This document shows, in pieces, positions 1-25,273 of a DNA stretch of 25,273 bases. This DNA is from an uncultured bacterium (lineage in GTDB: Bacteria > Auribacterota > Auribacteria > Auribacterales > Auribacteraceae). The notes beneath the pieces are model-generated. The model was given only the letters and a program-made list of their open reading frames with translations. It was not told the origin of the DNA and did not search any database. The translations under genes were made by a program, and so were the position numbers. The stretch spans positions 1 through 25,273 of the forward strand of contig CAYVGJ010000006.1 of assembly GCA_964451165.1 (NCBI GenBank), in the 5' to 3' direction. Positions within the stretch are counted from its first letter, which is position 1. Each line of letters opens with the position of its first letter.

Positions 1-9
1 AATTAAGAA

Positions 10-83
10 TACGCCTGGCAGGGCTCGAACCTGCGACCTTTAGATTCGAAGTCTATCGCTCTATCCAACTGAGCTACAGGCGC
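10..83 (-). tRNA. tRNA-Arg (anticodon UCG), no encoded CCA
   Basis: Minus-strand read: GCGCCTG-TA-GCTC-AGTTGGATA-GAGC-G-ATAGA-CTTCGAA-TCTAA-AGGTC-GCAGG-TTCGAGC-CCTGC-CAGGCGT-A. There is a 7-bp acceptor stem with a G1-U72 wobble, a D-arm with A20 (an Arg identity element), a 7-nt anticodon loop C-U-UCG-A-A, a T-arm GCAGG/CCTGC with a TTCGAGC loop, and discriminator A. Confidence 0.85.
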
Positions 84-105
84 ATTTTAATTCCAAATCA
101 GTTTA

Positions 106-1704
106 TCAGCATCCGAAAACATTCTTTATATCAGGATGTAAACCATCAGCATACTTGCCGATCGTTTCACGCCTGATTTTATTCAAAGCATTTTGCCGTT
201 CTTCAAATTCCTGATGTGAATATAGTTTTTCAGGATGCATATAGATTGAATCGACTTCCCTAACTGCCTTAGGTACCTGAAATCCGGTTATGCTGTCTAT
301 CCAGTGGCTTTCAAGACCGCCTCTGATTAGTGAATCCAAAATATTCATTGTATGACGTAATGAAATATCATGATAATGTTGTCCTTCACCAATTCCGCCG
401 GTATTTAGTAAATAACAGTTAATATGCGGTAACCCTCTTAAAATTTCATAAAACAAATTAGCATGATCGGTTCTGCTTCCCGCAATAAATGGATCGTAGA
501 AAAATTCGTTTCTGATTTTTCCGGCTTGAGTAGGGTCTCCGGCGGATGATTCCATCGATTGACCCAGCACCATCAAAGCCGCCGCTTGCGCGTGACTGAC
601 TTTAGAAATCGCAGGGATAATTTGTCCGCGGGTAATTAAAACAATATTGTCTACATGATCGACATCTATACAAGAACTGGCATGCATGAAATCGCGTCGT
701 AATATTACAGCACGTCCGTTAGAAGTTTTTTCAACATTAAAGAAATCGAAATCACCGTCAGGTTTAACAAAAATATTTTCACATAAAGTATCCGGTTTTA
801 ATAATCCATAGTATGTTTCCAACTGATCACCAGGATTCAAACTTTCTGTTTTTACAAAAATACCACCGGCTTCAAATCCATGAAAAGACCCTGACGGCAT
901 CAAAGTACCGCCATCATCCTGTACCAGCCAGGATTTTTCTTCGCCTTTTCTTGCCAATATTTTACATGTCGTGGATGTTTTTCCGTTCGCGCTTAACGCG
1001 ATTAAAAGGGTTCTTACTGTCTGATAATCTCCATCAACATTCTGTAGATAATCTTCACGGCATCCCGCATGAAGGAAGATTCCGCCTTTTCTGGTTTTCG
1101 CGTTCCAGTTTTCCGATGCGAAAACACCTTTTTTGAATTCACCTATATACATGCTGTTGCGAACAACTTTTACCACTCTTCCATCAGGAAGCATCGCTAA
1201 TCGGATAGTAATATCTTTTTGTGGAAGAGGTTTATTTCTGTTCTCCTCGAATTTTTCATCGACAAACATAATTATTTCATAATTCGGTTTATCGACTTTA
1301 ACTTTTGGCAGAGCAAAAATATTACCGCCACCATATGCTATATGAGCGAATCTTTCCGGCAATGTTAGTCTGGCGTAAACACCGCTGTCAGGATCTCCGA
1401 CGACTCTATCTATACTGATAAGTTTTTCTTTACCCAGAATTTGTTCGCATTTGTTCAATAAATCTATTTCTTCCTGTCCAAATTCATCGTCGACACTGTT
1501 TTTTGTGTGTTTGGCTGCTCTCGATGTCGGTTCGCTTTCAGCTACTAAGTTACCGTATTTTGTTTTTATTACCCCTTCTTCTTTCTCTGTCAATATTCTA
1601 ATCTGTTCAGGTGTATTGGATAAATCAATCCTATTTTCTTTTAAAGCTTTTTCACGAATATTCTGAGCAGTTTTTATAAATAAATTTAGATCGAAACCAG
1701 CCAT
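106..1704 (-). CDS. pckA: Phosphoenolpyruvate carboxykinase (ATP-type family)
   Basis: The ORF is 532 aa. There is a mid-protein P-loop ALSANGKTSTT...VQDDGGTLMP (compare PckA GLSGTGKTTLS...DDEHGW), and a C-terminal LLNTGGIGEG (compare PckA LVNTGWNGTG). The length is typical. An AAGGAG SD lies 10 nt upstream of the ATG. Confidence 0.8.
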   Translation of the reverse strand: MAGFDLNLFIKTAQNIREKALKENRIDLSNTPEQIRILTEKEEGVIKTKYGNLVAESEPTSRAAKHTKNSVDDEFGQEEIDLLNKCEQILGKEKLISIDRVVGDPDSGVYARLTLPERFAHIAYGGGNIFALPKVKVDKPNYEIIMFVDEKFEENRNKPLPQKDITIRLAMLPDGRVVKVVRNSMYIGEFKKGVFASENWNAKTRKGGIFLHAGCREDYLQNVDGDYQTVRTLLIALSANGKTSTTCKILARKGEEKSWLVQDDGGTLMPSGSFHGFEAGGIFVKTESLNPGDQLETYYGLLKPDTLCENIFVKPDGDFDFFNVEKTSNGRAVILRRDFMHASSCIDVDHVDNIVLITRGQIIPAISKVSHAQAAALMVLGQSMESSAGDPTQAGKIRNEFFYDPFIAGSRTDHANLFYEILRGLPHINCYLLNTGGIGEGQHYHDISLRHTMNILDSLIRGGLESHWIDSITGFQVPKAVREVDSIYMHPEKLYSHQEFEERQNALNKIRRETIGKYADGLHPDIKNVFGC

Positions 1705-1771
1705 TCTATAATTTCTCCTTGTCTCAGTTTGAAATTAGCGTCCGAAATAGATTTAATTGGAACCAGCCATC

Positions 1772-1800
1772 ATTTTATCAAGTTAAACATAAAACTTCAA
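1772..1800 (-). promoter_or_regulatory. Candidate sigma70-like promoter for pckA (TTGAAG-17nt-TAAAAT on the minus strand)
   Basis: The reverse complement of 1795-1800 is TTGAAG, and the reverse complement of 1772-1777 is TAAAAT, with a 17-nt spacer. This lies about 65 nt upstream of the pckA ATG (1704), which has an AAGGAG SD 10 nt upstream. The background is AT-rich, so a chance match is plausible. Confidence 0.25.
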
Positions 1801-1951
1801 GACCGATTTAAATATTAATATTAATTTAATTTTTTCAGGTTACAACAAAAATTAATCAAAAAATATTTTAGTTAAAAAAAAATAATGGGAATTGTGGTTT
1901 TATTAACCGGCTAATTGCAAAAATACTGATTAGTATAATATAATTCATATT

Positions 1952-2914
1952 TTATTTTTTAAATGAGTTTAAAATTGAGATTATTTTATCTGCAGGTGAT
2001 ATAATCCATTTCGGGAAAAAGCTTAATATAAAATAGCATATCATTTTATCGTATTTCTTTAGGTGAAATATATATCTTTGGCAAAATCTGCGTACCTTCA
2101 GATAATCTCCTGAATGATGAAAAGCTCTTATCTGTTCGGATATCAGTTTGGTATTGGTTGTTGTTTCTATATCAAACTTAAGAATTTCAGCAGGATCGAA
2201 AGATTCGTAACTATCTGTTCCACTGGAAATTCTTTCATGATAAAATTCCCTTGCTTTTTCTCTGAATAGAAATTGCTGTGCTCTTTTCTGAAACGATATA
2301 GCTGTTTTTTGTATTCTGTATTTAATAAGATATTCCGGAATCACTGATATTTTTTTTGTTTCAGTTATCAAACGTAAATATAAATCATAATCCTGGGCGA
2401 ATATGAATTTGTCTCTATACTGAATCCCCTGTCTATTTTTAAAAAAAATTGATGAATGGGTTAACTGGTTATTCTTAATGATAAGATTCTTCAACTCATC
2501 TTCAGTTGTAGATGGTAAGAACCGGGAAATCTCTTTTCCAATTTCATCTATATATATTACTCCACATCCCATAAGCGAACAGTCGTGAGATTCCATGAAA
2601 TCAAATTGTTTTTGCAGGCGTTTAGGGAGCGAAACATCGTTTGCGTCCTGGCGCGCGATATACTTGCCTTGAGCTAAAGACAACCCTTTATTTAATGAGC
2701 GGGTTAATCCGAGATTTGTTTGGTTGATTATGATACGTATCCGTCTGTCTGTGATACTGTTTATTATTTCGCTCGTTTTCTGGTTCGAACCGTCGTTTAT
2801 TATTATAAACTCAAGATTAGTTAAACTTTGTGAAAGAATACAATCAATCGATTCCTCAAGATACAGCTCATCGTTATAAACACACATTAAAACAGAAACC
2901 AGAGGCGTATTCAT
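1952..2914 (-). CDS. Glycosyltransferase family 2
   Basis: N-terminal VSVLMCVYNDELYLEESIDCILSQSLTNLEFIIINDGS (GT-A fold, DxD-type). There is a 4-nt gap to the upstream methyltransferase stop, so the two are translationally coupled. Confidence 0.8.
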   Translation of the reverse strand: MNTPLVSVLMCVYNDELYLEESIDCILSQSLTNLEFIIINDGSNQKTSEIINSITDRRIRIIINQTNLGLTRSLNKGLSLAQGKYIARQDANDVSLPKRLQKQFDFMESHDCSLMGCGVIYIDEIGKEISRFLPSTTEDELKNLIIKNNQLTHSSIFFKNRQGIQYRDKFIFAQDYDLYLRLITETKKISVIPEYLIKYRIQKTAISFQKRAQQFLFREKAREFYHERISSGTDSYESFDPAEILKFDIETTTNTKLISEQIRAFHHSGDYLKVRRFCQRYIFHLKKYDKMICYFILSFFPKWIISPADKIISILNSFKK

Positions 2915-2918
2915 AAGT

Positions 2919-3695
2919 TTATTGCCGGAAAGATAACAGCAGATATTTCAGCGATTCAATCAAATCCACTCTTCGTAAAAGATATTTTGACCACAATCTG
3001 TACGCTGTTATTTTTCCTTTTTCAAATCTATGCTTGTTTTCAACTAAAAAATGGTTAATCTTATCATCGAATTCTTTTAGCTGTGGTTGCGAATCACAAC
3101 AGGCAAACGCGAAATATGGGCAGACTTCGTTGTAAATCCGATATATTTTCACAAACTCAAAAGAATTTTTTAGGGATTCATAAAGTTTTAGTTCAGTATA
3201 CATATACAAATGGTATTTATTCCATTTAAGAAACACAGGAATTAACGAATCTCTTTCAACAAGCGGAGTTGTACCGAACAAAACCCCGTTTTTCTTTAAA
3301 TGTTGTTTCATACCATTTATGTATTTTAGCCCATCTTCACGTTTTAAGTGTTCTATGGAATCTAACGCCAGAGCTATATCATAATTTTTTTGTTCCAGCT
3401 CAATTTTTGTGGCATCCATAGTTAAAAATTTGCATTTTTCCGTATTATATTTCAATTGGGGCATTGGAGCAGCAAGATCAAACCCGGTAACACAATCCGC
3501 GATAGGAACAATATAGCTGACTGTTCCCCACCCTGTTCCACAACAGGTATCTAAAACCTTTTTACCTTCGCAGAATTTCCGGCTGAGCTGATATCTTTCT
3601 ATAAGCAGTTTTGTCCATGGATCTCTCTTCCATGTTTCAGATACCGGATCGAGTCGTCCCACATAATCCTTATTTGACATTGTATGTCCCTTCAA
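2919..3695 (-). CDS. Class I SAM-dependent methyltransferase
   Basis: SAM motif I VLDTCCGTGWGT followed by acidic motif II/III spacing (FDLA...MDAT...LDSIEH). Overlaps the radical SAM gene by 26 nt. Confidence 0.7.
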   Translation of the reverse strand: MKGHTMSNKDYVGRLDPVSETWKRDPWTKLLIERYQLSRKFCEGKKVLDTCCGTGWGTVSYIVPIADCVTGFDLAAPMPQLKYNTEKCKFLTMDATKIELEQKNYDIALALDSIEHLKREDGLKYINGMKQHLKKNGVLFGTTPLVERDSLIPVFLKWNKYHLYMYTELKLYESLKNSFEFVKIYRIYNEVCPYFAFACCDSQPQLKEFDDKINHFLVENKHRFEKGKITAYRLWSKYLLRRVDLIESLKYLLLSFRQ

Positions 3696-4785
3696 CGAGC
3701 GGCCTGTTTGTTATTAGTTTTGACAAATACCATTTCAGAACAAAGAAAGGCGAATTTGTTACGCTCGGATATATATCGGAATCCCCGCATAATCCATTCG
3801 GATACATACAATCACAATTTTTAATCTCTTTTAATATTTTTGGAGATATACTGTTCCATATATCACTGAAACATTTTTCCCTGATATTGCCAATAATTCT
3901 ATCATTACTTAACTTGAAATTACACGGGAATACATTTCCCTCCGGATCAATGTGAACAATCTGCTGACCGGCAAAACACGGCATTTTTCGTTTATTGATA
4001 ATATGATCGTATAGGCAAGCAAGAGTTATGTTTCTTGGCAGGAAAAATATGCTTGCGAGTTTTCCTAATATATTGTCAGGCAGTACCTTTTCTTCCCTGC
4101 AATATTTGTCGAGAACTTTATCCATTCCGGGTTCCCAGAAAACCAGATCTTTATCCGTTACATCAAACCGATCGTTCATAACGGTCCAGCAAATATAAGC
4201 TTTGGACCCTTTTTTGCGAGCAAATTCTCTAACCCATTCGAAATAGTTGACATTATCTTTACAGAAAGTGAAACTAAATTCACAGTGTACTAAATCTTTG
4301 AGCCTGTCATATGTTTCCAATGCTTTTTCATATGCTCCTTCAATTCCACGTGTTTTATCATGCACTTCTTTTGGACCATTCAAACTTATGCCTACAAGCC
4401 TGAATTGAATATCCGGATTATCTTTCAGGATTTTTTTAAATACCCTTTCTTCAACATCAGGGCTCATGCCATGAGTTGTAATTCCAAACGTTGCTTGGGG
4501 TATATTCTTATGGAGAGTTGAAATTAACTCTGGTAAATCAGGCCTTAATGTGGGTTCTCCACCGCTCAATGTAATATACTGAACATGTTTAAAATATGGA
4601 GATTTAGAGAATTTATCAATTTCTTGAATCGAGAGGTCATTCAAACCTGCGGTTTTGTCTTTCCAAATAGAACAAGTTATGCATCTTGAATTGCATTTCC
4701 ATGTAGTCGTGAATCGTAAACCGATAATTTTGTCTCTCATTCCAAACTGATGTTTCAACCAGTTACAATAACGTCTTCCTATCAT
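3670..4785 (-). CDS. Radical SAM enzyme with C-terminal SPASM/twitch-like Cys cluster
   Basis: CNSRCITC (CxxxCxxC) at residues 31-38; a GGEPTL glycine-rich SAM motif; C-terminal CFAGQQIVHIDPEGNVFPC...GNIREKCFSDIW...CDCMYPNGLCGD. AAGGAA SD 6 nt upstream of the ATG at 4785. Overlaps the flippase gene by 23 nt. Confidence 0.75.
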   Translation of the reverse strand: MIGRRYCNWLKHQFGMRDKIIGLRFTTTWKCNSRCITCSIWKDKTAGLNDLSIQEIDKFSKSPYFKHVQYITLSGGEPTLRPDLPELISTLHKNIPQATFGITTHGMSPDVEERVFKKILKDNPDIQFRLVGISLNGPKEVHDKTRGIEGAYEKALETYDRLKDLVHCEFSFTFCKDNVNYFEWVREFARKKGSKAYICWTVMNDRFDVTDKDLVFWEPGMDKVLDKYCREEKVLPDNILGKLASIFFLPRNITLACLYDHIINKRKMPCFAGQQIVHIDPEGNVFPCNFKLSNDRIIGNIREKCFSDIWNSISPKILKEIKNCDCMYPNGLCGDSDIYPSVTNSPFFVLKWYLSKLITNRPLVEGTYNVK

Positions 4786-6055
4786 TTTTTAATTCCTTAC
4801 TTCTAATGTTAAGTTTTTTGAAATATATGAAATTCGACAATGATATACAAATAGAATGAACTATCAATGTTGCCAGAAAAACACCAACAAAACCATAATA
4901 CTTTATTAAAACCAAATCCAGTATAATATTACTTAATCCTCCCAAAAAAGTCAAAACAGAAAGTATTTTAGCGTATCCTGACGGAGTGATAAATGCATTT
5001 GCCGTAAAACTCCCCCAAATTTTTAAAGGAAGAAGAAAAGATAATATTTTTAATATCTGTATGAATGATTCATCGTTATACTTTGAACCCCATTGGTTTA
5101 AGATTACAATAAAAAAAATGTAAATTAAAATTGCCGTAACAATCGATAACGGCAACCCGTATATTGCCGATAACCTGAACTTTTCGCGCAATTTATTGTA
5201 TTCCTTCATAGAACTCCATCTGGATGCGTCAGGCGCGATTGTCTGCCCTAATATTATTGAGGGCATTAATATGAAATTAAATATATTGTCAATAATTCCA
5301 TAATACCCGATCTCTACCATATAACCGAATTTTTCCATAATAAGGATGTCTATTCTGGTATACATGAAATAAGATACATTCGCGATACCTATGTACATAG
5401 CGTATTTCGCAATTTTTCTCATAACATCGGAATTGAATCCACGTGTAGATATCGGAGCGGAAAAAAGAAGCCCGATTAAATATATAAACTGAATTGCCGC
5501 AACAGATAATACAGCCCCGAATAGTTTATATTTCATTATCAGTATAAAAGATATACCGATAGCGAAACCGCACGCATATATATTTCTGAAAAAAAGGTCT
5601 TTGAATTTTTTCTTACCCCGATAAATTCCATCTAATAACGATATAAAAGGTGTGATATAAAGATTTGGAATAAGAACCAGAATATATTTGTAATAATTAT
5701 GGAATAATTTCGAGCCGAAAATTATTATAAATAGCGAGCTGATAGTTGCCAGTATAATAATTATTACTGAAGCCGACCCGAATACCTTTTTCTCATTATC
5801 GGATTGCAGAGCAGAATATTCAGCGGTATATTTTGAAGCGGACGCTGAGATTCCAAAATCACAAACTATTATAAAAAGCATCATTATCGACGATATATAT
5901 GTTATAATACCGTATTCAACTGAAGTCAAATAAGATAAGGAAATCAGAAGGATACTTATCGATAAAACACTTTTTAATAATGTTTGCGATGATCTCCAAA
6001 AAAAATTTTTAAACAAAATCTTATTTTTATTAAAAAAGTACAATAATTTTTTCAT
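4763..6055 (-). CDS. Polysaccharide biosynthesis protein / oligosaccharide flippase (MOP superfamily, Wzx-like)
   Basis: 430 aa, about 12 predicted TM helices, extremely AT-rich (about 25-32% GC in counted windows), and positioned inside the glycosyltransferase cluster. Confidence 0.65.
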   Translation of the reverse strand: MKKLLYFFNKNKILFKNFFWRSSQTLLKSVLSISILLISLSYLTSVEYGIITYISSIMMLFIIVCDFGISASASKYTAEYSALQSDNEKKVFGSASVIIIILATISSLFIIIFGSKLFHNYYKYILVLIPNLYITPFISLLDGIYRGKKKFKDLFFRNIYACGFAIGISFILIMKYKLFGAVLSVAAIQFIYLIGLLFSAPISTRGFNSDVMRKIAKYAMYIGIANVSYFMYTRIDILIMEKFGYMVEIGYYGIIDNIFNFILMPSIILGQTIAPDASRWSSMKEYNKLREKFRLSAIYGLPLSIVTAILIYIFFIVILNQWGSKYNDESFIQILKILSFLLPLKIWGSFTANAFITPSGYAKILSVLTFLGGLSNIILDLVLIKYYGFVGVFLATLIVHSICISLSNFIYFKKLNIRSKELKNDRKTLL

Positions 6056-6126
6056 TTAAATATTTTATGTTATTAATTATCATTTCAATATTATAAAACT
6101 ATAAAATTCATAAGTAGAGATAATTT

Positions 6127-7062
6127 ATGCCGAAATATAATCCGAAAGTAAGTGTTATAATACCTTCATATAACAGAGCTCACATAATTTTAAACTGTCT
6201 CGAAAGTGTTTGTTCCCAAACATACAGTAATTTAGAAATAATAATTGTCGATGACGGTTCAAAAGACAATACATCCGATGTCGTATCCCAATATAAAGAT
6301 TCAAGGATTATATATGTAAAACACGAAAAAAATCAAGGTCTTCCTTCTGCAAGAAATACGGGAATAAAAACGTCTTGTGGAGAAATATTAGCTTTTCAGG
6401 ATACCGATGATTTATGGATGCCGACCAAAATTGAGGAAACCGTTAATGTTTTTGGTGAATCAAGCTCTGATGTAGGCGTTGTTTACGCCGCATCAATAAG
6501 GTATCGAAACAACAAAAAAACTTATCTGCCGGCTTCTTATATAAAACCAAAAGAAGGAGACGTTTTTAAAAGGCTTTTGCTCGGTAATTTTATACCGGCT
6601 ATATCTGCTTGTGTCAGAAGAGAATGTTTTGATCAAGTAGGCATTTTTGATCCATCTCTTCCGAGTTTGGAAGACTGGGAAATGTGGATTCGACTTGCTA
6701 AAAAATACAAATTCAGATTTATCGAAGAACCTTTACAGACAATATATTATACAAAGGACAGTTTAACGGCTAATGTCAGTAATTTTCTTAATGCAGAAAA
6801 ACTTATTTTAAAGAAACATTATAGCGATTTCGCTAAAAATCCTCCGGTTCTTGCTAAACGTTATGCGCAAATTGGTATTTATAACATGTTGTCAGGAAAT
6901 AATAAACAATGCCGTGAATACTTTTATAAAGCTCATGCAGCATGCCAAAACAAATACATCTATAAAACACTTTATTGGTTGTCTGCTTTTCCTGGATTAG
7001 TTTTTATAAAAGCATGTTTTTTGTTCTATATGAATATAAAAAGAATATTAAACAAGTTGTAG
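6127..7062 (+). CDS. Glycosyltransferase family 2
   Basis: VSVIIPSYNRAHIILNCLESVCSQTYSNLEIIIVDDGSKDNT, followed by a DTDD motif (FQDTDDLW). Divergent from the flippase, with a 71-nt AT-rich spacer. Confidence 0.8.
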   Translation: MPKYNPKVSVIIPSYNRAHIILNCLESVCSQTYSNLEIIIVDDGSKDNTSDVVSQYKDSRIIYVKHEKNQGLPSARNTGIKTSCGEILAFQDTDDLWMPTKIEETVNVFGESSSDVGVVYAASIRYRNNKKTYLPASYIKPKEGDVFKRLLLGNFIPAISACVRRECFDQVGIFDPSLPSLEDWEMWIRLAKKYKFRFIEEPLQTIYYTKDSLTANVSNFLNAEKLILKKHYSDFAKNPPVLAKRYAQIGIYNMLSGNNKQCREYFYKAHAACQNKYIYKTLYWLSAFPGLVFIKACFLFYMNIKRILNKL

Positions 7063-7088
7063 ATAATTTAAAACATAAGGAGAAATAA

Positions 7089-7871
7089 ATGATATGCCCG
7101 CTATGCTCGAGATCCACCGAAAAGTTATTTTATAAAACCGATGATTTAATCTTGTATAAATGTTCATGCGGTTTTGTTTTTCACAACCAACAAACAGAAT
7201 ATAACGATCAATACAGTATTGAATTCGCCAAAACACGGAAATTTATGTATCCGGATAGAGCCGAATGTCTTAGAGATATAGTTCAGCGGATTCGCAAATA
7301 TAAACCCGCGGGAAACCTTCTTGATATAGGATGTGGAGACGGGCATTTTTTAAGTTATGCAAAAGATTATTATGATATTTCCGGAATAGAACCTTCATAT
7401 GATTTATCAGTTCACGCTTCGAAAATACTGAGTATTCCTGTTGTGCATGGTTATTATCCGGCTGACTTAAAAAATACTCAAAAAAGCGATATCATAACAA
7501 TGATCCAGGTTATGGAACATATCCCTAACCCTGTTAAGATATTGGAACATATCTACAATAACTTGAGTCAAGGCGGTTTAGTTGTTATAGAAATACCATC
7601 AATTTCCGCGCCGCATTTTTTATTATATCGCTTAACCGGTATAAAACGATTTGTGAATAATCCATATGGTATAATAAAAAATCATGTCGGATATTATTCA
7701 CCAAAAAGATTTTTATCTCTCATGAACTCCATTGGATTTAAAAAAATTGAATTAACAACCGGACGATGGCAAGTTAAATACAAAGGTACATTGAAATCAA
7801 TCGCAAAAATAATTGATCCGGTTTTCAATATGCTGAGAATAGGTGGAATTCTTTATATCGGAACCAAGTAA
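7089..7871 (+). CDS. Class I SAM-dependent methyltransferase with N-terminal C4 zinc ribbon
   Basis: CPLCSRS...YKCSCGFVF zinc ribbon, then LLDIGCGDGHFLSY (motif I) and VIEIPS (post II). AAGGAG SD 7 nt upstream of the ATG. Confidence 0.7.
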   Translation: MICPLCSRSTEKLFYKTDDLILYKCSCGFVFHNQQTEYNDQYSIEFAKTRKFMYPDRAECLRDIVQRIRKYKPAGNLLDIGCGDGHFLSYAKDYYDISGIEPSYDLSVHASKILSIPVVHGYYPADLKNTQKSDIITMIQVMEHIPNPVKILEHIYNNLSQGGLVVIEIPSISAPHFLLYRLTGIKRFVNNPYGIIKNHVGYYSPKRFLSLMNSIGFKKIELTTGRWQVKYKGTLKSIAKIIDPVFNMLRIGGILYIGTK

Positions 7872-7893
7872 TTATAATTAAGATAAGAAATTC

Positions 7894-8703
7894 TTATACA
7901 GATAGATACTTATGCGGAAGGTTATTTGAAATTATACTCAAAAGTTCCTCGTGTATGGTTGTATTTGATGAGATAAGAGTTCGCCCAAATAAATAATCGT
8001 TTCCACCGCCAAAATCAGTTACGGTTCCTCCGGCTTCTTTTAGAATTATGGCTCCCGCCGCGGCATCCCATGGTTGAAGCCCGTATTCGAAATAAGCGTC
8101 GAGCCTTCCGCAGGCAACGTAAGCAAGATCGACCGCCGCCGCTCCCGCTCTGCGTATATCATGGCAGTTGCGAAGCAACTTGTTGGCACAATCCATATAC
8201 CTGTCAAGAAGATCATAACTCCTGAACGGAAATCCGGTGGCAATCATTGCTTCTTTCAATTTCAAACAACCGGAAACTCTGATCCGATTGCCATTAAGGT
8301 AAGCGCCTTCTTCTTTTTGCGCGTAAAACAACTCATTAAGAGCAGGATTATATATAACTCCGCATAGATGATCATTTCCCAAACATAATCCGATTGAAAC
8401 ACAATATATCGGGAACCGGTGAATAAAATTGCTTGTTCCATCGATAGGATCAATAATCCAGTAAGGTTTATCCGGAGAAATTTTTGAGATACCGCCTTCT
8501 TCAGCAATTATACCGAAATCCGGAAAATCACCCTTCAGGATAGAAATTATTATTTTTTCCGATTCGGTGTCATAATTGGTAACTAAATCATTTAAATTCT
8601 TTTCTTCAATATCAATATTTCGTTGCGAATTCTGATATTCAAGCAACAAATTTCCGGCGGTTTTCGCCGCTTTTATAGCAGTATCAAGAGGTGAATTATT
8701 CAT
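7894..8703 (-). CDS. suhB: Inositol monophosphatase family protein (SuhB/IMPase)
   Basis: WIIDPIDGTSNFIHRFP (DPIDGT metal-binding motif), QPWDAAAGAIIL (WD-x-AAG motif), 269 aa. Confidence 0.8.
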   Translation of the reverse strand: MNNSPLDTAIKAAKTAGNLLLEYQNSQRNIDIEEKNLNDLVTNYDTESEKIIISILKGDFPDFGIIAEEGGISKISPDKPYWIIDPIDGTSNFIHRFPIYCVSIGLCLGNDHLCGVIYNPALNELFYAQKEEGAYLNGNRIRVSGCLKLKEAMIATGFPFRSYDLLDRYMDCANKLLRNCHDIRRAGAAAVDLAYVACGRLDAYFEYGLQPWDAAAGAIILKEAGGTVTDFGGGNDYLFGRTLISSNTTIHEELLSIISNNLPHKYLSV

Positions 8704-8718
8704 TTATTTCCGTAGGAT

Positions 8719-9318
8719 TTATTCGGGTTTTTCTTTAGTTGGTTCATCACTCGAAACTTGTTTACTGACGCTTCGCCTTGATGGTGTTTTCTTCTTTTCT
8801 TCGACTGCGGGTTTTATTTCATTTGATTGTTGCTTTTTTTCATCGGATTCTTGTTTTGGCTCTTCTGCTGGTTTTTCTTCCGTTACAGTTTCTTGAGCAA
8901 CATTCTCTTGAGGTTTTTGCTCTTCTTTTTGTTCTGTATTAACATCTTTTTTACCATGGACTATTATGAATGTTTTTTCCGGTTTAAATTCAAAAAGTTT
9001 TTTTAAACCTCGCACATATGATTGAATTTTTTCGCTCAGCTCAGAAATTAAGATTTCATAACTTTTTATTTTATTCAATTGTTCCTGTAGCGAAAAAAAT
9101 TTATTATTCTTCCACTGGTTATATGCTTCTTTACCAAGTTTTAAATATTCATACTTAATTTTTGATTCTTTTAATTTGATCATTATAAAACAACTGGCAA
9201 TCTCATAACACATAACTGCGATAGACGCTATCCATTTAGCAGAAACAGATAGAAAATCTATTGTTTTCTGGGAATAGATAATAAAATTCTTCTTTATTTT
9301 TTCTTTATCGGGTTTCAT
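8719..9318 (-). CDS. Hypothetical membrane-anchored coiled-coil protein with K/E/Q-rich disordered tail
   Basis: A single predicted TM (AKWIASIAVMCYEIASCFIMI), followed by a heptad-like coiled-coil region, then about 70 aa of low-complexity EEK/PQE-rich sequence. AAGGGGA SD 7 nt upstream. Confidence 0.5.
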   Translation of the reverse strand: MKPDKEKIKKNFIIYSQKTIDFLSVSAKWIASIAVMCYEIASCFIMIKLKESKIKYEYLKLGKEAYNQWKNNKFFSLQEQLNKIKSYEILISELSEKIQSYVRGLKKLFEFKPEKTFIIVHGKKDVNTEQKEEQKPQENVAQETVTEEKPAEEPKQESDEKKQQSNEIKPAVEEKKKTPSRRSVSKQVSSDEPTKEKPE

Positions 9319-9357
9319 AGCGAAATCCCCTTGATGATGTTGTTGGTAACATGATGA

Positions 9358-9498
9358 TTAATTGATTCCGGGCCCATCGAGGCAAATATTGACAAAAGAT
9401 TCTTGCAGTCTTCTTGCATGACGCTCAGTATTATAACAACCGCACAGAACAGAAGTCAACCATGAAATCAAAATTAATGCGACAATAAAACGTTTCAT
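9358..9498 (-). CDS. Putative small lipoprotein (46 aa), not in the supplied ORF track
   Basis: Manual translation: MKRFIVALILISWLTSVLCGCYNTERHARRLQESFVNICLDGPGIN. There is a signal peptide with a lipobox-like LCGC. AAGGGAG SD 9 nt upstream of the ATG (9496-9498). The stop lies 39 nt before the next gene's start. Confidence 0.35.
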   Translation of the reverse strand: MKRFIVALILISWLTSVLCGCYNTERHARRLQESFVNICLDGPGIN

Positions 9499-9570
9499 AA
9501 CTAATAACTCCCTTGTTTTTGTATAGATTCCATAGTTATTTTCGGAAAAAAATTATTTTTGTTTAGATTA

Positions 9571-10044
9571 TTAGTTGCGTTTCTCTATATCAAGTAAGAA
9601 ACGTTTCCAGGATAATCCAGGACCAAAACCGCCTAAATGGCCATTCTTATTTACCACTCTGTGACATGGAATTAAAATAGGTATATTATTATAATGACAG
9701 GCTGATCCAACAGCTCGATAACATTTGACGTTTAATTTTTGCGCCAGTTCAAAATAAGATAATGTTTTTCCATATGGTATTTCCTTAAGAGCTGACCAGA
9801 CTTTTTGCCGGAAAATAGATGCGTTTTCTGTATAAAGATTGTATTTGACTGTCCAATTGATGATTTGTCCTGAAAAATAATTGTTAAGATCTTCCTTTAA
9901 TTCATCGATTATCGGAATTGAACGAGATACAGAACATTTCTCATCCCAGAAACCGGGGAATATGATTTTACATATCATATTATCATATAGTGAAATGCCG
10001 AAAATACCCTTTATGGTTTCACACGGATAAAGTTCATCAATCAT
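9571..10044 (-). CDS. ogt: Methylated-DNA--protein-cysteine methyltransferase (O6-alkylguanine-DNA alkyltransferase)
   Basis: Active-site IPCHRVV (PCHR motif) with the preceding HTH-like YGKTLSYFELAQKL; 157 aa. Confidence 0.85.
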   Translation of the reverse strand: MIDELYPCETIKGIFGISLYDNMICKIIFPGFWDEKCSVSRSIPIIDELKEDLNNYFSGQIINWTVKYNLYTENASIFRQKVWSALKEIPYGKTLSYFELAQKLNVKCYRAVGSACHYNNIPILIPCHRVVNKNGHLGGFGPGLSWKRFLLDIEKRN

Positions 10045-10045
10045 T

Positions 10046-11788
10046 TCACAAAATCCGATGTAAATAAGGTATTAATCCAGCTATGATAAAATGCATATCG
10101 ACAATATCCGAAAAGTTTAAATTCAAGGAATATTGCAATAGATCGTTTTTTAAAGATGATATATAAGTACTCCATAAAGGAATCAGCAACATAAGCCAGA
10201 CCGGAGATTTCCAAATAACAGTTGAATTAATAACAATCAAAAAACTTGTGAATATAACAAGAATTTTTAATATCTTCAGAACTTTATCTTTACCCATATA
10301 TATAGGAAGTGTTTCAACTCCAACCATCATGTCTTCCTGAATTTCCCTTATATCATTTCCAATTGATCTTATTGCGGCAAGAGTTGCAACAAAAAATATT
10401 GCTGTTAAATTTGTAGTATAAAAAAAATTAACACCTGAAGAAATAAGAGGAACAAATACCAATACCGTTACCCATCCAAGAACCACAAAAAGATCTTTAG
10501 ATCCGGGAATTCGGCTAATTTTTTTAATAGAAATATTTCTATTTTTAAAATATGGCAAGCCAATACTCTGGTAAAAAAAACCGAAAAAAAGTAAAAGTAT
10601 AGATAAAATAAAGGGAATTATTCCAAGTTTAAAACTTACAATCAAAACAGTTATGATAGATATTGTTATTATTGAAACAATAGATTTTTTACGCCGGTCG
10701 TAAAATTTAATTTTTTCCGGTTCGTTTAGTTTCAAAAACCATTTTTTCTTTAATCCTTTAAAACTATAAACAGCAAGTATATAAAAAAAGGAAAGCACAA
10801 AGTATTCTTTCCTTGAATATAAGTTCTGCATTGAGCAAGCGCTATAACTCAGCCAACCTGCTGCAAAAGCAACAAGGAGATTAGTGTTGCGTATAAAATT
10901 CCATGTTTTACTGAACAATTTTAGTATTACAGGGAGGTTTTCTTGCTGACCGCATTTTATCTTGTATACAATCTGTTTTATCATCCAGTTTGGTGTTGAA
11001 GCTCCTGCGGTAACCCCGATTCTTTGATATTTATTGAAGTCGATCTGTTTTAGATCGGATTCTTCTTCTATATGAATAGCTTTTGTTCCGGTTTCGCCGG
11101 ATATTTTTGCTAAGCGTGTGGTATTAGCGCTGTTTTTGCCTCCAATAATTATCATTAGATCAACCGTTTTTGCTATATTGTAGACCTCATTCTGGCGGGC
11201 TATAGTCGATGGGCAGATCGTATCGAAGACAACACAATTTTCTTTTCCGTATTTTTTGATTATTGCATCACATACATCATTAAAAATTTCTTTCTGTTGT
11301 GTTGTCTGGGCAACAATACAGATTTTTTTTAAATCAGGCAGTTTTTTTACATCATCAATATTATTTATAACAAATCCATTATTTTCAGCGAATCCGAGCA
11401 GTCCTTTTACTTCAGCGTGCCCTTCATCACCAACGATAATTGTAGAGTAACCTTTTAATGCGTGTTTTTTTACAATTCCTTGTACTTTTCCGACATCAGG
11501 GCAGGTCGCGTCGCAAATATTGGCGTTTATGGATTTTAATTGGGTTCTTGTTTTGGGAGGTATACCATGAGCACGGATAACCACATTTTTATTTTTCGCC
11601 AGCATCGGATCGTCAATCGGTTTTATTCCCAAATTACTTAATTGTTCAAGAACCTGCGGATTATGAATTATCGGTCCCAAAGTTACAGTTTCCCGATCTG
11701 ATTTTTTAGCAACCGCAAGAACTTTTTCTACAGCTTTGCGCACGCCTTTGCAGAATCCAGCTGTTTTCGCTACTTTTAACGTACTCAT
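10046..11788 (-). CDS. ispH: 4-hydroxy-3-methylbut-2-enyl diphosphate reductase (IspH/LytB) fused to a C-terminal ~300-aa polytopic membrane domain
   Basis: Residues 1-275 carry all the IspH hallmarks: GFCKGV, HNPQV, RAHG, DATCPDVGKV, GDEGHAEVKG, QTTQ, ICPSTIARQ, GGKNSANTTRLA, GVTAGASTP. Residues ~300-580 have about 9 predicted TM helices and an Asp/Glu-rich motif NDIREIQEDMMVGVETLPIYMG that resembles the first motif of UbiA-type prenyltransferases. The ORF is continuous, so this is not a frameshift artefact within the window. Confidence 0.8.
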   Translation of the reverse strand: MSTLKVAKTAGFCKGVRKAVEKVLAVAKKSDRETVTLGPIIHNPQVLEQLSNLGIKPIDDPMLAKNKNVVIRAHGIPPKTRTQLKSINANICDATCPDVGKVQGIVKKHALKGYSTIIVGDEGHAEVKGLLGFAENNGFVINNIDDVKKLPDLKKICIVAQTTQQKEIFNDVCDAIIKKYGKENCVVFDTICPSTIARQNEVYNIAKTVDLMIIIGGKNSANTTRLAKISGETGTKAIHIEEESDLKQIDFNKYQRIGVTAGASTPNWMIKQIVYKIKCGQQENLPVILKLFSKTWNFIRNTNLLVAFAAGWLSYSACSMQNLYSRKEYFVLSFFYILAVYSFKGLKKKWFLKLNEPEKIKFYDRRKKSIVSIITISIITVLIVSFKLGIIPFILSILLLFFGFFYQSIGLPYFKNRNISIKKISRIPGSKDLFVVLGWVTVLVFVPLISSGVNFFYTTNLTAIFFVATLAAIRSIGNDIREIQEDMMVGVETLPIYMGKDKVLKILKILVIFTSFLIVINSTVIWKSPVWLMLLIPLWSTYISSLKNDLLQYSLNLNFSDIVDMHFIIAGLIPYLHRIL

Positions 11789-14139
11789 TCACCCTCCGGA
11801 TATTTCATTTTTAAAAACTCAATAAAATCTTTCTCTATTCGATTTAATACCTTTTTTATTTCTTGTTCAGGAATTGTAGAAGATATTTCTTTTTTTGATT
11901 TTTCAAAATTCATTCCATTCTTAATTATTGCTTTAATTATCTCTTTCTCGTAATTGATGATTATATTGCTTGTTAATGATTGAGATTCTCTTTTTTCTTC
12001 TTTCCCTGAATTAAGGAGATACTCAAATCCTGTCTGAGATAAATTCAATACAGGATAAAGCCCTTTTTGGCGAATTAAAAAACCTTTTATAGCCAGATTT
12101 GAAATAACGGACTCAATATCTTCACGAGACAAATCCCGATACTGTCCATAATGTTTAGTTTTTTTTAAATTCCATTTACGTATCTGTTGGTTATTAGATC
12201 CTTTCAGGATATCAACGATCACTTTCTGTCCGAATCTATCAGGATAAGATTTTATCGTATAAAGCACAGCCTCAATCAGATTATTTTTATCCACAGTAAT
12301 TTCGGTATTTTTTTCTGCAATTTCACAAGAATCATTTTCTGCTTTTACATCGGGTTTTACGCATGTATCACAACTGTTGCAATTATCACCATTTAAGGTT
12401 TTATCACCAAAATACCGAAGCAGATAAAAGTGCCTACATCCTTTATTGAACACATATCCTTCCATAATTCTAAGGCGCTGGTATTCTTTTCCGGCACGTT
12501 CTTCAAGAAGATCATAGCGAATAGGAAGATTATTGGTATCCAAGTTCTTCTGAATCATACGGATTCCCCTTCCACGGAAAGGCGCCCGGTACTCAATAAT
12601 GTTTTTTTCATTCAATGCGGTTATCGCGCGCATCAGACTATCTTTAGGGATCCTGCATTTAACGGCAAGATCATCGGGATAAAACTGGATTCCGGTATAT
12701 ATCGCGTTTTCGTAGATTTCCATAATGTTTCCCAGAACAAGCCTTTGTATCTCGGCACGGGTATCTATAGAGTCAAGAGCTTCATCGAAATTAAGCAGAA
12801 GTTTAAGTGATGCTTTGTGGTTTTTTTCAGATAACCGTTCGACGATATTATTATCTTCAAGAATTCGAAGAATCGATGATATTGCCATATCGTTTACCTT
12901 GTTAGCGGATAAACATTTCTGTATTTCATCATGTGTCTTAAGGATGATTTCCTCATTTTCTGCATCAAGCACGGAATAGACTTCTTTTATCAATTCTTTG
13001 TCAGGATAACTTCCCTGAATAAAAAATTCCTGAAGATATCTGTCTCCATATCCATAAAGAAGTATGCAAAAAGATCTTTTCCCATCTCTTCCCGCTCTTC
13101 CCGCTTCCTGATAATATGCTTCAAGAGAACCAGGTAAATTAAAATGTATGACTCCCCTTACATTCTTTTTGTTGATACCCATTCCAAAAGCATTTGTACA
13201 AACGATAATCCTAACCGAATCGTTTAAAAAAAGTTCCTGATTGTTTTTCCGATCTTCATCAGTTAAACCCGCATGATAAGAAACAGCTTTTATCTTTTCG
13301 TTAACAAATGCGGTTGTTATTTTATCAACAACTTTTCGTGTTCCAGCATACACAATAAGACTACCTTGTACCTTGCAAACGATTCTTTTCAGCTTTTCGA
13401 GTCGTTTATTTTCGCTGTCGATTCGATCTGTCATAAAAAAAAGGTTTGGCCTGTGAAATCCTGTAATTACTTCGTTGTCGGCGGATAATCCCAGATTAGC
13501 GATAATATCCGATCGGACTTCAGTTGTGGCTGTTGCGGTCAGTGCGATTATAGATCGGATTTTAAGATAATCGGCGACACGTTTTAATCTTAGATAACTC
13601 GGCCTGAAATCATGTCCCCATTCTGAAATGCAATGTGCCTCATCAATAACAAACAATGATATTTTCAGCTCTTTTAACTGTAAAACAAAATTTCTGTTAT
13701 AAAACCGCTCGGGAGCGACATAAACTAACCGGTATTTCCTGTTCGCTATTTCATGCAGACGATTTGAAATCTCAATAGATGTTATAGAGCTGTTAATAAA
13801 AGTACTCGGTATACCCCATGAATTAAGCTGGTCTACCTGATCTTTCATCAGAGCGATCAGCGGAGAAACAACCAGCACAATACCATCCATTATAACAGCA
13901 GGAAGCTGGTAACATAAAGATTTACCTCCGCCTGTAGGCATAATTACAAAGAGATTTTCACCTTTTAGAATACGATTAACTACTTCTTCCTGTCCCGGAA
14001 GAAAATCGTCATAACCAAAATACTTTTTTAGATGTTCTTTAATATTCAAGAAAAGACCCCGATAAACCCATGCAATAGATTTTATAATATTTATCAGTAA
14101 TTTAAAATTAATAGGATTAATATAAAGAAAATTTCTCAA
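11785..14139 (-). CDS. recQ: ATP-dependent DNA helicase RecQ (with internal insertion)
   Basis: FGYDDFLPGQEEVV, IMPTGGGKSLCYQLPA, VIDEAHCISEWGHDFRPSY, EAGRAGRDG, Zn-binding CRHF...CNSCDTC, and an RQC winged helix (FGQKVIVDILKGSNNQQIRKW). The 784 aa compare with about 610 for the E. coli enzyme. There is a 4-nt ATGA overlap with ispH. Confidence 0.85.
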   Translation of the reverse strand: MRNFLYINPINFKLLINIIKSIAWVYRGLFLNIKEHLKKYFGYDDFLPGQEEVVNRILKGENLFVIMPTGGGKSLCYQLPAVIMDGIVLVVSPLIALMKDQVDQLNSWGIPSTFINSSITSIEISNRLHEIANRKYRLVYVAPERFYNRNFVLQLKELKISLFVIDEAHCISEWGHDFRPSYLRLKRVADYLKIRSIIALTATATTEVRSDIIANLGLSADNEVITGFHRPNLFFMTDRIDSENKRLEKLKRIVCKVQGSLIVYAGTRKVVDKITTAFVNEKIKAVSYHAGLTDEDRKNNQELFLNDSVRIIVCTNAFGMGINKKNVRGVIHFNLPGSLEAYYQEAGRAGRDGKRSFCILLYGYGDRYLQEFFIQGSYPDKELIKEVYSVLDAENEEIILKTHDEIQKCLSANKVNDMAISSILRILEDNNIVERLSEKNHKASLKLLLNFDEALDSIDTRAEIQRLVLGNIMEIYENAIYTGIQFYPDDLAVKCRIPKDSLMRAITALNEKNIIEYRAPFRGRGIRMIQKNLDTNNLPIRYDLLEERAGKEYQRLRIMEGYVFNKGCRHFYLLRYFGDKTLNGDNCNSCDTCVKPDVKAENDSCEIAEKNTEITVDKNNLIEAVLYTIKSYPDRFGQKVIVDILKGSNNQQIRKWNLKKTKHYGQYRDLSREDIESVISNLAIKGFLIRQKGLYPVLNLSQTGFEYLLNSGKEEKRESQSLTSNIIINYEKEIIKAIIKNGMNFEKSKKEISSTIPEQEIKKVLNRIEKDFIEFLKMKYPEGE

Positions 14140-14181
14140 TTATTGAATAAAAACTTTTGAAGAAATAAATGATATGAAATT

Positions 14182-14967
14182 TTATAACATTGCTTCGACT
14201 TTTTCTGTTTTGTCAGGTGTATTGTTAATTGGATAATTATCAAGTATATACTCGAGAACTAAATAAAGCGAATCAATGTACCTTGAGTGCATTAAGGTAT
14301 GTTCTGTTTTATCATCGCCGGACGCGACAAGAACAAGGCATGATTTATAATTTTTGATATCTTTTGTATTGTACATTATATAAACGAAATCAGGGATACC
14401 GTTTATATTTGAATCTATAAAAACATAATTTCCCCTGATTACCATCAGTCCTCTTTCATTATAAAGCCTGTATATATAAGTTTCAAAAAATTGATCGAAA
14501 TGACGAATGCCTTCTTTCATTTGAAAAACATGGTTTATTTTATATTTGGATGAATCGGGATTAAAACTGTACGGATCCTGTAAATTGTATTGAACAACAT
14601 ATTTCTTTTCTGGTTGATTAAATTTTATGTAGGTAAGAAAAGGTTTGCCCCATCCTTTTATCTGGAAATCGTTTCGCAAATATTTATCTACTAAAGGAAA
14701 CAAATTCACAATAAATAAGTTTTCCACCAGGCGGGCGATAAGAGTATTCTTATCACCTTGAGAATGTATCATTGATTTATCTATCGTATTGTATTCGCTT
14801 TCAATTTGATTTTTTTGGTTTAGGTTATTTGATAAATCTATCAATGAAGGTAAGCGAATCATAACTTCATTCTCTTTATTCGGACCGTATAAACCTCCTT
14901 TGGCATTTATCACATAAAACAAAAAAATAATAATTATTATTAATTTGATTATTTTGGATTGTATCAT
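14182..14967 (-). CDS. Hypothetical secreted protein
   Basis: N-terminal signal peptide MIQSKIIKLIIIIIFLFYVINAKG; I recognise no catalytic motif. Confidence 0.5.
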   Translation of the reverse strand: MIQSKIIKLIIIIIFLFYVINAKGGLYGPNKENEVMIRLPSLIDLSNNLNQKNQIESEYNTIDKSMIHSQGDKNTLIARLVENLFIVNLFPLVDKYLRNDFQIKGWGKPFLTYIKFNQPEKKYVVQYNLQDPYSFNPDSSKYKINHVFQMKEGIRHFDQFFETYIYRLYNERGLMVIRGNYVFIDSNINGIPDFVYIMYNTKDIKNYKSCLVLVASGDDKTEHTLMHSRYIDSLYLVLEYILDNYPINNTPDKTEKVEAML

Positions 14968-14986
14968 TTTTTTGCCTTTATAAAAA

Positions 14987-15014
14987 ATTTAGGCATAGAA
15001 AAATACTCCTAAAT
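14987..15014 (-). terminator. Weak hairpin + T-run (possible intrinsic terminator/attenuator between nif3 and the secreted hypothetical)
   Basis: ATTTAGG (14987-14993) and CCTAAAT (15008-15014) form a 7-bp inverted repeat with a 14-nt loop. On the minus strand the hairpin is followed by TTTTTTA. The stem is AT-only and the loop is long, so the structure is weak. Confidence 0.2.
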
Positions 15015-15072
15015 ATCTTTTAATAATTTAGACATATAATATTACTAAATGTTTCATATATGTAATATAAAA

Positions 15073-15828
15073 TTATATAGAGGTTGGTATATCGATAAAT
15101 TCCGCGGATATGTTGAATTTTTGTATTAAGTTTTTCATCAGTGATTTTAACCCAAATACCTCTGTGTAATAATGGCCGGCAAAAACAATATTGATAGCTG
15201 ATTCTTTAGCTATATGATATGCGGACAGTTTAGGCTCACCTGTGAGAAATAGATCGGCGCCATATTGAGCGGTAATTTCTATAGCTTCAGAACCGCTACC
15301 TGATATAATTCCGACTTTTGAGATATTGTTGTTCCCGAAAGAGAGTACTTGTGGATCTGGATTGATTTTTTGTCTAATAAGGTCTAAAAATGAAGATAAA
15401 CTTGCATCATATTCAAGTTCGCCGATTACGAGCAGGTCTGTATAGTTCCCGATTGTAATCTGGCGTATATTTTTCAATCCCAAGATATTCGCTATTTGGA
15501 CATTGTTGCCGAATATAGGGTGAATATCAAGCGGGAGATGCGCCGCGTAAAGAGATATATTATTATTAACAAGTATCTTGATTCGTTTATATAAACTGCC
15601 GTTTATTTTTTTAATGTTTCCGAAAAATAAACCATGATGGACTATAACCATATCGGCATTTTTGTCTAATGCGTATCTAAATCCTTCTTCACTTGCGTCA
15701 ACCATAAAAACAATCTTTTCGATGTTTTCTTTCCCATCAACTTCAAGCCCGTTTGCGCAAGCATCGCTGATCTGGTTTATTCTTAATTCATCATCAAGAT
15801 ATGATTGGATTACGCTTAGTTTTTCCAT
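15073..15828 (-). CDS. Nif3-like dinuclear metal centre protein (GTP cyclohydrolase 1 type 2 family)
   Basis: An N-terminal pattern LSVIQSYLDDEL...ISDACANGLEV, an HHGLFF motif (compare HHPLIF), and a C-terminal GHYYTE. 251 aa. Confidence 0.75.
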   Translation of the reverse strand: MEKLSVIQSYLDDELRINQISDACANGLEVDGKENIEKIVFMVDASEEGFRYALDKNADMVIVHHGLFFGNIKKINGSLYKRIKILVNNNISLYAAHLPLDIHPIFGNNVQIANILGLKNIRQITIGNYTDLLVIGELEYDASLSSFLDLIRQKINPDPQVLSFGNNNISKVGIISGSGSEAIEITAQYGADLFLTGEPKLSAYHIAKESAINIVFAGHYYTEVFGLKSLMKNLIQKFNISAEFIDIPTSI

Positions 15829-15832
15829 ATAT

Positions 15833-16408
15833 TTACTTTTTATAATCGATGAAATTTTTCAAAATTCGTTTACCGGATTTTGTCAAAATAGATTCCGGAT
15901 GAAACTGTACACCCCATACATCGAACTGTTTATGTTTTATAGCCATAATCTGTTTATCGTCAAGTGATTCAGCGATAATTTGCAGGCAATCTGGAAATCT
16001 ATCCCGTAAAATTACCAGCGAATGATACCTTGTTGCCTCGAATGGGTTATCAATTCCATCAAACAAAAGATTTTCATGATACTTGATCATGGATGTTTTC
16101 CCGTGCATAAGAATAGGCGCTCTATCTACAATCCCGCCAAATGCTTCCCCGATACTCTGATGCCCAAGGCATACACCCAGAATCGGTATTTTTCCTGAAA
16201 CTTCTTTTATAACCCTGACTGAGATGCCTGCTTCTTTCGGTGTACACGGACCGGGCGATATTATTATTTTATCAGGGTTTAGTTCTATTATCTGCTCAAC
16301 GGTGATTTTATCATTTCTAAATACAATAGGATCGGCTCCGAGTTCCCCTACATATTGTACAAGGTTATAAGTAAAAGAGTCATAATTATCAATTACGAGA
16401 AGTTTCAT
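15833..16408 (-). CDS. trpG: Anthranilate synthase component II / aminodeoxychorismate synthase glutamine amidotransferase (class I GATase)
   Basis: MKLLVIDNYDSFTYNLVQYVGELG; catalytic GVCLGHQSI; C-terminal HSL...FHPES. 191 aa. There is a 4-nt overlap with trpE. Confidence 0.85.
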   Translation of the reverse strand: MKLLVIDNYDSFTYNLVQYVGELGADPIVFRNDKITVEQIIELNPDKIIISPGPCTPKEAGISVRVIKEVSGKIPILGVCLGHQSIGEAFGGIVDRAPILMHGKTSMIKYHENLLFDGIDNPFEATRYHSLVILRDRFPDCLQIIAESLDDKQIMAIKHKQFDVWGVQFHPESILTKSGKRILKNFIDYKK

Positions 16409-17907
16409 ATTTCCTCTTTCTCAATTTTTTCAGCTAACGCAACGGCTTTAAAAAGTCCTTTGCCTTTATTAATTGTCTCATAATATTCGGATTCCGGATT
16501 TGAATCCGCAACTATTCCTGCACCAGCCTGAATATACACTTTGTCATCCTTTAAGACAATTGTACGAATAGTTATTGCAGTATCAAGGTTTCCGTTGAAA
16601 CTGAAATACCCTACAGCACCGGCGTATGGCCCGCGCTTGAGTTTCTCAAGTTCTTCTATTATTTGCATTGCCCGTATCTTAGGCGCACCGCTGACTGTCC
16701 CTGCGGGAAACGATGCTTTTACAACATCAAATATATCGGCGCCGTCTTTCAATTTACCTTTTACATCAGATACGATATGCATTACATGCGAATAATATTC
16801 TATTATCATACATTCGTTATTATCTACGGCAACCGTATTAAATTCACAGACTCTGCCAAGATCATTGCGCCCGAGATCCAAAAGCATAACATGTTCCGCA
16901 ATTTCCTTAGGGTCTGCCAGTAAATCCTTAGCCAATTCAGCATCCTCACTACAATCTTTGCCTCGTTGCCTTGTACCCGCAATAGGACGGATTTCTGCGA
17001 CCTTATTAATACATCTAACCATAATTTCAGGTGATGAACCTATAACCTGAAAACCGTCAAGATTTAGATAATACATATATGGAGATGGATTAATCGATCG
17101 TAATGCCCGGTATATATTTAGCGGCGAAGCGGTAGTGGAAGATGAAAATCTCTGAGAAAGAACAACTTGAAAAATATCGCCGGCTTTAATGTATTCTTTA
17201 GCTTTTATAACCGATTGTTCAAATTCATCTTTGGTTATATTTGATTCCATACTCTTTTGTTCTGATGATTCTATAAATTCACATGGCGCGAATGAGATTT
17301 TTTGCGATAGTTTCAGAATTATATTGTCTATATCCGATATTGCTTTTTTATAAGCCTGTTCAGCCTCATTGATATCGTTTACATGAGCATTTGACATAAC
17401 AATAATCTTGTTTTTTACATGATCAAATATTACAAGAGTATCCGTTATCATGAAATAGGATTCATCTATACACAGATCGTCGAAATTCTTTTGCGGAATA
17501 TTCTCGAAAAATCGGACCATTCCATAACCCAAATATCCGATAGCGCCACCGCAAAATATTGGCAATTCAGGGATTATTACAGGATTGTATTGATTCATAA
17601 TCTTTTTTAGTTCAATAAATGGATCACCGGTAATATTTATAGAATAAGACAATCCGTTTTCATCAACTATTACCTCATTGGATTTAACCCTGACTACACA
17701 TCTCGGTTTATTACCTATAAAAGAATACCTTCCGATTCGCTCGTTTTTCTCAACACTTTCCATAAGAAAAGTATTTTTTTGATCGGCATCAAGTTTTCTC
17801 AAAATCGACAACGGGGTTTCCATATCGCCGAGAATTTCTTTATAGACGGGAACGAGATTCCCTTTATTAAGCAAATCTTTAAATTGATCAAAATCAGGTT
17901 TATACAT
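16405..17907 (-). CDS. trpE: Anthranilate synthase component I (TrpE; PabB not excluded)
   Basis: Chorismate-binding enzyme motifs (GAGIVADSNPESEYYETINK, PKIRAMQIIEELE) and an N-terminal FLMES-x10-S that matches the TrpE LLES-x10-S feedback motif. 500 aa. Confidence 0.7.
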   Translation of the reverse strand: MYKPDFDQFKDLLNKGNLVPVYKEILGDMETPLSILRKLDADQKNTFLMESVEKNERIGRYSFIGNKPRCVVRVKSNEVIVDENGLSYSINITGDPFIELKKIMNQYNPVIIPELPIFCGGAIGYLGYGMVRFFENIPQKNFDDLCIDESYFMITDTLVIFDHVKNKIIVMSNAHVNDINEAEQAYKKAISDIDNIILKLSQKISFAPCEFIESSEQKSMESNITKDEFEQSVIKAKEYIKAGDIFQVVLSQRFSSSTTASPLNIYRALRSINPSPYMYYLNLDGFQVIGSSPEIMVRCINKVAEIRPIAGTRQRGKDCSEDAELAKDLLADPKEIAEHVMLLDLGRNDLGRVCEFNTVAVDNNECMIIEYYSHVMHIVSDVKGKLKDGADIFDVVKASFPAGTVSGAPKIRAMQIIEELEKLKRGPYAGAVGYFSFNGNLDTAITIRTIVLKDDKVYIQAGAGIVADSNPESEYYETINKGKGLFKAVALAEKIEKEEI

Positions 17908-17930
17908 AATTGCCTTTCAGAAAAAAATTT

Positions 17931-18572
17931 TTATTTTTGAGACTTGGCATTTTGGAGTTTTTCAAATAACTCTTTTTGAGGGCTATTGAGAGACTCAAGT
18001 TTGTTCAAGATTTTTTCGGCATCATCAAATTTCTTTAATCCTATGTTTGAATATGCAAGCTGTTGCATGGAACCTATATGATCCGGTTTGAGAGATAGTG
18101 ATTTATCCAGATATTTCACTGCTTCTTCATAATTAGCCATTTTATTATATATATGTCCGAGATTATAATAAATCAGATAAACATCCGCATAATTAGAATC
18201 AATTTCAAGAGCTTTATTGAATTCGGTTATAGCTTCCTGATTCCTGCCTAAATCTTTGTATGTATGGGCAAGATTCAAATGAAGAACAAATAATGCCGGA
18301 TTTATTTCTATAGCTTTGAGAAGCTGATTCAATGATTCTTCTTTCATATCGAGATTATCATAAATTATACTCATATTGAATCTGATGCGCGTTTCCATAT
18401 CTTTATCGGGATTTTGTGAAAGTGCGGATTGATATTCTTTTAATGCATCTTGATACATCCCTTTCTGAGTATATACATATGCCCTGTTATAATTATCCTC
18501 AGTGATTTGTGCAAATAATGAAACCGGTAAAATAAGAAACATAAAAAACCAGAAAAATATTTGTTTGAACAT
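17931..18572 (-). CDS. Secreted TPR-repeat protein
   Basis: Signal peptide MFKQIFFWFFMFLILPVSLFAQ followed by several 34-aa TPR-like repeats (AL.EY..AL...P, A..N.G..Y). Confidence 0.65.
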   Translation of the reverse strand: MFKQIFFWFFMFLILPVSLFAQITEDNYNRAYVYTQKGMYQDALKEYQSALSQNPDKDMETRIRFNMSIIYDNLDMKEESLNQLLKAIEINPALFVLHLNLAHTYKDLGRNQEAITEFNKALEIDSNYADVYLIYYNLGHIYNKMANYEEAVKYLDKSLSLKPDHIGSMQQLAYSNIGLKKFDDAEKILNKLESLNSPQKELFEKLQNAKSQK

Positions 18573-18635
18573 TAATTGCTCCTTTCTTTATATGAATTTT
18601 ATATATATTATATTGCTTGTAAACTAAATATTGTA

Positions 18636-20438
18636 TTAGAACCTATATAATTTATCTAATTCTTTTTTTACTCCGGGCTGATTCGGATTTATTCTTAATG
18701 AAATTTTATAACATTGCGCGGCTTTATCTAATTTGTTTAAAAATTTATAGCATGCCGCCATATTGTTTAGAGCTAAATAATATTGAGAATTGATATTTAA
18801 CGCTTTCTGAAAAAAAATCAGAGCATTGTTCTGATTTCCGATTTTTGAATAAATTATACCAATGAAATTAAGCGATTCAAAATCGTTTTTATCCAAACTT
18901 AAACATTTTTGAAAAAACTCAAGCGATAGATCAAATTTATTGGTATCAAAATATAGCCTTGCGAGATTGTATATGACATACTCATTATGCGGATCGAGAA
19001 GATATGCTCGCTGAAGTAATTCAAGCCCTTTTTTTACATCTTTTTTTTCAGATAAATACCATGACGCCAACTTATTATAGTCATCACTCAGTTGTGGCTT
19101 TTCCATATTCCAACTTACCGCAACATATATTATTGATACAATAAATAAATATGTAACCAACCGTTTCCAGTTGCGCAATGAATTTAAAACAATGAATATA
19201 CCATGCGAAGAGAATAAAATAAGAGCGGGTACCACAGGAAGCCTATATCTTGAATTTACAAAATAAAGTATAACGGATATAAACTGGCAAAATATAAAAT
19301 ACCGCAAAACTGATTTGCCCGAATTCTCTTTCAAACTGAATAATATTCCAAAAATTGCCCACGGTACGATGAGAAAAAAAGAAATCATCGGGATTCTAAT
19401 TAATGATGAAAACCTCTCGTAAAACTCAATATTCACAAAATCAGGGATTTCTCCGCCCTGCCAGAATAAATATGTTTTTTTAAATTGCAATAAAATATAC
19501 TTAAAAGGATTATGGAAAATATAATTGTATGCTTTGTTTTTCCAGAATTTTGATGATTCGGATTGCTTAAGTTTTTTGCCTGATTCTTTTTCAGCTAACC
19601 GGTGTGAATTTTCTATCATTTGTTCACCCTGGCGCCCAATACCTTTTATGGAATGCATTTTCCCTGAAGCGTCTTTATTGTTTCCAATATAAAAATTTAT
19701 ACCGCTGTGTGCGGTTAAAATGACAAAATCTTTTCCTACCAGATAGTTCCTCAATCCACTTATTCCAAGAATAATTCCGCAACCTATAAAACACAAAATA
19801 AATCCGATCAAAAATTCCTTTTTCAGATTTTTTCGGAATTTGAAAAGAAATCCCAAAAAAACTATAAATGGATATAGCAGAATGGATGGCCTGCATAAAG
19901 ATGAAATACCTGTAAGAATCCCAAATATAAAACCTGAAGGTAAAGAAAAAGTTTTTATGAATTTTAACGATACGAGCAGTACAATAAGATATAGAAAAAT
20001 TTCAAGGCAAGTACCTATCAATTCGCAGTCATAAAAAATAAATGGTTTATAAAATACTGCCAGTAATGATGATAAAATAGCGATTTTACGGTTGAAAATA
20101 TTTTTTCCGAGAAAATATAACATCACACAACTAACCGATCCCATAATAATCTGGATAAACTTTGCGATATAAACGTTAATTCCAAAAATTTTATATATCA
20201 ACGCAAGAAAATATGCGTAAAGCGGCAACCCCTTAAATACAGAATTCCCTAACCAGTCGCCGGAAGATATTTTTATTGCCCAGTTATGATAGAATAATGG
20301 ATCTAATGAATGCGGAATAAAAAATGGACAACCTTTTATCTGCTCAAGAAAAACTAATCTGATAGAAAAAGCGAAAATAAAAACCAGAAAAGCTGATATG
20401 AAATCAGCATGTTTTAATAAAGTATGCAATCTTTTCAA
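18636..20438 (-). CDS. GT-C fold glycosyltransferase (PMT_2/ArnT/GT39-like) with C-terminal TPR repeats (TMTC-like architecture)
   Basis: About 400 aa with 10 or more TM helices, including an early periplasmic loop and typical spacing for polyprenyl-phosphate-sugar-dependent transferases. The C-terminal ~150 aa hold TPR repeats (YNLARLYFDTNKFDLSLEFFQKCLSLD...). AAGGAG SD 6 nt upstream. Confidence 0.6.
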   Translation of the reverse strand: MKRLHTLLKHADFISAFLVFIFAFSIRLVFLEQIKGCPFFIPHSLDPLFYHNWAIKISSGDWLGNSVFKGLPLYAYFLALIYKIFGINVYIAKFIQIIMGSVSCVMLYFLGKNIFNRKIAILSSLLAVFYKPFIFYDCELIGTCLEIFLYLIVLLVSLKFIKTFSLPSGFIFGILTGISSLCRPSILLYPFIVFLGFLFKFRKNLKKEFLIGFILCFIGCGIILGISGLRNYLVGKDFVILTAHSGINFYIGNNKDASGKMHSIKGIGRQGEQMIENSHRLAEKESGKKLKQSESSKFWKNKAYNYIFHNPFKYILLQFKKTYLFWQGGEIPDFVNIEFYERFSSLIRIPMISFFLIVPWAIFGILFSLKENSGKSVLRYFIFCQFISVILYFVNSRYRLPVVPALILFSSHGIFIVLNSLRNWKRLVTYLFIVSIIYVAVSWNMEKPQLSDDYNKLASWYLSEKKDVKKGLELLQRAYLLDPHNEYVIYNLARLYFDTNKFDLSLEFFQKCLSLDKNDFESLNFIGIIYSKIGNQNNALIFFQKALNINSQYYLALNNMAACYKFLNKLDKAAQCYKISLRINPNQPGVKKELDKLYRF

Positions 20439-20442
20439 AATA

Positions 20443-21429
20443 TTAATTATCGTTTTTATTATTTTGAGTATTTAATTCTATTCTTCTTACCCGTACCTGA
20501 ATATCTTCAGATAGTTTTCTAACCGTAGCTACTACATCGGCTAAAAGTGCGAACATAATTAGCTGGAATCCCAAAGTTAAAAATACGGAAGCAAGGATTA
20601 ATGATTGTATATGGCCTCCGCCACTACCCGTTAAATAAAAATATATAAATCTTAGTCCCAATAATGTTCCGATAAAAAATATTGACGAGCCTATATATAA
20701 AAAATATTTCAGAGGCCTGTATAAAACGCTTACACGAATCAATGTGGTTATTGATCTTGAAATATAAGCGGGAATACTTTTAAATAATCTTGATTCACGT
20801 GTTTTTACGTTAACCCTGATGGGCACATATATTAATTTCAATTTTTTTTCTCCGGCCTGAATCAGTGTTTCAAGGGTATATGTATATTCCGAAAAAACAT
20901 TGATTTGCAAAGCGGCTTCTTTTGAAAACGCTCGAAATCCTGATGTAGCATCCGGCACTTCCGTTCTCGAGAAGATTCTTACAACAAAACTTCCAAATTT
21001 TTGCAGTTTTTTCTTTATCCATGAGAAATCTTTTATGGAATCGATCGGGCGTACACCTACTACCATATCGGCATATCCTTTGGCAATAGGTTCAACAAGT
21101 CTGGCAATATCACCTCCGCAATATTGGTTATCCGCGTCAGTATTGACAATGATATCGGCTCCGTATTTAAGGCAAGCGTCAAGACCGGCACGAAATCCGT
21201 TTGCCAATCCCTTATTTCTTCTGAAACGTATTATATGATTGACTCCGAGTTTTTTTGCTACTTCCGAAGTTCTATCTGTGCTTCCGTCATCAATGATAAG
21301 CGTTTCTATTTCGGTAATGTTATCTATTTTTTTAGGTAAATCAGCGATAACTGCCGGCAAAGTTTTTTCTTCATTATAACAAGGTATTTGTATTATTAAT
21401 TTCATTTCTTGCACCCCGATCAAAATCAA
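20443..21429 (-). CDS. GT2 polyprenyl-phosphate sugar synthase (Dpm1/ArnC/GtrB-like) with C-terminal TM helices
   Basis: KLIIQIPCYNEEKTLPAVIADLP...LIIDDGSTDRTSEVA...VNTDADNQY (DxD), plus two C-terminal TM helices typical of GtrB/ArnC. There is a 4-nt overlap with rlmI. Confidence 0.7.
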   Translation of the reverse strand: MILIGVQEMKLIIQIPCYNEEKTLPAVIADLPKKIDNITEIETLIIDDGSTDRTSEVAKKLGVNHIIRFRRNKGLANGFRAGLDACLKYGADIIVNTDADNQYCGGDIARLVEPIAKGYADMVVGVRPIDSIKDFSWIKKKLQKFGSFVVRIFSRTEVPDATSGFRAFSKEAALQINVFSEYTYTLETLIQAGEKKLKLIYVPIRVNVKTRESRLFKSIPAYISRSITTLIRVSVLYRPLKYFLYIGSSIFFIGTLLGLRFIYFYLTGSGGGHIQSLILASVFLTLGFQLIMFALLADVVATVRKLSEDIQVRVRRIELNTQNNKNDN

Positions 21430-22598
21430 TTAACTATCAGAATCAACCCTTTAAAATATTCAGTTTCCGGATGATATATGTTAACAGGATGATCCGGTTC
21501 CTGACAAATAGTTTTCACAATCCTTATATTTTTTCCTGTGTCTTTAGCGGACGCGAAAATTATTTTTTTAAACAAATCCATAGATATATGATGCGAACAA
21601 CATAATGTTATTATCATTGCTCCGTCTTCAGTTAATTTCATCGCGTTCATGTTTATATCTTTGTATGCTCGAGCGGATTTATCGATATGCGATTTTTTCT
21701 GGCATAACGGAGGCGGATCAACAATAATCATATCATATTTGTTTGTCACTTTTCTTATATACTCAAATGCGTTCTCACAAACCGACTCATGTTTAGACGT
21801 AAGGGCACGGTATTTTAATTCATTTTCAAGAAACCCCAAAAAAGTTTTTGATGATTCTACCGATTTTACAAACGAGGCTCCGGATTCCAGAGCGCATAAA
21901 CTCAGGCTCCCTGTGTAACTGAATAAATTCAAAACAGATAAATCTTCCGCATAATTTTTTACAAAAGACCGTACTCCCCTCAAATCAAGATAAAAACCTG
22001 TTTTTTGCCCGGATTTGATTAAAACAGGATATTTTATGCCGTCCTCAGTAATATAAAATAAATCAGGAGGAATCTCGCCATATATACAACCGGATTTGAC
22101 TTCAATCCCCTCTTCTGATTTTAAAGATGTTTCTGAACGATCATAGATTCCTTTTGGATTGTATTTATCAACGAGAATTTCAGTAATTAATTCTTTTCTT
22201 GAATATAATCCCGCGCTTGTAAATTGAACAACAATATATTCGCCGAATTTATCCGCGGAAAACCCCGACAAAAAATCGCCCGAATCATTAAATAATCTTA
22301 TCGCGTCTGAGGATATATTAAGTTTTTGCCTGAATTTAACGGCATTTTCAATTTTACCGGCAAAAAAGTTTTTATTTATATCTTCTTTTTTGAAAGTTGC
22401 TATTCTAACTTTGATATTTGAAAAATCGTTGTAAAAACCTCTTGCGAGAAATTCGCCTTTCGATGAAATGAGATCAACTATATCTCCCGTTTTTGGATCG
22501 CCACCTATTTTTTCTATAGAACCGCTGAATACCCATGGATGGCGGGCAAGAATTGATTTTTCTCTACCGGATTTTATTGTTATTTGTCCACTGAACAT
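21426..22598 (-). CDS. rlmI: 23S rRNA (cytosine1962-C5)-methyltransferase RlmI
   Basis: The N-terminus [26 protein letters not shown] closely parallels E. coli RlmI ([21 protein letters not shown]). A PUA-like region is followed by the MTase motif IV [8 protein letters not shown]. Confidence 0.85.
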   Translation of the reverse strand: [390 protein letters not shown]

Positions 22599-22712
22599 AA
22601 TATTATATATTAGAAATTTGCTTGGGTTTATTTTAGTATAAACAAACTCACTGATTTTAAACTATAATAAATATATCCTCAACATTTTTTGTATCAAAAA
22701 GGAGTATATAAT

Positions 22713-23642
22713 ATGCCGAAATTAACTTTAATAGGAATAATTATATCTGTTTTAAGCTTGATAATTATTTTAGCGCCAAAAAAAGTGACAAAAACAGAGA
22801 TCACTACATTATCTATCGGTGGATTAATTCTCGGTATTTTGCTTATTGTCGGAAGTGGAATGAGAATTGTCAATGCCGGAAACATCGGTGTACAAACTTT
22901 TTTCGGGAATGTTAAAGACAAAGTTCTTGATGCGGGAATACATGTTGTAAATCCCCTGATCAAAGTTACCCAAATGAGCATAAGAACTCAGGCGTATACG
23001 ATGAGCGGAGTTATCGAGGAAGGCCAGTATAAAAGCGATGATGCGATAGTCGCGCTAACTTCCGATGGCGTTTCGATAAAACTTGATGTTACTGTATGGT
23101 TTCATCTTATTAAGGAAAACGCGGCTGATGTCTATAAAAATATCGGCATGGATTATACTGAAAAGATAGTGCGTCCTGCTGCAAGAACCGCTGTCAGAAA
23201 CGCTGTTGTTGAATTCAAAGCGGAAGATATTTATTCCGCAAAAAGAAACGATGTAGTACAGAATATGGAAAGCCAACTTGAATCCGATCTTGGTAAACGT
23301 GGTATAAAAATGGAAAAAATTCTTTTAAGAAATGTTATCCTCCCTCCTCTGATCAGTAGGGCAATAGATGAGAAAATATCGGCTCTTCAGGATGCGCAGA
23401 AAATGGAATTTGTTCTTCAAAAAGAAGAACTGGAAGCAAAACGCAAAGAACTTGAGGCAAAAGGCATTGCAAAATCACAAACAATAATCGCCGATTCTTT
23501 AACAGAATCGTATTTGACATGGTATTATATTCAAGCATTGAAAGGGCTTGCCGGTTCAGAAAATAATGCTTTTGTGATTGCTCCTTTTGATCAGAAACTT
23601 GTACCGCTTCTAAACGTAAACGCGAAAGAAAATAAAAAATAA
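22713..23642 (+). CDS. SPFH/band-7 (prohibitin/stomatin-like) membrane protein
   Basis: N-terminal TM MPKLTLIGIIISVLSLIIILA, then an SPFH core (NAGNIGVQTFFGNVKDKVLDAGIHVVNPL...), then a C-terminal coiled coil (EELEAKRKELEAKGIAKSQ). I prefer the ATG at 22713, which has GGAG 8 nt upstream, over the TTG at 22689 used by the ORF track. Confidence 0.75.
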   Translation: MPKLTLIGIIISVLSLIIILAPKKVTKTEITTLSIGGLILGILLIVGSGMRIVNAGNIGVQTFFGNVKDKVLDAGIHVVNPLIKVTQMSIRTQAYTMSGVIEEGQYKSDDAIVALTSDGVSIKLDVTVWFHLIKENAADVYKNIGMDYTEKIVRPAARTAVRNAVVEFKAEDIYSAKRNDVVQNMESQLESDLGKRGIKMEKILLRNVILPPLISRAIDEKISALQDAQKMEFVLQKEELEAKRKELEAKGIAKSQTIIADSLTESYLTWYYIQALKGLAGSENNAFVIAPFDQKLVPLLNVNAKENKK

Positions 23643-23660
23643 TATCGAGGTATTTTTGAC

Positions 23661-24341
23661 ATGGTTAAAATCACTTATTTTGGGCATTCATCCGTAAAAG
23701 TTGAAAACGAATACACATCGGTTTTTATAGATCCTTTTTTTATAAATAATCCATCATCAACAATAAAGAATTTGAATAGTATAAAAGCGGATTATATTGT
23801 CGTTACTCATGCTCACGCTGATCATCTTGGAGATACTGTGGCTATAGCGCAAAATAACAATTCGCTTGTTTTATCGAATTCGGAGATTATTTCACGAATA
23901 AGCAATTATGATATAAAATGCCATGCTATGTATATCAGCGGCAAATATAACATTGTATCCGGATGGATAAAATTTTTCCCGGCTCTTCATGGTTCATCTT
24001 TTGAAGATGGTACTTATGGAGGGTTGGCAATAGGTGTTATGATTAAACTTGACGGCAAAATGATTTATCATGCCGGAGACACAGGCCTTACGGTAGAGTT
24101 TAAAGCCATAGGTGAACTTTATAATGTTGATATCGCGCTACTTCCGGTTGGAGGAAATTTCACAATGGATTGCGCGGATGCGGCAATTGCGGCGAAATGG
24201 ATTGGTGCAAAAAAAGTTATACCCATACACTATAATACATGGGATAGAATCGCTGTTAAAGAACAGGATATAATAAACAGTTTTCAAAACATAACCGAAT
24301 TACAGATACTAAAATGCAACCAGTCAATGATCATGGATTAA
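23661..24341 (+). CDS. Metallo-beta-lactamase fold metal-dependent hydrolase (UPF0173-like)
   Basis: MVKITYFGHSSVKVE...VTHAHADHLGD (HxHxDH), a later HAGDTG, and a C-terminal IPIHYNTW. 226 aa. Confidence 0.7.
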   Translation: MVKITYFGHSSVKVENEYTSVFIDPFFINNPSSTIKNLNSIKADYIVVTHAHADHLGDTVAIAQNNNSLVLSNSEIISRISNYDIKCHAMYISGKYNIVSGWIKFFPALHGSSFEDGTYGGLAIGVMIKLDGKMIYHAGDTGLTVEFKAIGELYNVDIALLPVGGNFTMDCADAAIAAKWIGAKKVIPIHYNTWDRIAVKEQDIINSFQNITELQILKCNQSMIMD

Positions 24342-24344
24342 TAT

Positions 24345-24887
24345 ATGAAAACAGTTTCTCTATCAAATGCATACAGAATTATAAATCATAATCCGTTGTT
24401 GCTTGTAACTTCATCTGATGGAATAAAAACAAGTGTTCTTCCTGTTGCATGGTATATGCCTGTATCGAAAGATCCTTTTGAAATAGCTATGTGTCTGAGT
24501 CTATCTCATTTTACAACGAAATTAATTTTAGAATATAGAGAAGCTGTTCTCAATATTGCGTATCATACACAGATAGACTTAATAATGAAATGTGGAAAAT
24601 CTCATGGAAACCAGATAAATAAAATAATTGAATTTGATATTCCGGTAGCGCCGGTCGATAATTTTAAGTCACCTTATATAACCTCTTGCGCCGGATACCT
24701 TGCGGCTAAATTACTCGATCCCGATCTCGCGCAAAAGGAAGAGATATTCAAATTCAAGATCATAGAAACAAAAGTTGAAGAAACCATATTCACTGATCGT
24801 TGGTTGATCGGAGAAAACACAAAAGCAAAATTCCTGCATCATCTTGGCGGCGGGTATTTCGTATCCGATGGTAATTTATTGGTTTAA
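24345..24887 (+). CDS. Flavin reductase-like (FMN-binding split-barrel) domain protein
   Basis: NPLLLVTSSDGIKTSVLPVAWYMPVS (compare the flavin reductase pattern NP..LVT...G..N..P..W); 180 aa; start-stop coupled to the upstream MBL gene. Confidence 0.5.
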   Translation: MKTVSLSNAYRIINHNPLLLVTSSDGIKTSVLPVAWYMPVSKDPFEIAMCLSLSHFTTKLILEYREAVLNIAYHTQIDLIMKCGKSHGNQINKIIEFDIPVAPVDNFKSPYITSCAGYLAAKLLDPDLAQKEEIFKFKIIETKVEETIFTDRWLIGENTKAKFLHHLGGGYFVSDGNLLV

Positions 24888-25243
24888 AAGTAACAGGGTT
24901 TATTTGTCCAGGCGAGCAATACATCAACCTGAATCGCTTTAGCGACTCCAAACAGAGTAAATCCCCATAAAGCTATCCATAAAACGGTGCACAAATATTT
25001 GTTTTGTAATAAACAAATATTTTTATGCATGTGCAAAATGCCATACGCGGAAAGCAATAAGAACCAGGGAACTGCGGGAAGAATATATCTCGACTGAAAA
25101 TTTCCCCAGAATATAAAAAATACAAGAATCAAAAAAGAGTAAATAACAGGCATTAATTTATGTTCCCTGTCTTTCCAGCTAATAAGAAATGGTGAAATGT
25201 ATCCTATGATATAAACAGGAAAATACTCAAACAGTTTTTTCAT
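24884..25243 (-). CDS. Hypothetical small integral membrane protein
   Basis: 119 aa with three to four hydrophobic segments. Its stop overlaps the stop of the convergent flavin reductase-like gene by 4 nt. Confidence 0.4.
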   Translation of the reverse strand: MKKLFEYFPVYIIGYISPFLISWKDREHKLMPVIYSFLILVFFIFWGNFQSRYILPAVPWFLLLSAYGILHMHKNICLLQNKYLCTVLWIALWGFTLFGVAKAIQVDVLLAWTNKPCYF

Positions 25244-25273
25244 ATAAAAGTACCATGGTTCACTTTTGAAAAA

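What the first reader, a model, noticed from the sequence alone, without database searches (positions are those of the whole stretch)
3670..4785. Radical SAM/SPASM enzyme translationally overlapped with a methyltransferase and a Wzx-like flippase inside a glycan cluster
The rSAM ORF overlaps the upstream flippase by 23 nt and the downstream SAM-methyltransferase by 26 nt, so it is an integral member of this operon rather than a neighbour. SPASM/twitch radical SAM enzymes are best known as peptide maturases or protein-cofactor maturases (AnSME, PqqE, sactipeptide and ranthipeptide synthases). Finding one in an operon with GT2 transferases, two methyltransferases and a flippase points to one of two possibilities. 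It may perform an unusual radical modification of a sugar or lipid-linked glycan, such as C-methylation, epimerisation or deoxygenation. Alternatively the cluster may decorate a peptide or protein substrate, as in a glycosylated RiPP or S-layer-type modification. I saw no convincing short Cys-rich precursor ORF nearby by eye, but ORFs under 60 aa are not in the supplied track.
Basis: partly seen in the sequence, partly recalled or inferred. Interest (0 to 1): 0.65.

Follow-up and report, generated by a model that had tools for sequence, protein, structure and literature searches.

The report
Sugar-tailoring radical SAM enzyme cassette
This gene encodes an uncharacterised iron-sulfur "radical SAM" enzyme that is almost always found next to a methyltransferase and a glycosyltransferase in cell-surface polysaccharide gene clusters of anaerobes, so it most likely modifies a sugar rather than a peptide.

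Summary
ORF 3670..4785 (-) encodes a 371-aa radical SAM protein with a C-terminal SPASM-type domain. It overlaps the upstream Wzx-like gene by 23 nt. It overlaps the downstream methyltransferase by 11 nt from the likelier ATG start, or 26 nt from the TTG.

It reaches the cut-off of no curated family: heme, Moco, PQQ, mycofactocin, sulfatase or sacti/ranthipeptide maturase.

Only four C-terminal cysteines are invariant (C270, C288, C326, C333), plus C199. That fits one auxiliary cluster (twitch-like), not the seven-Cys SPASM motif.

In 16 of 17 informative homologous loci, from five bacterial lineages and two Asgard archaeal MAGs, a class I SAM methyltransferase is adjacent. A GT2 lies within three genes in all 14 loci with enough flank. 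Either a Wzx flippase or Wzm/Wzt transporter genes accompany them.

More distant relatives are fused to GT2, GT4 or methyltransferase domains.

There is no precursor-peptide ORF, recognition domain or PqqD partner.

Best reading: a three-gene cassette that tailors a sugar of a surface glycan. The chemistry is unresolved. I found no characterised member. I rate it a new variant of the known sugar-modifying radical SAM enzymes, of moderate interest.

The parts
3670..4785 (-). Radical SAM enzyme, 371 aa. It has a CX3CX2C motif (C31/C35/C38), a GGE motif (S74-G75-G76-E77-P78), an invariant C199 at the end of predicted strand beta-6, and a truncated SPASM (twitch-like) domain with invariant C270, C288, C326 and C333.
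   Evidence: Pfam Radical_SAM plus SPASM (profile positions 1-46 of 67 only). Family alignment and Cys census. AF2 model with pLDDT 90. The C-terminal profile matches the BtrN twitch domain best.
2919..3680 (-). Class I SAM-dependent methyltransferase (MTa), the near-constant partner of the radical SAM enzyme. It is 253 aa from ATG 3680; a TTG at 3695 would add 5 codons.
   Evidence: Pfam Methyltransf_23/25/11. Public gene calls start at the ATG. 35 homologues, at least 11 of them on contigs that also carry a radical SAM homologue. A methyltransferase is adjacent to the radical SAM gene in 16 of 17 informative loci. AF2 model with pLDDT 92 and a generic class I fold.
1952..2914 (-). GT2 glycosyltransferase (GT2a), third member of the conserved radical SAM - methyltransferase - GT2 cassette.
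   Evidence: Pfam Glycos_transf_2, 100.6 bits. GT2a-like genes (35-45% identity) lie just downstream of the radical SAM/methyltransferase pair in L001-L005, L009 and L010. GT2 genes occupy the same position in L017-L019, L023 and L024.
4763..6055 (-). Wzx-like polysaccharide flippase (Polysacc_synt/MATE-like), first gene of the minus-strand operon.
   Evidence: Pfam PF01943, 52.8 bits. Its orthologue (43% identity) occupies the same position in L001. Wzx-type genes are also present in L007, L012, L017 and L018.
4763..4785 (-). 23-nt overlap between the end of the Wzx gene and the radical SAM start (ATG 4785 with an AAGGA Shine-Dalgarno-like site upstream).
   Evidence: Read directly from the sequence.
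3670..3680 (-). 11-nt overlap between the end of the radical SAM gene and the methyltransferase ATG start (26 nt if TTG 3695 is used).
   Evidence: Read directly from the sequence. Tight radical SAM/methyltransferase junctions recur in homologous loci: an 11-nt overlap in L001, 4 nt in L002, L004 and L006, 1 nt in L010, 8 nt in L018 and 14 nt in L024.
6056..6126 (.). 71-bp divergent intergenic region between the two transcription units. I infer that it holds the promoters.
   Evidence: Gene layout. Promoter-like matches occur on both strands but no more often than in shuffled sequence.
6127..7062 (+). Second GT2 glycosyltransferase (GT2b), transcribed divergently.
   Evidence: Pfam Glycos_transf_2, 130 bits. 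Its orthologue (42% identity) is also divergent from the Wzx gene in L001.
7089..7871 (+). Second class I SAM methyltransferase (MTb), with an N-terminal CxxC...CxC zinc-ribbon-like motif. It is only distantly related to MTa.
   Evidence: Pfam Methyltransf_23, 81 bits. BLASTP against MTa gives 22% identity, E = 0.013.

Best explanation
The gene encodes a cytoplasmic radical SAM enzyme of an unnamed family. It works as one part of a three-gene cassette: radical SAM enzyme, class I SAM methyltransferase, and GT2 glycosyltransferase. The cassette tailors one sugar residue of a cell-surface glycan before export.

Here the export route is a Wzx flippase. In many relatives it is a Wzm/Wzt ABC transporter.

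**Proposed mechanism (inferred from radical SAM precedent; none of it tested here).**
1. The C31/C35/C38 [4Fe-4S] cluster reductively cleaves SAM.
2. The 5'-deoxyadenosyl radical abstracts a hydrogen atom from a carbon of a hexose. That hexose is either an NDP-sugar used by GT2a or, as I think more likely, the residue GT2a has just placed on the undecaprenyl-diphosphate-linked glycan.
3. The substrate radical is resolved in one of two ways:
   - electron transfer to a single auxiliary cluster held by C270/C288/C326/C333, giving oxidation or dehydration to a keto- or deoxy-sugar, as in BtrN, BlsE and DesII;
   - hydrogen return from the invariant C199, giving epimerisation, as in NeoN- and HygY-type enzymes.
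4. The partner methyltransferase methylates the same residue.

**Role in Wzm/Wzt-type loci.** There the radical SAM/methyltransferase pair sits directly after wzt, where E. coli O9a has the chain terminator wbdD. In those loci it may build the non-reducing-end cap.

**What is shown:** domain content, conserved cysteines, conserved gene neighbourhood and domain fusions.

**What is inferred:** the substrate class, the number of clusters and all of the chemistry.
For: **1. Domains and motifs.**

**2. Conserved neighbourhood.** I examined 18 distinct family loci: the window, L001-L012, L017-L019, L023 and L024. L025 has the same sequence as L002.
- A class I methyltransferase is adjacent in 16 of 17 informative loci.
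- A GT2 lies within three genes in all 14 loci with enough flank.
- The loci carry Wzx-type genes (window, L001, L004-L007, L012, L017, L018) or Wzm/Wzt genes directly upstream of the radical SAM gene (L002, L008, L009, L010, L019, L023, L024). The Wzt of L008 and L024 carries a Wzt_C domain.
- Sources.

**3. Taxonomic spread.** The loci come from Omnitrophota, Aminicenantes, Marinimicrobia, Pirellulales, Eubacteriales, Hodarchaeota and Promethearchaeota MAGs. The linkage is therefore not simply inherited synteny.

**4. Domain fusions.**
- Methyltransferase-radical SAM fusion in L010.
- GT2-radical SAM fusion in P0107, next to a Wzy_C gene.
- GT2-GT2-GT4-radical SAM x2, GT4-radical SAM x2, GT4-radical SAM, radical SAM-GT2-GT4 and radical SAM-methyltransferase fusions among profile hits at E of 1e-37 or better.

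**5. Remote homologues.** Relatives at 25-31% identity also sit among GT, NAD-epimerase/dehydratase, PMT_2 and LPG_synthase_TM genes.

**6. Co-distribution of the partner.** The partner methyltransferase family is small, and many members sit on the same contigs as radical SAM homologues.

**7. Structure.**
- The C-terminal profile matches the twitch domain of the aminocyclitol dehydrogenase BtrN best (E = 1.6e-5).

**8. Precedent.** Radical SAM enzymes are known to remodel a lipid-linked hexose after glycosyl transfer: Cds and HpnJ (PMC13459092).

**9. Positional analogue.** WbdD is the chain-terminating kinase/methyltransferase of the ABC-transporter pathway (PMC3482155). Its gene position, right after wzt, is from my own knowledge of the E. 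coli O9a cluster.
Against: - No member of the family, or of the wider clade, has been characterised as far as I could find. The assignment rests on guilt by association.
- By full-length sequence the best solved relative is the peptide maturase CteB (5.9e-14).
- No nucleotide-sugar biosynthesis gene is consistently linked, so the substrate sugar is unknown.
- One family locus (L017) lacks the methyltransferase.
- The window cluster has no initiating phosphoglycosyltransferase and no Wzy gene. The glycan it belongs to is therefore undefined.
- C199 could be a cluster ligand rather than a hydrogen-atom donor.
Confidence: 0.7

Rival explanations
1. It is a RiPP or peptide maturase of the sactipeptide, ranthipeptide, PqqE or MftC type. 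On this reading the glycosyltransferases and methyltransferases decorate the modified peptide, as in mycofactocin or the glycocins.
For: - Most characterised SPASM enzymes are peptide maturases.
- The best sequence match in the PDB is CteB (5.9e-14).
- Weak NCBIfam hits: mycofactocin maturase 68 bits, PapB 61 bits.
- The mycofactocin cluster also combines a radical SAM/SPASM enzyme, a GT2 (MftF) and a methyltransferase (MftM) (PMC9679996, listed).
- GT2b hits MftF weakly, at 84 bits.
Against: - All of these scores are far below the curated cut-offs: 265 for MftC, 340 for PapB and 280 for MftF.
- There is no N-terminal recognition domain, because the CX3CX2C motif starts at residue 31.
- No PqqD/MftB-like gene, peptidase or bacteriocin exporter appears in any locus.
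- No free small ORF lies in the operon, and no small ORF is conserved across the 19 searched loci.
- The neighbours are Wzx, Wzm/Wzt and Wzy genes, which are polysaccharide export and polymerisation genes.
Confidence: 0.05
2. It is a housekeeping cofactor enzyme (NirJ/AhbC/AhbD-type heme pathway enzyme, MoaA, or an anaerobic sulfatase maturase) that merely sits in a glycan cluster.
For: The top NCBIfam hits are NirJ1 (85 bits), AhbC (78) and NirJ (75). MoaA hits cover the N-terminal part only. anSME and MoaA are among the structural neighbours.
Against: - The cut-offs for these families are 231-650 bits, so none is approached.
- No heme d1, Ahb, Moco or sulfatase genes lie nearby.
- The family is rare and patchy: 12 loci in 185,579 species genomes. 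That does not fit a housekeeping role.
- Linkage to a methyltransferase and a GT2 is conserved across phyla.
Confidence: 0.02
3. It belongs to the glycan pathway but does not act on a sugar ring. It could act on a non-carbohydrate substituent or on the carrier. Examples are further chemistry on the methyl group added by the partner methyltransferase, on an acyl or amino-acid appendage, or on the polyprenyl lipid.
For: - The near-obligate pairing and the fusions with a methyltransferase suggest that the two enzymes share one small reactive group.
- Lipid-modifying SPASM enzymes exist (GDGT-MAS/Tes is among the PDB hits; PMC13459092).
- The predicted N- and C-terminal helices could associate with the membrane (this is inference).
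Against: - The family also occurs without the methyltransferase, directly coupled to a GT2, in L017.
- The fusions to GT2 and GT4 domains point to the sugar itself.
- No acyl-, amino-acid- or lipid-handling gene is conserved nearby.
Confidence: 0.15
4. It is an activating or maturing enzyme for a protein of the cluster. It would modify the glycosyltransferase, the methyltransferase or the transporter post-translationally, as anSME does for sulfatases.
For: anSME-like architecture and fold. Fusion to the presumed target enzymes would also be compatible with this reading.
Against: No conserved target motif is known in GT2 enzymes or class I methyltransferases. The partner GT2, GT4 and methyltransferase types vary between loci while the radical SAM domain stays the same, which argues for a small-molecule substrate. 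No precedent is known to me.
Confidence: 0.05

Closest known systems
BlsE (cytosylglucuronate decarboxylase/dehydratase, blasticidin S pathway; PDB 7VOB)
BtrN (2-deoxy-scyllo-inosamine dehydrogenase, butirosin pathway; PDB 4M7T), the founding twitch enzyme
   Same: It is the best PDB match of the family's C-terminal profile (E = 1.6e-5). C270 and C288 align to the first two auxiliary-cluster cysteines of BtrN. The spacing to the last conserved Cys (45 residues) matches my recollection of the BtrN numbering. Both appear to have one auxiliary cluster and a carbohydrate-like substrate.
Canonical SPASM maturases (anSME, CteB, SuiB, PqqE, MftC)
   Same: There is a Pfam SPASM hit above the gathering score. 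The CX17C beta-hairpin with GX4C and the S-x-N/D-G-P-x-E-x-H-D-x-x-R motif after beta-4 are shared. They rank high in sequence and fold searches.
   Different: Only 4 of the 7 SPASM cysteines are conserved. The Pfam match stops at profile position 46 of 67. There is no peptide substrate gene, recognition domain or PqqD partner. All curated family cut-offs are missed by a wide margin.
WbdD, the chain-terminating kinase/methyltransferase of the E. coli O9a ABC-transporter-dependent O-antigen pathway
   Same: This is a positional and possibly functional analogue. In seven family loci the radical SAM/methyltransferase pair follows wzm-wzt directly and precedes the glycosyltransferases. That is where wbdD lies, according to my knowledge of the O9a cluster. 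WbdD function is described in PMC3482155. Two of the Wzt proteins carry a Wzt_C cap-binding domain.
   Different: There is no homology to the kinase or coiled-coil parts of WbdD. A radical SAM enzyme takes the place of the kinase. The window's own cluster uses Wzx, where no cap is needed.
Cds (calditol synthase) and HpnJ, radical SAM enzymes that remodel a lipid-linked hexose after glycosyl transfer
   Same: The logic is the same: a glycosyltransferase adds a hexose to a lipid, then a radical SAM enzyme rearranges the sugar (PMC13459092).
   Different: I could not test homology to Cds because I had no sequence. From my own knowledge HpnJ is a B12-binding-domain radical SAM enzyme, not a SPASM/twitch enzyme. 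Their carriers are GDGT and hopanoid lipids, not polysaccharide pathway intermediates.
Mycofactocin system (MftC radical SAM/SPASM, MftF GT2, MftM methyltransferase)
   Same: It has the same three enzyme classes in one cluster (PMC9679996).
   Different: No MftA, MftB, MftD or MftE equivalents are present. TIGR03962 scores 68 bits against a cut-off of 265. TIGR03965 scores 84 against 280.

Membership tests
Radical SAM superfamily (PF04055) | CX3CX2C motif for the SAM-binding [4Fe-4S] cluster, and a Pfam score above the gathering threshold | tested here: met
   C31-X3-C35-X2-C38 is conserved in 32 of 34 sequences; the other two are N-terminally truncated. PF04055 scores 63 bits against a cut-off of 29.5. 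The GGE motif S74-G75-G76-E77-P78 is invariant.
SPASM domain (PF13186 / seven-Cys motif, two auxiliary clusters) | HMM match above the gathering threshold | tested here: met
   PF13186 scores 38.3 bits against 21.5, but covers only profile positions 1-46 of 67.
SPASM domain (PF13186 / seven-Cys motif, two auxiliary clusters) | Seven conserved cysteines: CX9-15GX4C, gap, CX2CX5CX3C, gap, C | tested here: not met
   Only C270, C288, C326 and C333 are invariant in 34 of 34 sequences. C305 of the window protein is found in 1 of 34 and C324 in 3 of 34. The pattern is C-X17-C-X37-C-X6-C.
Twitch-type (single auxiliary cluster) radical SAM enzymes | A truncated SPASM domain: a beta-hairpin with the Cys pair, plus enough further Cys for one cluster | tested here: met
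   Four invariant Cys. The hairpin is predicted at E276-279/E284-286. The C-terminal profile matches the BtrN twitch domain best (1.6e-5).
Twitch-type (single auxiliary cluster) radical SAM enzymes | Actual stoichiometry of two [4Fe-4S] clusters per protein | not testable with these tools
   This needs Fe/S quantification and EPR or Moessbauer spectroscopy on reconstituted protein.
RiPP maturases (sacti/ranthipeptide synthases, PqqE, MftC) | A precursor peptide gene, and a RiPP recognition element (N-terminal domain or PqqD-like partner) | tested here: not met
   No free small ORF lies in the operon, and none is conserved across the 19 searched loci. The radical SAM motif starts at residue 31. 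No PqqD Pfam hit appears in any annotated locus.
RiPP maturases (sacti/ranthipeptide synthases, PqqE, MftC) | NCBIfam equivalog score cut-off | tested here: not met
   MftC scores 68 bits against 265, PapB 61 against 340, AlbA 37 against 850, and PqqE 35 against 381.
Heme d1 / alternative heme enzymes (NirJ, AhbC, AhbD) and MoaA | NCBIfam equivalog score cut-off and pathway context | tested here: not met
   NirJ1 scores 85 bits against 650, AhbC 78 against 650, NirJ 75 against 515, AhbD 62 against 500, and MoaA 45 against 231. No pathway genes lie nearby.
Anaerobic sulfatase-maturating enzymes | Full SPASM domain and a sulfatase target gene | tested here: not met
   The PDB sequence match to anSME is only 1.5e-8. 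Three SPASM cysteines are missing. No sulfatase gene is found in any locus.
Carbohydrate-modifying radical SAM enzymes (BtrN, BlsE, DesII, AprD4, SpeY, NeoN, HygY) | Closest structural and sequence relatives are sugar-acting enzymes | tested here: inconclusive
Carbohydrate-modifying radical SAM enzymes (BtrN, BlsE, DesII, AprD4, SpeY, NeoN, HygY) | Demonstrated hydrogen abstraction from a sugar substrate | not testable with these tools
   This requires in vitro assays. Only genomic context and domain fusions support a sugar substrate.
Wzx-dependent polysaccharide gene cluster | Flippase, glycosyltransferases, an initiating phosphoglycosyltransferase and a Wzy polymerase | tested here: inconclusive
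   A Wzx-like gene and two GT2 genes are present. No PGT or Wzy gene lies in the annotated part of the window, 1..22598 and 24884..25243. The cluster may build a short unit on a precursor made elsewhere.

The most novel reading that the evidence does not exclude
The radical SAM/methyltransferase pair performs sugar chemistry not yet described for surface polysaccharides. Examples would be radical epimerisation, oxidation or ring rearrangement of a lipid-linked hexose, trapped by methylation. In the Wzm/Wzt-type loci the pair would act as a radical-SAM-based chain terminator: it would make the non-reducing-end cap read by the Wzt carbohydrate-binding domain, as an anaerobe's counterpart of WbdD. 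The wider clade, fused to GT2, GT4 and methyltransferase domains in proteins of up to about 2,000 residues, would then be a large unrecognised class of glycan-tailoring radical enzymes.
Probability: 0.2. Interest if true: 0.75.

Novelty: new variant of a known kind. Interest (0 to 1): 0.45.

Why it matters
Radical SAM enzymes that act on sugars are known almost entirely from antibiotic pathways (BtrN, DesII, AprD4, BlsE, NeoN, HygY).

This finding points to a distinct, unnamed clade. At E of 1e-30 or better it has 524 representative clusters (50% identity) among 1.84 billion representative proteins. Every member I examined was wired into cell-surface polysaccharide assembly, through conserved operons and through fusions to glycosyltransferases and methyltransferases. 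It occurs in uncultivated anaerobic bacteria and in Asgard archaea.

If the assignment holds, it would:
- predict unusual sugars in the envelopes of Omnitrophota, Aminicenantes, Marinimicrobia and related lineages;
- provide a compact three-gene cassette that can be tested heterologously;
- possibly reveal a new way to terminate and cap ABC-transporter-dependent O-polysaccharides.

It would also warn annotators against reading every SPASM-domain hit as a peptide maturase.

Tried and rejected
- **Curated families.** NCBIfam names neither the window protein nor ten members of the wider clade. None reaches a cut-off.
- **Promoters and terminators.** The scans are at chance level and do not define the operon ends.
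- **Literature.** Seven searches found no characterised homologue. A C. jejuni HS:19 capsule locus with an adjacent methyltransferase and radical SAM gene is only annotated, not studied.
- **Calditol synthase.** The paper (PMC6305003) is not held, so I could not compare Cds with this family.
- **Small ORFs.** The search found nothing conserved. The only cross-locus matches came from L002 and L025, which are the same sequence.
- **Source organism.** The exact cluster-member lookup returned no names, so the organism is not identified. The closest relatives of several cluster proteins are from Omnitrophota MAGs.
- **Mycofactocin-like glycosylated RiPP.** I considered this and rejected it for lack of MftA/B/D/E equivalents and because the scores are sub-threshold.
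Full report
**1. What is in the sequence**

The window carries a compact six-gene glycan cluster.
- Minus strand: a Wzx-like gene (4763..6055), the radical SAM gene (3670..4785), a class I SAM methyltransferase MTa (2919..3680/3695) and a GT2 glycosyltransferase GT2a (1952..2914).
- Plus strand, divergently transcribed across a 71-bp gap: a second GT2 (GT2b, 6127..7062) and a second methyltransferase (MTb, 7089..7871).
- Flanking genes are housekeeping: PEPCK (106..1704) and an inositol-monophosphatase-family gene (7894..8703).
- The cluster has 31-36% G+C, against 39-40% in the two flanking 1-kb windows.

I read both junctions directly.
- The Wzx gene ends with TAA at 4765-4763. The radical SAM ATG is at 4785, behind an AAGGA site. 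That is a 23-nt overlap.
- The radical SAM gene ends with TAA at 3672-3670. More plausibly it starts at ATG 3680 behind GAAGGG (11 nt). Public gene calls on three contigs carrying this exact protein use that start.

**2. What kind of radical SAM protein it is**

Domain level. Pfam finds Radical_SAM (63 bits) and SPASM (38.3 bits). Both are above the gathering scores, but the SPASM match covers only profile positions 1-46 of 67.

Curated families. NCBIfam lists 61 weak hits and none near a curated cut-off. The best is NirJ1 at 85 bits against 650. MftC scores 68 against 265, PapB 61 against 340 and MoaA 45 against 231. Assignment to a named peptide-maturase family does not occur either.

Conserved cysteines. 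I aligned 34 homologues of 40-75% identity.
- The CX3CX2C motif (C31/C35/C38) is present in every sequence that is not N-terminally truncated.
- The GGE motif is invariant.
- Five further cysteines are invariant: C199, C270, C288, C326 and C333.
- The window protein's C305 and C324 are idiosyncratic, present in 1 and 3 of the 34 sequences.
- The family pattern is C-X17-C-X37-C-X6-C. That is the hairpin Cys pair with GX4C plus two more cysteines, not the seven-Cys SPASM signature.

Auxiliary domain.
- A profile of the C-terminal region finds the twitch domain of BtrN first in the PDB (E = 1.6e-5). C270 and C288 align with BtrN's first two auxiliary-cluster cysteines. CteB and anSME follow.
- In the wider clade the usual pattern is C-X17-C-X35-C-X1-2-C-X3-C, which is five cysteines.
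- I conclude that the enzyme most likely binds one auxiliary cluster. That makes it twitch-like, a truncated SPASM. This is an inference from cysteine counts, not a measurement.

Structure.
- The AlphaFold model is confident (pLDDT 90, pTM 0.90). It shows six beta-alpha units followed by the hairpin domain.
- The invariant C199 sits at the C-terminal end of the sixth predicted strand (E196-198). In radical SAM barrels that is where active-site residues lie.
- The fold class is clear. The substrate class cannot be read from it.

**3. How common it is and where it lives**

- About 100 database clusters share at least 40% identity. There is then a sharp drop to about 31%.
- Among one genome per species for 185,579 species, only 12 loci encode a family member. 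They come from Omnitrophota, Aminicenantes, Marinimicrobia, Pirellulales, Eubacteriales and an unclassified bacterium, and from two Asgard archaea (Hodarchaeota, Promethearchaeota).
- A profile search of 1.84 billion representative proteins found only four full-length 50%-identity clusters above 400 bits. A broad clade follows: 524 representatives at E of 1e-30 or better.
- The narrow family is therefore rare, patchy and spread across domains. That is typical of genes that move with variable surface-glycan cassettes.

**4. Neighbourhood**

I examined 18 distinct family loci: the window, L001-L012, L017-L019, L023 and L024. L025 turned out to be the same sequence as L002.

*Methyltransferase.*
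- A class I SAM methyltransferase is adjacent to the radical SAM gene in 16 of the 17 loci where this can be judged.
- It is usually directly downstream, with junctions ranging from a 14-nt overlap to a 3-nt gap.
- It is divergent or on the other side in L007, L011 and L012, and absent in L017.
- In L010 a methyltransferase domain is fused to the N-terminus of the radical SAM protein, and a second methyltransferase gene follows.

*Glycosyltransferase.* A GT2 lies within three genes in all 14 loci with enough flanking sequence. Where I could compare it by BLAST (L001-L005, L009, L010), the one just downstream is GT2a-like, at 35-45% identity to the window's GT2a.

*Export genes.*
- Wzx-type genes accompany the cassette in the window, L001, L004-L007, L012, L017 and L018.
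- Wzm/Wzt ABC-transporter genes lie directly upstream of the radical SAM gene in L002, L008, L009, L010, L019, L023 and L024. The Wzt proteins of L008 and L024 carry a Wzt_C domain.
- Sources for these counts.

*Synteny.* L001, from an Omnitrophota MAG, is syntenic with the whole window cluster, including the divergent GT2b.

*Partner family.* The MTa family has only 35 members in the large database. At least 11 of them sit on contigs whose lengths match contigs carrying radical SAM homologues.

**5. Fusions in the wider clade**

- P0107 (31% identity) is a GT2-radical SAM fusion next to a Wzy_C polymerase gene and GT4 genes.
- Among the top profile hits:
  - P0152 is GT2-GT2-GT4 followed by two radical SAM/SPASM modules (1,941 aa).
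  - P0163 and P0164 are GT4 plus two radical SAM modules.
  - P0276 is GT4-radical SAM.
  - P0202 is radical SAM-GT2-GT4.
  - P0144 and P0180 are radical SAM-methyltransferase.
  - P0174, P0187 and P0203 are tandem radical SAM modules.
- Unfused remote homologues (P0100, P0111, P0113) lie among GT4 and GT2 genes, NAD-dependent sugar epimerase/dehydratases, a B12-radical SAM gene, PMT_2 and LPG_synthase_TM genes.
- A recent preprint on Omnitrophota giant proteins independently lists radical SAM domains in a 'sugar metabolism' domain module with GT group 1. It assigns them no function (10.64898/2026.06.07.730766).

These fusions are the strongest single argument that the substrate belongs to glycan assembly.

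**6. The peptide alternative**

- Within 1700..8000, every ORF of 20-100 aa lies inside a longer gene, except three in the 247-bp gap below GT2a. All three lack cysteine.
- Across the 19 searched loci, no small ORF outside large genes is similar between loci. The only matches were the duplicate pair L002/L025.
- The radical SAM motif begins at residue 31, so there is no N-terminal recognition domain.
- No PqqD-like, peptidase or bacteriocin-exporter gene appears in any annotated locus.
- The parallel with mycofactocin (MftC + MftF GT2 + MftM methyltransferase; PMC9679996) is one of enzyme classes only. The scores are sub-threshold and MftA, MftB, MftD and MftE are absent.
- I rate a peptide substrate at about 5%.

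**7. How it most likely works**

*Shown here:*
- a radical SAM core;
- a probable single auxiliary cluster;
- an extra invariant cysteine near the active site;
- tight, conserved coupling to a methyltransferase and a GT2;
- placement in clusters whose products are exported by Wzx or Wzm/Wzt.

*Inferred:*
- The enzyme is cytoplasmic. I saw no signal-peptide-like or transmembrane stretch in the sequence.
- It acts before export, on a sugar that GT2a transfers. The substrate would be either the NDP-sugar donor or, more likely, the residue once attached to the lipid-linked glycan.
- Mechanism by precedent:
  1. The 5'-deoxyadenosyl radical abstracts a ring C-H.
  2. The substrate radical is then oxidised through the auxiliary cluster, giving a keto- or deoxy-sugar as in BtrN, DesII and BlsE.
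  3. Alternatively it is quenched from the opposite face by C199, giving epimerisation as in NeoN- and HygY-type enzymes.
  4. The methyltransferase then modifies the same residue.
- I cannot choose between these chemistries with the tools available. My rough split is one third epimerisation, one third oxidation or dehydration, and one third something else, such as ring rearrangement or chemistry on the methyl group.

*Possible cap-making role.*
- In the seven Wzm/Wzt loci the pair occupies the slot right after wzt. In E. coli O9a that slot holds wbdD, the kinase/methyltransferase that caps and terminates the chain.
- WbdD function is described in PMC3482155. The gene order is from my own knowledge.
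- A cap-making role is therefore an attractive hypothesis for those loci, though untested. It does not obviously apply to the Wzx-type window cluster.
- The window cluster also lacks an initiating phosphoglycosyltransferase and a Wzy gene. It probably extends or decorates a precursor made elsewhere.

**8. Comparison with what is known, and novelty**

- The enzyme works like the carbohydrate-modifying twitch radical SAM enzymes, but it is not a member of any of their families. Identity is 20% or less, and there is no curated family.
- It differs from them in four ways:
  - its setting in surface polysaccharide assembly rather than antibiotic pathways;
  - its near-obligate methyltransferase partner;
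  - its frequent fusion to glycosyltransferases;
  - its cysteine pattern.
- Radical SAM enzymes that remodel lipid-linked hexoses (Cds, HpnJ; PMC13459092) show that the logic has precedent.
- I found no paper that characterises this family or clade.
- I classify it as a new variant of a known kind.
- Interest is moderate at 0.45. A specialist would see a promising, cleanly delimited target for new sugar chemistry. The present evidence is entirely contextual, though, and radical SAM genes in polysaccharide loci of anaerobes are not surprising in themselves.

Noticed in passing
window 10046..11788 (-): A 580-aa protein fuses a complete IspH/LytB domain (290 bits) to a C-terminal multi-pass membrane region. 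That region weakly resembles UbiA prenyltransferases (32.4 bits, just under the 34.2 cut-off). This would join the last enzyme of isoprenoid precursor synthesis to a prenyltransferase-like domain, which is unusual.
   Followed up: no
window 18636..21429 (-): A second, separate glycosylation pair. A GT2 with C-terminal membrane helices (20443..21429) resembles a polyprenyl-phosphate sugar synthase. It is followed by a 600-aa PMT_2 (GT-C) membrane protein with C-terminal TPR repeats (18636..20438). The GT2 gene overlaps the end of a PUA-domain SAM methyltransferase gene (21426..22598).
   Followed up: partly
proteins P0121 and P0123 (an 8.7-kb contig of a related strain; equivalent to window 3670..4785): In a strain about 90% identical, the radical SAM gene is called as two pieces (202 aa and 169 aa). 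A frameshift falls just before the invariant AYICWTV motif that contains C199. This is either a pseudogene or on/off variant, or an assembly error. An intact 374-aa version (P0122) also exists.
   Followed up: partly
proteins P0152, P0163, P0164, P0190, P0195, P0200, P0242 (profile hits): Giant proteins of 1,000-2,160 aa carry one to three radical SAM/SPASM modules. I scanned three of them, and in those the modules are fused to GT2 and GT4 domains. They may be assembly-line-like glycan synthases that include radical tailoring steps.
   Followed up: partly
L023:10831-12900: The same polysaccharide locus holds a second, unrelated radical SAM/SPASM gene four genes downstream of the family member. 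An ICMT/PEMT-like membrane methyltransferase follows it. Some clusters therefore use more than one radical SAM step.
   Followed up: partly
L011 and L012 (Hodarchaeota and Promethearchaeota MAGs): Family members of 41-44% identity occur in two Asgard archaeal MAGs, each next to a divergent class I methyltransferase. In L012 the pair lies with a Wzx-like gene that is 36% identical to the window's. This suggests transfer of the cassette between domains.
   Followed up: partly
window 7089..7200 (+): The second methyltransferase (MTb) begins with a CxxC...CxC zinc-ribbon-like motif (MICPLCSRS...YKCSCGF). MTa has no such motif. The two methyltransferases are only 22% identical.
   Followed up: no
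window 1001..8000; L013:15562-16269: The glycan cluster has lower G+C (0.31-0.36) than the flanking 1-kb windows that cover most of the PEPCK gene and the IMPase-family gene (0.39-0.40). On the source contig, an rve-family integrase gene lies about 900 bp beyond the PEPCK gene, just outside the window. Both facts are consistent with a variable, horizontally acquired surface-glycan island.
   Followed up: no
window 8719..9318 (-): A 199-aa protein with an N-terminal hydrophobic segment and a long Lys/Glu/Pro-rich tail. It has no Pfam match.
   Followed up: no

Follow-up and report, generated by a model that had tools for sequence, protein, structure and literature searches.

An in-frame fusion of IspH to a nine-helix UbiA-type membrane domain in which lysines replace the metal-binding site of the first Asp-rich motif

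IspH, the enzyme that converts HMBPP into IPP and DMAPP, is the exit point of the MEP pathway and a target for antibacterial and antiparasitic drugs. Proteins joining IspH to a UbiA-like domain were described by Rao, O'Dowd, Li, Wang and Oldfield (Chem Sci 2015; PMC4746011), who named them IspH-UbiA 'Rosetta stone' fusions and reported 47 sequences, 'all in sulfate-reducing bacteria' and with 'two DXXXD repeats'. In the same study the membrane part was assigned to the CDD class PT_UbiA_5, the same idea of local supply that is considered below was proposed, the function was left unknown, and expression of the full-length fusion failed (PMC4746011). In UbiA, the Asn and the second Asp of the first Asp-rich motif (motif I) are Mg2+ ligands, and in AfUbiA the substitutions N68A and D72A abolish GPP binding, whereas D198A and D202A merely weaken it (PMC4106721). 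The fusion architecture has been known since 2015 and is widespread, and the preliminary description of the present locus was mistaken in considering an IspH-UbiA fusion undescribed.

The window, which is the whole 25,273-nucleotide stretch of DNA analysed here, carries on its minus strand a single uninterrupted 580-aa frame with an ATG start. This gene is an in-frame fusion of the last MEP-pathway enzyme, IspH, to a nine-helix UbiA-type membrane domain, an identity and architecture of which we are highly confident. The ATG overlaps the stop of an upstream RecQ-like ORF (ATGA). The features of the gene, all on the minus strand, are:

10046..11788, minus strand: IspH-UbiA-like fusion ORF, complete, 580 aa plus stop (ORF listing; the identical protein is P0001)
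11793..11797, minus strand: GGAGG Shine-Dalgarno / ribosome-binding site, 4 nt upstream of the ATG (read from the sequence)
10943..11788, minus strand: IspH (HMBPP reductase) domain, residues 1-282
10880..10942, minus strand: helical inter-domain linker, residues 283-303 (AlphaFold2 model and family spacing)
10049..10879, minus strand: UbiA-fold membrane domain, residues 304-580, nine TM helices, N-terminus cytoplasmic
10712..10759, minus strand: position of the first UbiA Asp-rich motif, residues 344-359, TM2-TM3 loop, here KGLKKKWFLKLNEPEK (hhalign register, column counts and clade table)
10496..10561, minus strand: family-specific beta-hairpin in the TM4-TM5 loop, followed by P428-G-S430-K431 (AlphaFold2 strands and hhalign)
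10292..10369, minus strand: second Asp-rich motif and its lead-in, residues 474-499 (alignment to ChlG and P0308)

The closest named relatives of the clade to which the window protein belongs are, as judged by sequence identity (55-57%), Candidatus Auribacterota, and the taxonomic placement of the fusion is based on these homologues.

In the N-terminal half, residues 5-277 match the Pfam LYTB profile (PF02401) with E=2e-86 and 290 bits against a cutoff of 24.5, covering profile positions 2-266 of 267, and the TIGR00216 ispH model scores 282 bits against its cutoff of 187.85. The domain shows a trefoil alpha/beta fold. In IspH, the 4Fe-4S cluster is bound by three cysteines, and catalysis involves His, Glu, Thr, Ser and Asn residues. 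Here the cluster cysteines C13, C96 and C192, as well as H42, H74, H124, E126, T162/T163, S220, N222 and S264, are all present and invariant among 26 aligned homologues, and we take their E. coli IspH equivalents to be C12, C96, C197, H41, H74, H124, E126, T167, S225, N227 and S269. Residues 1-282 are predicted to be a complete HMBPP reductase with all cluster-binding and catalytic residues kept, which bears out the original reading of residues 1-275 as a complete IspH with the domain now extending to residue 282. This half of the fusion probably serves as the working IspH of the cell, kept against the membrane's inner face.

The two halves could have been brought together by an artefact, namely a frameshift, a missed stop or a chimeric assembly that merged ispH with a separate membrane gene downstream. 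Nothing was found in favour of such an origin, and the following observations reduce its probability to a negligible level, so that we regard it as effectively refuted. The identical 580-aa protein occurs on four contigs from different sources, the longest of which spans 295 kb. Both Pfam domains occur together in at least 120 database clusters, whose members are about 580 aa long and cover 86-100% of the query, and at least 97% in most cases. Further, the membrane domain is in one continuous frame with a complete IspH in 48 of 54 independent species-representative genomes from several phyla, a scan that used a five-sequence alignment of the main branch (patterns KDIPASKD and others) and that is skewed to Nitrospinota and Planctomycetota, having missed the window's clade and the P-G-S-K-T (Desulfobacterota-type) members. 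The fusion locus is interrupted by a contig end in four of the 54 genomes, and in two there is no match to the IspH motif regexes, yet about 290-320 in-frame residues lie upstream. The linker is poorly conserved in sequence and fixed in length, the distance from W268 to A310 being 42 residues in 177 of 218 family members (81%; range 37-45), and the AlphaFold2 model is confident through the junction, with a linker helix at residues 287-301 and a pLDDT of 83-88 over residues 270-300. No internal start or RBS signal was found at the junction when the sequence was read. The in-frame fusion of IspH to a polytopic membrane domain is genuine and recurs in other genomes (at least 120 clusters and 48/54 genomes), and the frameshift or misassembly that had been raised against it from the outset is contradicted by the four contigs, the 48 genomes and the fixed linker length.

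Beyond residue 303, the AlphaFold2 model of the full-length protein (pLDDT 88.4, pTM 0.83) has nine long hydrophobic helices, in agreement with the initial count of about nine TM helices, and in this topology 16 K/R lie inside and 2 outside. In this model the domain is a nine-TM UbiA fold with a predicted cytoplasm-facing cavity, and the cytoplasmic loops that carry motif I, the hairpin with P-x-S-K and motif II are on the same side of the membrane as IspH. The Pfam UbiA profile (PF01040) scores 32.4 bits on the full protein against a cutoff of 34.2 and 34.7-34.8 bits on the domain alone, the match being limited to profile positions 69-227 of 250. At the level of the family the link to PF01040, which had been among the families suggested for the C-terminal domain, is solid, since all 22 of 22 family members match (best E=2.7e-22) and hhalign aligns the fusion family to the canonical UbiA P0308 with 97.3% probability. 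A single-sequence search of the PDB gave no match and only family profiles reached DGGGPS and ChlG, where the motif-II segment found its best matches (DGGGPS 6m31, E=1.3e-3; ChlG 9sau, E=6e-3). The MenA NCBIfam models gave E values of about 1e-5, the best MenA-type match being NF004752 with 24.6 bits against a cutoff of 289, followed by others with 19-22 bits against 264-346. A MenA/MqnP identity was rejected because these scores fall far below cutoff and motif I is absent. A word-indexed database search with the C-terminal domain alone returned no match despite the presence of the identical protein in the database, which is not evidence of absence because a word index is limited on hydrophobic sequence; queried with a C-terminal profile, the same index gave mostly fragments, few of them named. 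The exhaustive search with the C-terminal domain recovered 473 clusters at 50% identity, and the fusion architecture is found in most of the best 150 of these. Split versions also exist, as in Candidatus Scalindua rubra, where IspH (434 aa) and UbiA (158 aa) are found as separate pieces on one contig.

The segment NDIREIQEDMMVGVETLPIYMG lies exactly where the preliminary description had placed it, at residues 478-499 (nt 10292-10357). It had been taken for the first catalytic UbiA motif, and profile alignments to chlorophyll synthase, DGGGPS and canonical UbiA, from which its register was derived, identify it instead as the second Asp-rich motif (motif II), in the TM6-TM7 loop. Because the segment aligns to this second motif, the domain corresponds to a full-length nine-TM UbiA fold and is not truncated, and the earlier caveat of a novel or divergent family falls away. 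Motif II reads R474...N478-D479-I-R-E482-I-Q-E-D486-M-M-V-G490-V-E492-T493-L-P-I-Y-M-G499 and aligns to NDFKSVEGDRQLGLKSLPVMFG of ChlG and NDLGDIKGDMESGRRTIPIALG of P0308; its core is D479-x2-E482-x3-D486-x3-G490, where the first Asp of DxxxD is conservatively replaced by Glu (E482) in the clade. Among 218 full-length homologues, on which all family-wide conservation counts are based, D486 is kept in 217, G490 in 218, E492 in 212, T493 in 208 and R474 in 205.

Motif I has a different fate in this protein. In the register given by hhalign to P0308 (97.3%), the canonical N-D-x-x-D-x-x-x-D corresponds to K344-G345-x-x-K348-x-x-x-L352, with no Asp at motif I and with lysines at both canonical Mg2+ ligand positions; N355-E356-P357 is kept beside it. 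The canonical motif I is incomplete in most family members (D352 occurs in 16/218), and members outside the window's clade have N344 in 89%, D348 in 43% and Y406 in 100% of cases. Between the two motifs, the model contains a beta-hairpin (strands 410-415 and 418-423), a region that hhalign identifies as an 11-residue insertion relative to canonical UbiA. Each of P428, S430 and K431 is found in 212 of the 218 homologues, and the spacing from P412 to P428 is 16 residues in 175/218. In AfUbiA the basic residue K146 contacts the diphosphate and the Tyr Y139 stabilises the carbocation; K431 and Y406 may be their counterparts, the register across the 11-residue insertion being uncertain.

The window's clade comprises 13 members with a mean identity of 48% in the membrane domain and 65% in IspH, the membrane domain being the faster-evolving half. 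None of the 13 has an acidic residue at position 348, and Y406, which the window protein has, varies within the clade in contrast to its full conservation elsewhere. All 13 keep P412, P428, S430, K431, W439, P447, R474, D479, E482, D486, G490, E492, T493, P495, G499 and D564, and 12 of them keep Q484. The loss of motif I, with motif II, P-x-S-K, R474 and D564 retained in 13/13, suggests a functional, non-canonical pocket.

Our best overall explanation, to which we give about an even chance, is a membrane-tethered, bifunctional-looking IspH with a selected pocket and non-canonical binding. The membrane domain would not be a passive anchor and its polar pocket would be under selection, still binding a phosphorylated isoprenoid that is the IspH product or a derivative of it. 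The lysine-rich motif-I loop would replace the first Mg2+ in neutralising the diphosphate, and motif II would hold the single remaining metal. Such a pocket might either transfer the prenyl group to an acceptor or only bind a ligand in order to position or regulate IspH. Lysine in place of Mg2+ is known from soluble ABBA-type prenyltransferases, and we know of no precedent for it in the UbiA superfamily. That the pocket is functional we consider likely, and that it is still a transferase has, in our estimate, slightly less than an even chance. Against this explanation, Pro or Gly accounts for many of the conserved positions, which could have a purely structural role. More tentatively, and with rather low probability, the protein may be either the first UbiA-superfamily member to bind or ionise an isoprenoid diphosphate without the first metal, or a ligand sensor feeding back on IspH. 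In the former case, doing without the first metal would be a new catalytic solution for the UbiA fold, and in the latter the sensor would report the membrane isoprenoid-phosphate pool for feedback control of the last MEP step.

The same data can be read in two other ways. The UbiA-like domain of this clade might perform no catalysis and bind no ligand and just tether IspH, for example near membrane electron donors or near the polyprenyl synthases or polyprenyl-phosphate users downstream, which we consider possible though on the unlikely side. Both motif-I Mg2+ ligands are replaced (K344, K348), and with both lost, Mg2+-dependent prenyl-diphosphate binding should be abolished by the AfUbiA benchmark, where N68A and D72A each have this effect (PMC4106721); by this analogy, the domain in this clade could be catalytically dead. 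Tethering alone would also fit the variability of Y406 in the clade, the faster evolution of the membrane domain (48% against 65% identity) and the nearest named relatives, the Auribacterota, which are inferred fermenters and may need few prenylated quinones. It leaves unexplained, however, ten polar or charged residues in or at the mouth of the membrane cavity (S430, K431, R474, D479, E482, D486, E492, T493 and D564 in 13/13, Q484 in 12/13) that a mere anchor would not need and whose conservation extends across phyla at about 27% identity. In addition, one TM helix would suffice for tethering, and the changes in motif I are directional towards K/R and do not resemble random decay.

At the other extreme, the domain might be a normal Mg2+-dependent prenyltransferase (e.g. 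a MenA/MqnP-like enzyme acting on a quinone ring, or one with another aromatic acceptor) using a prenyl diphosphate made from the DMAPP and IPP of IspH. The UbiA fold, the intact motif II, the weak NCBIfam similarity to the MenA, DGGGPS and ChlG families, and the retention of N344 (89%), D348 (43%) and Y406 (100%) by members outside the clade are all in its favour, but no acidic residue is present at any motif-I ligand position here and the MenA-type models reach only 19-25 bits against cutoffs of 264-346. Gene neighbourhoods are similarly divided. The Brocadia sinica gene has polyprenyl synthase, UbiD-like and UbiE-like genes within 4 kb of it, and a small-molecule O-methyltransferase is found about 16 nt downstream in 8 of 58 loci, all of Nitrospinota type; against this, neighbourhoods are not conserved across the family, the 58 loci showing no conserved link to genes for quinones, chlorophyll or ether lipids and no conserved partner gene that would point to an acceptor or a pathway. 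The O-methyltransferase pairing, being lineage-restricted, was rejected as evidence for the function of the window protein and serves only as a lead. Additionally, a separate UbiA/MenA is present in the genomes examined by Rao et al. (PMC4746011). Direct channelling is not obvious either, because IspH makes C5 units and most UbiA enzymes use longer chains, which require an intervening soluble synthase. Taken together, we regard a canonical transferase as improbable for this protein. The substrate channelling suggested in the preliminary description retains its foundation in a genuine fusion, and the picture of a UbiA enzyme fed with prenyl diphosphate by IspH is weaker for this copy, since its motif I (K344, G345, K348, L352) is without Asp.

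Because a fusion with a fixed-length linker recurs across many anaerobic phyla, the data suggest that the organisms that bear it organise their C5 isoprenoid supply physically at the membrane. The fusion family is about ten times larger and taxonomically much broader than reported, and most of its members do not have a canonical NDxxDxxxD motif I; these points sharpen the question, raised in 2015, of what the partner domain does. The window's clade represents a natural knock-out of motif I with the rest of the pocket intact and offers a ready comparison for biochemical tests.

Among known two-part proteins, IspH-RPS1 (NF000907, bifunctional IspH/ribosomal protein S1) also has an N-terminal IspH and also occurs in anaerobes, and its model is matched by the window protein at positions 3-279. 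Its partner consists, however, of four to six soluble S1 RNA-binding repeats instead of a membrane domain, and a relationship was rejected because nothing beyond the IspH part of NF000907 matches, the whole-protein score being 306 against a cutoff of 624. With MenA, UBIAD1, DGGGPS and ChlG the window protein shares the best sequence-level matches to the motif-II segment, but the scores lie an order of magnitude under the family cutoffs and motif I is absent. Identity to the archaeal UbiA homologues AfUbiA and ApUbiA (4tq3 and 4od4; Huang et al. 2014, PMC4106721) is just 10-12%; relative to these structures, the Mg2+ ligands N68 and D72 of AfUbiA have become K344 and K348, the conserved Lys is preceded by an inserted beta-hairpin of 11 residues, and the domain is covalently fused to IspH.

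The closest counterparts are the fusions of Rao et al., which have the same N-terminal IspH and the same C-terminal UbiA-like domain of about 300 aa and nine TM helices in a protein of about 580 aa, with the C-terminal domain belonging to one sequence family and all members being anaerobe-associated. The C-terminal domain of the window protein matches P0136 (E=3.5e-28), P0167 and P0180, which are Desulfobacterota-type fusions; their clusters share the architecture, at 577-581 aa, and include members named as Thermodesulfobacteriota, Desulfovibrionales and Deltaproteobacteria. Where 47 sequences had been reported, the family here amounts to 473 clusters at 50% identity and spans Nitrospinota, anammox and other Planctomycetota, Zixibacteria, Edwardsbacteria, Acidobacteriota and the Auribacterota-type clade. 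In place of 'two DXXXD repeats', the window protein has motif II only, with motif I lysine-substituted. The IspH-UbiA fusion was known before, and what is corrected here is that the conspicuous Asp-rich segment belongs to the other half of the active site, motif II; what is new, and the sole unusual feature of this copy, is the replacement of the motif-I metal-binding site by lysines.

The fusion gene is one uninterrupted open reading frame (ORF) of 580 codons on the minus strand (10046..11788 in the ORF listing of the window), and the sequence upstream of its ATG start carries GGAGG at a distance of four bases. Since this ATG overlaps the stop of an upstream RecQ-like ORF as ATGA, and the downstream ORF begins one base past the fusion-gene stop, the gene lies within a tightly packed operon. 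The local gene order, namely RecQ-like helicase, IspH-UbiA, MGMT-like DNA_binding_1, a 46-aa ORF, a 199-aa ORF and inositol monophosphatase, is common to P0004, a relative of 57% identity, and is absent at the loci of Brocadia, P0076 and P0111.

Features surrounding the fusion gene in the window
1952-7871, envelope-glycan gene group: three GT2 glycosyltransferases, a radical SAM/SPASM protein, two methyltransferases and a Polysacc_synt flippase
8719-9318, minus strand: 199-aa ORF whose N-terminal segment is hydrophobic and whose long, low-complexity tail is rich in Lys, Glu and Pro; without Pfam match
9358-9498 (from 12291-12431 of L001, the locus carrying the window gene), minus strand: 46-aa ORF between the MGMT-like gene and the 199-aa ORF, without Pfam match
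11785-14139, minus strand: RecQ-like helicase ORF of 784 aa (DEAD, Helicase_C, RecQ_Zn_bind, RQC), ending within the ispH start codon
18636-21429, envelope-glycan gene group: a PMT_2/TPR protein (ArnT/PMT-like, polyprenyl-phosphate-sugar dependent) and another GT2

The region is thus flanked by two groups of envelope-glycan genes, and enzymes of such types use up polyprenyl-phosphate carriers; no evidence tied these flanking groups to the fusion. In L004, the locus of the distant relative P0004, the 199-aa ORF has a 209-aa counterpart in the same position, and an ORF equal in length to the 46-aa ORF is found at the matching position (10358-10498), so the latter may be a conserved small protein. 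The RecQ-then-IspH-UbiA order is also repeated there, again with a 4-nt overlap. Rao et al. 2015 (PMC4746011) mention a protein of Bacteroidales bacterium CF annotated as an 'IspH-helicase' fusion. In the RecQ/IspH-UbiA arrangement, a single-base error would be enough to yield a protein of this type. The neighbouring positions of the two genes may be the source of the annotation, or else a real recurrent linkage.

The junction between IspH and the membrane domain is real. The identical protein (P0001) is present on four contigs (from NCBI, JGI, ENA and Logan, up to 295 kb long), and a full-protein search gave clusters of 562-604 aa, at least 120 in number, with query coverage of 86-100% (mostly 97% or more), nearly all having both PF02401 and PF01040. 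Among 54 species-representative genomes, located by a pattern scan that is biased to Nitrospinota and Planctomycetota and misses the window's own clade, 48 encode complete IspH and the membrane domain in one unbroken frame. Contig ends interrupt four of the 54 loci, with IspH sequence still present in three of these, and the other two have ~290-320 in-frame residues upstream with no match to the IspH motif regexes. The recurrence of the fusion across four contigs and 48 genomes bears out the in-frame architecture put forward in the preliminary description, and removes its concern over misassembly or a frameshift at the junction. When only the C-terminal 298 residues were compared exhaustively with 1.84 billion representatives by HMMER, 473 clusters matched at E<=1e-3 (184 at E<=1e-10); top matches were almost all 575-590 aa long and aligned at positions ~290-575, while shorter ones were mostly truncated gene calls with the IspH tail still at their start. 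A word-indexed protein search with the same 298-aa domain gave no match, though the database contains the identical protein at full length, and one with the domain profile yielded fragments for the most part; of these methods, the exhaustive search alone was reliable for a hydrophobic low-complexity domain.

The distance from W268 (end of IspH) to A310 (TM1) varies only between 37 and 45 residues over 218 members and is 42 in 177 of them, with a linker sequence that is only 20-40% conserved, as expected if both domains need a fixed geometry. Family members are found, among others, in Nitrospinota, 'Nitrospirae', anammox and other Planctomycetota, Zixibacteria, Edwardsbacteria, Acidobacteriota and an Auribacterota-type clade. 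In Candidatus Scalindua rubra the IspH and UbiA parts are called as two ORFs on one 51,495-bp contig (P0302 and P0299), and the database proteins P0161 (307 aa) and P0220 (308 aa) are apparently stand-alone membrane domains starting with Met, without any IspH sequence. These versions could be frameshifts or genuine unfused genes, which in the latter case would be helpful for dissecting domain function.

The IspH half matches Pfam LYTB (residues 5-277, E=2e-86) and the NCBIfam equivalog TIGR00216 (282 bits against a cutoff of 187.85), has all catalytic residues and, judging from its sequence, is very probably active. For the remainder, an AlphaFold2 model from an 89-sequence alignment (pLDDT 88.4, pTM 0.83) places nine long helices past the linker, in agreement with the ~9 transmembrane helices predicted earlier, and a beta-hairpin at residues 410-423. 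The match of the window protein to PF01040 (UbiA) is marginal (32.4 bits for the full protein and 34.7 for the domain alone; cutoff 34.2), and all 22 diverse family members tested match it (best E=2.7e-22). The family profile aligns to the canonical stand-alone UbiA P0308 with 97.3% probability (hhalign, E=2.7e-11), and family profiles match the PDB structures of DGGGPS (6m31, E=1.3e-3) and chlorophyll synthase (9sau, E=6e-3). From these matches and the nine-helix model, the C-terminal half is a complete but divergent UbiA-superfamily fold, neither truncated nor of an unrelated family, which answers the earlier caveat that it might be a novel or divergent family rather than a true UbiA. If the helices are bounded as in the model and the N-terminus is inside, the predicted cytoplasmic loops hold 16 K/R and the outer loops 2. 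The loops of motif I (348-366), the hairpin and P-G-S-K (409-429) and motif II (482-499) are all predicted to face the cytoplasm, the compartment in which IspH has to lie. The hairpin adds 11 residues to the canonical UbiA layout (hhalign), is conserved in length (P412-P428 spacing of 16 residues in 175/218) and is a candidate contact with IspH.

The peptide NDIREIQEDMMVGVETLPIYMG had been located correctly at residues 478-499 (nt 10292-10357) and was labelled an echo of the first catalytic motif. It corresponds instead to the second Asp-rich motif, which sits in the loop joining TM6 and TM7, and is aligned to 'NDFKSVEGDRQLGLKSLPVMFG' of chlorophyll synthase and 'NDLGDIKGDMESGRRTIPIALG' of P0308; its position after six helices with ~80 residues following, noted as a caveat, is exactly where motif II belongs. 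In the hhalign register, motif I of the window protein (S-F-K-G-L-K-K-K-W-F-L), in the loop between TM2 and TM3, lies under V-L-N-D-L-F-D-V-E-V-D of P0308, so that K344-G345-x-x-K348-x-x-x-L352 stands at N-D-x-x-D-x-x-x-D. Downstream, N355-E356-P357-x-K359 is retained and matches canonical N-x-P-x-R.

Conservation in 218 full-length homologues
G490: 218/218
D486: 217/218
W439: 217/218
E492: 212/218
P428, S430 and K431: 212/218 each
T493: 208/218
R474: 205/218
D/E482: 194/218
D479: 185/218

Motif I is far looser than these positions: N344 is found in 190/218, position 345 varies among H, R, N and Q, 87 members have D at position 348 against 65 with N and 24 with E, and V or L predominates at position 352, where no more than 16 members have D. 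The usual form in 50%-identity representatives, L-N-[HR]-F-T-D-[KR]-x-A-x-x-x-N-[DE]-P-x-R, keeps residues matching the Mg2+ binders N68 and D72 of the archaeal homologue AfUbiA and is not a full NDxxDxxxD; the 'two DXXXD repeats' of Rao et al. are therefore true of a minority at best.

The window's clade (the window protein and P0002-P0013, 13 members; closest named relatives Candidatus Auribacterota) has a mean identity of 48% for the membrane domain and 65% for IspH. None of its members has an acidic residue at position 348, which is taken by K, R, N or T; N344 is retained in 7/13, and Y406, 100% conserved outside the clade, is variable inside it. All 13 members keep P412, P428, S430, K431, W439, P447, R474, D479, E482, D486, G490, E492, T493, P495, G499 and D564; the motif-I side of the pocket has thus shifted towards basic residues and the rest is under purifying selection. 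Motif II of the clade is N-D-I-R-E-I-Q-E-D (window 10292-10357, minus strand, and relatives), in which residue 482 is Glu and a further Glu occupies 485, a position that is Gly in 170/218 members. It has therefore gained acidic charge as motif I turned basic, and the two shifts may be a compensating pair. Candidatus Auribacterota have been inferred to be fermentative anaerobes, and a link between this lifestyle and motif-I loss is tempting.

In AfUbiA (Huang et al. 2014, PMC4106721), N68 and D72 of motif I with D198 and D202 of motif II hold two Mg2+, the motif-I Mg2+ bridges the diphosphate directly, and Y139 is the proposed carbocation stabiliser. GPP binding is abolished by N68A, D72A, R22A and K146A, and KD rises only 45-fold in D198A and 21-fold in D202A. 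Judged by these results, the window protein, which has K344 and K348 where AfUbiA has N68 and D72, should be unable to bind prenyl diphosphate canonically. A canonical channelling enzyme is the least likely reading for the window copy and is still reasonable for members with N344, D348 and Y406 intact. The main rival is that the membrane domain is a catalytically dead anchor, which the loss of canonical binding would suit; the pattern of conservation indicates, however, that the membrane pocket is clearly under selection, and we therefore favour a functional but non-canonical pocket. In such a pocket the lysine-rich loop (K344, K347, K348, K349 and K353) would neutralise diphosphate or phosphate directly and motif II would retain one metal, serving either prenyl-group transfer or ligand binding alone.

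Clustering the neighbours of 58 loci revealed no family-wide partner gene. At eight loci, all from Nitrospinota-type MAGs, a family-2 O-methyltransferase (PF00891 with the PF08100 dimerisation domain) follows ~16 nt past the IspH-UbiA stop:
L035:6882-7889, plus strand: O-methyltransferase next to the fusion; likewise at L022, L028, L029, L031, L033, L045 and L057
Family-2 O-methyltransferases are typical of small aromatic substrates, and the pairing could indicate a prenylated and methylated aromatic product in this lineage. In Candidatus Brocadia sinica (L002, BAFN01000001.1, 3894-13023), a polyprenyl synthase, a GT2, a DUF502 protein, a UbiD-family decarboxylase and a UbiE-type methyltransferase lie within 4 kb of the fusion; this is an anammox genome, and its UbiD-family and UbiE-type genes are quinone-pathway-like. 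Both neighbourhoods are leads rather than evidence on the window protein.

The preliminary description knew of no IspH-UbiA-like fusion, but 'IspH-UbiA' fusions were described by Rao et al. 2015 (PMC4746011) from 47 sequences, mainly Desulfobacterales, with a C-terminal UbiA-like domain of CDD class PT_UbiA_5 and unknown function. These authors suggested that the UbiA domain puts IspH at the membrane and that IspH gives high local IPP/DMAPP, and could not express the full-length protein; the literature library searched held no later functional study of these fusions. The clusters matched by the C-terminal domain of the window protein include members named Thermodesulfobacteriota, Desulfovibrionales and Deltaproteobacteria with the same architecture, which places it in that family. 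Compared with the family as described, the taxonomic breadth and the state of motif I are new here: the fusion family to which the window protein belongs is already published, and the loss of the first Asp-rich motif in its clade is so far unreported.

Follow-up and report, generated by a model that had tools for sequence, protein, structure and literature searches.

Glycosylation that depends on a lipid carrier and takes place outside the cytoplasm is well understood in a few model bacteria, and GT-C glycosyltransferases that bear TPR repeats have been characterised only in animals (the TMTC proteins) and in a single system that modifies Pseudomonas pilin (TfpW). Previous studies described the TMTCs as proteins with 11 TM helices whose TPR domain lies on the luminal side (PMC7801869). 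TfpW, the D-arabinofuranosyltransferase of P. aeruginosa pilin, combines an 11-TM GT-C with a TPR domain on the periplasmic side; its model was built on ArnT, and it glycosylates its protein substrate, pilin, from a polyprenyl-phosphate sugar (bioRxiv 10.1101/2020.04.19.049825). Other described systems pair a GT2 with a GT-C that has no TPR repeats, such as ArnC/ArnT, in which ArnT has 13 TM helices and the acceptor is lipid A, and the actinobacterial O-mannosylation of secreted proteins by Ppm1/Pmt (GT39). In the three-component systems (GtrA/GtrB/Gtr*, CsbB/GtcA/YfhO, GtrB/PgtC2, PgfS/PgfM), a GT2 in the cytoplasm loads a sugar onto undecaprenyl phosphate and a GT-C transfers this sugar outside the cytoplasm; GtrB with the GT-C PgtC2 glucosylates streptococcal proteins (PMC12041528), and both GtrB/PgtC2 and the Pgf systems modify proteins (PMC12041528, PMC11127046).

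Gene layout of the locus

The window (the whole stretch of DNA analysed, 25,273 nt) comes from an uncultivated bacterium related to Candidatus Auribacterota. The GT2, 600-aa and 213-aa ORFs named in the preliminary description were all present on the minus strand at the positions given there. The features are as follows:

20443..21405, minus strand: GT2 of the polyprenyl-phosphate glycosyltransferase family (PPGT; GtrB/ArnC/DPMS class), 320 aa (PF00535, PDB phmmer, Foldseek)
19104..20438, minus strand: GT-C catalytic membrane domain, aa 1-445 of the 600-aa protein (PMT_2, fold, topology)
18639..19088, minus strand: C-terminal TPR domain, aa 451-600 of the 600-aa protein (Pfam TPR, PDB TPR matches, DSSP helices, topology)
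17931..18572, minus strand: protein of 213 aa, TPR throughout behind a Sec-type N-terminal signal sequence (Pfam TPR, hydropathy, orthologues)
24884..25273, minus strand: second, TPR-less GT-C (PMT/PMT_2 type), C-terminal ~129 codons (Pfam on the full gene of the source contig L001)

The 600-aa ORF occupies 18636-20438, with its stop codon at 18636-18638. The mechanical GT2 ORF spans 20443-21429 from a TTG start. Every homologue starts with MKLIIQIPCYNE and the source contig's gene call has 320 aa, which puts the real start at the ATG at 21403-21405, 24 nt inside the earlier end. Spacing from rlmI to NIF3 is 20, 4, 63, 23, -4 and 4 nt, with 4 nt between the GT2 and the GT-C/TPR gene, and from this spacing we infer an operon structure. 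No intergenic terminator-like sites were found on the minus strand of these genes in a terminator scan, and a consensus promoter scan gave matches no better than those in shuffled sequence. The link to rlmI and trpEG, whose co-transcription was earlier called unusual, is conserved synteny in one lineage, and rlmI is missing from that position in the related locus L011; therefore we see nothing unusual in the link. rlmI, trpE, trpG and NIF3 look like bystanders that share the strand only through a compact, conserved gene order.

Properties of the GT2, the GT-C/TPR protein and the secreted TPR protein

The GT2 matched Pfam Glycos_transf_2 (PF00535) at 3e-27 and aligned full-length with solved PDB members of the class by phmmer (DPMS 5mlz, 1.5e-14; ArnC 9hwj, 1.7e-11, aa 2-305; also GtrB 5ekp). 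Its GT-A domain carries DDGS (D39-D40) and DADxQ (D90, D92, Q94; nt 21124-21138), NTDADNQY being aligned to VMDADLQH of DPMS and LDADLQN of ArnC; D90 and D92 are invariant in 32 orthologues and also in short relatives, and D40 is invariant as well. Hydropathy placed two C-terminal hydrophobic helices at aa 235-256 and 265-296, and AF2 modelling, for which database homologues stood in for the GT2, gave helices at 211-229, 231-259 and 265-319. With this model the top 25 Foldseek matches in the PDB were all polyprenyl-phosphate glycosyltransferases (GtrB, ArnC, DPMS; 291-322 columns, of which GtrB and ArnC 310-319). Indeed, hydropathy, AF2 and Foldseek agree on the juxtamembrane helices and the two-helix C-terminal membrane hairpin of the GtrB/ArnC/DPMS class, which bears out the proposed Dpm1/GtrB/ArnC architecture. 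The family is thus established and polyprenyl-phosphate glycosyltransferase is the presumed activity. All NCBIfam equivalog scores were far under their cutoffs (AglJ 114.7 against 325, PpgS 69.8 against 370, PgfS 54.7 against 500, ArnC 51.1 against 529), and therefore we did not assign the GT2 to a specific sugar.

The N-terminal part of the 600-aa protein matched Pfam PMT_2 over aa 72-216 (41.4 bits, cutoff 26.1), as did all 20 GT-C/TPR family members compared. Searching PDB chains by sequence with the GT-C domain gave no match, whether with the single sequence or with a 20-sequence profile, and the link to solved GT-Cs runs through structure comparison only. By that comparison the protein has the GT-C membrane fold and matches active GT-C enzymes over 330-375 residues, the best structural matches being glycosyltransferases. 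The AF2 helix list predicts 11 TM helices with a cytoplasmic N-terminus; the K/R clusters fall in alternate loops, those predicted cytoplasmic, and loop 1 (aa 35-71), the large loop (aa 236-353) and the TPR domain come to lie on the same periplasmic side. Asp46 (nt 20301-20303) stands in loop 1 immediately ahead of the first juxtamembrane helix. It was found in 48/48 sequences of 25-66% identity, so that loop 1 does hold a conserved acidic residue. Neither of the two outcomes named earlier as refuting the module, a best match to a non-glycosyltransferase membrane family or a loop 1 lacking conserved acidic residues, was therefore seen. In the same 48 sequences K321 and E330, both in the large loop together with an invariant G-x-N-F-Y-I-G-N-N motif (aa 246-254), and R397 and R399 (nt 19242-19250) are invariant as well. 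By its position in loop 1, rather than by residue-level superposition, Asp46 appears to be the counterpart of the catalytic Asp in ArnT, PglB and PMT, and the basic residues K321, R397 and R399, predicted periplasmic, are candidate holders of the lipid phosphate.

The C-terminal part matched Pfam TPR_1, TPR_2 and TPR_8 at aa ~455-590, with PDB TPR matches too, and comprises ten helices, or about five TPR hairpins (DSSP helices 451-599). It is predicted to be periplasmic because it comes after an odd number of TM helices. These results support the earlier picture of an enzyme with a genuine GT-C fold whose C-terminal TPR domain would face the periplasm.

The 213-aa protein consists of TPR throughout (Pfam TPR families up to 2.5e-30) and begins with a hydrophobic stretch at aa 1-25, with likely signal cleavage between A and Q of ...SLFAQ. 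Orthologues of 35-38% identity occupy the same position in L002, L003, L004 and L011, and both the signal motif, ...SL(F/Y)AQ cut at the same point, and the C-terminal tail LNKLExLGxPQKDFFxKLQxA are conserved among them. Within the lineage, its gene keeps its place next downstream of the GT-C/TPR gene, in agreement with the secreted TPR protein described at 17931-18572. On the separate idea of a gene fission, in which the 213-aa protein would correspond to the extra C-terminal TPRs of 770-800-aa Zixibacteria homologues, BLASTP returned only generic TPR similarity of 25-30% at several positions.

Comparison with described systems and conservation of the neighbourhood

Like TMTC1-4 (CAZy GT105), the 600-aa protein has an 11-TM N-terminal GT-C followed by a non-cytoplasmic C-terminal TPR domain (here a prediction), a GT-C core closest to ArnT and PMT, and a probable donor in the form of a polyprenyl-phosphate monosaccharide from a Dpm1-class GT2. 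Unlike them, it is a bacterial periplasmic enzyme with ~5 TPR hairpins in place of the longer TMTC arrays. The TMTC signature DUF1736 (loop TM7-TM8) was absent from the focal protein (E<=0.01) and from 20/20 GT-C domains (E<=1), and therefore we did not file the protein as a TMTC: of the earlier label "TMTC/PMT-like", the PMT_2 match and the TMTC-like architecture hold, and the TMTC signature does not. TfpW, compared by description, shares the GT-C plus TPR architecture, but has a DDx motif in loop 1 instead of a single invariant Asp, takes its donor from a UbiA-type phosphoribosyltransferase pathway, and is encoded next to pilA, whereas the neighbours here (rlmI, the GT2, the TPR protein and trpE) include no pilin-like ORF. 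The locus differs from ArnC/ArnT in its 11 predicted TM helices and TPR domain, in the ArnC score of the GT2 (51 bits against 529), and in the absence of arnA, arnB and arnD from the window and the L001 flank. With Ppm1/Pmt it shares a Dpm1-like synthase and a PMT-superfamily GT-C, but Pfam PMT (PF02366) matched only 2/20 family members and not the focal protein. The three-component systems are alike in scheme, yet their GT-Cs are of YfhO or Gtr type and not PMT_2 plus TPR, and the locus has two different GT-C genes with one GT2 and no flippase nearby.

The second GT-C is encoded ~4.5 kb upstream, where the window ends within its gene; the full gene on the source contig (L001, 4101-5555) encodes 484 aa (PMT_2 2e-16, PMT 4e-9) and follows a Zn-ribbon gene and a GT4 gene. 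It is conserved at 49-51% identity in L002, L004, L010, L011 and L012, in L011 directly upstream of and contiguous with the PPGT, and its motif SRYILPAVP resembles SRYRLPVVP of the 600-aa protein. No flippase (GtrA/GtcA, MATE, PF03706) was found among the ORFs of the window or within the next 5 kb of the source contig. A 127-aa protein upstream of the second GT-C was considered as a GtrA-like flippase and set aside as soluble and Zn-ribbon-like, with no TM helices. Hence the proposal of a self-contained module did not hold: no flippase gene is nearby, and a PMT-type GT-C, a GT4 and a Zn-ribbon gene share the neighbourhood.

Six related loci (GT-C identity 44-47%) also have the GT2 next to the GT-C/TPR gene, but the whole 20-kb region, including rlmI, trpEG, NIF3 and recQ, is syntenic within the lineage; adjacency alone is therefore weak evidence, and here it could stem partly from lineage-wide synteny. 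Among 76 loci from other phyla, a Dpm1/AglJ-like GT2 stands beside the GT-C/TPR gene in three, overlapping the gene start in two Desulfobacterales MAGs and just upstream in one Planctomycetia MAG. These are independent recurrences of the pairing, which had been proposed from the present locus. In favour of coupling, too, orthologues of the GT2 elsewhere occur next to or close to PMT_2 GT-Cs (L090, L093) and flippase-like PF03706 genes (L092, L093). The other 73 have no such GT2, and so the donor synthase is usually unlinked from the GT-C/TPR gene. A 568-aa protein beside a spirochaete GT2 orthologue was tried as a GT-C of the PMT_2 plus TPR family and rejected (hhalign probability 1%).

Proposed route, alternatives and meaning

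We propose that the two genes form the core of a lipid-carrier-dependent glycosylation route outside the cytoplasm, and we give the full proposal, including a protein acceptor, a probability of roughly 0.65. At the cytoplasmic face of the inner membrane the GT2 would transfer one sugar from a nucleotide sugar to undecaprenyl phosphate, and a flippase presumably encoded elsewhere would bring the lipid-linked sugar to the periplasmic face. There the 600-aa GT-C would bind the lipid-phospho-sugar at the membrane surface and pass the sugar to the acceptor, with Asp46 as putative catalytic base or acceptor-activating residue and K321, R397 and R399 possibly holding the phosphate. By analogy with TMTC and the Pseudomonas TfpW, the periplasmic TPR domain may select or hold the acceptor, most likely a protein, and the secreted 213-aa TPR protein may, also by analogy, be a partner that serves either as adaptor or as substrate. 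The upstream PMT-type GT-C, which has no TPR, probably draws on the same lipid-linked sugar.

The acceptor is where a different reading comes closest. The same machinery may instead modify an envelope lipid or glycan (lipid A or core, an O-antigen-like polymer, peptidoglycan or another glycoconjugate) in the manner of the ArnT, Gtr or YfhO systems, the TPR domain only docking the enzyme to envelope machinery, and we hold this to be possible, though clearly the less favoured choice. It gains from a GT2 orthologue of 60% identity in an Ignavibacteriales MAG (L093), which lies within an Arn-like sugar-modification cluster (aminotransferase, ArnA-like formyltransferase, PMT_2 GT-C, flippase-like protein and Ugd), from the lipid A acyltransferase gene that adjoins the GT-C/TPR gene in L024 and L025, and from the GT4 and second GT-C near the present locus; further, three-component glycan-modifying systems are common (PMC11127046), PMT_2 includes the lipid A transferase ArnT, and TPR domains also serve as scaffolds. 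However, the characterised TPR-bearing GT-Cs, TMTC and TfpW, modify proteins, arnA-, arnB- and arnD-like genes are lacking in the window and the L001 flank, and several MAGs carry two or more GT-C/TPR paralogues that differ mostly in TPR length, which fits diversified protein recognition better than a single envelope lipid.

Both readings take the GT2 as donor synthase of its neighbour. If the two genes were together by synteny only, the GT2 would serve enzymes such as the upstream PMT-type GT-C, and a different lipid-linked donor would be used by the GT-C/TPR protein. The lineage-wide synteny and the 73/76 loci without a neighbouring GT2 agree with this, as does the GT2 orthologue group, which keeps ~60% identity across phyla in varied gene contexts. 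We consider it unlikely, since the 4-nt spacing suggests translational coupling, the pair is intact in L011 although rlmI is absent and the upstream block differs, and the three unrelated MAGs have the GT2 directly upstream, two of them overlapping, against a chance adjacency that we estimate at ~0.1% per locus. A 600-aa protein that keeps the GT-C fold but has lost catalysis, and serves as a scaffold or a transporter, would accord with the failure of even profile searches to match solved GT-Cs, but the five invariant residues in periplasmic segments form an active-site pattern and the fold matches active enzymes over hundreds of residues (330-375), and we regard this as very improbable.

The PMT_2 plus TPR family to which the 600-aa protein belongs comprises about 12,000 clusters at 50% identity in many mostly uncultivated phyla, and some homologues are labelled "glycosyltransferase family 39" by NCBI. 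Our literature search found no characterised member and no paper on any member, and the Auribacterota genome paper contains nothing on glycosylation. A bolder joint reading, which we offer with considerable doubt, is that the family is the widespread bacterial counterpart of the TMTCs, a general periplasmic protein O-glycosylation system whose TPR domains read folded substrates, and that Auribacterota-like bacteria possess a fixed set of one lipid-sugar synthase, two different GT-Cs that act one after the other, and a secreted TPR adaptor that docks to the enzyme by its conserved C-terminal tail.

The GT2 with its GT-C/TPR partner is an ordinary kind of system, from a large family without studied members, and as it stands our analysis refines annotation and overturns nothing. 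The locus, from an uncultivated phylum, links a donor synthase, two GT-Cs and a secreted TPR protein in a compact and conserved arrangement. If the acceptors are proteins, the family would represent an overlooked and widespread bacterial route of protein glycosylation, and this locus would offer a simple gene set for its reconstitution.

Minus-strand gene run and its two glycosyltransferases

The window sits within a 295-kb metagenomic contig, with Candidatus Auribacter fodinae as the nearest named relative. A closely packed gene run occupies the minus strand from 22598 to 15073, with successive gaps of 20, 4, 63, 23, -4, and 4 nt from rlmI to the NIF3 gene. Because these gaps are small, our scan found no terminator-like sites between the genes on that strand, and shuffled sequence gave promoter-like matches just as often, we infer only that co-transcription is plausible. 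Beyond the run, a 261-aa protein at 14182-14967 (minus strand) has a hydrophobic signal-like N-terminal segment and no family match, and each related locus that we examined has a similar-sized gene (259-266 aa, no Pfam match) at this place, with NIF3 on one side and recQ on the other.

Genes of the minus-strand run
21426-22598, minus: RlmI-like 23S rRNA methyltransferase
20443-21405 (ORF to 21429), minus: GT2 glycosyltransferase
18636-20438, minus: 600-aa membrane protein with TPR repeats
17931-18572, minus: 213-aa TPR protein
16405-17907, minus: trpE
15833-16408, minus: trpG
15073-15828, minus: NIF3/DUF34 protein

The mechanical ORF of the GT2 begins with TTG at 21429. Because every homologue starts MKLIIQIPCYNE and the source-contig gene call is 320 aa, we place the true start at the ATG 21403-21405, a shift of 24 nt from the preliminary description, whose observation otherwise stood as given. 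The GT2 matched Pfam Glycos_transf_2 (3e-27), and its best solved relatives by sequence were Pyrococcus dolichyl-phosphate mannose synthase (1.5e-14), ArnC (1.7e-11, aa 2-305) and also GtrB. The DDGS and DADxQ motifs of polyprenyl-phosphate glycosyltransferases are present, D40, D90, and D92 are invariant, there are two hydrophobic C-terminal helices, and the best 25 Foldseek matches of an AlphaFold2 model (pLDDT 83) were GtrB, ArnC, and DPMS over about the full length, all of which agreed with the Dpm1-like architecture proposed earlier. By family, the GT2 is thus a putative polyprenyl-phosphate glycosyltransferase. None of the NCBIfam equivalog cutoffs was reached (best AglJ, 115 bits vs 325). 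Its ArnC score lay far under the cutoff for that family and arnA, arnB, and arnD were not present in the window or its flank, which ruled out an Arn system at this locus. The best 120 database matches, from KSB1, Ignavibacteriales, Actinobacteria, Spirochaetes, and Auribacterota, each had at least 58% identity over the full length, and on these sequences the orthologue group appears strongly conserved.

Pfam placed PMT_2 at aa 72-216 of the 600-aa protein (41 bits vs cutoff 26), with TPR families further on at aa ~455-590; the best match of the protein was not to a membrane family outside the glycosyltransferases, and no solved structure matched it by sequence, even with the family profile. 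From its confident AlphaFold2 model (pLDDT 93.7, pTM 0.91), the helices of which were combined with lysine/arginine clusters, we derived a topology of 11 predicted transmembrane helices with the N-terminus inside. Predicted to be periplasmic are loop 1 (aa 35-88, bearing D46), a large loop (aa 236-353, bearing K321, E330, and the family signature G-x-N-F-Y-I-G-N-N at aa 246-254), the R397/R399 turn, and the TPR domain (aa 451-600). Across 48 aligned homologues (25-66% identity), D46, P72, Y74, G173, G246, G252, G259, K321, E330, G364, R397, and R399 were invariant, so that the conserved acidic residue sought in loop 1 was found, and from its position we presumed Asp46 to be the counterpart of the catalytic Asp in ArnT, PglB or PMT. 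The model thus presents the protein as a GT-C enzyme with a predicted periplasmic TPR domain, in line with the earlier proposal. The suggested TMTC/PMT likeness held for the architecture, which resembles that of TMTC and TfpW, and for PMT_2 (20/20 family members). Membership of the TMTC family was ruled out, since the DUF1736 signature was present in 0/20.

The 213-aa protein has a hydrophobic N-terminus followed by TPR repeats. Four related loci have an orthologue (35-38% identity) in the corresponding place, and these retain a motif of the signal-peptidase-site type, ...SL(Y/F)A|Q, as well as a non-TPR C-terminal tail, LNKLExLGxPQKDFFxKLQxA. From this position and motif we take the protein to be periplasmic, in keeping with the secreted protein suggested earlier, and its linkage to the GT-C gene to be maintained within the lineage; it may be an adaptor or a substrate.

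Linkage across genomes

The Auribacterota-like lineage shares the order rlmI - GT2 - GT-C/TPR - TPR - trpE - trpG - NIF3 - (261 aa) - recQ, which persists at 44-47% GT-C identity. This is general conserved synteny, and the order by itself shows no specific functional link. The second GT-C of the neighbourhood, the loci from other phyla, and the settings of the GT2 orthologues say more. A second GT-C (PMT/PMT_2-type, 484 aa, without TPR) lies ~4.5 kb upstream on the source contig, preceded by Zn-ribbon and GT4 genes, with its window part at 24884-25273. In the related locus L011 (MAG HK-STAS-UBP3-1), the band-7, metallo-beta-lactamase, flavin reductase, and rlmI block is missing and the order is der - plsY - GT4 - 137 aa - PMT-type GT-C - GT2 - GT-C/TPR - TPR - trpE, with GT-C genes on both sides of the lipid-sugar synthase. 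Because L011 keeps the arrangement without it, rlmI is clearly dispensable for this gene order, and the significance earlier attached to rlmI and trpEG was not borne out.

A conserved, soluble protein of 120-137 aa, whose Zn-ribbon signature is weak, lies in every case between the GT4 and second GT-C genes (3657-4040 in L001, the source contig, and 980-1342, 538-951, and 5021-5434 in the related loci L002, L004, and L011); being soluble and with that signature, it was ruled out as a GtrA-like flippase. At 10417-11947 of L011, the trpE ORF after the TPR gene has just 375 aa, with most of the N-terminal domain missing and a ~400-nt gap 5' of it. A frameshift, gene decay or an assembly error may explain this.

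We surveyed 76 loci from other phyla (one genome per species; family signature matches of at least 579). A Dpm1/AglJ-like GT2 neighboured the GT-C/TPR gene in only three: a Planctomycetia MAG and two from Desulfobacterales, in both of which the start of the GT-C is overlapped by a GT2 of 236 aa. L049, a Desulfobacterales locus, has the order GT2 - GT-C/TPR - second PMT-type GT-C, which is the L011 trio rearranged. With chance adjacency of a GT2 at ~0.1% per locus by our own estimate, these independent recurrences argue for a genuine functional pairing. Since 73 of the 76 loci had no GT2, the donor synthase is usually encoded away from the GT-C/TPR gene.

Orthologues of the GT2 occur in glycan clusters with PMT_2 GT-Cs in KSB1 (L090, 3027-10987, a YdjM-GT2-GT2-GT2-GT4 cluster found in KSB1 and Actinobacteria) and, directly adjacent, in Ignavibacteriales (L093, 1574-10165). 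The latter holds an aminotransferase, an ArnA-like formyltransferase, Ugd, a 720-aa PMT_2 GT-C, a PF03706 protein resembling flippases, and a methyltransferase, which gives it an Arn-like look. A flippase-like PF03706/TIGR00374 gene adjoins the GT2 orthologue in L093 and in the spirochaete locus L092 (5001-7004, where that gene is the sole neighbour of note). At ~60% identity, the orthologues are highly conserved despite these very different clusters. Neither sugar-modification genes of the Arn-like kind nor a flippase candidate was present in the window and its flank, and a complete three-component system was ruled out at this locus. The module had been described as self-contained; this was not supported, because no gene in the window or its flank accounts for the flipping and the module reaches beyond 18636-21429.

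The GT-C/TPR family and other glycan genes

The GT-C/TPR family is large: at E<=1e-30 a family profile search returned 11,939 clusters (50% identity), and at E<=1e-10 it returned 39,130. Members occur in Zixibacteria, Omnitrophota, Ignavibacteria, Planctomycetia, Desulfobacterota, WOR-3, Eisenbacteria, Aminicenantes, Elusimicrobia, and others. Public annotations read "tetratricopeptide repeat protein", "GT39 family protein" or "ArnT-like glycosyltransferase", and our literature search found no paper with a characterised member. Several MAGs carry at least two paralogues of differing TPR length, some in tandem (L016, L048, L077) and others as two copies in one MAG (L014/L021, L027/L035, L017/L040, L031/L050, L083/L088); across several phyla the duplicated genes range from ~560 to >900 aa, mainly from TPR repeat number.

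Frequent neighbours of the GT-C/TPR gene in Zixibacteria, WOR-3, and Ignavibacteria-type MAGs are genes for large secreted proteins that carry FG-GAP, FlgD_ig, Por_Secre_tail or CHU_C domains (L006, L008, L009, L040, L057, L067, L069, L076; one such locus has a PorV-like gene). The proteins resemble cargo of type IX secretion, and the pattern, in about 8/80 loci, may be at chance level for these phyla. Five Planctomycetia-labelled MAGs (L015, L022, L029, L039, L044) have a conserved ~210-aa protein without Pfam or NCBIfam match directly upstream of the GT-C/TPR gene and a GAPDH gene downstream; in L022 the protein lies between a Dpm1-like GT2 and the GT-C, and the Eisenbacteria locus L036 shares only the upstream protein.

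A separate glycan-synthesis cluster lies at 1952-7871 on both strands of the window.

Genes of the separate glycan-synthesis cluster
1952-2914: GT2
2919-3695: methyltransferase
3670-4785: radical SAM/SPASM protein
4763-6055: Wzx-like Polysacc_synt transporter
6127-7062: GT2
7089-7871: methyltransferase

Neither GT2 of this cluster has the C-terminal membrane hairpin of lipid-sugar synthases, and the product of the cluster could be a glycan decorated by the GT-C enzymes. In addition, a 580-aa fusion at 10046-11788 (minus strand), also on the source contig, joins an IspH/LytB part (aa 4-281), which exceeds the TIGR00216 cutoff, to a UbiA-family prenyltransferase domain; UbiA-type enzymes include polyprenyl-phosphate phosphoribosyltransferases.

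Proposed lipid-carrier route and acceptor

The reading with the best support is the standard lipid-carrier route. We show the fold, motifs, predicted topology, and gene linkage, and infer the enzyme activities and the flipping step. At the cytoplasmic face the GT2 would put one sugar on undecaprenyl phosphate, this lipid-linked sugar would be flipped across the membrane, and the GT-C would pass it in the periplasm to an acceptor via Asp46 and the invariant basic residues, with the TPR domain recognising the acceptor or a partner. The pair is proposed to work as do ArnC/ArnT, GtrB/Gtr*, CsbB/YfhO, GtrB/PgtC2, and Ppm1/Pmt.

By analogy we favour a protein acceptor, because TMTC enzymes have a luminal TPR domain and 11 TM helices (PMC7801869), Pseudomonas TfpW has a periplasmic TPR domain and 11 TM helices with pilin as substrate (bioRxiv 10.1101/2020.04.19.049825), streptococcal proteins are glucosylated by GtrB with a GT-C (PMC12041528), and the paralogues differ in TPR length. 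A serious rival is an acceptor of lipid or glycan type, as for ArnT or Gtr enzymes; in its favour are the PMT_2 membership of the GT-C, the Arn-like setting in which one GT2 orthologue lies, and the lipid A acyltransferase gene that neighbours the GT-C/TPR gene in two loci. The locus belongs to a known type of system and would be unsurprising to a specialist, and it is a neat entry point into a widespread, unstudied enzyme family.
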